A stretch of DNA of 58,288 nt, filler included, from an uncultured bacterium (GCA_964449065.1; 3 parts of 3 records of this genome joined end to end with filler, not necessarily neighbours in it); one strand, 5' to 3'; numbered from the whole stretch's first letter, positions 1-58,288 are shown. Notes: generated from the sequence alone by a model not told the origin. Numbers and translations: made by a program.

Positions 1-2
1 AC

Positions 3-434
3 ACGCACCCCAACTGGATGAAGATACACAACCGCCTCACGCAATACTTCAACCGCGATATCTTCCAAACCCCGCATTGGAATGCCTGCCAAGCGGCTGT
101 CAAACGCCTGAAAGAACTATGCGAAGAAAACCATATAAAATTGTTGGCGGTGATCTACCCTCTCATGTACCGCCTCCACTCCACAGAAGACCACAGCTTT
201 ACCCGGCATTATGAGATTGTGCAGCATATGTTCGCCGAACAGGGCGTTCCCTGCCTGCTGCCGTTGGATCAATACATCGGGCAGAATGTCGATGATATGC
301 GCGCCTATGTGGATGATCCCCACCCGAGCCGCAAAAGCCACCGGATCATGGCAAAAGCCATCTACCACGCATTTAGGGGTCAAACCGGCGTCATCCCCCG
401 GTGGAATGAGTTTACGGATAATTCCGAATGGTGA
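3..434 (+). CDS. SGNH/GDSL hydrolase-like protein, C-terminal part (5' truncated by window)
   Basis: Frame open to the window edge; D-P-H-P-S..H..MA..I block V-like motif near the C-terminus. Confidence 0.6.
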   Translation, partial: THPNWMKIHNRLTQYFNRDIFQTPHWNACQAAVKRLKELCEENHIKLLAVIYPLMYRLHSTEDHSFTRHYEIVQHMFAEQGVPCLLPLDQYIGQNVDDMRAYVDDPHPSRKSHRIMAKAIYHAFRGQTGVIPRWNEFTDNSEW

Positions 435-717
435 TATTTTGCTGGGTTGCTTTGTTGGGGATTTAAGGTATAAACTATTGTGACCAAAAACGGGGATAAT
501 CCCCTTTTGAATATATGCCGTACCATGAACCAGCATTCTATTCTTTCCGCACGATGCGTTTTGTGTATAGATCATTTTCAAGCCTTTTTAAAACAAACGA
601 CAATGTGTATAGGGGTATGCCTCTTCTCCATTGGCAATAGATGATTATTCTGCATCATGTATTTGCCATGAAAAGAGATTTGCCATCTCAACCCCTATGA
701 GTTAGGATACAAAACCG

Positions 718-1176
718 ATGGATTTCTTAGGTTTTTTAGGTACATCAGAACTGTTAATAATCGCCGTTGTGACCCTCATTGTCTTCGGCCCCAACCGGCT
801 GCCGGAACTGGCACGCCACTTGGCAAAATTCAGTAAACTCATTCGCGAAGCCAGCCGAGAAATACAGCGCCAAATTGATATGAGCGACCTGCAACTCGAC
901 CTGGATAAGCCGCCCAAACCCAAAAAGGCCGCAGCCACTTCAACACCCAAAACAGATTATTCCTATCCCTATGGCGAAGGGGATGAAGGAGATTACTACA
1001 GCGAAATGGGAAAAGAAGAGACCGGCAACGAAAGCGAATTTGACCGGGATGATCCGGCATCGGGTGCAGCACCGGTTCACCAGACAGCCTCGGTCGGCAG
1101 CGCCCCCCGCTTGATTGTCGATGAAGATTTAAAAACCCAAGACGCAGCCCGGTTGCAGCGTGAATTCCTCGATTGA
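718..1176 (+). CDS. tatB: Twin-arginine translocase TatA/TatB-family subunit
   Basis: ELLIIAVVTLIVFGPNRLPE TM helix, amphipathic helix and long acidic tail; directly upstream of tatC. Confidence 0.8.
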   Translation: MDFLGFLGTSELLIIAVVTLIVFGPNRLPELARHLAKFSKLIREASREIQRQIDMSDLQLDLDKPPKPKKAAATSTPKTDYSYPYGEGDEGDYYSEMGKEETGNESEFDRDDPASGAAPVHQTASVGSAPRLIVDEDLKTQDAARLQREFLD

Positions 1177-1243
1177 GCATTCCCTGTACGGTTGGATTAT
1201 TGCGCGTTTCAAACACGCGGCTAAAGACACAATGAGATAAAAA

Positions 1244-2182
1244 ATGACCAAAAACGAGAACGACACTCCCAAAAAAATCGGGCAGGAACCATACGACGAA
1301 GATGCCGAACTCGGCGGCGAGATGTCATTTTTAGAACATCTTTCCGAACTGCGTGACCGCATGATCCGCATGTTAATTGCCATGACCATCGCGGTCATTG
1401 TATGCCTGAATTTTGCCGATCAAATCTTTTATTTCCTCATGCAGCCGGTCCCCGGATTTGTTGTCGAAAACACCAAACGGGAAATGCGCCGCGAACTGGC
1501 CGACCTTAAAGAGTTGGTCGAAGAACAAACCGGCGATGAAAAATCCAAAACGCAGGATCAAATCGAACTGATTCGGGCGCAACTGTTGGAAGACAGTATC
1601 ACTCCCTCAGCTGTAAAAATCATTCAAACGTCCCCCATCGAATACATCTTTGTCATGTTCAAAGTCTCTATTGTGGCGGGAATATTTTTGGCCTTCCCTT
1701 ACTTGTTTTATGAAATCTGGATGTTCGTTTCTCCCGGCTTATACAAACGTGAACGTAAGCTGCTGATTCCCATTATTTTTTCTTCCTGGGCATGTTTTGT
1801 TTTGGGAGGGTTATTCTGTTACTTCTTTGTGTTTAAATTCACGCTGTCTTTTCTGGTCGATATTGCACCGGGGTTTCTTGACCAAACCTGGATTATCACC
1901 AATTACATTAACATTCTTCTGCGAATGATCATCGCCTTCGGCATTGTCTTTGAAGAGCCGGTCGTCATTTACTTATTGTCCAAAATGGGGTTCGTAACCA
2001 CCGAATCCTTACGCAAAATTCGCCCCTACGCCATCGTGGGGATGTTCGCTTTTTCCGCACTGATCACCCCGCCTGATTTCGTTTCCCAAATCGCCTGCGG
2101 TTTGCCCTTAATATTGTTTTATGAACTGTCGATAATCATTGCCGGATTCATTGAGAAAAAAGAGGCCGAAAAGATTGACTGA
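1244..2182 (+). CDS. tatC: Twin-arginine translocase subunit TatC
   Basis: MSFLEHLSELRDR, YEIWMFVSPGLYKRE, FGIVFEEP and ITPPD motifs. Confidence 0.95.
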   Translation: MTKNENDTPKKIGQEPYDEDAELGGEMSFLEHLSELRDRMIRMLIAMTIAVIVCLNFADQIFYFLMQPVPGFVVENTKREMRRELADLKELVEEQTGDEKSKTQDQIELIRAQLLEDSITPSAVKIIQTSPIEYIFVMFKVSIVAGIFLAFPYLFYEIWMFVSPGLYKRERKLLIPIIFSSWACFVLGGLFCYFFVFKFTLSFLVDIAPGFLDQTWIITNYINILLRMIIAFGIVFEEPVVIYLLSKMGFVTTESLRKIRPYAIVGMFAFSALITPPDFVSQIACGLPLILFYELSIIIAGFIEKKEAEKID

Positions 2183-3209
2183 TTCCTTTCAAGATCAACT
2201 CCGCGACCTTATTCGCGGCAAAGTGGTGATGATTACCGGCGGTACCGGAACCATCGGCAGTGAAATTGTGCGTCAGTTAATTCCTTGCCAACCAAAACTG
2301 ATCCGCATTTACAGCCGCGATGAATTTAAACTCGCTCAACTGCGCACCCAATACAAGCACTACGATTTCATCCGCTTTCTGATGGGCGATATCCGCGATA
2401 TCGACCGCCTCTACCGCGCCATGGAAGGAGTGGAAATCGTCTTCCACGCTGCCGCCTTAAAACGGGTCGAATCCACCGAATACGATCCCATCGAGGCCAT
2501 CAAAACCAACGTTCTCGGCACCCAAAACATCATCACCACAACTCTCGAAAGTACCACCATTGAACGCGTTGTTTCTATCAGCACCGATAAAGCCGTCAAT
2601 GTCACCACTACGATGGGCGCCACCAAACTGCTGGCCGAACGCCTCATCACTTGGGCCTCCTTTTACCGCCGGGTGCCCCACAAAACATTGTGTTCCGTGC
2701 GCTTCGGCAACGTTCTTAACTCCCGCGGCTCGGTGATTCCCGTGTGGCATGACCTCATCAAACAAGGCGGCCCCATCAAACTCACCCACCGCGAAATGCG
2801 CCGCTTCTTCATGTCAGTCGAAAGCGCCGTCAATCTCGTATTACGCGCCGCGGTACATGCCACCGGCGGTGAAGTCTATGTTCTTCGAATGAATTCCGTT
2901 TTCATCCGGGATATTGCTGAAGTCATGATCGAAGAACTCGCCCCGAAATACGGCTACACCCCCAGCGATATCGAAATCATTGAATCCGGCATCAACGTCG
3001 GTGAAAAATTGGATGAAGACTTACTCGCCCCTCACGAAATCGAACGCACCTTCATGCTGGATGACGACATTGCCGTCATTTCACCGGAAAACCGAGTGGA
3101 AGAATTTACTCTGCAAAAACTCAAAACCTTCGAAGGCTTCGTCACCAGCACCAACACCCTCTCCAAAGAAGACCTTAGAGCCTACCTCAAAACAGAAGGT
3201 TTGATTTAA
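2175..3209 (+). CDS. Polysaccharide biosynthesis protein, UDP-GlcNAc 4,6-dehydratase (CapD/PseB-like SDR)
   Basis: ITGGTGTIG, FHAAALK, STDKAV, MGATK and VRFGNVLNSRGSV motifs; probable TTG start at 2175 overlapping the tatC stop. Confidence 0.9.
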   Translation: MTDSFQDQLRDLIRGKVVMITGGTGTIGSEIVRQLIPCQPKLIRIYSRDEFKLAQLRTQYKHYDFIRFLMGDIRDIDRLYRAMEGVEIVFHAAALKRVESTEYDPIEAIKTNVLGTQNIITTTLESTTIERVVSISTDKAVNVTTTMGATKLLAERLITWASFYRRVPHKTLCSVRFGNVLNSRGSVIPVWHDLIKQGGPIKLTHREMRRFFMSVESAVNLVLRAAVHATGGEVYVLRMNSVFIRDIAEVMIEELAPKYGYTPSDIEIIESGINVGEKLDEDLLAPHEIERTFMLDDDIAVISPENRVEEFTLQKLKTFEGFVTSTNTLSKEDLRAYLKTEGLI

Positions 3210-3211
3210 TT

Positions 3212-3542
3212 ACTCATGTTACGCATCCGTTATGATGTGCTCGTTCTTCAAATCTTTCGCTGTATCTATCGCCCCCGCCCATTGGGCTGAGGTATACCCA
3301 CAACGATATTTTTTTTTCGTTATCTATAGCGGTGTTGGCAATAATGCGTTTGGATTGGAATGAAGCGTACTTCCGGCTCGGCGGGAGCCTCGCCCTCCCA
3401 AAAATATTGTTTGGACAACTTTTTTCGAGTTTATTTACATTGAGTTGTATGGGTTGACGCACCGGCTGGAAGCCGATGCTCCCCTGTTATGGAGGAATCA
3501 CACAGAATTTATTTGAAACCATATTATTTGCGTAACATCAGT
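3212..3542. mobile_element. MITE-like non-autonomous element with 14-bp terminal inverted repeats, carrying REP-like palindromes
   Basis: ACTCATGTTACGCA (3212-3225) and TGCGTAACATCAGT (3529-3542), one mismatch; left end recurs at 19505 and 39108. Confidence 0.65.
3375..3400. repeat. REP-like palindrome
   Basis: GGCTCGGCGGGAGCCTCGCCCTCCCA; inverted copy at 8640-8665 (25/26). Confidence 0.8.
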
Positions 3543-3611
3543 GAATTAGAAGGGAGTATTGGTTACTCATACGTGCGTTCAAAAATACATTCGCCAGGGG
3601 AAGGCGAAAAT

Positions 3612-3670
3612 TGTGGTGCGGGCTTCCAGCCTGCTACTCTATACTGTTCAAGCAAGATGCCTGCACTACA
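3612..3670. repeat. Inverted pair of GTAG/GTGG-type REP palindromes (REPIN-like)
   Basis: TGTGGTGCGGGCTTCCAGCCTGCT (identical copy at 8767-8790) facing AGCAAGATGCCTGCACTACA. Confidence 0.75.
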
Positions 3671-3704
3671 ATCTACGTCCATTTTACTTTTTGCCGGGGT
3701 ATCA

Positions 3705-5063
3705 TTACTCATACGGCTGCCAGGGCGGCTTTGCTTCACCGATGATTTTGATGGGGTCCAAGGTCTCAGGATCCAGCAATACCAACTGAATTTTCTTAAC
3801 GGTTTTATGCATTACAGATGCCGCGTTTTGATTGTCGTCCGTAAACCCAAACCCGCCGTCCACCGTGCTGAACATGGCCGGAATATCAAATGAAGATTTC
3901 AACATATGCGGGTGCTTTTGATTGAACATATTGAATCCATACACATTGTGGGACCGCCGCATTTGTTTGCCTTCTTCGTCATAATAGATCAAACCGAACT
4001 TGCCTTCCATCGGCAAACCCATCGCCCCCGCAAAATAAAATCCCAATGAATGGGCAAATACTTGGAACGGCTGCACGTAGCTTATGCCGTTGTTGACGCC
4101 AACGATCGGAGTAATGCAGGTCGTCATGCTGTATTTCATCACGTAGGTGAACGCGGCGTTGGGAGGCAGCGTCAATTTACCCAGCACATGCTTCATCTCC
4201 AACTGAGATTCTTGGGAAAAAGAGGCTTCCTCCACCTCCCCCCCGGAAGCCTGAAACACCAAACTTTCATTGACCGGCTGCAGATGGGTGGGATCGGAAT
4301 GAATTTCAAATCCAAGAGTATGATTGGTTTGATAGTTATACAGAGCAAACCAAGGCTGTGAAGTCCGCCAAGCCGCCTGCTCTTTTGTCGAACTGTGCGT
4401 GGCGACAAACACATTGTAATCCGGCATAAACAACAAATCCGAATCGTCCACGGTCCTTCCATTCGGCAATTTTACCGATCCGCCCGCATTCGCCGGCATA
4501 TAAAGATACAAATCCGGCGTAGCCTTCCCAACATCTTGAGATACATCCAACACCGCCGTTTCCGTTGGATAACACGCAATCGTTTTTACTCCCGTATTTT
4601 CAATCGTCGTGGTCACATGCAGGATGGATTCCGTCGCATTCATTGCGTAAACGCGCCGCACGGCTATCGGTCCATTCGTTTCACTTAGCCAATGAACCGA
4701 TGGAATTTCCGGGTCAATATCTTTCAATTGCCGAATACGGCGGGGCCGGGGAAGTTCAAAGGTTTCATCCGATTTATAGGGATGATCTTTATAAAGATGC
4801 AATACTTGTTTCCGCACAAGCGGATGCCGTTTTGTAGAATCGCCCGCCGCATCCAATGTGGAATATATTTTTTGAATATAAGAGCCATCCTCAGTCCCGA
4901 TTTCCGCTTGCAGCCATTCATTTTGGATGGAATAACTGGATTGGATTGGATTGGCATACAGTTGTGACTCTTCTATATCGAAACATACCGGCAATACCGT
5001 AACCGCAATGCCAAACCTAAAAAACACACCAATTCCAGCGATACAATTCCGAATTCGTCCCAT
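3705..5063 (-). CDS. Hypothetical exported protein, possible supersandwich/mutarotase-like fold
   Basis: Long ORF with N-terminal hydrophobic segment and beta-rich pattern (IQNEWLQAEI; VRRVYAM..ILHVTTTIENTG); start chosen after an AAGGGA RBS. Confidence 0.65.
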   Translation of the reverse strand: MGRIRNCIAGIGVFFRFGIAVTVLPVCFDIEESQLYANPIQSSYSIQNEWLQAEIGTEDGSYIQKIYSTLDAAGDSTKRHPLVRKQVLHLYKDHPYKSDETFELPRPRRIRQLKDIDPEIPSVHWLSETNGPIAVRRVYAMNATESILHVTTTIENTGVKTIACYPTETAVLDVSQDVGKATPDLYLYMPANAGGSVKLPNGRTVDDSDLLFMPDYNVFVATHSSTKEQAAWRTSQPWFALYNYQTNHTLGFEIHSDPTHLQPVNESLVFQASGGEVEEASFSQESQLEMKHVLGKLTLPPNAAFTYVMKYSMTTCITPIVGVNNGISYVQPFQVFAHSLGFYFAGAMGLPMEGKFGLIYYDEEGKQMRRSHNVYGFNMFNQKHPHMLKSSFDIPAMFSTVDGGFGFTDDNQNAASVMHKTVKKIQLVLLDPETLDPIKIIGEAKPPWQPYE

Positions 5064-5258
5064 TTTACTGTCCCTTTTAAAAAATAACCCACACATTCTT
5101 TAGCCCTAAACGAAATATATACGGTTAATAGAATAGCAAGTAACGTTTGCTTTTGTCACCCGTTAATTCTAAAAGAAATCGATGGATTCTACTTCATTTT
5201 CATCTATACTTGAGTATCGAAGATAATAGTAGGTATAATTTCAAGCAATGGGACTGTC

Positions 5259-6224
5259 ATGCTCGTCAAACATCATACGATTCTAATTTTCCTATTTCTG
5301 GCCGGGATGCTTTCCGCCTGTCAAACACAACAGCGAAAAGCAGGACTCACTCAAGCCAATCAAAAACCGCTTGAAGAAGCCTATCTCTTATTTCAGCAAG
5401 AAAAATACAAAGCGGCTCTGGCCAAATTCTCCAGTTATGTCTATGCCCCTTTTCCCCAAAAAGATCAACTCGCCTCTGCACGCTATCACATGGGATTGTG
5501 CCACTATTTTTTACATCAATTTCCCGAAGCCGCAGAATCCATGAACATTCTTCTTCAGAAACACCCCCAATTTGACATGGCGGAAGAAGCAAACGAAATT
5601 CTCACCATCAGCCGGTCAAAGGTTCAATCCGCGAAACAAAAACAGCAAACCGAAGCCTTAGATTTAAATCACAAAATCGCCAGTCTGGAAGACCAAATCG
5701 AACAGTCCCCCCGCAGCGCCCAACTGCATTTCCAGTTAGGCAATCACTATTGGGAAGCCGGCGAATATCAAACCGCCGCCCTGCATTACGAACACGCCAT
5801 TCAACTCAATCCCGAATACGAACAAAACGAAACCGTCCGCGGCCGGGTCTTTTACAACAACCAAAACCTCCTCACGCCCCATGACCCGGTCAAAAAATAT
5901 CAAGATGCGGATCAGGTGATTCGCATTACAAATATCAACCACAGTGTCCGTACCCGCGAAGACTGGCTCGGCAGGCGCGAATCCATCCGCGTCAGCGGCG
6001 CGGCCGAGAACCGGTCGCTGCGTACCGTTCACAATGTGGCGGTCGAAATTACACTCGTAGACTTTTTTGGCGAAATCCAAGACAGCCAACTGGTTCGTTT
6101 GGGCTCCATTCGTCCCAATGAAACCAGATCGTTTTCCACCTTAATGAATCAATTCAGCGGTTCAGCCAACAGCAATTTTCGAGTAAAAACACAAGCGATT
6201 TTTGACGAACAACCGGAACGATAA
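5259..6224 (+). CDS. TPR lipoprotein with C-terminal FxLYD-like Ig domain
   Basis: Lipobox LSAC; TPR motifs (ARYHMGLCHY, LHFQLGNHYW); C-terminal VSGAAENRS..V.VEITLVD..G..I.P.ETRSF. Confidence 0.8.
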   Translation: MLVKHHTILIFLFLAGMLSACQTQQRKAGLTQANQKPLEEAYLLFQQEKYKAALAKFSSYVYAPFPQKDQLASARYHMGLCHYFLHQFPEAAESMNILLQKHPQFDMAEEANEILTISRSKVQSAKQKQQTEALDLNHKIASLEDQIEQSPRSAQLHFQLGNHYWEAGEYQTAALHYEHAIQLNPEYEQNETVRGRVFYNNQNLLTPHDPVKKYQDADQVIRITNINHSVRTREDWLGRRESIRVSGAAENRSLRTVHNVAVEITLVDFFGEIQDSQLVRLGSIRPNETRSFSTLMNQFSGSANSNFRVKTQAIFDEQPER

Positions 6225-7324
6225 TGAAACCTATTCGAAATGGCATTCTCCATTCTACCGCACAACAAGGTATGATTCTCCTGCTTGTGTGCTCATACCT
6301 TTTCCTCATGTCCCCTCTTCTTTCCGCTCAAAACGCGGAAAAAATGTCGCCGGAAGAATTTAATAAAATTCACACGGACTTAAAGGAACGCGACAAATCA
6401 TCCCTGCCCAAGCAAGTTTTTTTGGAAGTTAACATTTTCGAAGTCTTGGTAAACGACACCTATGACATCGGGTTCGTCTACGACATACTGGGTGAAGTCG
6501 CTGAATTCCGCGGCACAGGACCAAGCGGAGAAAATGTCATAGAAAGCGATTTAAGCGTATTAGGATTGGTGGACCGGGAAAGACAACTGCCGGCAGGGGC
6601 CAGTATCGTTGCATCCGTCTTGGAAGGGGAAGGCAATGAAATTCGCGCCACCATCCAAGCGTTGGCCGAAGATGAAATCCTAAAAGTCCATGCCAATCCA
6701 ACTTTACTGACTCTCAATAATGTCGAAGTGCGTCTTGAATCCGGCGAAGACATCCCCTTTCTCTCCCGTAAAGTTGTCGGTGACAACGAAACCGTCGCCT
6801 CTGAATTCACCAACACCGGAGTTCTGCTGCACATCACTCCTTCCATCCAGTATCTCACCACCGATCTGATGCGGAAAAATCCGTTTATCCAAACCACGAT
6901 TCGTGCTGAGTTTTCAACCGTATCCCGTTTCCGCGAAGAACAAGGCTTTGTCCAGCCCATTATCGACACCCGGCAAACACAAACCACTGTTTACTTAAAA
7001 GAAGAATCCCGCGTGCTGATCGGCAGCCTCTTCCGTGACCGCTTGGAAAAAAACGAACGCGGCATTCCTATCATCAAAGATATCCCCTTGCTGGGAAGAC
7101 TCTTTCGCAGCACCTCCAACGAAAGCCGCATCTCCCACCTGTTTGTCATGATTCGTCCCGTCATTGTGGACATCTGGACGGACACCTTGGAGGAAGCCAC
7201 ATTAGACCGGTCCCGCTCGCTGCGGGATATTCTGGACAAACGCGCCGATGAAGTCGGCACACGAAACGATCCGTTATTTGACCAGTTTCGTGAAATCTTT
7301 TTAGAACAATCCAGTGTGGAATAG
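6224..7324 (+). CDS. Short secretin (type II/III secretion system secretin domain)
   Basis: QVFLEVNIFEV, ANPTLLTLNN..GEDIPF, TGVLLHITP and GIPIIKDIPLLGRLFRS motifs; start overlaps the upstream stop. Confidence 0.85.
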   Translation: MKPIRNGILHSTAQQGMILLLVCSYLFLMSPLLSAQNAEKMSPEEFNKIHTDLKERDKSSLPKQVFLEVNIFEVLVNDTYDIGFVYDILGEVAEFRGTGPSGENVIESDLSVLGLVDRERQLPAGASIVASVLEGEGNEIRATIQALAEDEILKVHANPTLLTLNNVEVRLESGEDIPFLSRKVVGDNETVASEFTNTGVLLHITPSIQYLTTDLMRKNPFIQTTIRAEFSTVSRFREEQGFVQPIIDTRQTQTTVYLKEESRVLIGSLFRDRLEKNERGIPIIKDIPLLGRLFRSTSNESRISHLFVMIRPVIVDIWTDTLEEATLDRSRSLRDILDKRADEVGTRNDPLFDQFREIFLEQSSVE

Positions 7325-7332
7325 AGGATAGA

Positions 7333-8421
7333 ATGATACGTTTTGCTTACCTGAGTAAATCTACTGCAATCGCCGCCATTGTGTTGCATATGGTTTTTCC
7401 CACAAATACATTGGCTCAATCTGGCGAACCCGGCCCCATGATCGAAATCTCCGCCACCATCTTCGACTTTCGCTATGACCAAGACACCCAATTCGGCGTC
7501 TTTTACCAATACAACGCCGACAGCGGAAATGTAGGCGATTCCGATATCTTTCTTCAGGGCACGCAAAACGTTGCCGATGACGCCATCCCCGCCCTCAACC
7601 TCTCCGGCAACTTCGCCAAACTTGAATGGGGATCCATTGAATACAACATCAAAACCGCCATTCAAGAGGGGAAAGGCAGCGTCTTCAGCAATCCTTCCGT
7701 GTTGGTTGCCGACGGCCAAACCGCCGAAATCATCAGCGGGGAAGAAGTCCCGATCACCGAAGTCGAAGAAAAAGGTACCAAAACCACGCTTAAAACCGTC
7801 CCCCGTAAAACCGGAATCAAACTGATCGTTACCCCTTACATTTATAAACGCGACAATATCCTCATGCAGTTGGAAATCGAATCCAGTGAAATCACCCGCT
7901 TTGAAGTGTTTGACCGTGGCGACAGCCAGCGCTTCGAGTTGCCGGTGGTCGCCACCCGGAACATCCAATCCGTTATCATTATCCCCAATGAGCGTAAGTT
8001 GTACATCGGCGGCTTATACACGGATTTATCCAGCCAAATCACCCGCAAAGTCCCCCTCCTGGGCGATGTCCCCGGCATCGGTTACTTTCTCCGCGGGTTC
8101 AGCAAAAACAAAAGCCGTGCCGAAACCGTTTTTCAAATCACCCCCATCATCCGCCATCCCGGCACCGGCATCACCCGGCAGGATGTCTCCATCTTCAGCG
8201 AATTGCTGGAGCCGGAAGGCTCCGATCAATTGGTGGACCAATACCAACTGCTTGAGAAAGTTTCTGCCCAAAAACAACCGCCACAATCGCAGCAAACCAG
8301 ACCGGAACAAGCCACCATCCGCAAAGCCACCCAAGAAGTAAATTCAGATACCGGCAAATCGTCTCCCCCCTTCCGCCCCGGCGGCTCCAAAACAACCGAA
8401 GTCAAACCCCTGCGCTTTTAA
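7333..8421 (+). CDS. Second short secretin
   Basis: Signal peptide; SNPSVLVADGQTAEIISGEEVP, TGIKLIVTP and KVPLLGDVPGIGYFLR motifs. Confidence 0.85.
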   Translation: MIRFAYLSKSTAIAAIVLHMVFPTNTLAQSGEPGPMIEISATIFDFRYDQDTQFGVFYQYNADSGNVGDSDIFLQGTQNVADDAIPALNLSGNFAKLEWGSIEYNIKTAIQEGKGSVFSNPSVLVADGQTAEIISGEEVPITEVEEKGTKTTLKTVPRKTGIKLIVTPYIYKRDNILMQLEIESSEITRFEVFDRGDSQRFELPVVATRNIQSVIIIPNERKLYIGGLYTDLSSQITRKVPLLGDVPGIGYFLRGFSKNKSRAETVFQITPIIRHPGTGITRQDVSIFSELLEPEGSDQLVDQYQLLEKVSAQKQPPQSQQTRPEQATIRKATQEVNSDTGKSSPPFRPGGSKTTEVKPLRF

Positions 8422-8639
8422 TCGATCTTGTCATACATGATGAGGTAGAAAGCGTCAGCCCATGTTGTTCAATAAACTAAATCAAATCCCTAATCCACTG
8501 GTATTGTGTCAATCTTAAAATGACGGCTGGCTATCCTGAAGAACCTGGAACATCGTTTACATTTGAGACCGACGACATAGTTTACACTTTTTTGATGAAT
8601 GGAAGAATTAACGCAACCCCCCACTCTCTAAGCAATATC

Positions 8640-8790
8640 TGGGAGGGCGAGGCTCTCGCCGAGCCAGCGGCACGCTTTCCTTTACCGGTAATCATAAAAC
8701 ATCGGTATGAAACCCCAAGAACTGGAAATACCCCCGCTGTTATTCGCGTTCATTCGCGGTTTAAAATGTGGTGCGGGCTTCCAGCCTGCT
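8640..8790. repeat. Intergenic REP cluster
   Basis: Copies of both REP types seen at 3375 and 3612 (8640-8665 and 8767-8790). Confidence 0.75.
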
Positions 8791-8791
8791 G

Positions 8792-10051
8792 CTATATATT
8801 ATTCATCTCGCAGGATGGCTCTAAATTCGCGCGGGGAATACTGCCCAACCCGCACAACAGTCCCAGCCAGCACCACGTAAAGGGATGCAAATGCACTGCG
8901 TATAAAACCGTTGCCGCCGCCCACACCCACAGCGAAACCCGCATCGCCTTGCGCAGCCGCAAATCATCTTCATGTACGGTTTTCTCTCCCGTTGATGGAA
9001 ATAACGATTGAAAGAAATACACAAACGCCAGCCCGCCTGCAAAACCGGTCTCGGCCAACAGCGTCATAAACGAAGAATACTCATTTTGAATATCAAACGT
9101 TAAATCCGGATACGCCCAATTTCCATACGCCTCCCACTGCCCCGCCCCAACGCCAAAAAACGGATGTTGAACCAACCCCATCAACGCCAACACGGCGTTC
9201 TGCGACCGCTCCTGCAATCGCGGATTCCCCACTACCCTTGCCAGCCGTTCTCCTAAAGAATCATCCCCAAACAAATGAATCACCGTTGCGGTAATCATCA
9301 GCATAACCAATCCCGCCGCCATACCAAACACAACCTTGCGGTGAATCATTCCAAAAATCACCATAGCAATAATTACAAAGCCCAATAAAACCAAACCGCT
9401 GCGTGAACGCGCACCAAAAATCATCCCCAATGCCAAAACAAGAAATAGCCATGCCCCAAATGTCGGCTTTGTCAAATGAAGAGAAGGAACCCGCACTGCA
9501 AGAAACGGAAGCAACCCTGTCAATACAATCGCAAATACATTCCAATTCAAAAACCCGGCATGAAGCCGCGGCGGTCCTTCCGCCGAAAGAACCAATACCT
9601 GAATGACAGACCAAAATCCGAAGAGCACAATTAAAACCGGCACCACCACCAAAATCCGTTGCTTGGCGGAAGACGTTTTTACAATATAGGCGATACAATA
9701 AAATGTCAGCACATGCAAAACAATCATACTTGCCGACCGAAATGCCGCGGCGGGATGGATGCTGAACGGCACGGACATTAGCGCTGCCGCCCCCACTGCC
9801 AAAACCGGAAATACCAATTCCCAATCCACTTCTTCCAGCGTCAACCACCACCGCAAAACGTTGGTTACTATAAACACAACCTGCATCCAAATTGTTATGT
9901 CCACGTGCATTCCAAAAGTATGGATTTCACCTGTCTCGAGCGTTGCCATAACCAGCAAAATGACAACAGCCGCACCAGGCACGAAAATTGTGGAAATAAC
10001 TAAAAGTGCGAATACAACAGCAAAAAGAATTGTGAGCATTGTCAGTTTCAT
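8792..10051 (-). CDS. O-antigen ligase family membrane protein
   Basis: Multi-TM; ARSRSG and HPFFGVGAG motifs of the Wzy_C/WaaL family. Confidence 0.75.
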   Translation of the reverse strand: MKLTMLTILFAVVFALLVISTIFVPGAAVVILLVMATLETGEIHTFGMHVDITIWMQVVFIVTNVLRWWLTLEEVDWELVFPVLAVGAAALMSVPFSIHPAAAFRSASMIVLHVLTFYCIAYIVKTSSAKQRILVVVPVLIVLFGFWSVIQVLVLSAEGPPRLHAGFLNWNVFAIVLTGLLPFLAVRVPSLHLTKPTFGAWLFLVLALGMIFGARSRSGLVLLGFVIIAMVIFGMIHRKVVFGMAAGLVMLMITATVIHLFGDDSLGERLARVVGNPRLQERSQNAVLALMGLVQHPFFGVGAGQWEAYGNWAYPDLTFDIQNEYSSFMTLLAETGFAGGLAFVYFFQSLFPSTGEKTVHEDDLRLRKAMRVSLWVWAAATVLYAVHLHPFTWCWLGLLCGLGSIPRANLEPSCEMNNI

Positions 10052-10136
10052 ACATGACTGTTTGTTTTATGAACCCATTATAGAAAATCCCTCTCGTTCG
10101 GTAAGCGTCCTTTCCGAAATAATCATAGAAAACCAA

Positions 10137-10197
10137 CTTGCCAACCTGGCGCACATCATGGGTAAGGTATGAATACAAGCAGAGCCATTTTGGCGCA
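10137..10197. promoter_or_regulatory. Two NtrC-like enhancer-binding sites
   Basis: CTTGCCAACCTGGCGCA (10137-10153) and AGAGCCATTTTGGCGCA (10181-10197), 44 bp apart, upstream of a -24/-12 motif. Confidence 0.5.
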
Positions 10198-10324
10198 ACT
10201 CGATCATGTTAAATAGTATTTCCGCTAATCATTCCTAACCAAGCAAAAAAATACACATCCTTAAACATCATTTTTTCAGTAACTTATATACAGTAAAGAT
10301 ATTTTGCATTACATCATCTGCCAA

Positions 10325-10341
10325 CTGGCATTTTCTTTGCG
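10325..10341 (+). promoter_or_regulatory. Sigma-54 (-24/-12) promoter for groESL
   Basis: CTGGCATTTTCTTTGCG with exact GG-N10-GC spacing. Confidence 0.7.
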
Positions 10342-10403
10342 TTAGAGCAAATAACAAAATGTTTACACCCTATTTATGCTCTTCGAAGAAAGGAGAAACA
10401 GCA

Positions 10404-10715
10404 ATGCCAGCAACAGCAAAAAAAATGTCCGTTCAACCGTTAGCAGACCGCGTTTTGGTCAAACGTCTTGAAACCTCAGAAGAAACAAGTGATGGTGGAA
10501 TCATCATCCCCGATACCGCAAAAGAAAAACCCCAGGAGGCCGAAATCGTGGCCGTCGGCCCCGGTAAACGGGACAAAGACGGTAACATCATTTCACCGGA
10601 AGTCAAAAAAGGCGACAAAGTGCTCATCAGCAAATACGGCGGCACCGACGTTAAAATCAACGGTGAGGAACATGTTATTGTCCGTGAAGATGACATCCTT
10701 GCTATTGTTCAGTAA
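10404..10715 (+). CDS. groES: Co-chaperonin GroES
   Basis: [23 protein letters not shown] and KYGGTDVK motifs; AAGGAG RBS before ATG 10404. Confidence 0.98.
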
Positions 10716-10789
10716 CTTTAAATTCTCGCAAAAAAACAAAAAAACAGGAAATCCAAACAAACTCACAACGTGTGAGAGGAGGTTGATAG

Positions 10790-12445
<1,656 letters not shown>

Positions 12446-12481
12446 ACATGGCTTACCACACGCTGTTCACATCTATACATC

Positions 12482-12517
12482 AAACCCCGGATTCCAATTG
12501 GAATCCGGGGTTTTTTT
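12482..12517 (+). terminator. Rho-independent terminator of groESL
   Basis: AAACCCCGGATTCCAA/TTGGAATCCGGGGTTT hairpin followed by a T run. Confidence 0.9.
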
Positions 12518-12540
12518 GTTTAGAGTGTTTGAACGTTTGA

Positions 12541-12647
12541 TAATACCATTTCCAATTAGGATTGATAAATTAGCGCGGCGATAATCCTCTGCGAAAGAAG
12601 GACTTAGCACCTTTCTTACCTGACCATCCTAAATAACATTGGTATAA
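12541..12647. mobile_element. Short MITE-like element with imperfect terminal inverted repeats
   Basis: TAATACCATTTCCAATTAGGATTG versus the reverse complement of the right end, TTATACCAATGTTATTTAGGATGG. Confidence 0.45.
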
Positions 12648-12670
12648 TGCTGTTTCCAATTGCCATCGTA

Positions 12671-14293
12671 TTAAAACGCATTTTTTGATTCATACAAATC
12701 AGGCAGGTCATTTTCAAAGAGGACAATATCCCCTTCGGTCAAGTGATATTGCAACCATTCTCTGGCTTCACGAAGTGTATTGCGCTCGATAATGGATTTG
12801 GCTGGAAAACCGCTCTTTACCAGGGCGGCTTTAAATTCCGGAATCCGGGAACCCGCTACAATTATAATCCAATCGCAGGACTTAGCCGCGTATTCCGCTA
12901 TCTTTTCATGTTCTTCCACCGAGCGTTCTCCCAATTCAACCATCCCCGGCGTCACCAATATTCTCCGCCTGCCGGGCATGGTTTTCATGACATCCAAAGC
13001 GGACCGAAAACCGTCCGGGTTAGAGTTGTATGCGTCATCGATGGTGGTAATCCCAGCGGAATCTTTTTGCACATCCAAGCGGTGAGCAACCGGCTGCATC
13101 TGTTGCAAGGCCGCAATCGCGGATACGGGCGGCACCCCCAGTTTTACGCCCAACAAGAACGCTCCTGCCACATTAAGCGCTTGATGCTTGCCAAACAGCG
13201 GAAACTGCAACGCGTACGTTTTCCCATGCAATTCAAGTTCGATCCGTTGGCCGGCCTCATTGGCTTCAATGTTCTTCAGCCAGCAATCCAATGGATACTC
13301 GTCTTTCTTTTCGCCATAAAAATAAACCGCCGCGCGGGTCTTGCTTTTCATCTCCCTGCAATAGGGGCAATCCGCGTTCAACACAACAACCCCATCATCC
13401 GCAACCGCTTGCGGTAGTTCCGACTTTGCGGCGGCAACCGCTTCCTGCGTTTGAAAGCGCTCGTAATGGGCGATCCCCACTACCGTGACAATGGCGGCAT
13501 CCGGCGGGGTCAGCCCGCATAGTTGTTTGATCGAACCGGGGCCATAGGCTCCCATTTCCACCACAAAAAACCGGTGATCGGAACGCAACTGTTCACGGAT
13601 GATCCGCGTGATTCCCATTAACGTATTCACACTGCCCGGCGTGTAGAGAGTCGGCTCATGGCTTTGCAGAATCTGGGCCAACAGGTGCTTCATCGAGGTT
13701 TTTCCATAACTGCCGGTAATGCCGATGACGGCAGGCCGCAACTCGTGAAGTTTCGCCTTCGCTTCCTTGAGATACTTGTTTTGAATCACGCTTTCAACCG
13801 GTTTTAACACACAATTCGCGACAACAATCAACAACGGTGTAAGTTGAAGCAATAACGCTATACTAAAATAATGCCAAATAAATGTTGTTTTGAATTGAGT
13901 GATAGACAACACCAGCATCGGCAAAAAAATAAGCCCCGCCATTTGCACAAACATTGCCGTCCAAATGATGCGCCGGGCCCGTGAAGTGAACACGAACTTT
14001 TTCTTGGACGGCTTATAAGAATGGCTCCATCCCGCGGCCGCAAAGACCGCGGGAGATATCCAATTAATCAAAGCCGATGTATTGGCACTCAGAGCGAAAG
14101 ACGCTACCCCAAACACAAAAGCAAATACCGTCACAGGAATCTCAAAAGACCGGGAACGAACCCACCACGCCAAAAATCGTTTGGCGTCGTATTCTTCTTG
14201 CTGATAGAACTGCATATATCGAAGAAGTATCCACCACAGCGCGGCTAAAAATCCTAAATCTATCCACACATTTTGCACGAACTCGATGAACAT
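12671..14293 (-). CDS. murF: UDP-MurNAc-tripeptide--D-Ala-D-Ala ligase with N-terminal membrane domain
   Basis: GITGSYGKTS, VVEMGAY, IDDAYNSNP and TPGMVELG motifs. Confidence 0.9.
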   Translation of the reverse strand: MFIEFVQNVWIDLGFLAALWWILLRYMQFYQQEEYDAKRFLAWWVRSRSFEIPVTVFAFVFGVASFALSANTSALINWISPAVFAAAGWSHSYKPSKKKFVFTSRARRIIWTAMFVQMAGLIFLPMLVLSITQFKTTFIWHYFSIALLLQLTPLLIVVANCVLKPVESVIQNKYLKEAKAKLHELRPAVIGITGSYGKTSMKHLLAQILQSHEPTLYTPGSVNTLMGITRIIREQLRSDHRFFVVEMGAYGPGSIKQLCGLTPPDAAIVTVVGIAHYERFQTQEAVAAAKSELPQAVADDGVVVLNADCPYCREMKSKTRAAVYFYGEKKDEYPLDCWLKNIEANEAGQRIELELHGKTYALQFPLFGKHQALNVAGAFLLGVKLGVPPVSAIAALQQMQPVAHRLDVQKDSAGITTIDDAYNSNPDGFRSALDVMKTMPGRRRILVTPGMVELGERSVEEHEKIAEYAAKSCDWIIIVAGSRIPEFKAALVKSGFPAKSIIERNTLREAREWLQYHLTEGDIVLFENDLPDLYESKNAF

Positions 14294-14306
14294 GCCTCAA
14301 CTCCCC

Positions 14307-15104
14307 TTAGAGTTCTTTAAGCCAGTTGACTATTTGATGGCACACTTGATGCCGGCCTCGGTCCAGTATGCTGTTGTGATCAAACCCCGGCAATTCAATA
14401 TAGCGTGAATCGGGCAAACCGTCTTGGATCATTTTCCCCACCACCGGCGGCGTCATTTCATCCTCGCTGCCATAAATTAATAACGAAGGCGTTTTAATCT
14501 GCGGGAGTACATCTTTCATATCTTCATTGACTACCCGCACAAATATTTTACGCATCTCCCCGGCCTGCTGATAATCCACGGACGCGATGAGTGAATAAAG
14601 CGATTGTTGAACGGGCTTGCCGAGGAAGGCTGGCAATACCGCCCTGGCAGTCTTTGCCAGAGTTTGAATGGTTTGGATGCGGGCTTTCTTCCAAAACGGC
14701 CGCGGCCGCTTGATGCCCGCTGCCGCGATGAGAACCATCCCCTTTATCAAAGACGGTTCTATTAGCGCCATTCGCATCGAAACTCTACCGCCGAATGAAT
14801 GCGAAACCACTACCGCATTGTCTATCGCCAAGGATTTTGCGAACGCCAAAGTGCATTCCGCATAGTCCGCAGTCCCCCAAACATCACCCGGAATTTCCGA
14901 TTCCCCAAATCCGGGAAAATCCAATGCGATAAGCCTGTACTGGTTTGCCAGCAACTCCATCAACGGAAGAAAGGTGTACAATCCGGTGGCCCAGCCGTGC
15001 AAAAAAAGAATGGGCTTTCCCTGCCCCCTGTCTACGTACCGAATCGTTTGAGACGAACCGCGGCACGGCACGGTAATATTTTGGAAATGGATCGGTGAAT
15101 TCAT
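14307..15104 (-). CDS. Alpha/beta hydrolase
   Basis: LFLHGW, ALDFPGFGES and SHSFGG nucleophile motifs; C-terminal His. Confidence 0.9.
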   Translation of the reverse strand: MNSPIHFQNITVPCRGSSQTIRYVDRGQGKPILFLHGWATGLYTFLPLMELLANQYRLIALDFPGFGESEIPGDVWGTADYAECTLAFAKSLAIDNAVVVSHSFGGRVSMRMALIEPSLIKGMVLIAAAGIKRPRPFWKKARIQTIQTLAKTARAVLPAFLGKPVQQSLYSLIASVDYQQAGEMRKIFVRVVNEDMKDVLPQIKTPSLLIYGSEDEMTPPVVGKMIQDGLPDSRYIELPGFDHNSILDRGRHQVCHQIVNWLKEL

Positions 15105-15309
15105 TCGGCCGGGAGTTCCATTTTGGATTTCAGTGAGTGTAACTTTATACGCATTCCCGTCAAGAAGGTTTCCTTCATACGAAATATTATGGATTTTGCT
15201 TCTTCCTTCAAATTGAAAACCTTCTGTACCAATGATAACCGTGCAACAATAGTTTATGCAATACATTTTTCATTGCAATGTGATTGATTGCTTATCAGCA
15301 GGAGATACC

Positions 15310-16515
15310 ATGCCATCTGATTCCCTCACAAAATTACGTGTTGCTGTCCTGTTTGGGGGGCAGTCTATCGAACACGAAATCAGTATCCTCACTGCCATGC
15401 AGGTGATGGATGCCTTGGATTCCACCAAGTATGATGTCATCCCGGTTTATGTGGATCCGGAAAATGTTTGGTTTACCGGCGAATCCTTACGCCGGCGTGA
15501 AACCTATTGGTTGACGGAAGACAAGAAAGCCGAACTAACCCGGGTGGCGCTGGCATGTGACAATCCGTTTGAATTGGTCGAAGCCAAACCGCAAAAAGGA
15601 TGGTTCGGGTATAAAGAAGCGAAACGCGTTCCGGTCGATCTCTTCTTCCCCGCCTTTCACGGCACCTTTGGGGAAGACGGATGCATTCAAGGAATGCTGG
15701 AATGGGTCAATGTGCCATATACCGGAAGTGGTCCGTTAGCGGCCGCGTTGGGGATGAACAAATACCGTTGCAAACGCTTTTTGAAAGCGGTCGGTTTGCC
15801 CGTCTTACCGGGAATCCTGCTAGACCGCCAAGATTGGGATGCCGAAAAAGCCGATACCACCGCCAAAGATGTTCTCTCCGCGTTGGACTTACCCTTAATG
15901 GTAAAGCCCTGCAACTTAGGCTCCAGCTTGGGAGCATCGGTAGCCCGAACCGAAGACGAATTGATGATCTCAATTGCCGGCGCGTTTGGGTTTGATTACC
16001 AAGTACTGGTTGAACCTCTCTTGGAAAATATGTACGAGTTGAATGTTTCCGTACTGGAAGATTCCCCGCCGCTAACATCCGCAATTGAAAAACCGGCAAA
16101 CGATGAAAGCGTTTTGACCTTTGAACAAAAGTACTTGAAGGGCAGCAACAAAGGCAAAACCAATCTTAGCGAAGGCATGGCCTCGATGAAGCGCGATTTA
16201 AATCCGAAAGACGTGCCGGAAGGGATTCTCACGACGGTGCGCGACCAGGCGGTTAGTGCCTTCAACGCCATCGGATGCCGCGGGCTGGTCCGCTTTGACT
16301 TTATGGTCGCAGCCGATGAAGATTCCGGTGAAGATATCGTATATTTTAATGAAGTCAACATTCTTCCTGGCTCGTTTTCCTATTACCTCTGGGAAGCAGC
16401 CAATCCCTCAATACCGTTCACCGAGTTGCTCAACAAACTAATCGATGCCGCACTGGACGAACACAAATACAAACGAAAGATTCAACGCAAAATACAACCG
16501 CGAATTTTCTCGTAG
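15310..16515 (+). CDS. ddl: D-alanine--D-alanine ligase
   Basis: LFGGQSIEHEIS, FHGTFGEDGCIQG, VKPCNLGSS and NEVNILPG motifs; GGAG RBS. Confidence 0.92.
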   Translation: MPSDSLTKLRVAVLFGGQSIEHEISILTAMQVMDALDSTKYDVIPVYVDPENVWFTGESLRRRETYWLTEDKKAELTRVALACDNPFELVEAKPQKGWFGYKEAKRVPVDLFFPAFHGTFGEDGCIQGMLEWVNVPYTGSGPLAAALGMNKYRCKRFLKAVGLPVLPGILLDRQDWDAEKADTTAKDVLSALDLPLMVKPCNLGSSLGASVARTEDELMISIAGAFGFDYQVLVEPLLENMYELNVSVLEDSPPLTSAIEKPANDESVLTFEQKYLKGSNKGKTNLSEGMASMKRDLNPKDVPEGILTTVRDQAVSAFNAIGCRGLVRFDFMVAADEDSGEDIVYFNEVNILPGSFSYYLWEAANPSIPFTELLNKLIDAALDEHKYKRKIQRKIQPRIFS

Positions 16516-16519
16516 AAAC

Positions 16520-16550
16520 AAAAGAGGACGGAAAATATCCGCCCTCTTTT
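16520..16550. terminator. Bidirectional terminator between convergent genes
   Basis: AAAAGAGGACGG..CCGCCCTCTTTT hairpin. Confidence 0.75.
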
Positions 16551-16590
16551 AAACAACCGTTAAACAACAGTATCAATCAATATTAATCTG

Positions 16591-18492
16591 CTAGTCCAAT
16601 ACAGACCAATTCCCAATGGAAGAACCTAAAGTAGGAAGTGTGAAGGTAGTGGAGGTTAGTGATCCTCTACCGCCGTCACCACCGGCTCCGCCATCATTCG
16701 AGTGATCGGCGGAATCAGCCGAATAGCGTCCATCCCAAGCAATTAAGGGGCGATTGTTTAACGGACGATGGAGAACCGTTCCATCCAACCACAATTCTTG
16801 ATCACCGGATAGCCAAGTACGTAATGCGTCCGGGTTGTCATTGACTTCTGTCCAGTTTTCTAAACTGCCCATTTCAAAATCTGAATTCGGGAAAGCCAAT
16901 TCCGCGCTGGATCCATCCCACACAAACACGTCATCAAAACCGGACCAGTCCCAGCCGTTTGTGGTGTTGTCTTCAAAGAAAAATTGAGCGGGTTTGCCAT
17001 AATGTTCCGGTTTGATGATGAAACGGTATTCCGGCATGTGGGGGTGGTCTTGTGAACTGATTTGTGCTGACCAACCCAACCCTTGGCAGTTGTTCCAATA
17101 GGTAAAGTCAGCTGCTTCTTCAAAGACTCCGTTTTCATTTACATCAATTCGAAGTTGAACCGAATTCATTTGCAATCCGCCGGCAAATCCTTCAAAGCGG
17201 ATTTCGGTTGTTCCTTGAGCGTCTGCCCATTGGACAAATACCATTTCACTCGGCGCGGGTATGGCCTCGATGGTAAATACATCGGAACGAAGTTCTACTC
17301 CTTGCCAAAACACTTCGCCGTTTTCAAGGCCGCCTGTACCCACATAGGTTCCGCGGGAACGGTGATTTTGGTCGATGGTTTCATCACGAAAGAAAACAGA
17401 CGCGTCACCATCAGGTTCTTTATTTACTGTCCAGCCTGGAATGCCGCCGGAAGCATGTTCCGTATACTCAAACGCGATTTCATCTGCGATTTGAGGATCT
17501 GTAATGCCTTCTTCAAAATCACCGTTGGTAATGATGGATTGTTCCCAATCCCAGTTCATACGAACCCCGTCCAGACCGACGGCAAAGAACTCGGAATTGT
17601 CCACCACAACAAACTGCGCGCGACGGCCTTCCAATCCGGACGTGTTCATGATTTGAGAGTGCATGTCGTCGTTGAAACTAGCCGCGGAACCAGTGAAGAA
17701 CGCAATAGCTGGAACATCAACACCTTCATCGTATTGGCCGTTCGGGTCTTCAGTTGCCGTTCCGACATCCAAATAGATAAATGAACCGTTGTCGGTTCCC
17801 GCAAACCCCTCTTTTGAAAAGCGGTCGGAAACACCGCCGGCACCCATGAAGTAAATGAAGCTGGAGACAGGCTCCAGTGTAAACGTATCAGACTCCAAGG
17901 TCACGGTTGGAGTGTTTTCACCACCGATTTGGGTGGTAAGAAACTGGTCTTCATAGGCAATGAAATCGCCGGCTTCATCGCGAACAACCAAACTGGCAGG
18001 ATCGGTTACATCGCCGCCGGTTATGCTCCAGCCTTCCAAACTTGAAGCTTCGAAATCGCCGTTCGGAACCAGGTTTTCCACAACCGTTCCGTCCGCGAAG
18101 TTCAAACGGATGGAGTTGATGGCTATGTAAGAAGCCGGATCGTTATCGACAATAACAATCTTGGCTTGTTGCCCGGCAAATTCATCCAATGCGATGAAAA
18201 CCGTTCTCCACGATCCCGGATTAACGGTTTCGGAATTGCCGCGTCCCAGAAAGTTAATAAATTCTTCCGACAACCATTTGTCCACGGTACCATCGGCGCC
18301 AACGTCCACACCAACATCAATGGTTTCCGGGCTGAGTAAAGGAAGAACGACAGGGCCGTCTGTTGCTCCAATACTGTTAGAGGAAAGGGTAATCCACAGA
18401 AATGTCGGTGCATTTCCTGAATTATTGGTAGCGGAAAAACCATTTACCGCCATGAAAATGGATACTGCGAGTACGAATAACTTCTTAGTCAT
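16591..18492 (-). CDS. Secreted acidic protein with three CBM-like beta-sandwich repeats
   Basis: Signal peptide; three N(G/S)DFE..W and S..FT(L/I) repeats; ends SSIGNWSVLD. Confidence 0.8.
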   Translation of the reverse strand: MTKKLFVLAVSIFMAVNGFSATNNSGNAPTFLWITLSSNSIGATDGPVVLPLLSPETIDVGVDVGADGTVDKWLSEEFINFLGRGNSETVNPGSWRTVFIALDEFAGQQAKIVIVDNDPASYIAINSIRLNFADGTVVENLVPNGDFEASSLEGWSITGGDVTDPASLVVRDEAGDFIAYEDQFLTTQIGGENTPTVTLESDTFTLEPVSSFIYFMGAGGVSDRFSKEGFAGTDNGSFIYLDVGTATEDPNGQYDEGVDVPAIAFFTGSAASFNDDMHSQIMNTSGLEGRRAQFVVVDNSEFFAVGLDGVRMNWDWEQSIITNGDFEEGITDPQIADEIAFEYTEHASGGIPGWTVNKEPDGDASVFFRDETIDQNHRSRGTYVGTGGLENGEVFWQGVELRSDVFTIEAIPAPSEMVFVQWADAQGTTEIRFEGFAGGLQMNSVQLRIDVNENGVFEEAADFTYWNNCQGLGWSAQISSQDHPHMPEYRFIIKPEHYGKPAQFFFEDNTTNGWDWSGFDDVFVWDGSSAELAFPNSDFEMGSLENWTEVNDNPDALRTWLSGDQELWLDGTVLHRPLNNRPLIAWDGRYSADSADHSNDGGAGGDGGRGSLTSTTFTLPTLGSSIGNWSVLD

Positions 18493-18684
18493 TTAAGACT
18501 CCTTTCAGATTGTTATGAATACCGTATTCTACGGCAAAAATGTTTCTCGTATGTTTAACAATTGTTAAATACTCATTAAAATTTAACCTTCTGAACAAAA
18601 TCTCTCCCCAAACACTTTGGGCAATTTGTCCAGCTGTAGGAGAGAAAAAGGGGGAGAGTGAAGAAAGCCGTAATCCGGGAAACC

Positions 18685-18750
18685 ATCATCCGGTTGCAAA
18701 GATCATCCGGTTGCAAAGATCATTTGCGCCTATGCATCCATAGGCGCAAT
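18685..18750. repeat. 17-bp tandem repeat followed by a hairpin
   Basis: ATCATCCGGTTGCAAAG x2, then TTGCGCCTATG-CATC-CATAGGCGCAA. Confidence 0.7.
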
Positions 18751-18817
18751 ATGTTTATACACTGTGACTCTTGCGAACAATCCGCAATGAAAATGGTAGT
18801 AGCGTTTTAATTGGGAA

Positions 18818-19426
18818 CTAAAAAAACCAATTTTTACCGCTGAAAAACCGGTCATAACTTGCGTCGGGCTTTTGGTTGAATCTCCAGACGAAAAATAAGT
18901 CGCCATTGCTGTTGATTCCGTTTGAACCATCGTAAGGCACAGAGAAGTTCGTTGGATGCCAATCGCCGTTGTCGCTATCGGGGCCCGCTCCGGCCAATAC
19001 CCCATACGTGCCGCCATTATTAGAACAATCTCTATCCTCATAGGAATAAAAAACACCGCGGGCGAAGGGATCGACTGGAATGGAAGAAATGTATGATACA
19101 GGAGTGGTTAAAACTTGATAAATTTGTCCGCTAAAATGGTTTTCGCCCGTGCCGACATGATCCAGGCCGACTCTGGAAGGCCGAACGCCAAACCATCTTC
19201 CTTTAAAAGTACATTCAGGAGAACCTCCATCGTTTCCATCAATCAACCACAATCCGGTATCCATATTGAAGATGCGAATTTGATCACGCAACATACGGAT
19301 ATCCGCCTTGGCGCGTGCGGTTTTTGCTTTAATCTGCGCGTTTAAGAAATTAGGGACTGCTATGGCAGCCAGTATCCCGATTATGGCGACAACGATTAAC
19401 AGTTCGATCAGTGTAAATGCCCTCAT
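18818..19426 (-). CDS. Prepilin-type N-terminal cleavage/methylation domain protein
   Basis: A|FTLIELLIVVAIIGILAAIAVPNF class III signal. Confidence 0.92.
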   Translation of the reverse strand: MRAFTLIELLIVVAIIGILAAIAVPNFLNAQIKAKTARAKADIRMLRDQIRIFNMDTGLWLIDGNDGGSPECTFKGRWFGVRPSRVGLDHVGTGENHFSGQIYQVLTTPVSYISSIPVDPFARGVFYSYEDRDCSNNGGTYGVLAGAGPDSDNGDWHPTNFSVPYDGSNGINSNGDLFFVWRFNQKPDASYDRFFSGKNWFF

Positions 19427-19565
19427 TGGATCTCCTAAAAGTAGATGGAAATAGAGTACACAATGAATGTTAGACTATCGTTTGGATTGAATTAGATTTA
19501 TATAACTCATGTTACGCAAAATTTTATACGGTAGGTATTGTTGCGAGCTTTAAATCCGTTTCGAT

Positions 19566-19665
19566 NNNNNNNNNNNNNNNNNNNNNNNNNNNNNNNNNNN
19601 NNNNNNNNNTTAATTAATTAANNNNNNNNNNNNNNNNNNNNNNNNNNNNNNNNNNNNNNNNNNNN
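19566..19665. other. Assembly gap with artificial six-frame-stop linker
   Basis: N44-TTAATTAATTAA-N44. Confidence 0.98.
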
Positions 19666-19676
19666 GAGCGCTTCGC

Positions 19677-19832
19677 TTATCGGGTAGATTTGAGTTGGTG
19701 GATCTTTGCATTAGCTGGCTGCATGCCGTAGAAACTGAAGCGCTCCGCGGCTTCGTTGGCGATGATATACGGGATGCCACCCGGCATTTTGGTGGATTTA
19801 ATGGGCGCGGTGATGTATTTGGATTGGCTCAT
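19677..19832 (-). pseudogene. 5' fragment of a POT/PTR family peptide transporter
   Basis: [22 protein letters not shown] (ExxERFxxYG signature), then 14 unrelated codons and a stop; has its own RBS. Confidence 0.8.
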
Positions 19833-19857
19833 ACTACTTCCTTCTTCAGTAATATAT

Positions 19858-20274
19858 TTAGATATCTTCAAGTTTGTTCAGCAATTGACGTGCCGTTATG
19901 ATAGGGATTTTTTCGATTTCGTGCAGGGAAAGCAAATGCTTTTTATCGCCTGTAACGATAAAATCCGCTTTCCCATGAATTGCAGTGGCGATAATCCAAT
20001 TGTCATCTGAATCCTTCGAATATTGAACCGGTGTTAATTCTTGAACAATGTGTGCCTTGGAATTGATCAGTTTGACGAGTTGTTGAACTTCATTTTGTCG
20101 AATATATTTCCGCATTTTTTCATAATTTGAAACACGGATTCATTCATCAATGATCTCCTGTGATATCACAAGATCATACTTCATTTTAATCCAGGCTTGA
20201 TAAATCTGATCGGGTGGAGTGTTGCGGGTAATCAGAGAACTGATAAATATGCAAGTATCAAGTACGATCCGCAC
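19858..20274 (-). pseudogene. PIN-family toxin with premature TGA
   Basis: GTG start MRIVLDTCIFIS..; in-frame TGA at 20140-20142; frame continues to DSDDNWII..ADFIVTGDKKHLL. Confidence 0.85.
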
Positions 20275-20494
20275 GGGTAACCTGTATTGCTTCCTCAAAG
20301 GTGAGTTCTATTTCGTTTTGATCGTATTGCTGATTTCGTGTTTTTATGCTTTCAACCGTCAGTTCAAACAATTTGCTTTTGACGGCATCCTCAACGAAAT
20401 GAGAAAACGCCTCTTCGCCAATATCATTGCTGCCCAAGTAATCTTGTAGGGCTTGGTCCACTTCATCGGAAACCGTCACAGACCATTGTCTCAT
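20258..20494 (-). CDS. Ribbon-helix-helix antitoxin
   Basis: 78 aa with WSVTVSDEVDQAL RHH pattern; overlaps the PIN gene start. Confidence 0.75.
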   Translation of the reverse strand: MRQWSVTVSDEVDQALQDYLGSNDIGEEAFSHFVEDAVKSKLFELTVESIKTRNQQYDQNEIELTFEEAIQVTRADRT

Positions 20495-20587
20495 TTTCTA
20501 GCGTCCTTCTTTCGTATCATTCCAAAAGCATTATAGAAGAATAGAATAGTCATGCAAATATTAATTGAATCTATAAAGCGTATAACT

Positions 20588-22417
20588 ATGAACTACAAAT
20601 CGTTAAAAGAATGTGTTGCTGATTTAGAGCGGAACGGACAATTGATTCGCATTGAGCAGGAAGTGGATCCCAACTTGGAGGCGGCGGAGATTCACCGGCG
20701 GGTGTTCCAAGCGGGCGGACCCGCGGTCTATTATGCAAACGTAAAAGGTTCCCGCTTTCCGATGGTGAGTAATCTATTCGGAACCAAAGAACGGGTCCAT
20801 TTTATCTTTCGAAAAACGCTGCGTGCGGTTGAACGTGTTGTTGCCATGAAGGTTGATCCCATGCAGTATATGTTCAAGCCGTGGGAATATCTATTGGCGG
20901 CAAAAACCGCAATCACCATGCTGCCCAGGCCGGCATGGTCAGGCCCGGTCTTGCAGAATCAATGCAGGATATCGGATATCCCACAGCAAAAATCATGGCC
21001 GGATGACGGCGGCGCTTTCCTGACCCTGCCCCAAGTTTATACCGAAGAGCCCGGAACCACCAACGCGATGAAATCCAACTTGGGGATGTACCGCATTCAA
21101 CTTTCCGGTAACGAGTATGAGCCGGATAAAGAAATTGGGATGCACTATCAAATTCACCGCGGTATTGGTGTGCATCATGCCAAAGCGATTGAATTGGGAG
21201 AACCGCTCAAGGTGAACATATTCATTGGCGGGCCTCCCGCGATGAATGTGGCCGCGGTTATGCCCTTGCCGGAAGGGCTTTCAGAAATCATGTTTGCCGG
21301 CGCGTTGGGTGGAAGAAACATACCGTTGCGGCGCGAGAAAGGGAAACTGCCGATTCATGTCAATGCGGATTTCTGCATTACCGGAACAGTCGATCTTCAT
21401 AAACGGAAGCCGGAAGGTCCGTTTGGCGATCATTTAGGCTATTACAGCTTGGCGCATGATTTCCCGGTGTTGAATGTGGAGAGGGTCTATCACCGCAAAG
21501 ACGCGATTTATCCGTTTACGGTTGTTGGCAGGCCGCCGCAAGAAGACACCATGTTCGGGGAGTTGATCCATGAATTGACCGGGGATGTGATTCCCACGGT
21601 ATTGCCGGGAATTAAAGCGGTTCACGCGGTGGATGCTTCGGGTGTTCATCCTCTCTTGCTGGCGATCGGCAGCGAGCGGTATGTGCCGTATGAAGAACGA
21701 AGACGGCCGCAAGAATTGTTGACCCAAGCCCATGCCATTTTGGGGCAAGGACAGCTATCTCTTGCTAAATATTTATTGATGGCTGCCGATCAAGATGACC
21801 CGCATTTGGATATACACGATATTGAAGCGTTCTTTGCGCATATTTTGCAGCGGGTGGATTGGACACGCGACCTGCACTTTCAAACCTGCACCACCATTGA
21901 TACGCTGGATTACACCGGCAGCGGTTTGAATGAAGGCTCTAAAGTAGTGATAGCGGCGGTGGGGAATCCAAAACGTGAATTGCCGATTGAGATGGATTCG
22001 GAACTTGATTTGCCGGATGGTTTTAGCAATCCAAAATTATGTATGCAGGGAATATTGGCGGTGCAGAGTCCCAAGCATGAAGATCATGATGATGCCGCCA
22101 ACCGGTTTTGCAATTATTTTGATAAAAATCATGCGATCAACCAATTTCCGTTGATTCTGCTTGTGGATGATTCGGATTTTTGTGCCCGGACGCTGAACAA
22201 CTGGATCTGGGCGACATTTACACGTTCGAACCCGGCGATGGATATCCACGGAATCGGCGCGTTTGTTGCTCATAAACATTGGGGATGCCGTGGATCAATG
22301 GTGATAGATGCCCGGTATAAGAGTTATCAGGCACCCCCTCTAATTGAAGACCCGGCAGTTACGAACAAGGTAGATGCATTGGGGGCTGCTGGCGGTCCGT
22401 TGCATGGAATTATTTAG
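20588..22417 (+). CDS. UbiD family (prFMN-dependent) decarboxylase
   Basis: NLGMYRIQ, EGPFGDHLGYYS, VGRPPQED and IDTLDY motifs. Confidence 0.92.
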   Translation: MNYKSLKECVADLERNGQLIRIEQEVDPNLEAAEIHRRVFQAGGPAVYYANVKGSRFPMVSNLFGTKERVHFIFRKTLRAVERVVAMKVDPMQYMFKPWEYLLAAKTAITMLPRPAWSGPVLQNQCRISDIPQQKSWPDDGGAFLTLPQVYTEEPGTTNAMKSNLGMYRIQLSGNEYEPDKEIGMHYQIHRGIGVHHAKAIELGEPLKVNIFIGGPPAMNVAAVMPLPEGLSEIMFAGALGGRNIPLRREKGKLPIHVNADFCITGTVDLHKRKPEGPFGDHLGYYSLAHDFPVLNVERVYHRKDAIYPFTVVGRPPQEDTMFGELIHELTGDVIPTVLPGIKAVHAVDASGVHPLLLAIGSERYVPYEERRRPQELLTQAHAILGQGQLSLAKYLLMAADQDDPHLDIHDIEAFFAHILQRVDWTRDLHFQTCTTIDTLDYTGSGLNEGSKVVIAAVGNPKRELPIEMDSELDLPDGFSNPKLCMQGILAVQSPKHEDHDDAANRFCNYFDKNHAINQFPLILLVDDSDFCARTLNNWIWATFTRSNPAMDIHGIGAFVAHKHWGCRGSMVIDARYKSYQAPPLIEDPAVTNKVDALGAAGGPLHGII

Positions 22418-22482
22418 ACCGGTTTCATCCAATCTTAATATTCAATGATTATTTTGTTAAAAATTTAGAATGGAAATGTTGA

Positions 22483-23040
22483 ATGACGAAACAAGGATTT
22501 ACGTTGATTGAATTGCTGATTGTAGTAGCGATTATCGGCATACTCGCAGCGATTGCGGTGCCGAATTTCCTGAACGCGCAGGTGCGGGCTAAAATCGCCC
22601 GGGCTGAGGCCGGTCAAAAAACCTTTGCCGACGCGCAGATGATGTACCGGTTGGATAACGGCGCATTCATTCCTCATATTGGGCATCCGGTTTGGCAAAA
22701 CAAATATCTCACCACCCCGATCTCTTACATCTCATCGACTTCGGCTTTGCAAGACCCGTTTCAGAATGAGTTTGGCGACAGTCAAACCTGGCAATGGGCG
22801 CATGGGGAACTGCACCAAGACCCGGTTCGTGACCATCCTCATTTGGTAACGCAATACTTCAAGAACATCGATGGATGGGAACAGCCGTTAGCGAACAATC
22901 CCAAAGAAGCGTATGTGATAATCAGCGCGGGACCGGATCAGGCGTTTAGCCTGTTTCAAAACGGTAAGTTCGGTCATCCGCTCTATGCGCCATCGAATGG
23001 GCTGAATAGTTTTGGAGATGTTGTTCGGTTAGGGTTTTGA
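22483..23040 (+). CDS. Prepilin-type N-terminal cleavage/methylation domain protein
   Basis: QG|FTLIELLIVVAIIGILAAIAVPNF; paralogue of 18818-19426. Confidence 0.92.
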   Translation: MTKQGFTLIELLIVVAIIGILAAIAVPNFLNAQVRAKIARAEAGQKTFADAQMMYRLDNGAFIPHIGHPVWQNKYLTTPISYISSTSALQDPFQNEFGDSQTWQWAHGELHQDPVRDHPHLVTQYFKNIDGWEQPLANNPKEAYVIISAGPDQAFSLFQNGKFGHPLYAPSNGLNSFGDVVRLGF

Positions 23041-23070
23041 TATTGATACTTTCACCATCAATTGATCAAA

Positions 23071-23110
23071 CGGATTTGGCTGCTTTTCTTCCTTCTTTAA
23101 CATCAATCAA
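23071..23110. repeat. 40-bp copy of an internal segment of the DUF3368 toxin gene
   Basis: 39/40 identical to 28860-28899. Confidence 0.9.
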
Positions 23111-23283
23111 GATGGCGTGCCGCCCGCAGACGGCATGTGCGGATGCGGAACCAGTTTGAGGTTGAAGAAAGTAATCTCAGTTCATTACTGCCGGTCACGT
23201 TGGGATAAAGGACTACAAATATTCCGTCCAAAATTCTACCCTCAACTTTGCTTTCATTTTATCTTCATCTAATTTGTACTAAC

Positions 23284-23387
23284 CGCCCACTTTTGGGCAC
23301 TACCCGTTTCCGGGCAGAAGCATTCATGCATAATCTATTATTAGTTAATACTCTTTATCGCATACATTTCATGCCCACTTTCGGGCA
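23284..23387. promoter_or_regulatory. Three palindromic operator/enhancer-like sites
   Basis: CGCCCACTTTTGGGCA (23284), TACCCGTTTCCGGGCA (23301), TGCCCACTTTCGGGCA (23372). Confidence 0.55.
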
Positions 23388-23463
23388 AACTAGCGATATA
23401 ATTTTGAAGCGGTAAATAATGATAAATCAATGATAATATTATTCTTAGCTTTGTTTAACTGAT

Positions 23464-23480
23464 CTAGCATTCATTTTGCG
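23464..23480 (+). promoter_or_regulatory. Degenerate sigma-54-like promoter
   Basis: CTAGCATTCATTTTGCG: AG-N10-GC, close to the groES motif but with AG in place of the conserved GG. Confidence 0.4.
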
Positions 23481-23597
23481 ATTAAAATTATTTGAGCGAA
23501 TCGAAGTTTTTGGTAGTATTTTATGATATTATAGAAATAAATCAGAGATTGAAAAAACACCGTAAATGGATTTATACTATTGGTAAGGTGAAAACGG

Positions 23598-24929
23598 ATG
23601 AAATCACAGTGCACGGCAACATTATCAGCAATCATTCTACTCTCATTCAGCATTTGTGTATCATCATTCTCAGCCCCGATTTTGGATTATCAAATGCCGG
23701 TGTACCGGGTTGAGATTACCCCTGGTGCATGGGATGTGGACAAGATTCAATACGAAGCAGGATTGCGGGATATTCCCATAGACGTGATTGAAACCGAAAA
23801 CGGTACCCAATGCGTAACGGAGTTAAACTGCGAATATACCGAAGTCTATAAACTGCGCGACCGCATGAAATTGGCTGGTTTCGATGCAGCGATGAAAACA
23901 GAAATCGTGGATTATGAAGAAGCCAAGCAGCAAGAGATGTTTCCACTCGAAGCATTCGCGACTAATATGGATTTAGGCGAGTATAAAGCATTACCGGATA
24001 CGGTAGCAATCGAAGAAATAAACAATATTGAAACCGAATTCAAAGCCTTTGAAAACCAGCCGGATATCACAACCCAAGCATTGGTGGATTTCTTAAAAGG
24101 GAAAATGCCCGCCCTCTTGTATCAATCCGAAAAGGGAAACCCAAAAGCAACCTATCTAATTGGGTCTTATTATTATCTGCGCGGCTTGGCGGAAACCAAG
24201 AAACGGATGGAGAACTATCAGCAAGTGGGTTTTCGCCTCCAACAGTTCGAGCCGGTGACCAGTGAAGAGAACCGTTCCTACCTAACTGCTCTACAATACT
24301 ATCAATCCTGCGCCAAACAAAAATCTCCCTTGCAAGAAAAAGCGCTTTACCATTGCGCCGCTAGTTTGTATGGTATCCGTAATGTAGGAGATAAATTGGT
24401 GCGGATACCTCAATCGCTGAACGCCTACGAGACCTATGTTACAAAATATCCAGAAGGTAAGTGGGCAAAACGAGCTGCCATGAATATTGTAGGATTGGAA
24501 TTTGTAATTCACCGTCTGAATCGAGATCATCCAATCGAACCTGCACTTACTTTAGCGCAAGAAATACTATTTGAAGGTAAGGATGCAAATACACTGGGAT
24601 ATGAAGAATTGCGCTCTGCCCTCATGATGATGGAAATGTTGTGGGAAAATGGTAATTGGGAAGCATCACTGACCATTTATAATTCAACATTTAATTCAAT
24701 AAATTTTGTTAATCTCAAAGAATCATTATATTCTACATATTCATATGCAACTGAAATAGCAGCTTCTATCTATCGTTTTAAAATGGAAGATAATGAAAAT
24801 GCATCAATATTAATTGATAATATATTACGTAATTGCAAAAAAGATAATCATTACCTAATGGGAAATGCAGAAACGAATATGGCCCATTTAAGATCAACAT
24901 TAGAATTTCTTAATAATAATAATAATTAA
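23598..24929 (+). CDS. Exported TPR-like protein, possible N-terminal SPOR-like domain
   Basis: Signal peptide; TPR-type motifs KATYLIGSYY, ALYHCAASLY and AYETYVTKYPEGKWA. Confidence 0.75.
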   Translation: MKSQCTATLSAIILLSFSICVSSFSAPILDYQMPVYRVEITPGAWDVDKIQYEAGLRDIPIDVIETENGTQCVTELNCEYTEVYKLRDRMKLAGFDAAMKTEIVDYEEAKQQEMFPLEAFATNMDLGEYKALPDTVAIEEINNIETEFKAFENQPDITTQALVDFLKGKMPALLYQSEKGNPKATYLIGSYYYLRGLAETKKRMENYQQVGFRLQQFEPVTSEENRSYLTALQYYQSCAKQKSPLQEKALYHCAASLYGIRNVGDKLVRIPQSLNAYETYVTKYPEGKWAKRAAMNIVGLEFVIHRLNRDHPIEPALTLAQEILFEGKDANTLGYEELRSALMMMEMLWENGNWEASLTIYNSTFNSINFVNLKESLYSTYSYATEIAASIYRFKMEDNENASILIDNILRNCKKDNHYLMGNAETNMAHLRSTLEFLNNNNN

Positions 24930-24947
24930 TAATGGAGGAAAACTAAA

Positions 24948-25370
24948 ATGAAAGCATTCCTGAAAGTCTTTTTGTTTTTAAATTTCTTCTATTCTTCGGG
25001 TTTTTGTCAAGAAATGCAAAGCAACAATATTGTATGTTGGGAATTAATGGATTCCTCAGAGTTATCTTCTACCATTGGTAATGGAGGTAATGTTATTTGT
25101 TGGACTATTTCTGATTGCTTCCCATCAACAAGTAATTTACCCTGTGCCTCATACATTGGAATTGACGGTTTACCTAAATGCGATCAATATGCGTCAGGAG
25201 GCACACCGATTTGGACATGTCCCTCAATTCCAGCTTATACGTATTGTTTTTATTCGACAATAGAATGCTTTTGGATTGATCCATGTGGCTTTGATAGAGA
25301 TACTTATGCAAATTGTAAGTTAAGAGCAAGAATTTTGGCTTCTTCAAATACTTATTGTTGGAATTTATAA
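24948..25370 (+). CDS. Secreted Cys-rich precursor protein with double-glycine-like leader motif
   Basis: GGAGG RBS; hydrophobic signal; MDSSELSSTIGN; 12 Cys, 10 of them after the motif. Confidence 0.75.
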   Translation: MKAFLKVFLFLNFFYSSGFCQEMQSNNIVCWELMDSSELSSTIGNGGNVICWTISDCFPSTSNLPCASYIGIDGLPKCDQYASGGTPIWTCPSIPAYTYCFYSTIECFWIDPCGFDRDTYANCKLRARILASSNTYCWNL

Positions 25371-25396
25371 AATAATTTTTAAAGAAGGATAAAACG

Positions 25397-26344
25397 ATGA
25401 AAGTAACGATGAAAGTATTTCTAAATGAATTAATAACATTGTTCATTATTCTTTGTTTTTCTTCAAGTTCATTTTCAAACGATATATTGACTAAATGGGA
25501 AAATAGTAAAATTTTACTCGAAAACGCAATCCCTTGTAAAATACATACCCTATCCACATCCACTCGAACTTTTCCTCAACGAACAAACACAATTTCTGAG
25601 AATTCTATATTATGTACTAAAGATAGATATAAATATATAAAATCACAATTATCCGGCAGTCTAGATGTAGACCAACTTATACGCATGTTTGATTCAAGCA
25701 ATGAGAATTCTAAGTCAAATTCGAAAATTATCTACACCAAAAATAAATCGTATCACCAGAATAACTACAAAGACTTATTATATAGTGATATACGTGTTTC
25801 TAAAACAGATACCGGATTTCAAAAACCGGATGATCATCCATTGATTCCAATAGAAGTATTTGTAAATGGAAAAAAGGCATTTGACTATCATAATCCTCAA
25901 ACAGTAAATACTAATGGTTTAGAAACTGAGTACTTATTTACTCGTCCATTCAAAGAAATGTCTGAAATATATGTGTATCGTAAAATTATATATGATAATC
26001 AAAATTCAAGTTTCCCAAAAATAATTGAAACTGGATTTTTAAAAAAATCAGATCCGTCACACTTGATTCCGGATCAAAGATACACAATTGAAGTCAATAA
26101 AGATAATATTATAGGTTACGATTCATTTTTATATGAAGAGTTAAAAATAAATAATATTAGCAATCAAACAGAAACAATTAGAAGTTGTAATGTACAAATA
26201 AATGATATTGAAACAAACATGAGGATATTACCTGAAGATTTTTGTTTATTATTACAAAAAGGTCAAAAATATATTGAATATGATTCCAATCAAAATAGAA
26301 CAGAAGTGATTGCAGAAGAAGATATTATCATTGAAGCCCAATAG
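25397..26344 (+). CDS. Exported hypothetical protein (AT-rich, beta-rich, possibly LolA-like)
   Basis: 315-aa ORF with AAGGA RBS and signal peptide (..CFSSSSFS); fold guess is weak. Confidence 0.7.
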   Translation: MKVTMKVFLNELITLFIILCFSSSSFSNDILTKWENSKILLENAIPCKIHTLSTSTRTFPQRTNTISENSILCTKDRYKYIKSQLSGSLDVDQLIRMFDSSNENSKSNSKIIYTKNKSYHQNNYKDLLYSDIRVSKTDTGFQKPDDHPLIPIEVFVNGKKAFDYHNPQTVNTNGLETEYLFTRPFKEMSEIYVYRKIIYDNQNSSFPKIIETGFLKKSDPSHLIPDQRYTIEVNKDNIIGYDSFLYEELKINNISNQTETIRSCNVQINDIETNMRILPEDFCLLLQKGQKYIEYDSNQNRTEVIAEEDIIIEAQ

Positions 26345-26348
26345 ATTA

Positions 26349-27736
26349 ATGAACCTTTTTTTCATTTGTTTTTCATACTTGCAAATTATCCAAAGTTCCT
26401 TTGCGCAGAATATCACTTACCCGGTCTACCCCTCCTGCGGGGCGTTGGGCGTGGTGATAACCGCCAATGAACTCGGTATCCCGTTGACGTATGAGAAATT
26501 AGCCCGGCAGGATGACATGCAAAAAGATACTCTAAATTTTGCGGAAATCATCGAGGGGAGCAAGTCTTACAACATCGAATTTGTAGGCGTCAAAGGCGGC
26601 GTTGAACCGCTCAAAAATTCTTCTCCGCCCCTTATTGTTGCTGTTACACCGGAGCATTTTACCGTCATCCGTGATATACAGTCCGATGGTGTCATCACCA
26701 TTGAAAATTCCGGCATCGAGTCATTCGAATCGTGGAAGGATTTTCTTCCCAAGTTCCGCCAAGCCGCTCTTATAGTTCAGGATTATACCCCTCCTGATGA
26801 TCTTCCTGACACATTTCTCTTCTACACCCAAACCGCCGATTTCGGCTGGGTGCCCTCGCAGCCGAGGATTGAATATTCGGGGGGAAAAACTGGTCTACTC
26901 AACCCGTTACCATCAAGCAATTGTCTACCAGCTGCGGATGTACTTCGGTTGAAATCAAACCGAAAACCGCGCAATTCGGTGAAGAAATTGTGGTGAAAGT
27001 GGTGGTGGACAAACGCATCAATACCGGAAAAATATCCGAAAAGGCTGTCGTAGAAATAAGCCGGGAAGGTGCCCCGCCACAAGCCGTTGAGTTGGTGGTA
27101 AAAGCCCAAGCAGGTCACCCGTTTGAATTCCAACCATCTTCCATCCGAAAAACCGTATTACAGGGGAAACCAGTAGACAGTATTACAGTTTATTACGACA
27201 CCATCACCCCGGCCGAAAGTGATTTGTGGAACATCACTTCAATTCGTACAAACGCCAATCCTCAACTCATAATTCCTGCAATCCATGACAACAGCATTCA
27301 AGCCGATTTTGAGGTCCCCAATGAAAACGGTGTTTATGAGGACGCCATTGTCGTACAGTTAGAACGAAATACCGGGCAAACCGCTACCGTAGAAATCCCG
27401 GTTGAACTGGAAGTACATGGCGACGTGATTACGGATGTGCAATCCCTATCGTTCGGAGCGGTGAAAAACGGTCAAATCAAAGAACGAGTATTGGAATTGC
27501 GTTCGATCTCACGAACACCATTTACCATTGACTCCTACGAAACTTCATTACCCGTTGCGGTTACGCTTCCTAAAAAAAGCACAAAAGCGGACAGGCAAAA
27601 CGTTAAAATTATTGTAGATGGATCAAAGTTTACACCTAACCGTTTGCACAAAGGGGATTTGCGATTCATTCTGAATTCAAACGGTCAAACACAAACATGT
27701 AAAGTTGAAGTTAACCTTCTTCGCGGCAATTTTTAA
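26349..27736 (+). CDS. Exported C39-peptidase-like domain fused to DUF1573/Ig-like domains, split by a -1 frameshift
   Basis: Signal peptide; SCG and PLIVAVTPEHFTVI in frame 0; KNWSTQPVTIKQLSTSCGCT (DUF1573) continues in the -1 frame from G6A5 at 26879-26889. Confidence 0.75.
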
Positions 27737-28338
27737 GTCGAATCCGGTCTTTCTGTAACAGATTTTTCCGGTTTGGTAGGCAACCGCGTTTTATTAATGG
27801 ATTTTATAATCGCTTCTTCATTTTCATAAGCATAAATCGTTGGTGCCTTGTTTACCATCAAGCCTCCGGTATCCGCCGTAGGACCGTAGGTGCTATAAAG
27901 CGGTTTGCCCAACATCCGCAAAAGATAAGTAAGTTGTCCCCGATGATGCGCCGAATGAGCAATCCGCCGCATCATTACCCAGGCGCGGGTGCGGGGTTCG
28001 CCAAAAAAGATGGTATTCTCTTCCCACCAGTCTTGCTTCTTTTCTTTCAGCATATCCAACCGCTTTCGCGAATCTTCATGATACCGAAGGATGAATTCAT
28101 AACGGGTCTCTGTTTCAGGCAAAGGAGAAGACTGCACATCAATGCCAAACATATTCTTAAACCACAAATCCTCACTGATACATTGGTGAATCATCTGTTC
28201 CAGCAAATTTCGGCCTCGCGGATCATGGGAATTCGGTCTTACTAACAAATCCTTATCCTCAAACTCGTTCCATATCGCAAGTGTTTTTATTCGCTCTGTC
28301 TTATAAGTATCCATAAAAAATTGATAGCGGTTTGTCAT
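27733..28338 (-). CDS. DinB family protein
   Basis: EQMIHQCISE and AHSAHHRGQL motifs. Confidence 0.9.
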   Translation of the reverse strand: MTNRYQFFMDTYKTERIKTLAIWNEFEDKDLLVRPNSHDPRGRNLLEQMIHQCISEDLWFKNMFGIDVQSSPLPETETRYEFILRYHEDSRKRLDMLKEKKQDWWEENTIFFGEPRTRAWVMMRRIAHSAHHRGQLTYLLRMLGKPLYSTYGPTADTGGLMVNKAPTIYAYENEEAIIKSINKTRLPTKPEKSVTERPDST

Positions 28339-28357
28339 AGATTCATCCTCTCTCTAT

Positions 28358-28391
28358 AAAAAGATGGGGCAAGATTTTCATGCCCCATCTT
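28358..28391 (-). terminator. Terminator downstream of the displaced proA 3' end
   Basis: AAGATGGGGCA..TGCCCCATCTT hairpin with T tract on the minus strand. Confidence 0.8.
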
Positions 28392-28430
28392 ACATTTTAC
28401 AAATCAATCGGCTCGAAGGCGGCTCGCAGG

Positions 28431-28606
28431 CTACTCCCGAATTTCCCCACTGCCGAAGACGATAAACTTCTCACACGTAAGCTCTTTTTGCCCCATCGGG
28501 CCGCGGGCGTGGAGTTTATCGGTCGAGATACCCATCTCGGCACCTAAGCCGTATTCGCCCCCGTCCGAGAAACGGGTGGATGCGTTCACCATCACCGATG
28601 ACGAAT
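28431..28606 (-). repeat. Duplicated 3' end of proA (direct repeat)
   Basis: 28432-28606 matches 29487-29661 with one internal synonymous mismatch; stop TAG versus TAA. Confidence 0.97.
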
Positions 28607-28707
28607 TGCGGGAGAATATTTCCTGCCTTGCTTTAAATCTATGAATCACTTTCTTTCGTCTATTGTCGATTAAGATATGTATACAGCCAAAAGCATTATC
28701 GATTATT

Positions 28708-29193
28708 TCACCTTGTATCCCGCAACAACTTTCCATACTCGGAATCCTTTAATCGGAATCCTTGAGAAATAAGTTCATTTAAAGAGGCTTCAAATTCTGA
28801 AGGCTTATTTCGATAATACCGCAATAAAATACCTATTGTACCGGTTATCGGAATGCCAGCGGATTTGGCTGCTTTTCTTCCTTCTTTATCATCAATCAAA
28901 AGTAAGTTTGCATTCTTTTCATTTGCAAGAGAAATCGCTTCCGCTTCACCTGCATCTACATGAGTCATCAAAAAGGCTGCTGAATTTATATCTGTTACAG
29001 ACGTTTGAATGATCCAGTCCGATTCAAGTACTTCATGCTTTCCTTTTCTATTTCTAACATCCGAAACAATTTCATTATATACAGCATTTGGTATGTGTAT
29101 GGTTCCAAACAACTTTTGTAGGATATAAAGCCGTTGGATTCTTGCTAGTGCAATAATTGGTGATGAATTAGAAACAACAATCAACTGGTTCAC
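28708..29193 (-). CDS. DUF3368-family PIN toxin
   Basis: [31 protein letters not shown] and GTIGIL motifs. Confidence 0.9.
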
Positions 29194-29453
29194 GGTATTA
29201 TTTGGTTTAGTGTATTTAGATCAGATAATGCATCTTCAGCAGTAAAATGAATCGGGATTTCTTTTGCGTTTAAGAGTTGGATCATTTCCCATTTATTTTC
29301 AAAGCCCGCAAGTTCTTTTGCCTTCCCTAGAGAAAGAGTCCCATCCCGGTACAGTTCAACCGCCATCGTTTTCCGGATAAATTCCGGCAATTGCTCAAAC
29401 GGAATATCAAGTGCATTGATTGTTGATTCCGGCAATTCCAAATTCAAATTCAT
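29190..29453 (-). CDS. UPF0175-family antitoxin
   Basis: AVELYRDGTLSLGKAKELAG; 4-nt overlap with the toxin gene. Confidence 0.88.
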   Translation of the reverse strand: MNLNLELPESTINALDIPFEQLPEFIRKTMAVELYRDGTLSLGKAKELAGFENKWEMIQLLNAKEIPIHFTAEDALSDLNTLNQIIP

Positions 29454-29485
29454 CTTATACCTCTAGTTGAAAGGGTAGGACAATA

Positions 29486-30769
29486 TTACTCCCGAATTTC
29501 CCCACTGCCGAAGACGATAAACTTCTCACACGTAAGCTCTTTTTGCCCCATCGGGCCGCGGGCGTGGAGTTTATCGGTCGAGATACCCATCTCGGCACCT
29601 AAGCCGTATTCGCCCCCGTCCGAGAAGCGGGTGGATGCGTTCACCATCACCGATGACGAATCCACTTCGCGCAAAAACTTGTTGGCGTTGGCGTAATCGT
29701 TGGTCACAATCGATTCAGTATGGCTGGATGAATGCTTTTCGAGATGATCGATGGCATCCTCGATGGAATCCACAATCTTTAACGCCACGATCAGATCAAG
29801 ATATTCGGTATCCCAATCTTCATCCGCAGCCGCCTTGATATCGGGGTGCAGTTCAACCGTCTTGGCGCATCCTCTCACTTCCACATCATTCTGCTTAAGT
29901 TCATGCAGCAGGCTGGTCAAGAAATCGCCCGAATGCGCTTTGTGAACAAGAAGTGTTTCGGCGGCGTTGCACACGCCCGGACGCTGCACTTTCGCGTTTA
30001 CACAGATGGCTTTGGCCATTTCGGGGTCAGCGAATTCATCCACATACACATGACAGTTGCCGTCATAATGCTTCAAGACCGGGATCGTCGCCATATCCAC
30101 CACCGCTTCAATCAAAGACTTGCCGCCGCGGGGAATGATCACATCCAATAACCCGTTCAACTTGCACATATACTTAACCGCTTCGCGGTCGGTGGTATTG
30201 ATGAATGAGACTGCCGCTTCCGGCAATCCGTTGGCTTTGAGGGAATCGCGCATGATATCGGCGAGCACAATGTTTGAGTGAATCGCTTCCGAACCGCCGC
30301 GCAGCAGGCAGCCGTTCCCGGATTTGAGGCAAAGCGCAGAGGCCTCCATCGTCACATTGGGGCGGGATTCATAGACCAAACCAACCACGCCAAGCGGCAC
30401 CCGCATCTTGCCGACTCGAATGCCGCTGGGGCGAACCGTCATATCGTTGATTTGCCCGACTACATCCGGCAGGGCCGCCACTTCTTCCAGCATTGAAATC
30501 ATGCCATTGAGTCGTTTGTCATTCAGGGTCAAACGGTCCAGCATGGCTTTGGTCAAGCCTTTTTCTTCGCCCGCCGCCAAATCGAGTTGATTTTGGGTTT
30601 GGATTTTTTCTTTCTCATCCATAATGCGCTTGGCGGCATCCAGCAATACCTCGTTTTTTTGCTGGGTCGGCGTTTTGGCAATTATACGGGATGCATTTTT
30701 CGCCAAGCGCGCGGTTTCTTGAACAAACGCTTCGATATTTTCAATTTGTGGAGACGTTACTGTGCTCAT
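29486..30769 (-). CDS. proA: Gamma-glutamyl phosphate reductase
   Basis: VPLGVVGLVYESRPNVT, IPRGG, CNAAETLL and [22 protein letters not shown] motifs. Confidence 0.98.
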   Translation of the reverse strand: MSTVTSPQIENIEAFVQETARLAKNASRIIAKTPTQQKNEVLLDAAKRIMDEKEKIQTQNQLDLAAGEEKGLTKAMLDRLTLNDKRLNGMISMLEEVAALPDVVGQINDMTVRPSGIRVGKMRVPLGVVGLVYESRPNVTMEASALCLKSGNGCLLRGGSEAIHSNIVLADIMRDSLKANGLPEAAVSFINTTDREAVKYMCKLNGLLDVIIPRGGKSLIEAVVDMATIPVLKHYDGNCHVYVDEFADPEMAKAICVNAKVQRPGVCNAAETLLVHKAHSGDFLTSLLHELKQNDVEVRGCAKTVELHPDIKAAADEDWDTEYLDLIVALKIVDSIEDAIDHLEKHSSSHTESIVTNDYANANKFLREVDSSSVMVNASTRFSDGGEYGLGAEMGISTDKLHARGPMGQKELTCEKFIVFGSGEIRE

Positions 30770-30904
30770 GCTTCACCTCTTAATTTGCGATTCAGGCAGT
30801 ATTCTAGCAAAAATATTCTTTTTCGGCAAATTTCTGAAAGGAGTTGTTATTGTTGAAATATTTGTGATAAAATAAAGCCATAACATTCGATTCGAGTACA
30901 AAAA

Positions 30905-31120
30905 ATGAAGAAAATCACTCACGCAAAAATTGATCCGCAAGGCACGATTCATTTTCAAGAGCCTGTTGAGATATCCCATCCAACAGAGGCATTAGTATTT
31001 TTTTTAAATGAACATGAAGATACAGAAATAAAGCAAAAGGCAACGAATATTCCAAATTGGATTGGAAAGTATTCCAGCCAAGGACAAACGATGGATGATC
31101 GCCGGACTATTTATGAGTAG
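30905..31120 (+). CDS. Putative antitoxin (DUF104/AF2212-like)
   Basis: 71-aa ORF immediately upstream of a PIN gene; beta-strand N-terminus. Confidence 0.6.
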   Translation: MKKITHAKIDPQGTIHFQEPVEISHPTEALVFFLNEHEDTEIKQKATNIPNWIGKYSSQGQTMDDRRTIYE

Positions 31121-31128
31121 ATCAAACA

Positions 31129-31599
31129 ATGGCATCCAAAATTACACTGGATTCAAATATTCTTTTAAGAGCCGCGGATCATACCTCCCCAAGTTTTACT
31201 CCTGCAAAATCAGCATTGACTTTAATGAGTCGGTATCTTATTGACGTCATTATACCACCTCAAGTGATTTATGAATGTTGGGTTGTTCTAACCCGTCCAA
31301 TAGCCTCAAATGGGATTGGGCTATCTACTGATGAAGCCGTTTCTTTTATTGAAGAAACCAGAAGATGCTATTCTTTTCTTCCAGATCCAATCGGTTTGCT
31401 GGATCGATGGTTAGATCTCGTTACCCGCCATGATATAAAAGGGGTAAAAGCGCATGATGTTCGATTGGCCGCTTGGATGCTGGAAACCGGTATCGATACC
31501 TTATTAACTTTTAATACTTCAGATTTTCATCAAATGCCTATTCACGTCATCCATCCCGATAATCTGAAAAAATGGCTGAGTGATATTGCTGATGATTAA
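31129..31599 (+). CDS. VapC/PIN-domain toxin
   Basis: LDSNILLR, QVIYE, AHDVRLAA and LLTFNTSDF motifs. Confidence 0.9.
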   Translation: MASKITLDSNILLRAADHTSPSFTPAKSALTLMSRYLIDVIIPPQVIYECWVVLTRPIASNGIGLSTDEAVSFIEETRRCYSFLPDPIGLLDRWLDLVTRHDIKGVKAHDVRLAAWMLETGIDTLLTFNTSDFHQMPIHVIHPDNLKKWLSDIADD

Positions 31600-31692
31600 A
31601 AAGAGTTTAGTGAGTAAAAATCCACGGTTGCCTGATCTTAAAGAATTGTTATCATTTTTTAAATCATCAATAAACAATAGAAAGGGGATTGT

Positions 31693-32586
31693 ATGTATTT
31701 AAAGAAGTCTTTTGCCGTTTCATTTGCTCTGCTCATGGTATTTAGTATCGCACAGATGGGGAGGACAGCAGATATTGCAGTCATCATTGTGCAGGATTTC
31801 ATCTTACCGGGTGATGACCCGGCCAACGACCCGGACGCCAAGCAATTTACGTTTGATACAATTGAAATTCAGGATCCGGGATTGTTTGCGTTAATCTCTC
31901 GTATGGAAGAAACCGGGCATAACGCAAAACTATACGGTGCGGATGAATTTGTCGCGAGTGATGTAGAGACGGAAAATGATTTGATTTGGATCACGGAAGA
32001 ACCGCAATCCAGCGCGACCGGTTCCAAGTTTCAAGAAAGCGAAACACCTGTGATCTTTCAAGAGGCGTTCATTATGGATGATATGGGACTGGCCACAGGC
32101 AGCGCGGAATTCGAAAACAATCTCCACACCAATGAACTCCGTGTTCTCAATCCCAATCACCCTATCACGCAGGGGCTGCCGGAAACATTTGTATTCAGTT
32201 TCAACAATGAAGAGACAGGCGAACCGCAAGCGGTAACTGTCGTCAGTTTGCTCAACAATAGTAATTTGACCGGTGTGGGAGAAGTCGTGGTTGATGCCCC
32301 AGCGGTTTACAATACCGATATGGCAGAATCCCCCATTTTCAACGACGTGCCGGTCGTGATCGCGGTGGATGAAGGAACGGAAGTCAGTTCGTCTGTCACC
32401 GCCAATGCCCGCTGGGTGATGTTCGGCTATTCGGAAAGCAACATCAGCGAAACACCGGAATTCGGCCCGGGAGCTGAAGTGTCAACCCTGGCGTTTTTAA
32501 ATGACCAAGGCTGGCAATTGCTGGATCAAACCATCGCATGGGCTTTGAGTGAAACCGTTGAAGTCTCCGATTGGCAAATATTCTAA
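31693..32586 (+). CDS. Secreted acidic protein, glutamine-amidotransferase/ThuA-like fold possible
   Basis: Signal peptide; HPITQGLP and LLDQTIAWA; ends VEVSDWQIF. Confidence 0.75.
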   Translation: MYLKKSFAVSFALLMVFSIAQMGRTADIAVIIVQDFILPGDDPANDPDAKQFTFDTIEIQDPGLFALISRMEETGHNAKLYGADEFVASDVETENDLIWITEEPQSSATGSKFQESETPVIFQEAFIMDDMGLATGSAEFENNLHTNELRVLNPNHPITQGLPETFVFSFNNEETGEPQAVTVVSLLNNSNLTGVGEVVVDAPAVYNTDMAESPIFNDVPVVIAVDEGTEVSSSVTANARWVMFGYSESNISETPEFGPGAEVSTLAFLNDQGWQLLDQTIAWALSETVEVSDWQIF

Positions 32587-32610
32587 GCACCAAATCATAA
32601 AGTTGGTATT

Positions 32611-32643
32611 AAACAGAGTGAGGTTTATGCTTCACTCTGTTTT
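32611..32643 (+). terminator. Rho-independent terminator
   Basis: AAACAGAGTGA..TCACTCTGTTT hairpin. Confidence 0.8.
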
Positions 32644-32707
32644 CATTTATGAGAGGTTCATCTATAATGACAAATCATACTAACATGCTATGGGATAAAT
32701 AAACCGT

Positions 32708-34051
32708 ATGAATTCCATATTCACCCTCTTTACATTTTTATTGATTCTTTATGGCGGTTTTCCTTTAATTTCCCTATCCGCGCCAAAGATTCTCGATGAA
32801 ATACCTGTTGACCAAGTCTGGCCGGGCCATCGTGTCGGGTTTGATCTACTCACGCATCAAAACAAGCAGTATGCGGCCTATTACAATGCTGAACGCCAAA
32901 TGGTCGTTGCATCCCGCGCAATCGGCGATGCGACGTGGGAATACCATCCCCTGCCCTCTTTCATCGGGTGGGATTCACACAACTACATCACAATGGCCTT
33001 TGACCGGGATGATCATCTGCACGTCAGCGGCAATATGCATGTGGATCCGCTCGTTTATTTCCGCGGCGAAAAGCCCAACGATATCCATTCGCTCAAAGCC
33101 GTTCACCGCATGACCGGGAAGAATGAAGAGCGGGTCACCTATCCCCGCTTTCTATACAACGCGGAAGGCGACTTGCTCTTTATTTACCGCGACGGCTCCA
33201 GCGGCAACGGGCACCGCTATATCAACCAGTATGACGAGAAATCCAAAACCTGGTCGCGGTATTTGGATGAACCCTTGTTGGATGGCCGCAAACACGACAT
33301 GAACGCATACCCAACCTCCATTCGCCGCGGCCCGGATGGCTATTACCATCTCGTGTGGATGTGGCGCGACACGCCCGATTGCCGCAGCAATCACGATATC
33401 TCTCACGCCCGTAGCAAAGATATGATTCATTGGGAAACCGTATCCGGCGAATCGCTGCAATTGCCCATTACCCCGGATCACGAAAACACCTTCGTTGATC
33501 CTGTCCCCCCAAATGAAGGATTGATCAATATGGGGTTTGGCTATGGCTTCGATCAACAGAACCGCGTTCTCGTTCATTACCACAAATACGATGAAGGCGG
33601 CAATAGCCAAATTTATATCGCGCGCTGGGAAGAGGATAAGTGGGTTCACCATCAAATCAGCGACTGGGACTACCGGTGGGATTTTGGCGGCGGCGGTTCC
33701 GTTCCTTGCGATGTGAGAGGCAGTTCTGTCCGCAAACTGCCGAACGGTAAGTTAGCGCAGTCGTGGTATCACGCTGAATTCGGCAGCGGAACGTGGGAAC
33801 TGGACCCGCAATCATTGGAAATCACTGGCGGGATTGATCTGCCGGAAACGATTCCACCATCTTTACGCAAGCTACAATCGTCCTTTCCGGGAATGCAGGT
33901 CAACTGGGAAAGCAGCCGTGGAGATAGACCGGATGCAAACGTGCGCTATATGCTGCGCTGGGAAACGTTGGGAGTAAACCGGGACCGTGCCCGGGAAGGT
34001 ACAATCCCTGAGCCGACTATGCTAAAACTTTATAAACTCTCATCGAAATAA
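32708..34051 (+). CDS. Secreted BNR-repeat (BNR_4-like) beta-propeller protein
   Basis: WDSHNYI, LHVSGNMH, TYPRF, YRDGSSGNG and ARSKDMIHW (Asp-box) motifs. Confidence 0.85.
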   Translation: MNSIFTLFTFLLILYGGFPLISLSAPKILDEIPVDQVWPGHRVGFDLLTHQNKQYAAYYNAERQMVVASRAIGDATWEYHPLPSFIGWDSHNYITMAFDRDDHLHVSGNMHVDPLVYFRGEKPNDIHSLKAVHRMTGKNEERVTYPRFLYNAEGDLLFIYRDGSSGNGHRYINQYDEKSKTWSRYLDEPLLDGRKHDMNAYPTSIRRGPDGYYHLVWMWRDTPDCRSNHDISHARSKDMIHWETVSGESLQLPITPDHENTFVDPVPPNEGLINMGFGYGFDQQNRVLVHYHKYDEGGNSQIYIARWEEDKWVHHQISDWDYRWDFGGGGSVPCDVRGSSVRKLPNGKLAQSWYHAEFGSGTWELDPQSLEITGGIDLPETIPPSLRKLQSSFPGMQVNWESSRGDRPDANVRYMLRWETLGVNRDRAREGTIPEPTMLKLYKLSSK

Positions 34052-34071
34052 AACTGGTTGGGGTAAGTCTT

Positions 34072-34950
34072 ATGGCTGCTAATATATATTTTTCTTGCTT
34101 GCTTCTTTTCTCACTGATTGCAATCAGTTTAAACATATTTGCACAAGATGAGTCTTCCATACCGGTTCAAACACACACGGTCAAATTGACAAAAAACGCT
34201 GTGGACGAATCCGCCGGCAATCTTCCCTGCTTTAAGATTGAAACCCCAGTGGCAATCTATTATCTTGAAAAAGAGGGTGCAGGGCTCTCCAGCATGATCG
34301 ATAAAGACGGCAACGATTGGATTGGCTTTCATCCCAAACCCGGCAGCGGCGCTGGTGGGGAGTACCGCGGCTTTCCCAACGCGGTGCATCAACAGGATGG
34401 CAGTTTCTTTCATCCGAAAAATAAAGGAACCGATCCATCCACAGTCGAAGTGATCTTTGAAAGCCCGGAGCATGTAACCTTTCAAGCAACCTCAAAAAAC
34501 ACAACATGGCAGGCGCGTTGGGATTTTTATTTCACTCACTGCACCTTCACCATGACCCGCATGCCCAGCGGATATCAGTATTGGGTTTTGTACGAAGGCA
34601 CTCCCGGCGGTGACTATGATGACCTGGATTGGTGGATGACTTCCGCCGTGAATGAAAAGCAACCGCTAACAGTCAATCACGAAGGCGACATTCCCGCCCC
34701 CGAATGGATCGCGTTTGGGGATTTGGATATTGAGCGTTCCTTGTTTTTACTCCATCATGAAGATGACGAACACATCGACAAATTTTATCCGATGCAAAAG
34801 AAGATGACCGTCTTCGGCTTCGGCCGTGATGAACTTACCAAGTATTTGGATACCGTGCCGCAACGTTTCTCTATCGGATTTTTGGAAACGACAGAACACC
34901 GAATCATTTCAGAGTTTGTAATGAAAATCAGAACGACAAATTTACAATGA
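34072..34950 (+). CDS. Exported hypothetical protein
   Basis: 292-aa ORF with signal peptide, co-oriented between the BNR protein and the sulfatase. Confidence 0.75.
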   Translation: MAANIYFSCLLLFSLIAISLNIFAQDESSIPVQTHTVKLTKNAVDESAGNLPCFKIETPVAIYYLEKEGAGLSSMIDKDGNDWIGFHPKPGSGAGGEYRGFPNAVHQQDGSFFHPKNKGTDPSTVEVIFESPEHVTFQATSKNTTWQARWDFYFTHCTFTMTRMPSGYQYWVLYEGTPGGDYDDLDWWMTSAVNEKQPLTVNHEGDIPAPEWIAFGDLDIERSLFLLHHEDDEHIDKFYPMQKKMTVFGFGRDELTKYLDTVPQRFSIGFLETTEHRIISEFVMKIRTTNLQ

Positions 34951-34972
34951 CATCAAAATATTCTTTGAGGAG

Positions 34973-36679
34973 ATGATTATGCTACGACGCAATTTTATTC
35001 AAACCGGAACAACAGCAGCTGCTGGATTGCTTGCCGCGTCAGAAGGCATTCAAACAAAAACAGCATCGGCGAATTCGCGTCCTAATATTCTATGGATATC
35101 GTGCGAGGATATGTCTCCCCGTTTGGGATGCTATGGCGACCGTACCGTACCGACTCCCAACATCGACAGCCTGGCAAACGAAGGCGTGCTTTATACCCAT
35201 GCGTTTGCCACCAGCGGCGTATGTGCTCCCAACCGTCATGCCATCATCACGGGGATGTACCCCACCTCAACGTATGGGTTTCAAATGCGCAACCACGCCC
35301 GCACCAGCGCCATTGATGAGATTAAAGATGCTGAGACACGGGAATTCGCCAAGAACCGCCCGCTCTATGAAGCCGTCCCCCCGCCGGAAGTCAAATGCTT
35401 TCCGGAATATCTGCGCCTGACAGGCTATTACTGCTCCAACAACGTAAAAGAAGACTATCAGTTTCATTCACCCGTAACCGTATGGGATGACTCCTCCCGG
35501 CAGGCGCACTGGCGCAACCGCAACGGAAACCAGCCCTTCTTCTCGGTGTTTAATTTCACTGTCACGCATGAATCCGGCATTTTCGGAGACGGACGTTCAG
35601 CAAAAGTTGTCGATCCAGATGATGTTCCCGTTCCACCCTACTACCCGGATACTGCAATCGTACGGCAGGATATCGCCAAACATTACGACAACATTGCCGC
35701 GTTGGATAAGCAAGTCGGCGATTTGATTTCTCAATTGCAAGAAGATGGATTGATGGACAATACGATTATCTTTTTCTTCGGCGACCACGGCGACGGTCTG
35801 CCGCGCGGCAAACGCTGGGTGTATGACTCAGGAACACGGGTGCCGTTGATCGTCCGCCATCCCAACAAAGCCAACGCGAACACCAAAACAGACCGGCTTG
35901 TGAGTTTCGTTGACTTTGGACCGACTGTGCTTTCACTCGCTGGAGTGGAAGTACCCAATCATGTGCATGGAATCCCTTTTCTGGGCGGACAAGAAGGCCA
36001 ACCGCGCGAGTATGTCTATCTGCACCGTGACCGCAATGGAGAAAACCGCGAGACCATCCGCGCCCTGCGGGATCAACGCTACCGCTATATCCGCAACTTC
36101 CGCCCGGATGAACCCTACATCAAACCGCTGGCATACCGCGACCGGCAAGCCATCATGCAGGAAATCAACCGGCACATCGAACAAGGCAAGTTGGGCGCGG
36201 ATCAATGGCAGTTCTCTGCCCAAGCCAAACCGGTCGAAGAGTTTTACGATACCGAAAACGATCCGTTTGAGATAAACAATCTTGCTTCTGTTCCAAAATA
36301 TTTTGAAAAAATGGCAGAAATGCGTTCAGAATTGAATGAGTGGATTGAAAGATGTGTTGATCCATTAGATATGCCGGAAGGGGAACTGGTGCGCACCCGC
36401 GTGTATCCTCCCAACGGGGATCAATACGCAACCGCCCAGCCGGATATTCAAATCAAACCGCTTCAAGGGAATACAGTCCAAATATCCATAACCTGCCCCA
36501 CAAACGGTGCAACCATCGGGTACCGCATCCAAGAGAAGAATAATCAAGAGAAGAATGATCAAGCGTGGTTAATATACGACGGCCCGGTTGAAGTAAAGGC
36601 TTCCGCTACGATTGAAGCAACCGCTCACCGCATCGGGTTTAAACCCAGCGAGAAGGTTGAGTTGGTGTTGACAAAGTGA
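34973..36679 (+). CDS. Tat-exported formylglycine-dependent sulfatase with C-terminal Fn3-associated-like domain
   Basis: RRNFI Tat signal; RPNILWISCED, CAPNR (CxPxR) and GDHG motifs. Confidence 0.95.
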   Translation: MIMLRRNFIQTGTTAAAGLLAASEGIQTKTASANSRPNILWISCEDMSPRLGCYGDRTVPTPNIDSLANEGVLYTHAFATSGVCAPNRHAIITGMYPTSTYGFQMRNHARTSAIDEIKDAETREFAKNRPLYEAVPPPEVKCFPEYLRLTGYYCSNNVKEDYQFHSPVTVWDDSSRQAHWRNRNGNQPFFSVFNFTVTHESGIFGDGRSAKVVDPDDVPVPPYYPDTAIVRQDIAKHYDNIAALDKQVGDLISQLQEDGLMDNTIIFFFGDHGDGLPRGKRWVYDSGTRVPLIVRHPNKANANTKTDRLVSFVDFGPTVLSLAGVEVPNHVHGIPFLGGQEGQPREYVYLHRDRNGENRETIRALRDQRYRYIRNFRPDEPYIKPLAYRDRQAIMQEINRHIEQGKLGADQWQFSAQAKPVEEFYDTENDPFEINNLASVPKYFEKMAEMRSELNEWIERCVDPLDMPEGELVRTRVYPPNGDQYATAQPDIQIKPLQGNTVQISITCPTNGATIGYRIQEKNNQEKNDQAWLIYDGPVEVKASATIEATAHRIGFKPSEKVELVLTK

Positions 36680-37945
36680 TTATTGCAGATAATTCAGCAA
36701 CGCGTCTCCCAAGCGTTTCTCTGCCCCGTCTTTGAGCACGAAGGTTCCCGCTTTGATGATGGGGTTTCCATTGACGGATTCATCTACATCTTCAACCGAA
36801 TCCAGCAAAATGGCTTCGATACGCTGCTGCTTTAGCGTATGGAGTTCTTCCAACTGAGAGTAGCCGTCGCGGTTTTTATCGTTAAACAATACCAGTTGTG
36901 TAAACACAGCATCCCGCTCATTGATAATGCCATCATTATTGCCATCAAATTTCCGCAATTCAGCAAATCCATCTTTCGCTCCATTCTGGTCACCGAATAG
37001 TTCGCTGCCGTTATCGATGAGTCCATTTAAATTCCGGTCCAACGCCAAAAAAGCATCTTCACCGGTTACAAACGCGGTGTTCTCTTTCAAGCCATCCGCG
37101 TTAATGTCGAACAACACGCCATCCTCAACTTTGGAAAGTTCAATGCCGTCTCCATCCAAATCCAACACCAACGGATCGGACTGTCTTCGATTCACCACTT
37201 CCGTCGAAACCACTTCCGCCCCGTTCATTTGCACACGCAGCACGCTTTGGGGAATTTCATTGCCTTGCTCATCGGTTTGGGATGATAGGGTAATCTCAAA
37301 TTGGTTGGTAACCGTTACCGCTTCTTGCTGGATAATCTCCGCTTGTTCCTGCTGTGCTTGTGTTAAGGCTAGCGTAAATTGTTCACTGAATTTGATGCTG
37401 CCGCCCGAATCACTCGAAGTAGTTGATTGCGTGAATTGTTGATCAATATTTTGCATCAATTGATCCAGCACTTCGGAATCATCTGTGATTTGTTTGACCA
37501 GGTTAATCAATTGATGAATCTCCAACAGCACTTCATCCGAAAGTTTCACCGTTTTTTGAATTTCTTGGGAAACCGTTTGCAATTGCGCCAGAGAATCCTG
37601 CGCCGCTGTTTCTACTAGAGAAGAAAGATCGAGATTGAAGGCGTTCAAATTGACTGGCAATACTGTGGATTCGGAGGATGGGACTTTGTTGAGGGAAGTG
37701 GCTGAATCGCTTCCGTTACCATTCTGCCGCCGCGGCAAGTTTGAACCTGTTTGCTCCGTATCTGGTACTCTATCCGGAACACCCGCTTGCCCGACAGCAC
37801 GCTGAACCGAACGTATCGAAGTAACCCGCTGCTCCGAACGTGGTTGGTTGGATGAAGAAACTTGGTCTCTCCCCGGCTGTCTTTCGGTTTGGTTCAGTAA
37901 TGTAGTCAATACGGATTGGAATGAAACGGGATGAATAGGATTCAT
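36680..37945 (-). CDS. Gln-rich protein with C-terminal DPLVLDLDGDG calcium-binding-type domain
   Basis: DPLVLDLDGDG, FDINADG, LALDRNLNGLIDNGSELFG and DKNRDG motifs; no Sec signal. Confidence 0.85.
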   Translation of the reverse strand: MNPIHPVSFQSVLTTLLNQTERQPGRDQVSSSNQPRSEQRVTSIRSVQRAVGQAGVPDRVPDTEQTGSNLPRRQNGNGSDSATSLNKVPSSESTVLPVNLNAFNLDLSSLVETAAQDSLAQLQTVSQEIQKTVKLSDEVLLEIHQLINLVKQITDDSEVLDQLMQNIDQQFTQSTTSSDSGGSIKFSEQFTLALTQAQQEQAEIIQQEAVTVTNQFEITLSSQTDEQGNEIPQSVLRVQMNGAEVVSTEVVNRRQSDPLVLDLDGDGIELSKVEDGVLFDINADGLKENTAFVTGEDAFLALDRNLNGLIDNGSELFGDQNGAKDGFAELRKFDGNNDGIINERDAVFTQLVLFNDKNRDGYSQLEELHTLKQQRIEAILLDSVEDVDESVNGNPIIKAGTFVLKDGAEKRLGDALLNYLQ

Positions 37946-38021
37946 CTTCCACTTTCCCTCAACTGTCAGTCCTATCCGTCCCTGGAATGGAGCACATTGC
38001 CTTCCGTGGCGAGCAGTTTAT

Positions 38022-38049
38022 GTATCGGCCATAAACGTAAAAAGCTTTA
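38022..38049 (-). promoter_or_regulatory. Sigma-28 (FliA/SigD)-like promoter
   Basis: TAAAGCTT..GCCGATAC on the minus strand (TAAA-N16-GCCGATA), 76 nt before the ATG at 37945. Confidence 0.55.
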
Positions 38050-38250
38050 TGAGAGAAAATGGAAACCGGCAAAAATTGGTCGAGATACTCAAAAAAAATA
38101 TGTTCAAAAAATATTGATTTTTCAAAGATTAGTTCTTGACAACCAACCCCAACAAACGGTATCCTATATCAAAATACTAGATAAAGATGTTTTGAATACC
38201 AATCAGAATATCGTGTGCTCCTGTTGGAGTAGTTGAAAGGAGATTTTGTT

Positions 38251-38781
38251 ATGTTAAGGCATTTGCCGAAAGTTTTCTGTGTATTGGGTTTGTTTATGGT
38301 GATGGGATTGGTTAGTGGCGTGGAGGTTTCTGCTCAAGAAACACCTCCAGAAACACCGGTAGAAACGCCGACCAATACACCAACGCCGGTACCTCCAACG
38401 AACACTCCAACTCCAGCGGAATCACCTGGAGAAACCCCGGTTGAAACCCCAACACCGGTTCCGCCAACCAACACGCCGGTACCGCCTACACCCACACCGG
38501 AAACCGCACCGGAAACACCAACACCGGTTCCGCCAACTGCTACACCAACACCAACACCAATCCCACCGACCAATACTCCGGTACCTTCCGAACCGGGATC
38601 GGGTGACTTGGATGGCGATGGTGAAACCACCGAAGAAGATGTAACCAACATTCTTGACTTATTCGTCTCCGGTGAAGATCCAACTCCGGAACAATTAGAA
38701 GCAGCCGACTTGAACGGCGATGGTGTCCTGACACCGGGTGACGCCCAGGCGCTCTTCGAGTTGCTCAACTCGGGTGGATAA
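38251..38781 (+). CDS. Secreted Pro/Thr-rich protein with C-terminal dockerin-like domain
   Basis: AAGGAG RBS; signal peptide; PTNTPTPVP repeats; GDLDGDG..ADLNGDG..D paired EF-hand-like loops. Confidence 0.85.
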
Positions 38782-38818
38782 TCCGAATTAAAAGTAGTAT
38801 GATTTAAAGTAGTAATAT

Positions 38819-38853
38819 TAAAAAGACCAGAGCAAAATCTCTGGTCTTTTTTT
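38819..38853 (+). terminator. Rho-independent terminator
   Basis: AAAAAGACCAGAG..CTCTGGTCTTTTTTT. Confidence 0.9.
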
Positions 38854-38876
38854 GTTGAAGAAGAAATGAAAAATGC

Positions 38877-38989
38877 TAGAGCAATTCAGGTTTGTGTAGA
38901 TAGAAAGAGATCGTCTTTGATCCTTCCTACCCCCTTACTAATGGGGTGAACAACGACAGATTCTGTCTATCCAACTCTAAAACGCTCTA
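38877..38989. mobile_element. MITE-like element with ~29-bp imperfect terminal inverted repeats
   Basis: TAGAGCAATTCAGGTTTGTGTAGATAGAA versus the reverse complement of the right end, TAGAGCGTTTTAGAGTTGGATAGACAGAA. Confidence 0.55.
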
Positions 38990-39030
38990 AAGGGATTGCC
39001 AAGAAGTACGTTTCAATTGCCCTACGTTGT

Positions 39031-39198
39031 TTGACACACCATCTGGAAGCCGGTGCTACCCATTACGAAATATATTTGGAAACATCTCTAATCTCTAATC
39101 TTTATTCACTCATGTTACGCATACGCTATGATGTACCTATTCTTCTATATGTACGCTGAATCTATCGCCCTCGCCCACCGGGAGAGGGCCGGGGTGAG
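39031..39198. repeat. REP copy plus left part of the ACTCATGTTACGCA element
   Basis: 39031-39060 resembles 3454-3483; 39108-39198 is a diverged copy of 3212-~3295, cut by the gap. Confidence 0.8.
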
Positions 39199-39298
39199 NN
39201 NNNNNNNNNNNNNNNNNNNNNNNNNNNNNNNNNNNNNNNNNNTTAATTAATTAANNNNNNNNNNNNNNNNNNNNNNNNNNNNNNNNNNNNNNNNNNNN
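39199..39298. other. Assembly gap with artificial six-frame-stop linker
   Basis: N44-TTAATTAATTAA-N44. Confidence 0.98.
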
Positions 39299-39650
39299 CA
39301 ATCGCGTCGGCGGTGGCGTCGACCGCGGATAAATCCGGCTCGCGGGATTCATTTAATGGCGTTGGCACACAGATAATTAACGCATCCGGTTCGGAGAGGC
39401 GCTTGTAATCGGTCGTTGCTTCAAACAGACCGCCGTCTTTCAAGGTTTTGATTTTTTCGGATGGTATATGATGTATATACGATTTTCCCTCCATGAGGGA
39501 ATTTACTTTTTTCTTGTCGATGTCAAACCCCAATGTTTTGAAGCCGGTTTCGGTCGTTTCCAGCACAATCGGCAATCCAACATATCCCAACCCAATTATC
39601 CCCAATACAGCGGATTGATCATCAAATTTTTGTATTAACTGTTCTTTCAT
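39299..39650 (-). CDS. Nucleotide-sugar dehydrogenase (UDP-GlcNAc/ManNAc dehydrogenase family), truncated by gap
   Basis: IIGLGYVGLP, GFDID and IICVPTPL..REPDLS motifs. Confidence 0.9.
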
Positions 39651-39785
39651 GAACGTTGCGAGGCTCCTTTTTTCCGTTACGAAGGTTCAACATTTCTGGT
39701 AGAAACAAAACGGAACCGTTTTGTAGTCGTTGTGTTGGAATTATACTCATTCCTAAAATCCTATGCAGGTAAACGGGACAATTCA

Positions 39786-40562
39786 ATGAAATTAAAGCGG
39801 CGGTCTTTTCTTGGAACATCAACAGTTTTTGTCGGCAGCGGTTTTACCATGGACAGTTTTGCCAATGTGTTATCGTACGATGAAAAGGTATTGTTCGGCA
39901 TCATTCGCGCAAACGATATCCAAGGGAAGGGCTTCAATTTACGGAGCCAAGCCGCAGAAGCATTTGATGCCATGCGCGCCCATGCGTTGAACGATGGTAT
40001 CCATATCCATTCCTATTCCAGCCACCGCAGTTTTGAACACCAACAAAAAATCTGGAACCGGAAATTCGCGTTGTTTTCCAAGCGTGTCAACAAGCGTGTC
40101 AACAAGCCGGAGGATGTCGTTCGTGAAATCATTCAATACTCCACAATTCCCGGTACCTCCCGTCATCATTGGGGGACGGATTTGGATATGATCGACAACA
40201 ACAAACAACGACCCCAAGCTTTGTTGGAGCCGAAAAACTATATGAAGGGCGGAGTGTATCACGATCTCTATGCATGGCTGTTGGAGCATGGCAGCGATTA
40301 TGGGTTTTATGAAAGTTATACCAACGATCCCAACCGGCCGGGCTTTGAGTTCGAGCCCTGGCATTGGAGTTTCGCGGAATTGTCCATCCCCATGTTGGAA
40401 CAGTGGTACTCTCTTCCCTTAACCGAAAAACTTCCGTTGAAGGAGGTAGCAGGCAATGAGGTACTCACCGAAGCGTTTTTGGATCAGTACAAACAGCAGT
40501 GGGGGTTGGGGATCAACAAAAAACTGATTCCCGCATCGTTATTGCCGAAGAGCCCCTTTTGA
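39786..40562 (+). CDS. M15 (VanY-like) D,D-carboxypeptidase with Tat-like signal
   Basis: RRSFLG; SSHRSFEHQ, PGTSRHHWGTDLD and EPWHW motifs. Confidence 0.9.
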   Translation: MKLKRRSFLGTSTVFVGSGFTMDSFANVLSYDEKVLFGIIRANDIQGKGFNLRSQAAEAFDAMRAHALNDGIHIHSYSSHRSFEHQQKIWNRKFALFSKRVNKRVNKPEDVVREIIQYSTIPGTSRHHWGTDLDMIDNNKQRPQALLEPKNYMKGGVYHDLYAWLLEHGSDYGFYESYTNDPNRPGFEFEPWHWSFAELSIPMLEQWYSLPLTEKLPLKEVAGNEVLTEAFLDQYKQQWGLGINKKLIPASLLPKSPF

Positions 40563-40648
40563 TGTGATGCGTCTCCCTGTTTTTTGCATACCAGTCTATG
40601 GTAACATGATGTCTGCACCAAAATCAGGTCGCGAATGAGTTCTTTTTC

Positions 40649-41830
40649 ATGAAAACGAAACCGAAAAAACTGTCTCCGCAAGATATTCTCGCACATCTTT
40701 CCAGAAAGAATGCCGAACTGGCTGGGTTGTTGGATGAGAGGCTGTTAAACGAAATTTGCGAGAAATCCGTTGTGATTGACTATGCCCCTAACGATTATGT
40801 GGTGAAGCAGCATGATCTTTCCGATTCGCTGTTTATTATTCTTACGGGCCGCTGCCGTGTGAATGTAAACGATGAAGATTTAAGTTTCATGGACCCGGGC
40901 GATATGCTGGGCGAAATGGGCGTGATCCAAAAAACGCCGCGCAGCGCCAGCATCATCGCGATTGAACCCACTACCGCTCTGCGCATCCCGGATTCCATGT
41001 TTCGGGAGATGATCCAAGAACCCCAAATATCCGCCTGGGTTATGAACCTGCTCACCAGCCGTTTGAAAAACTCATCCAATGCCGCCGCCAGTGTGATGAA
41101 AGAAATGGATGAAATTATGCAGGATCAAATGGAACTGGCCCGCGTACAGCGTTCGCTGCTGCCCAAAGAACTGCCGGTCGATCCCCGCTTTCGCATTCAT
41201 GTGCTTTACAAACCTTGCGCCTACGCGGGTGGAGACTATTACGACGCCTTTATGCTGAATAAAGACACTCTCTTTCTAATCATCGCCGATGTGACCGGCC
41301 ATGGCGCGCAGGCTTCGATCTCAATGGCGATCGTGCGTTCGTTTGTGCATCAAGGCAATTTAGGCAAAACCCCGCAGACATGTCTGAAACGGTTGAATGA
41401 CTATCTGCTGCTATACGGGCCTTCCCAACATTTTGTCACCTCGCAGGTAGCCATGATTGACTTGAAAAAGAACCGTATTCAATTCGCGTATGCCGGCCAT
41501 CCTCCCATTTTGCATGTGCGCGATGGAGAGTGTAAGCCATTGAAGGCCCCGCGTTCATTCTTTTTACGATTCCGTCCCAATGCGGAATACAAAGGCGCAT
41601 CCATGACGATGAAGCCGGGCGACCGTTTTGCTTTTTTTACCGATGGGGTGGTTGAAACCTTTGATTCCGAAGGTCAAATGTACAACATCGAAGGCCTGGA
41701 AAAATTCCTGGAGGATACCAGCCAAGAGAAAATCTCCACCCTGCCGAACGCGTTGGATACCGATCTACACCGCTTTCGTGAAGGCAGCCCCGAAGAGGAC
41801 GACCTTTCTTTTATGGTGGTGGAGATTTAG
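40649..41830 (+). CDS. cNMP-binding domain plus SpoIIE/PP2C phosphatase
   Basis: GEMGVI..PRSAS; GGDYYD, ADVTGHG, AGHPP, FTDGV and EDD motifs. Confidence 0.93.
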   Translation: MKTKPKKLSPQDILAHLSRKNAELAGLLDERLLNEICEKSVVIDYAPNDYVVKQHDLSDSLFIILTGRCRVNVNDEDLSFMDPGDMLGEMGVIQKTPRSASIIAIEPTTALRIPDSMFREMIQEPQISAWVMNLLTSRLKNSSNAAASVMKEMDEIMQDQMELARVQRSLLPKELPVDPRFRIHVLYKPCAYAGGDYYDAFMLNKDTLFLIIADVTGHGAQASISMAIVRSFVHQGNLGKTPQTCLKRLNDYLLLYGPSQHFVTSQVAMIDLKKNRIQFAYAGHPPILHVRDGECKPLKAPRSFFLRFRPNAEYKGASMTMKPGDRFAFFTDGVVETFDSEGQMYNIEGLEKFLEDTSQEKISTLPNALDTDLHRFREGSPEEDDLSFMVVEI

Positions 41831-41894
41831 TGGTCATACCTGCCGGGTTCAAATGAGCGTATATTCTTTCATCTCTGTTTGTGGGAGGAATATT

Positions 41895-43190
41895 ATGAAC
41901 AGAATCATTGTTGCGATCTTATTGATGACTTACATTTCCATAATTGGTGCCGCGCAGGTCGATGACCGCTTGATTACGGTCACCGATACCCCCGGTGCCC
42001 AGCATTTCCCCGATGTTGCATACAACTCCCAAGAGAACTCCTTTCTGGTGGTATGGGAAGCGGTGTTGGAAGATGAGGGCGGCCGGGTGGAAATTCACGG
42101 CAGTATCCTTGACGTGGATAGCGGTGAGCCGGTGGAAGGTTCCTTCGTTGTTATGTCTGATGTAAGCGATTTACGCGCCCCTGAAATCGCTTACAACAGT
42201 GTAGATAACGAGTTCTTGGTTGTGGCCCGTTTTGAAGAGCAAAACCTGGTTGTGGCGCAGCGTATTGCGGCCGATGGGAAGTTAATCGGCAGTACGGTAG
42301 ATCTTGGTGAATCCGGCGGCCCTACCTTTTTTGATCCAGCGGCGCGCGCGCGGGTGGTTTCGGTCGCTTACAACGCAACCGATAACCGGTATTTTGTGGC
42401 ATTTGGCGGGCAGCCTTCCGCGCAGATCTTGTTCCCTAATCTCGATTTGGATGTCCCGATCTTGGACTTCGCAAGCGGCACCAACCCGGCCGTGGCATGG
42501 TCTAGCGAAAGCAATGTCTATTTAATGGCCTGGGAAGACCGCGAAGCCAGAAACACCGGCACCGAAAACCTGAGCGCGCAACTCTTTGCCGGCGACGGCA
42601 GTTTCATCGGCGATATCATCCGCATCCGCGATCAAGACTTTGCCGAAGAATCCCCACGGGTTGCATACAATCCCTCAGCGGATGAATTCCTTGTGATTTG
42701 GGATGAACGAATCGGTTTTGCGGAAGGCAACAACACCCTTACGGATACCATTGGTCAAATTGTTTTACCGGATGCTACTCTAAAAGGTGAGCCGCTGCCG
42801 ATTGAAGCTGGAACCGCGTATACCTTACGGCAAGATATCGCCTACAACACCGCCACCACTCAATATTTGGTGGTATGGAAGGGCGACGAAAGCGGTAATT
42901 TTGCGTTCGCCGATATTTGGGGGCGGCATATCATTGCAGAAAACGGTGCTGATCTGCATGAGCCGTTCCTGATTTTCGACAATGGTGACGATGACACGGA
43001 TGAAGGCAATTCAGAACAATTCTTTGACGAATCGAAATTGCCGGTTGTTGCCGCAAACACAACACAAGGAGAATTTTTGGTGGTATGGGAAGAAGCCGGA
43101 ACCAACCGTACCCCCTCAGACAGCGATATCATGGCAAAGAAAGTGTTGAGTGTCATTTTCAATACTGTCGATGACTGGATGATAAAGTAA
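41895..43190 (+). CDS. Secreted seven-repeat beta-propeller-like protein
   Basis: GGAGG RBS; signal peptide; seven P.VAYN....FLVVW repeats; ends NTVDDWMIK. Confidence 0.85.
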   Translation: MNRIIVAILLMTYISIIGAAQVDDRLITVTDTPGAQHFPDVAYNSQENSFLVVWEAVLEDEGGRVEIHGSILDVDSGEPVEGSFVVMSDVSDLRAPEIAYNSVDNEFLVVARFEEQNLVVAQRIAADGKLIGSTVDLGESGGPTFFDPAARARVVSVAYNATDNRYFVAFGGQPSAQILFPNLDLDVPILDFASGTNPAVAWSSESNVYLMAWEDREARNTGTENLSAQLFAGDGSFIGDIIRIRDQDFAEESPRVAYNPSADEFLVIWDERIGFAEGNNTLTDTIGQIVLPDATLKGEPLPIEAGTAYTLRQDIAYNTATTQYLVVWKGDESGNFAFADIWGRHIIAENGADLHEPFLIFDNGDDDTDEGNSEQFFDESKLPVVAANTTQGEFLVVWEEAGTNRTPSDSDIMAKKVLSVIFNTVDDWMIK

Positions 43191-43197
43191 TACAAAC

Positions 43198-43223
43198 GGT
43201 GGGCCGCAAATCCACGGCCCACC
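43198..43223. terminator. Hairpin between convergent genes
   Basis: GGTGGGCCG..CGGCCCACC. Confidence 0.65.
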
Positions 43224-43257
43224 TTATACTTTCTGTATTTCTTTTTCTCGACACTCG

Positions 43258-44874
43258 TCACTCGTCACTGTCTTTAAGCTCATAAATCATTGTACCGTTT
43301 TCCATAACATCGTAATTTGGCTCATAATTCTGGCGAATCCACTCTTCCAACGCGATCAGTTTTACCTTCTCCAGCTCTTGCAAGGATTTTTCGGAAAGGA
43401 TCATGTAATCCGGCGGGTTGGCTTGCAGGCAGGCGGTCAGGTTATCCCGTTTTTGCTGCGCGGTGGTATTGCCGCTATCGATAAACAGGTGCTCATACGC
43501 ATAAATATAAGGGCAGGGAGAAAGCATTCCCGTTTCCGCATAGTATTTAGAATACTCGCCCAAATTTGTCCATAACGTATCGTCTTCGCCTTTCGCCTCA
43601 TTCAAGTATTTCGAAATCACGCCCGCCTCTACTTCCCGAAACGGAACGCTCATACGGTGCCGGTATAGCGCGACCTGCGATTGATCCACCAGCACAAACA
43701 CGGTAAGAAACATGGCTGTTAAAATATATTCCGCGCTCTTAACGCGTTGAAGCCAGTACAGGATAAACACAAATCCACACAAACACACAAAACAATACGA
43801 AGCGGCGTATTGCAAATAATAATGCCCCAAATCAAATCCGCTCATTCCAGACGAAATCACCTCAAACAAAACTTGCAGCACAAACACAACCGGCAATAGG
43901 CGGTACCGAATGGCAAAGGGTAAATAAAAAGCGGATGCTACACCCACACAAAACATCGCAAACCAAACCGGGCTGAGATGAATGTAGTAATGGTAAAACT
44001 GTTTTCCCATCCAAACCAAATAATGTAGGGGGTCCATTTCCGTGCTCTCGTTGGAATACTCCACATACGCGGCGTTATACAAAATTACCTGCCACCATTC
44101 ATACAATGCGCCTTCCAGCCAAACATAAAACACAAATACAACCAACAGCGATCCCCCGCCCAAGCATAAGCAAAACCAATTTTGTATCCGCTGCTTCCAA
44201 TCCAACTTCGGTTCAAAAAACACATACAACAGCCACGGTATGGCAGAGAGCAAAAACGGTTCTTTGGTCAAAACCGCCAGCGCAAAACACAAGCCGGAAA
44301 AATAGTAGAGAACCCTCTGCCGGTTTTCTGGAACATAGGGCTTTCCGGCGATGGCTGTGATTCCGGTAAGGATAAAAAACACGGCATATTCTTCCGTAAA
44401 ATGACCGCCTTGAAACAGTTCCGGCGTGAAGAAAATATAGTGGAACCCAAATGTGCATACCAACGAAAGCAAGGGCTTCTTAAAAATGAAGCAGGCGGAA
44501 AAATAAAACGCAAGCATTCCGAGGATGATAACAATTCGTTCAAAATACCGTACGGCATTGATTGAGCCGTCTCCAAAATAAAGCGGAATCAGGCTAAGGT
44601 AGTAAATTACCGGCGGTTTATGATCCCATATTTCCACATAAAGCGTACGGTCATCGGCAATGTGGTTGGCCACCGCCATGAAGACGCCGGCATCGGTATA
44701 GACACGTTGGTACGAATAAAAGTTGATGCTATTCCAACCCAGCCATACAATAAGCGGAAGGGATAAAAGAAAGACGGCGGCCTGCACCGGATACCGGGTG
44801 CAAGATTGTTTCACGCGGTCATATTGAAGTTGAATCCATGGGAGCATTGTTTTATCAACCGGGAATGCGCTCAA
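43258..44874 (-). CDS. GT-C fold membrane glycosyltransferase (ArnT/PMT-like)
   Basis: D..VF..LYVEIWDHKPP, TEE, LTKEP and HYY motifs; multi-TM. Confidence 0.8.
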   Translation of the reverse strand: MSAFPVDKTMLPWIQLQYDRVKQSCTRYPVQAAVFLLSLPLIVWLGWNSINFYSYQRVYTDAGVFMAVANHIADDRTLYVEIWDHKPPVIYYLSLIPLYFGDGSINAVRYFERIVIILGMLAFYFSACFIFKKPLLSLVCTFGFHYIFFTPELFQGGHFTEEYAVFFILTGITAIAGKPYVPENRQRVLYYFSGLCFALAVLTKEPFLLSAIPWLLYVFFEPKLDWKQRIQNWFCLCLGGGSLLVVFVFYVWLEGALYEWWQVILYNAAYVEYSNESTEMDPLHYLVWMGKQFYHYYIHLSPVWFAMFCVGVASAFYLPFAIRYRLLPVVFVLQVLFEVISSGMSGFDLGHYYLQYAASYCFVCLCGFVFILYWLQRVKSAEYILTAMFLTVFVLVDQSQVALYRHRMSVPFREVEAGVISKYLNEAKGEDDTLWTNLGEYSKYYAETGMLSPCPYIYAYEHLFIDSGNTTAQQKRDNLTACLQANPPDYMILSEKSLQELEKVKLIALEEWIRQNYEPNYDVMENGTMIYELKDSDE

Positions 44875-44955
44875 GATAAATGTTCTAATGCGGCGTTCGC
44901 TGGCGGCGGCCCATGACGGCGCAAACCGCTGCTGTATATTCCTGTCACACTATAG

Positions 44956-46293
44956 ATGAAACACAAAATGAGACAAATTTATCCTATCATTTTTTTGGTC
45001 TTGATCATTCCGTTTAGCGTTTTCGCGGCAACAACGGAAACGGAATACGATAAGATCGGCGGGTGGAAAGCGGTCACGGCAGAGCCCCGCCTGTATTTTT
45101 ATGTCCGCCATATTGACGGCATTTGGTGGTTTATCAACCCGGCGGGCAATGCGTTTCTATCGAAAGGGGTCAGCAAGATTACGTTTACAGGGGATTTTTG
45201 TCCCGCGTTGGGGTATTATCCTTATTGGCGGATGACCATGGGAAAATACAAACAAACACCATCTTGGGCAGAGGCAGTCCTTCAAAATTTGAAGCGGTGG
45301 AACCTGAACACCATCGGTATCAACTCAACGCCGGTTTTGCGCGACGAGGCATTTCCATACACCGTTGTATTGGATATCGCAAACAAAACAGGCGGCGATT
45401 TGCAACATGGAATTTTTCCGAACGTGTTTGAAGAAGACTTTAAACGCAATCTAAAACGGCTGGTCAAACGCGAATGCAAACCCCTCCGCGATTCCATTTA
45501 TCTTCTGGGATATTACTCCGACATGGAACTGGTTTTGGGAGAATCGTGGCAAAACCGGATTTCATTATTACGGGGCTATTTGCGGATGCCCCAACAATCG
45601 GCAGGCTTTCAGGGTGCCATGAAATTCCTAAAACAACGCTATAAGACAATCGATGATCTGAATACGGCGTGGGGATTGGATCTTGCCCGTTTTCACGATA
45701 TTCAGCAACATTTGCAGTCTGTTACGATCGAACAGCGGCGAACCGATGAACGGGATTTTCTCGAATATGTTTCCACTCGTTATTTTCAATTGTGCCATGA
45801 CGCAATACAAGAAGCGGATCCCAATCATCTCTTCTTTGGCTGCCCGCTGACAGGAACATCACCGGAACCGGTATTAAATGCGCTGCGTGGCTTTGCGGAT
45901 GTGATTGGCTACCGTTCCGATCACCAGACCCCGCCGCGTAGCGAGTTGATCCGCATCTTTCAGGTAACCAACCGTCCGGTGATGATTTCCGAATTCTCCT
46001 TTAAAGCAATGGACTCCGGCCTTCCCAATTCCGTTGGGAGGGGGAGTGCGCTGGAAACGCAGTCTGAACGGGCAAAAGCCTTTCATTCGTATGTCAGCGA
46101 TCTTGCAGCAATGCCTTTTGTTGTCGGCTATCACTGGCGCCAATATACCGATCAACCCAAGCAGGGCACAACAACCGGGGAAAATAACAATTACGGTTTG
46201 GTGACTGTCAACGATGAACCGTACGAACTTCTCACCCGGGAGATGCATACAACCAACAAAACATTAGACCGGATTCATGCAGGTTTGCGCTAA
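44956..46293 (+). CDS. Secreted clan GH-A glycoside hydrolase (GH50/agarase-like)
   Basis: WWFINPAG, WNLNTIG, DPNHL, PVMISEFSF, VGYHW and GENNNYGLV motifs. Confidence 0.75.
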   Translation: MKHKMRQIYPIIFLVLIIPFSVFAATTETEYDKIGGWKAVTAEPRLYFYVRHIDGIWWFINPAGNAFLSKGVSKITFTGDFCPALGYYPYWRMTMGKYKQTPSWAEAVLQNLKRWNLNTIGINSTPVLRDEAFPYTVVLDIANKTGGDLQHGIFPNVFEEDFKRNLKRLVKRECKPLRDSIYLLGYYSDMELVLGESWQNRISLLRGYLRMPQQSAGFQGAMKFLKQRYKTIDDLNTAWGLDLARFHDIQQHLQSVTIEQRRTDERDFLEYVSTRYFQLCHDAIQEADPNHLFFGCPLTGTSPEPVLNALRGFADVIGYRSDHQTPPRSELIRIFQVTNRPVMISEFSFKAMDSGLPNSVGRGSALETQSERAKAFHSYVSDLAAMPFVVGYHWRQYTDQPKQGTTTGENNNYGLVTVNDEPYELLTREMHTTNKTLDRIHAGLR

Positions 46294-46338
46294 TATACAG
46301 CAAAATTTTATGCAATATAATTTGGTTGAGGTTTCATT

Positions 46339-48624
46339 ATGAGTATCAAATTACGGGTCTTAATAGGATTGCTTTATTTCACAATTTTTGCCTATCCTGC
46401 GCATTCACAGCAGGAATCCGCTCCATCCGGCGGCGAAAAAATTCTTTATCTATTTAATTTGGAAGAATACTTATCTCAACGGCCGCTCAACAAAGTGTGG
46501 CAATATGATGTCGTCAATCTGGTTTCCGCGCTGCAAGGTTTGGTCAACCGTGACCGCCCCCGGTTATATATTTACTATGTGCGCGAGCAACTATCCACCC
46601 ATCAAATGTTGGTCGACAAATTTTGGCTGGACCGCATTCATGGGCACGATGGATTTCTATCCGATCACACAATCGTTGAACTCACCACCCTGGAAGAACT
46701 CATCACCACCTTCCGCGAAGATTTTCCTTACTTTACCGGTGTGGTTACGTGGGACCCGGATATTCCCGCGACCGGAAACCTCGCGTTATCCATTGCCGGT
46801 GCAAACGGCTTGTTGCCGGTTCGCCACGATGACTCCCCCAATTCGCTATTTTCCCAGATCGTCGCATCCGGTTTGGAGTTGCCTGTGGTTGACCGGTTAA
46901 ACGATAAATTTTCCGCATCCGGTACCATTCCGGAAACCGACATAGAATCGACCGGATACGCAAAAGCGGACGTATATATTTGGGGCAGGCACAACTTGAT
47001 CGAACAAGGAGAAACATCCAGCGAATACATGGCCGCCATGCTGGACCCGTTTGATTGGGACCCCCGCGCGCCGGGGTATCAATACACCAATCTGCAATAC
47101 GGAATGGTCGCCAATCACGATTTTTATGTTTCCAAAAAGGCCTTTTTCTTCGATCTCGATCCGTGGTGGGATGAAGTGGCAACCGACATTCCGGAAGACC
47201 CGTTTTTGCAGGGATTTGACCGCGAAACCTTGGATCCTATATTGCAAGCGGTTTATGAACGGGCTGATCCCAGTAACAAAATCATCAAAGTCGGCGGCTT
47301 TGTGCCCTGGTGGGTAAAATACACTCAAGAAGCGGGCGGCAAGCACGATCAGGCATCTACCGTTGAAGAGTTTGTCAGTGTCATGTCGGCCTACAGCTGC
47401 ATTTTGGATTCGGATAATTATCCCTTTGTTGAAATGGCGAACGCCTCCGTCTTTCAACACTATCCCTTACAAGAACGCTACTTCCAAAATCCGGTAACCC
47501 CGCAAGTACCCCTCGAAAACAAAAATTACGTGCTGTTTGTGATTGGAGACTTTCGCTCATCCGCGTTGATGTACCAAGCCATGCCGTCTTTATGGAGCGA
47601 TAGCGCCAGAGGCTCCATGCCGATCACGTGGGCGTTTAACCCTCTGATATCGGAACGGGTGCCGCACATAATCGACTGGATGTATAAAACGCGCACTCCA
47701 AACGATTATTTTGCAGCCGGGGCGACGGGGGCCGGATTGTGTTTTCCCAACCGCTTTGTGCCTCCCCGAAATTCCGCTTTAGGAAGCGACTTGGATGATT
47801 GGGTGGAAATGTCGAAATCGCTTTTCACCAAGTTTGATTTGCGGACAACGGTGGCGGCGGATTTGGACCGAGACCGTGAAGATCAAACCGTTCATTTCAG
47901 ACCCGAACTGCAAGACGCGTTTTTATCGTTTTCCCCCCATGGCGTGAGTACGGTCAAGCCGTTTTTGAATCCGTTTGGCGCTGACTTTGTTCCCTTTTTT
48001 CATCAAAGTTCTCAAGTGCGCGAATTTTATGAACGCCTGCCGAGTCTAACCGGTGTGATCGAAGAGATTGTGAACAACGCGGCGCCTAACAGACCGGTCT
48101 TTCATATTTACCGGTTTAAATACGCGAATCCAACCAGCATCCGATACATTTGGAACCAAATCCAATCCAACTTTTCCGAATACAACTGGCAGGCAGTTAA
48201 TCCTTACACATTCTTTTATTTACTCCGGCAGCGGATGCATCCTGCCGGGGAAGCGGCCAATACGCTGATTCCTAAATTTTTAGAGGACAACTTGCCTCTT
48301 GAAGTCCGGCAAGGAGGAGAATTTACGGCACAAATCCGTATGCAAAATGAAGGCTGGGATACGTGGAGCCCGCCCGGTACGCCTTCCAACCAACGCTACC
48401 GTTTAAGTTACCGCTGGCAGTTGCTGGGGGAAGACGAAGAGGTATTGGGAGACCACGCTGCTTTTTTGCCGGATCCCGTCCCGCCCGGACAAACGGTGGA
48501 TTTACGGTCTTTATTTAAAGCGCCAACCGATACATTTGGGATTCACAACCTGATTTTGTTTGTGGAGCAAGAAAACGTAAAGCAATCCATTATCCAATAC
48601 AAAAAGCAAATAACCGTACAATGA
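46339..48624 (+). CDS. GxGYxYP-type putative glycoside hydrolase with C-terminal Ig-like domain
   Basis: LQGLVNR..PRLY, NASVF, RGSMPITW and GAGLCFP motifs; NEGWDTW..LSYRW Ig-like tail. Confidence 0.7.
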   Translation: MSIKLRVLIGLLYFTIFAYPAHSQQESAPSGGEKILYLFNLEEYLSQRPLNKVWQYDVVNLVSALQGLVNRDRPRLYIYYVREQLSTHQMLVDKFWLDRIHGHDGFLSDHTIVELTTLEELITTFREDFPYFTGVVTWDPDIPATGNLALSIAGANGLLPVRHDDSPNSLFSQIVASGLELPVVDRLNDKFSASGTIPETDIESTGYAKADVYIWGRHNLIEQGETSSEYMAAMLDPFDWDPRAPGYQYTNLQYGMVANHDFYVSKKAFFFDLDPWWDEVATDIPEDPFLQGFDRETLDPILQAVYERADPSNKIIKVGGFVPWWVKYTQEAGGKHDQASTVEEFVSVMSAYSCILDSDNYPFVEMANASVFQHYPLQERYFQNPVTPQVPLENKNYVLFVIGDFRSSALMYQAMPSLWSDSARGSMPITWAFNPLISERVPHIIDWMYKTRTPNDYFAAGATGAGLCFPNRFVPPRNSALGSDLDDWVEMSKSLFTKFDLRTTVAADLDRDREDQTVHFRPELQDAFLSFSPHGVSTVKPFLNPFGADFVPFFHQSSQVREFYERLPSLTGVIEEIVNNAAPNRPVFHIYRFKYANPTSIRYIWNQIQSNFSEYNWQAVNPYTFFYLLRQRMHPAGEAANTLIPKFLEDNLPLEVRQGGEFTAQIRMQNEGWDTWSPPGTPSNQRYRLSYRWQLLGEDEEVLGDHAAFLPDPVPPGQTVDLRSLFKAPTDTFGIHNLILFVEQENVKQSIIQYKKQITVQ

Positions 48625-48835
48625 GAAGAATCGGATTGGATTATTTTTTGTGGAACGATGTTACACATATTGAATGATTTAGGTTTCGGTGAAAGAATAA
48701 TATGTTTGGAGTGTACTTTTCTATATGGGGATGTGAGAGAGGGCCGTGTTCTTATTAGAGCCGGATGCTCTGTTTGCTTGATAAGCAGGAAAGAATGAAT
48801 TTGGTAAATTTCGAATGGAAAAAAGTAGGGATACC

Positions 48836-49279
48836 ATGGATTTTGAATACATAGAACGGGTGGTTCGGCTGGTCGAAGAAGCGGATATCACGGAATTGGA
48901 AGTGGAATCCAAAGATGGATTGCGGGTGTTGGTGAAAAAGCATTCCAGCGTGACTATGGTACCCCAGAACATACAGGCCGCGGCTCCACAGCAGTCTCCC
49001 GCGCAAGATACCGCTCCGCCGCCGGATCAGGATGAAGATACCCATGTCATACGCGCTCCGATGGTTGGCACCTTTTATAGTGCGCCCACGCCGGATGCGG
49101 GAGACTTTGTGGAAATCGGTTCGGTGGTGAAACCCGATTCCGTGGTTTGTATATTAGAAGCAATGAAAGTGATGAATGAAATCAAAGCGGATGTTTCCGG
49201 TGTGATTACGGAAATCATGGTCAAGAACGCACAACCGGTCGAATACAACACACCGTTATTTAAAGTCAAGCGCTCTTAG
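48836..49279 (+). CDS. accB: Acetyl-CoA carboxylase biotin carboxyl carrier protein
   Basis: APMVGTFY and EAMKVMNEI motifs. Confidence 0.97.
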   Translation: MDFEYIERVVRLVEEADITELEVESKDGLRVLVKKHSSVTMVPQNIQAAAPQQSPAQDTAPPPDQDEDTHVIRAPMVGTFYSAPTPDAGDFVEIGSVVKPDSVVCILEAMKVMNEIKADVSGVITEIMVKNAQPVEYNTPLFKVKRS

Positions 49280-49365
49280 CATTTATAGAACAAGGCCTCC
49301 GTTTTTAATTTTCCATCAAAAAACCGTGTGAAAATCAAGATAAATAGATTGTATATTGTACGCTC

Positions 49366-50717
<1,352 letters not shown>

Positions 50718-50733
<16 letters not shown>

Positions 50734-52499
50734 CACGTTTCATTGATATTGTCCACACGTTCCCGCATCGCGTTCATCAACACCGCCGCTCTTTCCTTGT
50801 AGGTATGCCGGCTTAAAACACGGTTTCGTGCGCGTTCAACACATTGATCTCTTTCCTCTTTATGGACCAAGAAATAATCAACGATCTTTTGCAACTCCAC
50901 AAATGACCGGTAAAAAAACACATCCGGTTGTTTGCTCTCTTCCAAAGGCAAATCCGTTGCAAACCCCGGCTGAAAAATCTCTTCCGCCCGCGGCAGCCAA
51001 TCGGATACCAAAAATCCACCCGACGCCGGAACGTCAAAATCCCGAACATTCATACAGGTATAGGTTTGCAAACTATGGATATTCAGCGTGATGGCTGCAT
51101 TGCGGTACACTTCAAACAAATGCTTATAATGCAATACCCCCTTATAACACCGCTTGGCAACTGCATCCGGCAGCCACTTCAGCCACGCCTCATTTCCGTA
51201 AATCCGCAGGTCGTACTGGGCAAGAGATTGGATCACCTGCACACGAAAGCGCGTGTTTGCCTCCCACAAAATCTTTTGCTTCAATTCATCAAACAAATCC
51301 ATCGCGATCTCTTCCGGTTTTGGGAATTGGTGCAGCACCTCATACACATCCTTGCGGGGGAAGCGAAGTTTCTCGGCAATGACTCTCTCAACATACGCTT
51401 TCCAGGCGGGTGACAGCCGCGCAAAAAAAGCCGATTGATCCCGAACTTGTCCCACAAACACAATATCGCATTTGTGTTTGCCTCTGCGTTTCCCCCTTCG
51501 GATATTTGTCACGGCGCCGGGCAGATACCGGACATTTTTTGCCCCATACCGCTTGAGCGTATTTTGCCAGCCATAATCCGCCGCCCAATGCGACTCATCC
51601 TCCGTGATGCGGTACCGCTCCAACAAATGCTCCGCGTATATCGGGTCGTCCGCGTGCCATATAAACTTAGGAATAGGCAGCGACCGGCTCAACTCTCTTC
51701 CCAACGCGAACTCATAAACCGGACTCTTATTACACAAAAAGATGATATTGGGTTTAAACTCAGCCAGTTTTATGATGCGGTAATACGGAGGGTAATACTC
51801 CCCATCAACCATTGTCGTATATTCCGTTTCACAGCCCAGTTCGTTCCAATAATGAAACAGTGTTCGCAGCAACGCGTGTTGGATGGTCGAATACTTTTGC
51901 TTCCCCCGCAAATCTTCATAACACCATATCCGCAGAGGCGATTTTGGAATATGTTGCAAGGTGTCAGGGAGTTGCTCTATGCCTTGTTGCAAGCGTTGTT
52001 TTTCGCTTTGCATTTCTCTTCGAATATACCGTTCGATAGATTGGTTCTTAACTGCTGGTGTAAGATGAAAAAAAGCGGGCTGTGCCGCGGCATAGCAATG
52101 CGTTTTTTTCCAAATGGATTCCAACTGTTTCTGCCAACCATCACCAACCGCCCAAAAGATTTTTTGATTCATGAACAAAGGATGTATATCACATTGATTT
52201 AGGAGCGTGAAAAAGGATTGAATATCAGGCTCTATGATGAAAATCCCCCGGTTCTTATTTGTAATATCGGCAGATACATTGAATAGCGTATCATCATATC
52301 CAACACCAATAAAATAAGCGAAATCCATCCCTTCCCGCAGCCGCGTTGCAACGGCTTCCGTTTGACCGGTTTCCCGCAGACCGGTAGAAGTGTATGAATC
52401 CGGAAACGTCTCATCAGGGAAGAGTGATGAATATAACGCGGGATGATGCTTGCGCAGTTTCGAAAGATTCTTTTCCGCCATTGCATTCATGTGGAACAA
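50718..52499 (-). CDS. CgeB-like glycosyltransferase with Maf-like N-terminal region
   Basis: [30 protein letters not shown] and HTYKER motifs. Confidence 0.8.
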
Positions 52500-52684
52500 A
52501 CCCGATAATCCATGTACACTTTACTGTAGTCGTTTGCAACTCATGTTCGTTTGAGAGGGCGAGCCCCCCCACCGGGATGGCAGCACTCGCTTGCGTTCAA
52601 TTAGAACAGAATTTGGAAACCGTTATTCTTTCATCTAGGTACGATGAAACCGTTAAACGAATCCAAAAAGCAATGGTGATAAGT

Positions 52685-52999
52685 ATGACAGAGACATCCA
52701 GATTGGAAACCCTCAAACAAATGGTCGAGCAGGAACCCGATGACGAATTCTCCCGCTACGGCCTGGCCTTGGAATACAAAAAAATCGGTGAGGTTGAAGA
52801 GAGCCTAAAACACTTTACGATCCTCATCGAAAGAAAACCGGATTACGTTCCGGGGTATTTCATGTCCGGGCAACTACTCGCGGAAGAAGGCCGAATCGAT
52901 GAAGCCAAAGCACGCTTGAAAGAAGGAATCCGCGCTGCCGAACGTTCCAACGACCAACATGCCGTAATGGAAATGACGGAAGTCTTAGACACGCTGTAA
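52685..52999 (+). CDS. Small TPR protein
   Basis: RLETLKQM..EPDDEFSRYGLALEY..PDYVPGYF. Confidence 0.85.
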   Translation: MTETSRLETLKQMVEQEPDDEFSRYGLALEYKKIGEVEESLKHFTILIERKPDYVPGYFMSGQLLAEEGRIDEAKARLKEGIRAAERSNDQHAVMEMTEVLDTL

Positions 53000-53012
53000 C
53001 CGAATACGATTT

Positions 53013-54413
53013 ATGCAAGCACACTTGTTTTCCCTCTCTTCGGATACCCAAAAACTGCTGCCGTTTATGATCATCGTGATCGGATTGGCAGCGGTGGGCG
53101 CTTTATTCCCCCCTTACTCACCCTTTGCCGTGTTGGCTTTGGTGGCGGGATCCATCGTTTTGGTCGCCCGCCCCGATATCGCTTTCGCCTGCTATTTCGC
53201 GGTGCAAACGCTGCTCTCCGAAGATATCTTAATGGTCAATGAGCAACTCGCCCCCACACTGTACCGCATCAACCTGCCTTACATCGGCGTGAATGCGTTT
53301 GAAGTGGCAGTAGTCTTATTGCTGGTGGTCACCGCCTTACAACGGCAGGGACGGTTTTATGGAACTGGACTTGATCCATCTGTGAAGTTATTTGGCTTTG
53401 CCTGCGTTATGGGCTACATCACCTGTATCGTCCTCTATCACGAGCCCGGCCGCCTGTTTGAACCGCGCCGCCTCTTACACTTTTTCATCGCCTATTTTCT
53501 CACAGTCAATTTGATTCGCACCAAAGAATCGCTGCGATGGTTTTTGTTGATTTACGCTCTCGCCATCATCCTCAAATCGGTTCAGGGAATGTACCTCTTT
53601 TACGGCGGCGAAGGCTTGCAGGTCAAATGGAAAATCCGCGCCATCTTTACCGGCTGGGGCGATTCCCTCAATTTCATGACCTACCTGCTGTTTTTGACCC
53701 TCTTCATGCTGGACCGCGTTCATATCCCCAAACGCTGGTTCTTTTTATTGTGCACGCCATTCGTGATGTACTGCTTTTTATTCGCGTACAAACGGGCCTA
53801 TTATGTGGCGTTGGCCGCGGGATTGTTTGTCATGTTTTTCCTGCTCGGCAAGAAAGACAAACTGCGCTTTCTCGGCTTGGCATGTGCCGGCGCGGTTCTA
53901 TTATTTGCGGTTATCACCGCCGCCGGGCAGTGGGAAGCCATTACCATGCGCATCGGCTCCATCTTTGAGCCCACCAAAGAAAGCAGCGCCAACTACCGCC
54001 TCATTGAATACCAAAACGCGCTCATCAGTATCAGCAAAAACCCCATCTTCGGCATCGGCCTGGGCGGCGTCATGCCGATGGAAATTCATCTCTCGCGCAC
54101 CAACCTGTTGGGGGTTCACAACACCTTCTTATGGGCGGCCGTCAAGATGGGCGTTTTCGGTCTGTTCACGTATCTGCTGTTAAACCTGGTGTTTATCAAA
54201 CAACTCCTACGGCAAAACAAAACGCTGCAAGACCCCTTTCTGCGCACACTTTCACGCGCCATCTTCTGCGTGCTGCTCGCGTTTTTAATGGCGCAGATGT
54301 TTGCTCCCATCTTTTCACAAATTCGTACCGCCACCTGGCTGGGTGTGATGATGGCAATTGGCATGATGCTGCCGAAAATAGATAGAGAATCCTCTTTCCG
54401 GCAGCACGTTTAA
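53013..54413 (+). CDS. O-antigen ligase family membrane protein
   Basis: Multi-TM; SANYRL, NPIFGIGLG and HNTFL motifs. Confidence 0.85.
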   Translation: MQAHLFSLSSDTQKLLPFMIIVIGLAAVGALFPPYSPFAVLALVAGSIVLVARPDIAFACYFAVQTLLSEDILMVNEQLAPTLYRINLPYIGVNAFEVAVVLLLVVTALQRQGRFYGTGLDPSVKLFGFACVMGYITCIVLYHEPGRLFEPRRLLHFFIAYFLTVNLIRTKESLRWFLLIYALAIILKSVQGMYLFYGGEGLQVKWKIRAIFTGWGDSLNFMTYLLFLTLFMLDRVHIPKRWFFLLCTPFVMYCFLFAYKRAYYVALAAGLFVMFFLLGKKDKLRFLGLACAGAVLLFAVITAAGQWEAITMRIGSIFEPTKESSANYRLIEYQNALISISKNPIFGIGLGGVMPMEIHLSRTNLLGVHNTFLWAAVKMGVFGLFTYLLLNLVFIKQLLRQNKTLQDPFLRTLSRAIFCVLLAFLMAQMFAPIFSQIRTATWLGVMMAIGMMLPKIDRESSFRQHV

Positions 54414-54415
54414 TC

Positions 54416-54736
54416 TTATTGACGGCTCACATGATTGGGGTCGCCAAACACCGGCTCGCCTTGTTCCCAAATACACACAAAATTGCGGCTGCCAAGATCT
54501 TCCTGATCCTGTTCAATAATGCCGCCGGGTGTCATCCCCTCTTTGCGGTTTTTAATTCGGGGTTCATCGCCGGGCAAGATTTGACGCCACACTTCATATC
54601 CGGTCTTGATTTTGGATACGGCAAAGGTGAGACGCTGCTGTACGAACCGGTCCACGATCGGTTCGATATCGTCTTTGGAAAGACGTTTAGAGACCAACAC
54701 TCGAATTTCATCTTCAAACGATTTTTTCGGTTTCAT
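54416..54736 (-). CDS. Hypothetical protein
   Basis: GGAGG RBS before the start region; ~106-aa ORF. Confidence 0.6.
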   Translation of the reverse strand: MKPKKSFEDEIRVLVSKRLSKDDIEPIVDRFVQQRLTFAVSKIKTGYEVWRQILPGDEPRIKNRKEGMTPGGIIEQDQEDLGSRNFVCIWEQGEPVFGDPNHVSRQ

Positions 54737-55303
54737 TCGCAAAACCTCCTTTGTCTGGTTTGATACAGCCCAGACCGCTGGATTTTGCCTAATCTATCCT
54801 CCCTAGTCGCTCCATTCGTTCACTCCTTACATGAACTTACATATATTATATATGACCGAATTTAAAATCAGCAACATTATTTTTTTTAAAACGAAATCCT
54901 GAGCACTACGAACTGTCCCCACAATACATCCATACAAAGTAGGCGCTGTCACGGTATACCTTTAAGTGTAGAATAATAAAGGGTTTGCGAAAATTTCAAG
55001 TTCGTTTGAAAAGAGAAAGCCGAATGGGGTTGATGAAGAAATCTTTTTCTTGTAAAAAGTTGTCTGCAAATGCAATCAAACTTTAGGTTGTTATCGGGGA
55101 AAATATATAAAACTCTTTCTTTTGCTTATACCATTCATCTGTTAAATCTTGAATCGCTTAAAAATGTATACAAAGAAATTTCATTTCCATCAAGGTTTGG
55201 CGTAATTGTTTTAGGGTTTTTTATAAAAACAATGAGTGATAGTTGAAAATACAGTTGAATGCTTATATAACAATACAATATACTAAAAATCGGCTAAATC
55301 GAA

Positions 55304-55855
55304 ATGGATAATTTATTTTGGGGAATTCTTTGGAAACATTTGCGCAGTATTCCAGGCTTTTTGGTCGGAATCATAATTGCTTTGAGTGCCATCCCTTTAA
55401 AGTTGTTTTCCATTTCAAATGACTTTGAAATGCTGATTTGTTTACCGGTTATTGGTATTTTGGTATTGTTGTTGTTTTCATGCTACCTGGCGTATTGTGA
55501 TCTATATTCACGAAAAATATCAACGTTTCCAAAAGTGGTTCAAGCCCAAACAGGAATATACAGGCATTTAAAAAATCAAATTTTCTTGTTAGTGGAACCA
55601 TCCGAATTCTTTACGGAATAAACATATGTTACCATACATTACATAGATGAGGGGTTCGAAAAATTAATCGGCCTGGGTACTGTGTTAATTATTCAAAAAG
55701 ATGGTAAAATTCAGATTGAAATAGAAGAAGTAACAGAAGAATTTAAAGGTATCCAAGCCCGGCTTGAAAAAAATGACTTTAGTATACTTCAAAGACTTCA
55801 AGTATTTCCAACTCTTTCAAAGGCGCACTTTACATTCCATGTCAGAAAGGCCTGA
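55304..55855 (+). pseudogene. Two-TM membrane protein interrupted by in-frame TAA
   Basis: TAA at 55619-55621; frame stays open for 77 more codons (TYVTIHYIDEGFEKLIGLG..) to TGA 3 nt before the next gene. Confidence 0.75.
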
Positions 55856-55858
55856 ACA

Positions 55859-56239
55859 ATGAGATTCGTGAATCCTATTCCAGAAAAAGTATCTGTAAAA
55901 TATTCACGCATCATTGAAATCCTCGATGAAAACACTGCTGTTATTGACAGAGGAGCTGAAGAAGGAATAAACGTTGGTGATGTTTTTATCGTCTTTGGCG
56001 TTGAAGATATTGAAACGGTAAGCCCTGTCACCCAAAAAAAAATAGGATATTTTGAGCGGGTAAAAGGATTTGGAATAGCCGTACAACTCCAAGAAAAACA
56101 AGCAACGTTAGAATCTGCCAATGCAGATTATGTTAATGACACCCTATTCAGTAAAAAAGCAAATCAAAACCCTTACGAGAAGATCCCATTTCATGAATTG
56201 GAAATTGGTGATTTTGCAAAACCGGTTCAGATATCTTGA
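55859..56239 (+). CDS. Hypothetical protein, FlgT C-terminal-like beta-barrel
   Basis: VIDRGAEEGINVGDVFIVF..PVT..IG..E and IGD motifs. Confidence 0.6.
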   Translation: MRFVNPIPEKVSVKYSRIIEILDENTAVIDRGAEEGINVGDVFIVFGVEDIETVSPVTQKKIGYFERVKGFGIAVQLQEKQATLESANADYVNDTLFSKKANQNPYEKIPFHELEIGDFAKPVQIS

Positions 56240-57141
56240 ATCCGCAGCCCCTCATTATCCGCTTTCAAATAGCGCAATTCGGTTTCAATGCCATCCTTCT
56301 CAAACACGCTTCTCATGGCTTCTCCCACTTGCTCTTTATCCCGTTTGGTGATCGCCATCATCGTGGAGCCGGAGCCGCTCAAAAACCCGCCGATCGCCCC
56401 CGCTTCCCGCGCGGCTTGAATCACCTCAAACAAAGGCTTTAGCGCCGGGATATTCGCCTGCCGGTAGGTTTGGTGCAGGCAGTCGTTGAACAAATCCCCC
56501 ATGGCATCGTAATCTTGATTGGCAAAAGCCATGGACAAGAGGGCCGCGTGTTTGACGGATATTACGGCATCTTCACGGTAAATTTGGGGAGTGAATACCT
56601 CCCGCGCTTCATCGGTTTTTACATACGTATTCGGTGAGATGGCAACAAAATCGATCTCTTCCGGAACAACCACGCGGTAGCAATGATACTTTCCGTTTAT
56701 AATACCGGAAGCGGTCATCCCGCCATAAAACGATGCAGCCGTGTTGTCTGTACTTTTCTCCATTTCTTCCGCCAAACAGAGCAGTTCTTCATCCGGCACA
56801 TCCACATGCAGCGCCCGCTTTAAGCCAAAGAGAATAGAAAGCCGCATGGTACCGCTGCTGCCTAAGCCCCGGGCTAACGGTATATGATTTTCACTTTTTA
56901 AAATGAGCGGTTGGGGTGGAGTGCCGGTGCATTCAAAGAATAAATTCGCCGCTTTCAACACCAATGGCAAGCAGTCATGCTTAAGAGAAGGATCCATGCC
57001 CGAAATGATCTCAAAATCATTCCGCTCAGCCGGGCAAATCAATTCAAAGCGGTTCACCAGGTTAAGCGCGATGGCCAGTGTATCGAATCCAGGCCCCAGG
57101 TTGGCGGTCGATGCGGGAACAAAGATATCCAGATGACTCAT
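56227..57141 (-). CDS. thrB: Homoserine kinase
   Basis: PASTANLGPGFD, PLARGLGSS and LSGSGS motifs. Confidence 0.93.
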   Translation of the reverse strand: MSHLDIFVPASTANLGPGFDTLAIALNLVNRFELICPAERNDFEIISGMDPSLKHDCLPLVLKAANLFFECTGTPPQPLILKSENHIPLARGLGSSGTMRLSILFGLKRALHVDVPDEELLCLAEEMEKSTDNTAASFYGGMTASGIINGKYHCYRVVVPEEIDFVAISPNTYVKTDEAREVFTPQIYREDAVISVKHAALLSMAFANQDYDAMGDLFNDCLHQTYRQANIPALKPLFEVIQAAREAGAIGGFLSGSGSTMMAITKRDKEQVGEAMRSVFEKDGIETELRYLKADNEGLRIQDI

Positions 57142-58288
57142 CGGCTTTCGATGAACTCCTTAATACGCTGGACCCCTTTTTCGATGTTGTCCATCGATGT
57201 CGCGAACGAAAAGCGGATGTATTCTTCGTTTTCGCCTTGGTTGCGGCGCCCAAAGCAGGTCCGCGGCAAGACGGCAACATCGGCTTCATACAGCAATGCC
57301 TGCTGCAATTCATTCGCGTTTTTGTAGCCCAAATTCCGGCAGGCTTCCGTCACATTCGGGAAGGTATAAAACGCGCCTTGCGGAGGCAGGCAGCGAACGC
57401 CTTTGATGTTGTTCAGCAAATCAGTAATGACCCGGCCGCGCTCTTTAAACTGTTTCACCATATTCAGCGACTCTTCCTGCGAGCCATCTAATGCCTGCAC
57501 CGCGGCGATTTGTGAAAACGAGCAGGTGCAACTGTCGATATTGGTCTCGATTCGGGCTAATTGCTTGGCCATGTCTCCATTCATATACCCAAAACCCAAG
57601 CGCCATCCGGTCATGGCGTACGTCTTTGAGAATCCATCCACGATCACCGTGCGCTCTTTCATCCCCGGATACGAAACCAGCGAATGAAACTCACCGTCAA
57701 ACACAATCTGCGAATAAATCTCATCCGCGATTACCCACAAATCATGCTTCACCGCCAGTCGTGCGACTTCTTCCAGCGCGGCAGGTTCAATCATGGTTCC
57801 GGTCGGGTTACCGGGTGAGTTAAGAATGATCAACCGCGTTTTTGACGTAACGCGGTCGGCGAGTTCTTGCACGTTAAAACTAAAGTTATTTTCTTCCAAT
57901 AGCGGCAGCGGCACCGCTTTGCCTCCCACCCACTCAATCACCGATTCATAAATCGGGAAGCCGGGATTGGGGTACAATACTTCATCGCCTGGATTCACCA
58001 CCGCCATCATCGTATCAAACAAAATCGGCTTCGCGCCGGGAGTAACCACCACTTCTTCCGGCTTGGTATCAATATGCCGTGTCCGTGCGATATAGAGGGC
58101 AATGGCATCACGTAGCTGCGGCAATCCGGCGCTGGGGCCATAATGCGTTTCATTGGCATCCAAGGCTTGTTTAGCGGCTTCTTTCACATGCTTAGGAGAA
58201 TCAAAATCCGGTTCGCCGATTCCGAACGAAATAATATCCTTCCCCTGCGCTTTGAGCGCGTTCACTTCCGCCAGCACCTCAAACGCGG
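57138..58288 (-). CDS. PLP-dependent class I/II (aspartate) aminotransferase, 5' truncated by window
   Basis: GEPDF, NSPGNPTG, DEIY and GFSKTYAMTGWRLG motifs. Confidence 0.95.
   Translation of the reverse strand, partial: AFEVLAEVNALKAQGKDIISFGIGEPDFDSPKHVKEAAKQALDANETHYGPSAGLPQLRDAIALYIARTRHIDTKPEEVVVTPGAKPILFDTMMAVVNPGDEVLYPNPGFPIYESVIEWVGGKAVPLPLLEENNFSFNVQELADRVTSKTRLIILNSPGNPTGTMIEPAALEEVARLAVKHDLWVIADEIYSQIVFDGEFHSLVSYPGMKERTVIVDGFSKTYAMTGWRLGFGYMNGDMAKQLARIETNIDSCTCSFSQIAAVQALDGSQEESLNMVKQFKERGRVITDLLNNIKGVRCLPPQGAFYTFPNVTEACRNLGYKNANELQQALLYEADVAVLPRTCFGRRNQGENEEYIRFSFATSMDNIEKGVQRIKEFIESR

Follow-up and report, generated by a model that had tools for sequence, protein, structure and literature searches.

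The removal of double-glycine leaders by C39 peptidases is, in the textbook view, a cytoplasmic step coupled to ABC export. The PCAT/AMS exporters (LahT, PCAT1/CtA, ComA) share the C39 fold with the locus described here, and Cys27, His101 and Asp117 of LahT correspond to Cys30, His103 and Glu119 in the window, i.e. the whole stretch of 58,288 nucleotides that was analysed. Like the precursors considered below, their substrates join a conserved leader, with hydrophobic residues at -12, -7 and -4 and Gly at -2, to a variable core. Unlike these exporters, the C39 protein of the window has no ABC or membrane domain; it carries its own predicted N-terminal signal or anchor and, in its family, a fusion to DUF1573/Ig domains. 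Furthermore, the precursors of the cassette carry a Sec-type signal ahead of the leader, their -1 position is relaxed, and their cores are about 95-130 residues long with 8-16 Cys. The cassette C39 domains mostly lack the Gln at Cys-6, a residue whose role is put in doubt by the LahT structure. In bufferins, which are Sec-exported RiPPs, the precursors likewise bear a signal and contain Cys, but dedicated enzymes modify them in the cytoplasm; the cassette differs from them in having a second leader and a protease, and no modifying enzyme.

The nearest precedent is FapD of the Pseudomonas Fap amyloid system, a Sec-exported C39 protein without an ABC transporter, which is active in the periplasm and requires its catalytic Cys (PMC5557850). 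Its target was stated to be unclear, and the Fap proteins lack canonical C39 sites (PMC5557850). The cassette, in contrast, pairs its peptidase with a recognizable leader and has neither the FapF pore nor the Asn/Gln amyloid repeat; no Fap-type pore or Asn/Gln-repeat subunit was found among the window ORFs at the locus. In the accessible part of a preprint on giant Omnitrophota proteins, C39 domains near predicted signal peptides are proposed to process proteins (bioRxiv 10.1101/2023.11.21.568195). These domains lie inside the giant proteins, unlike that of the cassette, and the same part of the text mentions no small precursor, leader or DUF1573. Polymorphic toxin-immunity cassettes (PMC3482391) resemble the present one in that a partner gene comes after the variable secreted cargo, in their tandem arrays and in their apparent swapping, but the C39 domain of the cassette is predicted to be a separate maturation enzyme and not a Tox-PLC39 toxin domain. 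FapD was the only periplasmic C39 peptidase in the literature searched, and no description of a C39-DUF1573 cassette was found there, subscription papers being mostly beyond reach; what turned up dealt with PCAT, FapD, selenoproteins, giant genes, toxin surveys or unrelated subjects. The cassette recurs in bacteria and is undescribed in the literature found.

By combining the available comparisons, it is possible to propose with reasonable confidence that the locus is a partly decayed copy of a cassette in which a Cys-rich precursor is predicted to be exported by Sec and its double-glycine-type propeptide is likely cut in the periplasm by an exported C39-DUF1573/Ig protein, with no ABC transporter involved.

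Organization of the locus

The locus consists of four co-oriented reading units on the + strand (23598-24929, 24948-25370, 25397-26344 and 26349-27736), separated by gaps of 18, 26 and 4 nt. The tight packing described in the original prediction is borne out by these coordinates, with the fourth unit split by a frameshift. The features are as follows.

23598..24929, + strand: gene 1, an ORF for a predicted secreted TPR-like protein of 443 aa (TPR by way of homologs)
24680..26345, no strand: AT-rich patch by third-position GC, spanning genes 2 and 3 and the final ~80 codons of gene 1
24948..25370, + strand: gene 2, a 140-aa precursor with predicted signal (residues ~1-20), pro-region (21-45) and 95-aa core
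25047..25082, + strand: degenerate double-glycine-type leader, residues 34-45 of gene 2, aligning with family leaders; predicted cut after Gly44-Asn45
25397..26344, + strand: gene 3, a predicted secreted beta-rich partner of 315 aa, sited where related cassettes have their LolA-like gene
26349..26996, + strand: gene 4 part 1, predicted signal and C39 domain (Cys30, His103, Glu119) with a 42-residue tail, mostly out of frame
26873..27736, + strand: gene 4 part 2, DUF1573 (SCGC motif) and further Ig-like domains, with no signal peptide of its own
26879..26889, + strand: frameshift site in a G6A5 run, separating C39 from DUF1573 (by comparison with an ortholog)

A Kyte-Doolittle heuristic places a hydrophobic stretch at the start of each gene (best 11-residue means of 2.80, 2.02, 2.86 and 2.05 for genes 1-4), in agreement with the signal-peptide-like N-termini that had been expected. 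Good ribosome-binding sites are present at genes 2 and 3, with GGAGG ahead of gene 2. Promoter and terminator scans gave hits at chance level (21 vs 16.6 ± 3.7). Third-position GC is 0.07-0.38 in the AT-rich patch vs 0.40-0.62 in most flanking blocks, the genome having a median of 0.56 and a 1st percentile of 0.26; the patch is likely a swapped-in payload, judging by its composition.

Gene 1 has no direct match in Pfam or NCBIfam. Its product is 49% identical to P0011 and related to P0014 and P0018, both of which match TPR_6 over the cut-off, and homologs occur in 7 of 35 genomes of the phylum, this genome counted. The same TPR family also precedes unrelated secreted cargo genes of variable type, and most C39 loci lack it; hence the gene is not a dedicated helper. 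The TPR assignment proposed earlier is supported by way of these homologs, the helper role is not; gene 1 appears as an optional accessory gene. The TPR family also heads DUF7689 cargo with an NC...H pattern resembling Tox-PL1.

Gene 3 matches nothing in Pfam or NCBIfam and has no detectable sequence similarity to its 31 positional equivalents. The description of its product as carrier-like is left with its position and with sub-threshold Atlas leads (0.86-0.90), LolA-like clusters among them. Two of 24 positional partners match PF17131, below the cut-off. An AF2 model of gene 3 (pLDDT 48.9, too poor to search well) gave no Foldseek fold match. No known toxin or immunity domain was found in genes 2 and 3. 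As genes 1-3 have no enzyme match in Pfam or NCBIfam, no dedicated RiPP-modifying enzyme was found, though gene 3 may conceivably have an activity that these profiles miss. The statement that the locus fits no known RiPP class is thus overstated in its very framing, and prepro-miniprotein maturation system is a better name.

The first part of gene 4 matches Peptidase_C39 (PF03412, E = 1.4e-8, 35 bits vs a cut-off of 22), and its Cys30 and His103, with Glu119 (His+16) where the triad has Asp, are the candidate catalytic residues originally picked out. A contig from one sample carries A26705C, which restores the canonical Asp at residue 119, as in P0001 (depth 3.95; possibly an error). The second part matches DUF1573 (PF07610, E = 5.9e-11, 42.7 vs 26.1) and PF22544 (E = 2.2e-6), both above cut-off, so that DUF1573/Ig domains do follow the peptidase in place of ABC domains. 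The fusion itself, also claimed, is absent from this copy: the two domains lie in different frames, and the switch occurs at the G6A5 run. The ortholog P0001, 44% identical to part 1 and 37% to part 2, is fused and one residue longer; relative to it, the window has a net deficit of 4 nt at the frameshift site and has lost a conserved Phe. Searches for the DNA flanking close orthologs returned nothing. The break looks recent, since the downstream frame is open for 287 codons and retains its identity to P0001.

The core of gene 2 after the leader contains 10 Cys, as had been counted, and measures 95 aa instead of the ~97 suggested; two further Cys (20 and 30) lie upstream. Residues 34-45, MDSSELSSTIGN, fit the double-glycine pattern at -12/-8/-7/-2 with Asn at -1, just as claimed, and are preceded by a hydrophobic signal-like segment, so that the leader is not at the very N-terminus. 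Taken alone, the match is not significant: it fits the motif at 4 of its 7 positions (shuffle p = 0.24), and with the family profile it scores -0.25 bits (p = 0.18), a value equalled or beaten in 183 of the genome's 911 ORFs with a signal. Met at -12 and Leu at -7 suit the hydrophobic positions, but Thr at -4 does not; Asp at -11 and Asn at -1 are further deviations, and GN lies outside the GG/GA/GS rule. The site is nonetheless the top-scoring one within the protein and falls where expected, 6 residues ahead of the first core Cys. Nine residues of the pro-region (27-35) nearly repeat the start of the core (48-56; 0/150 shuffles, or p = 0.017 when 8 residues are compared), so that this part may be a local duplication; the repeat overlaps the leader. 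Gene 2 has no Pfam family match and no usable Atlas match, forms a singleton cluster, and its core matches none of 33 other cores at E<0.01. Cleavage at Gly44-Asn45 is conceivable, though we rather doubt it for this precursor. With its frameshifted peptidase gene and degenerate leader, the locus as sequenced is a poor exemplar of its family.

Leader and peptidase in related cassettes

Comparison of related loci shows that the cassette is built on a DUF1573-type Ig protein, a partner of ~300 aa and a Cys-rich protein that is hypervariable and begins with a hydrophobic stretch. To this core the leader and the C39 domain are added as a pair, present or absent together. The leader motif was scored on seven positions. 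At a threshold of 4, which was picked after the scores had been seen, 15 of the 17 signal-peptide Cys-rich precursors beside C39 pass and none of the 16 in similar C39-less cassettes does, counts that include kin, i.e. non-independent precursors. At 5 or more the numbers are 7/17 and 0/16. Within the phylum of the window, all nine precursors at C39 loci score at least 4, compared with 0/16 controls, and when each genome is represented by its worst positive or its best control, the split is 5/5 vs 0/9 (Fisher p = 0.0005). In each of three genomes with both cassette types the leader divides them in the same way. The score of 4 in gene 2 is one point over the maximum among the C39-less controls. 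Two of the 15 passing leader matches (L097 and the second L046 precursor) are off the likely cut site, and an automatic screen found no precursor at 6 of 22 C39 loci. Positions -2/-1 of the relatives are mostly GG, with GR and GD occurring too. The leader is thus conserved in ORFs at homologous C39 loci, a point on which the original prediction had named in advance how it could fail. Since this bacteriocin-style cutting tag is present only where a C39 gene adjoins, it is likely cut outside the cytoplasm.

An intact paralogous cassette is found on contig C103 of the same genome. Its leader scores 7/7, with GG at -2/-1 and hydrophobic residues at -4, -7 and -12. In the genome, 86.7% complete, only two C39 domains were found, both of the exported DUF1573 type and neither of them ABC-fused. 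In the aligned family, where most pairs to the first sequence are only 14-28% identical, the hydrophobic stretch ahead of the catalytic Cys is present in 14/14 intact homologs and also in the window protein, and none of the 14 has a strongly hydrophobic 19-mer (mean above 1.72) after the Cys. By this heuristic, the hydrophobic N-terminus points to export. The family profile matches LahT, PCAT1 and ComA (E = 2.5e-12 to 1e-7; structures 6mpz, 4ry2, 3k8u), and an AF2 model of the homolog L102, which is not the window protein (pLDDT 89.5), matches 7n87, 6mpz and 3k8u with an rmsd of ~3 Å. The C39 fold, the other point on which failure had been envisaged, is supported by both comparisons.

Tandem arrays at L046, L094 and L117 duplicate the partner genes along with the precursors, and L111 has two precursors and one partner. 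The cores are net negative in 31 of 34 cases, and none of 19 precursors scanned against NCBIfam scored above cut-off. With a two-domain profile at 1e-27, loci were found in 3 of 121 Planctomycetota genomes, and in a 41-genome class sample only G061 had two-domain matches. The system is therefore either patchy or too divergent for such strict searches.

Alternative readings

One reading comes close to even standing. The mechanism may be valid elsewhere in the family, with the present locus a defunct or ill-matched mosaic: the AT-rich payload would have been swapped in, the peptidase gene would then have broken, and the gene 2 product would either be exported without being cut, with all its 12 Cys, or never be made. 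We lean only slightly against it. The frameshift with its lost Phe, the weak leader scores of gene 2, the sharp boundaries in third-position GC and the repeat that overlaps the leader all agree with it, and 12 Cys is also an even number, given a signal cut before residue 19. However, genes 1-3 are intact, two of them with good ribosome-binding sites, the DUF1573 frame has remained open, the truncated C39 retains its signal, Cys and His, and the best leader score is at the expected spot. This mosaic and the family-level mechanism are compatible, and the present copy probably either is in decay or relies on an enzyme acting in trans.

The Cys-rich proteins might instead be surface fiber or coat subunits, with DUF1573 acting as a PapD-like chaperone and the C39 cut triggering assembly, for which FapD, required for the secretion of Fap amyloid, would be a precedent. 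The L102 model does match PapD-like Ig folds, several cassettes adjoin genes for prepilin-type, Ig-repeat (CarboxypepD_reg) and GT-C-like membrane proteins, and 29 of 30 precursors have a Cys within 5 residues of the C-terminus. On the other hand, the inspected loci showed neither an usher gene nor one for an outer-membrane pore, and the hypervariable cores have no amyloid-type repeats; only 2 of 30 precursors contain an internal repeat at p<0.05, so that neither head-to-tail nor amyloid-type repeats are a family trait. We consider such a role unlikely; it bears on the function of the product and is compatible with the cleavage mechanism.

It is improbable that the C39 domain resembles the inactive C39-like domain of HlyB and only binds the leader, as a docking site or chaperone, the leader being a retention or sorting tag that is never cut. 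The family profile matches HlyB-type domains too, Gln at Cys-6 is found in only 1 of 15 members, His is replaced by Arg in 1 of 15, and -1 is often other than Gly, Ala or Ser. Nevertheless, despite the low identity, the catalytic Cys is kept in 15/15 and the His in 14/15, an Asp lies at about His+15 to +23 in most members, and Gly(-2) stands just ahead of the first core Cys.

Least probable of all is programmed -1 frameshifting or slippage at the G6A5 run, which would yield both a short C39 and the full fusion, or an assembly error in an intact gene. G-GGA-AAA suits the slippery-site pattern X-XXY-YYZ, the second frame is -1, and homopolymers are prone to errors, with no contig having 31 nt on both sides of the run, where the population may be mixed. 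However, after a -1 slip or 1-nt error the protein would still lack the conserved Phe and be one residue shorter than P0001, the downstream structure is ordinary (-14.8 vs -11.0 ± 2.6 kcal/mol), three Logan contigs from two samples match the window without a gap, and the 14 other aligned members are all single ORFs.

Proposed maturation pathway

Sec export followed by cleavage of a double-glycine propeptide by an exported, ABC-less C39 protein, as originally proposed, is thus supported by sequence comparison for the family, while this copy, with its frameshift and weak leader, illustrates it poorly. In the proposed pathway, signal peptidase would first take off the signal of the precursor. Residues -12, -7 and -4 of the propeptide would then engage the C39 domain in the manner seen with LahT, and the cut would come after a conserved Gly(-2)-X(-1) pair in which X may be G, R, D, S, A or N. 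The disulfides of the core would close next, probably aided by the DUF1573 CxC motif and, where present, by adjoining MauE-type proteins. Finally, the gene 3 partner would probably bind its cognate core as a carrier or immunity factor. The frameshifted copy would give an exported C39 domain without Ig domains, and the gene 2 precursor would be cut by this fragment, by the intact C103 paralog, or not at all. Most likely, the product serves antagonism or surface recognition as a disulfide-rich, anionic and exchangeable interaction factor, and is not a cationic pore-former.

Because the peptidase and its candidate substrate adjoin, and cassettes with and without the module provide a natural control, periplasmic C39 cleavage is directly testable; the intact C103 locus is a better experimental target than the window copy. 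Tentatively, the cassettes may represent a widespread periplasmic pathway, in which the double-glycine/C39 pair has been freed from the ABC exporter and serves as a detachable module on a Sec-dependent DUF1573/LolA-like platform that would fold, activate and deliver swappable disulfide-rich miniproteins with cognate partners. This would assign DUF1573 a first role and would give access to a varied set of bacterial miniproteins, rich in disulfides, that leader-based mining overlooks. If true, it would be a bacterial prepro-peptide system resembling that of animal venom or defensin peptides.

The four-gene locus and its split peptidase gene

The cluster lies on contig C58 (window 19666-39198), one of the three contigs joined by N linkers, and has the following features:

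23598-24929, strand +: gene 1, predicted TPR-like protein of 443 aa
24948-25370, strand +: gene 2, precursor of 140 aa; residues 34-45 are the proposed leader, followed by a 95-residue core with 10 Cys
25397-26344, strand +: gene 3, partner of 315 aa
26349-26996, strand +: gene 4, C39 part
26873-27736, strand +: gene 4, DUF1573/Ig part

As originally predicted, the four co-oriented reading units are tightly spaced, with gaps of 18, 26 and 4 nt, and all begin with a hydrophobic, signal-peptide-like stretch as judged by a hydropathy heuristic. The cysteines of gene 2 occupy positions 20, 30, 51, 57, 66, 78, 91, 100, 107, 113, 123 and 137; the core has its ten, but is 95 rather than about 97 residues long. 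In a Pfam scan of the window proteins, Peptidase_C39 and DUF1573 score above cut-off in gene 4 and genes 1-3 have no match; an NCBIfam scan gave nothing above cut-off. Prepilin-type N-methylation genes are found at 22483-23040 and 18818-19426. One such gene stands upstream of the cassette, an arrangement shared with several related loci, but genes of this type seem common in these genomes and any link is tentative.

The C39-DUF1573 fusion that had been predicted is divided in the window between two frames, which switch at a G6A5 run at 26879-26889. The closest homolog of gene 4, P0001, is a single ORF of 473 aa with both Pfam domains. Between the flanking Tyr-Ser and Lys-Asn-Trp it has three residues, including Phe, and the window has 5 nt, a net deficit of 4 nt. 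A -1 slip was considered as a repair of the frame, and its product would still be one residue shorter than P0001. Three Logan contigs, derived from two samples within a single study, cover the run without a gap; they extend only 4-13 nt past it on the shorter side (the bridging rule is 31 nt), and the assembly may itself have come from one of these samples. As identity to P0001 is 44% for the C39 half and 37% for the DUF1573/Ig half, and the second frame runs for 287 codons with no stop, the break looks recent. A26705C, seen in one Logan contig at depth 3.95 and possibly an error, converts Glu119 (His+16) to Asp, the canonical catalytic residue, as in P0001 and the exporter protein LahT. The C58 cluster is a real feature and a degenerate copy of a cassette.

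Related cassettes and the association of leader with C39

An intact cassette is present in the same genome on contig C103 (G000:C103:4708-7732). Its 147-aa precursor combines a hydrophobic N-terminus and LSFDEMENLTGG with a 10-Cys core, and its leader scores 7/7 on the double-glycine motif. A 325-aa partner (LolA-like match, sub-threshold) and a fused C39-DUF1573 protein are also encoded. These two contigs carry the only C39 domains found by Pfam search of the source genome, which is 86.7% complete. The C103 cassette might supply the C58 copy with peptidase in trans and, of the loci compared, is best suited to experimental work.

Similar cassettes occur in the related genomes G008, G020 (three loci), G025, G029 and G033, and in the Planctomycetota records L095-L097, further loci of G061, and L130. 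The Cys is present in 15/15 aligned C39 domains, the His in 14/15 and Gln at Cys-6 in 1/15. In all 14 intact C39 proteins a hydrophobic stretch precedes the Cys, and after the Cys no 19-residue hydropathy mean exceeds 1.72. The C39 family profile matches LahT, PCAT1, ComA and HlyB in the PDB, and an AF2 model of the homolog L102, a stand-in for the window protein (pLDDT 89.5, pTM 0.82), resembles C39 domains and PapD-like Ig folds.

Several variants accompany these loci. A single ORF fuses TPR repeats with a C39 domain at L045 (G026:C1241:363-1943). ECF sigma factor genes lie immediately 5' of cassettes at L043:8457-10915 and L023:6765-7522, and the L043 C39-DUF1573 protein is headed by an anti-sigma-like segment plus a membrane helix; these features hint at regulation or signalling. 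In a planctomycete variant (L103, L105, L106, L110), membrane helices and a rhodanese domain take the place of DUF1573 after C39, and the leaders of the precursors are weaker, at 3-4 of 7 positions.

Cassettes with and without C39 provide a natural control. From 55 loci we collected same-strand ORFs that start with a hydrophobic stretch and contain 7 or more Cys; the leader motif played no part in the selection. Four evidently spurious or unrelated candidates were removed by hand (L023:5020, L102:1210, L105:1186, L115:3970). Leaders were scored in the 45 residues past the hydrophobic stretch with a seven-position double-glycine motif. In its -4/-7/-12 and GG/GA/GS terms, this motif is consistent with PMC6363468 and PMC10885120. 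Sixteen of the 22 loci with cassette-type C39 yielded 17 precursors; the automatic screen found none at L045, L099, L100, L106 or L110, and that of L130 (score 5) was recognised later by eye. The control set, 13 DUF1573 cassettes without fused C39, yielded 16. L041, which has an unrelated, unfused C39 1.6 kb off, was retained as a control. Two L094 precursors were added by hand, their C39 status being uncertain since the DUF1573 gene is truncated by the contig end; L082 (score 6) was excluded, its C39 part lying beyond the contig end.

The predicted company of Cys-rich ORFs with signal and leader at C39 loci was borne out: 15/17 precursors of C39 loci scored 4 or more, two of them through windows away from the likely cut site, versus 0/16 of C39-less cassettes, at a threshold picked post hoc and among kin that are not independent. 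At a score of at least 5 the counts are 7/17 and 0/16. For a score of at least 4, they are 9/9 versus 0/16 within the phylum and, taking the worst positive and best control per genome, 5/5 versus 0/9. The split is the same within each of the three genomes with both cassette types (G000, G008, G020). The first Cys also comes later at C39 loci (median 23 versus 11.5 residues, p=0.02). In the source genome, C39-less cassettes on C68, C6 and C167 (L086, L088, L111) combine DUF1573, a partner and a Cys-rich protein, accompanied by either an Ig-repeat protein or a GT-C-like membrane gene. On C6, the precursor frame appears broken close to its start.

The double-glycine leader claimed for gene 2 is favoured by this family context but not by its own sequence, which matches 4/7 motif positions (shuffle p=0.24). 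With a profile of 15 family leaders, residues 31-45 are the top site in gene 2, yet reach only -0.25 bits (p=0.18), a score attained by 183/911 signal-bearing ORFs of the genome; the seven best relatives score 10.7-21.1 bits in leave-one-out tests. Asn at -1 is not disqualifying, since relatives sometimes have Arg or Asp there. Residues 27-35 resemble 48-56 (matched by 0/150 shuffles; p=0.017 in a second test), and the pro-region may therefore have arisen in part by local duplication. With these scores and this repeat, the leader is weak in itself, and the case for it comes from context.

Cores, partners and companion genes

Third-position GC drops near 24680 from 0.23-0.57 to 0.07-0.15, is 0.14-0.38 across the next two genes, and is back at 0.62 where gene 4 begins; across the genome, the 1st percentile is 0.26. 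As gene 1 nevertheless aligns to P0011 through to its end, the simplest reading of the patch would be a swap of the payload by recombination between homologous cassettes. A 40-bp repeat (97.5%) lies upstream of the cassette (23071-23110) and 1.1 kb downstream (28860-28899), and contigs have loose ends at the first copy. Also downstream, a 175-bp direct duplication (99.4%; 28432-28606 and 29487-29661) of the 3' end of a proA-like gene brackets a PIN-type toxin-antitoxin-like gene pair and resembles an integration scar.

The cores are hypervariable, that of gene 2 matching none of 33 others; 31/34 are net negative, and 29/30 precursors have a Cys at most 5 residues from the C-terminus. These properties argue against a cationic pore-forming bacteriocin and favour a module for recognition or antagonism that is clasped by disulfides. 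In our rough judgement, antagonism with a cognate partner is the tentative first choice, surface display or adhesion comes close behind, a role of another kind is less likely and a signal least likely.

Gene 3 matches none of its 31 positional equivalents, and 2/24 partner proteins match LolA_like, below cut-off. Atlas leads for gene 3 are at 0.86-0.90. Partner genes are duplicated along with precursors in L046, L094 and L117; L111 has two precursors and one partner. For a partner-family (LolA-like) gene at G000:C43:3399-4553, neither a precursor nor a DUF1573 gene is listed in the vicinity. MauE genes neighbour some cassette loci. The DUF1573 CGC motif is given as UGC in the selenoprotein tables of PMC9312934 and PMC13188914, which hints at a possible redox activity.

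The putative TPR protein had been taken for a helper in maturation; its distribution does not favour a dedicated role. Among 1.84 billion representatives, 18 belong to the gene 1 family at E<=0.001, and homologs occur in 7/35 phylum genomes. Within the C39 loci, its profile finds members at C58, L023 and L046, together with one in L045 that is joined to C39, and none at C103, L043, L044, L048, L081 or the planctomycete loci. The family also heads a DUF7689 cargo with its partner (G000:C185, G019:C3), a laminin-G protein and other uncharacterised cargo. As it is absent from many C39 loci and heads other cargo, gene 1 probably accompanies variable secreted cargo in general. At G000:C185:838-3573, a gene 1 paralog is followed by a secreted DUF7689 protein, whose NC...H pattern is papain-like, and then by a partner of 231 aa; the latter two look like a toxin-immunity pair. 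The same trio is found in G019:C3 (L022), adjoined by a CRISPR-like repeat array (L022:3772-6257).

Proposed processing and known systems

Gene order, domains, triad residues, the co-occurrence of leader and C39, and the frameshift are direct observations, around which a course of maturation can be proposed. Sec would export all parts of the cassette. The signal would be removed from the precursor, the leader would be cut in the periplasm after Gly-X, disulfides would form in the core, and the partner would bind it. Cleavage of gene 2 of C58 at Gly44-Asn45 is doubtful.

The cassette resembles PCAT systems in its proposed mode of leader removal, but is no PCAT. Its C39 domain is similar in predicted location to FapD of the Pseudomonas Fap amyloid system, the target of which is stated as unclear in PMC5557850. 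Giant proteins with C39 domains close to signal peptides are noted in bioRxiv 10.1101/2023.11.21.568195, and PMC3482391 has C39 among toxin domains. No account of this cassette was found in a search of largely open-access literature. Across the family, a Sec-exported precursor with periplasmic leader cleavage by C39 is the probable mechanism.
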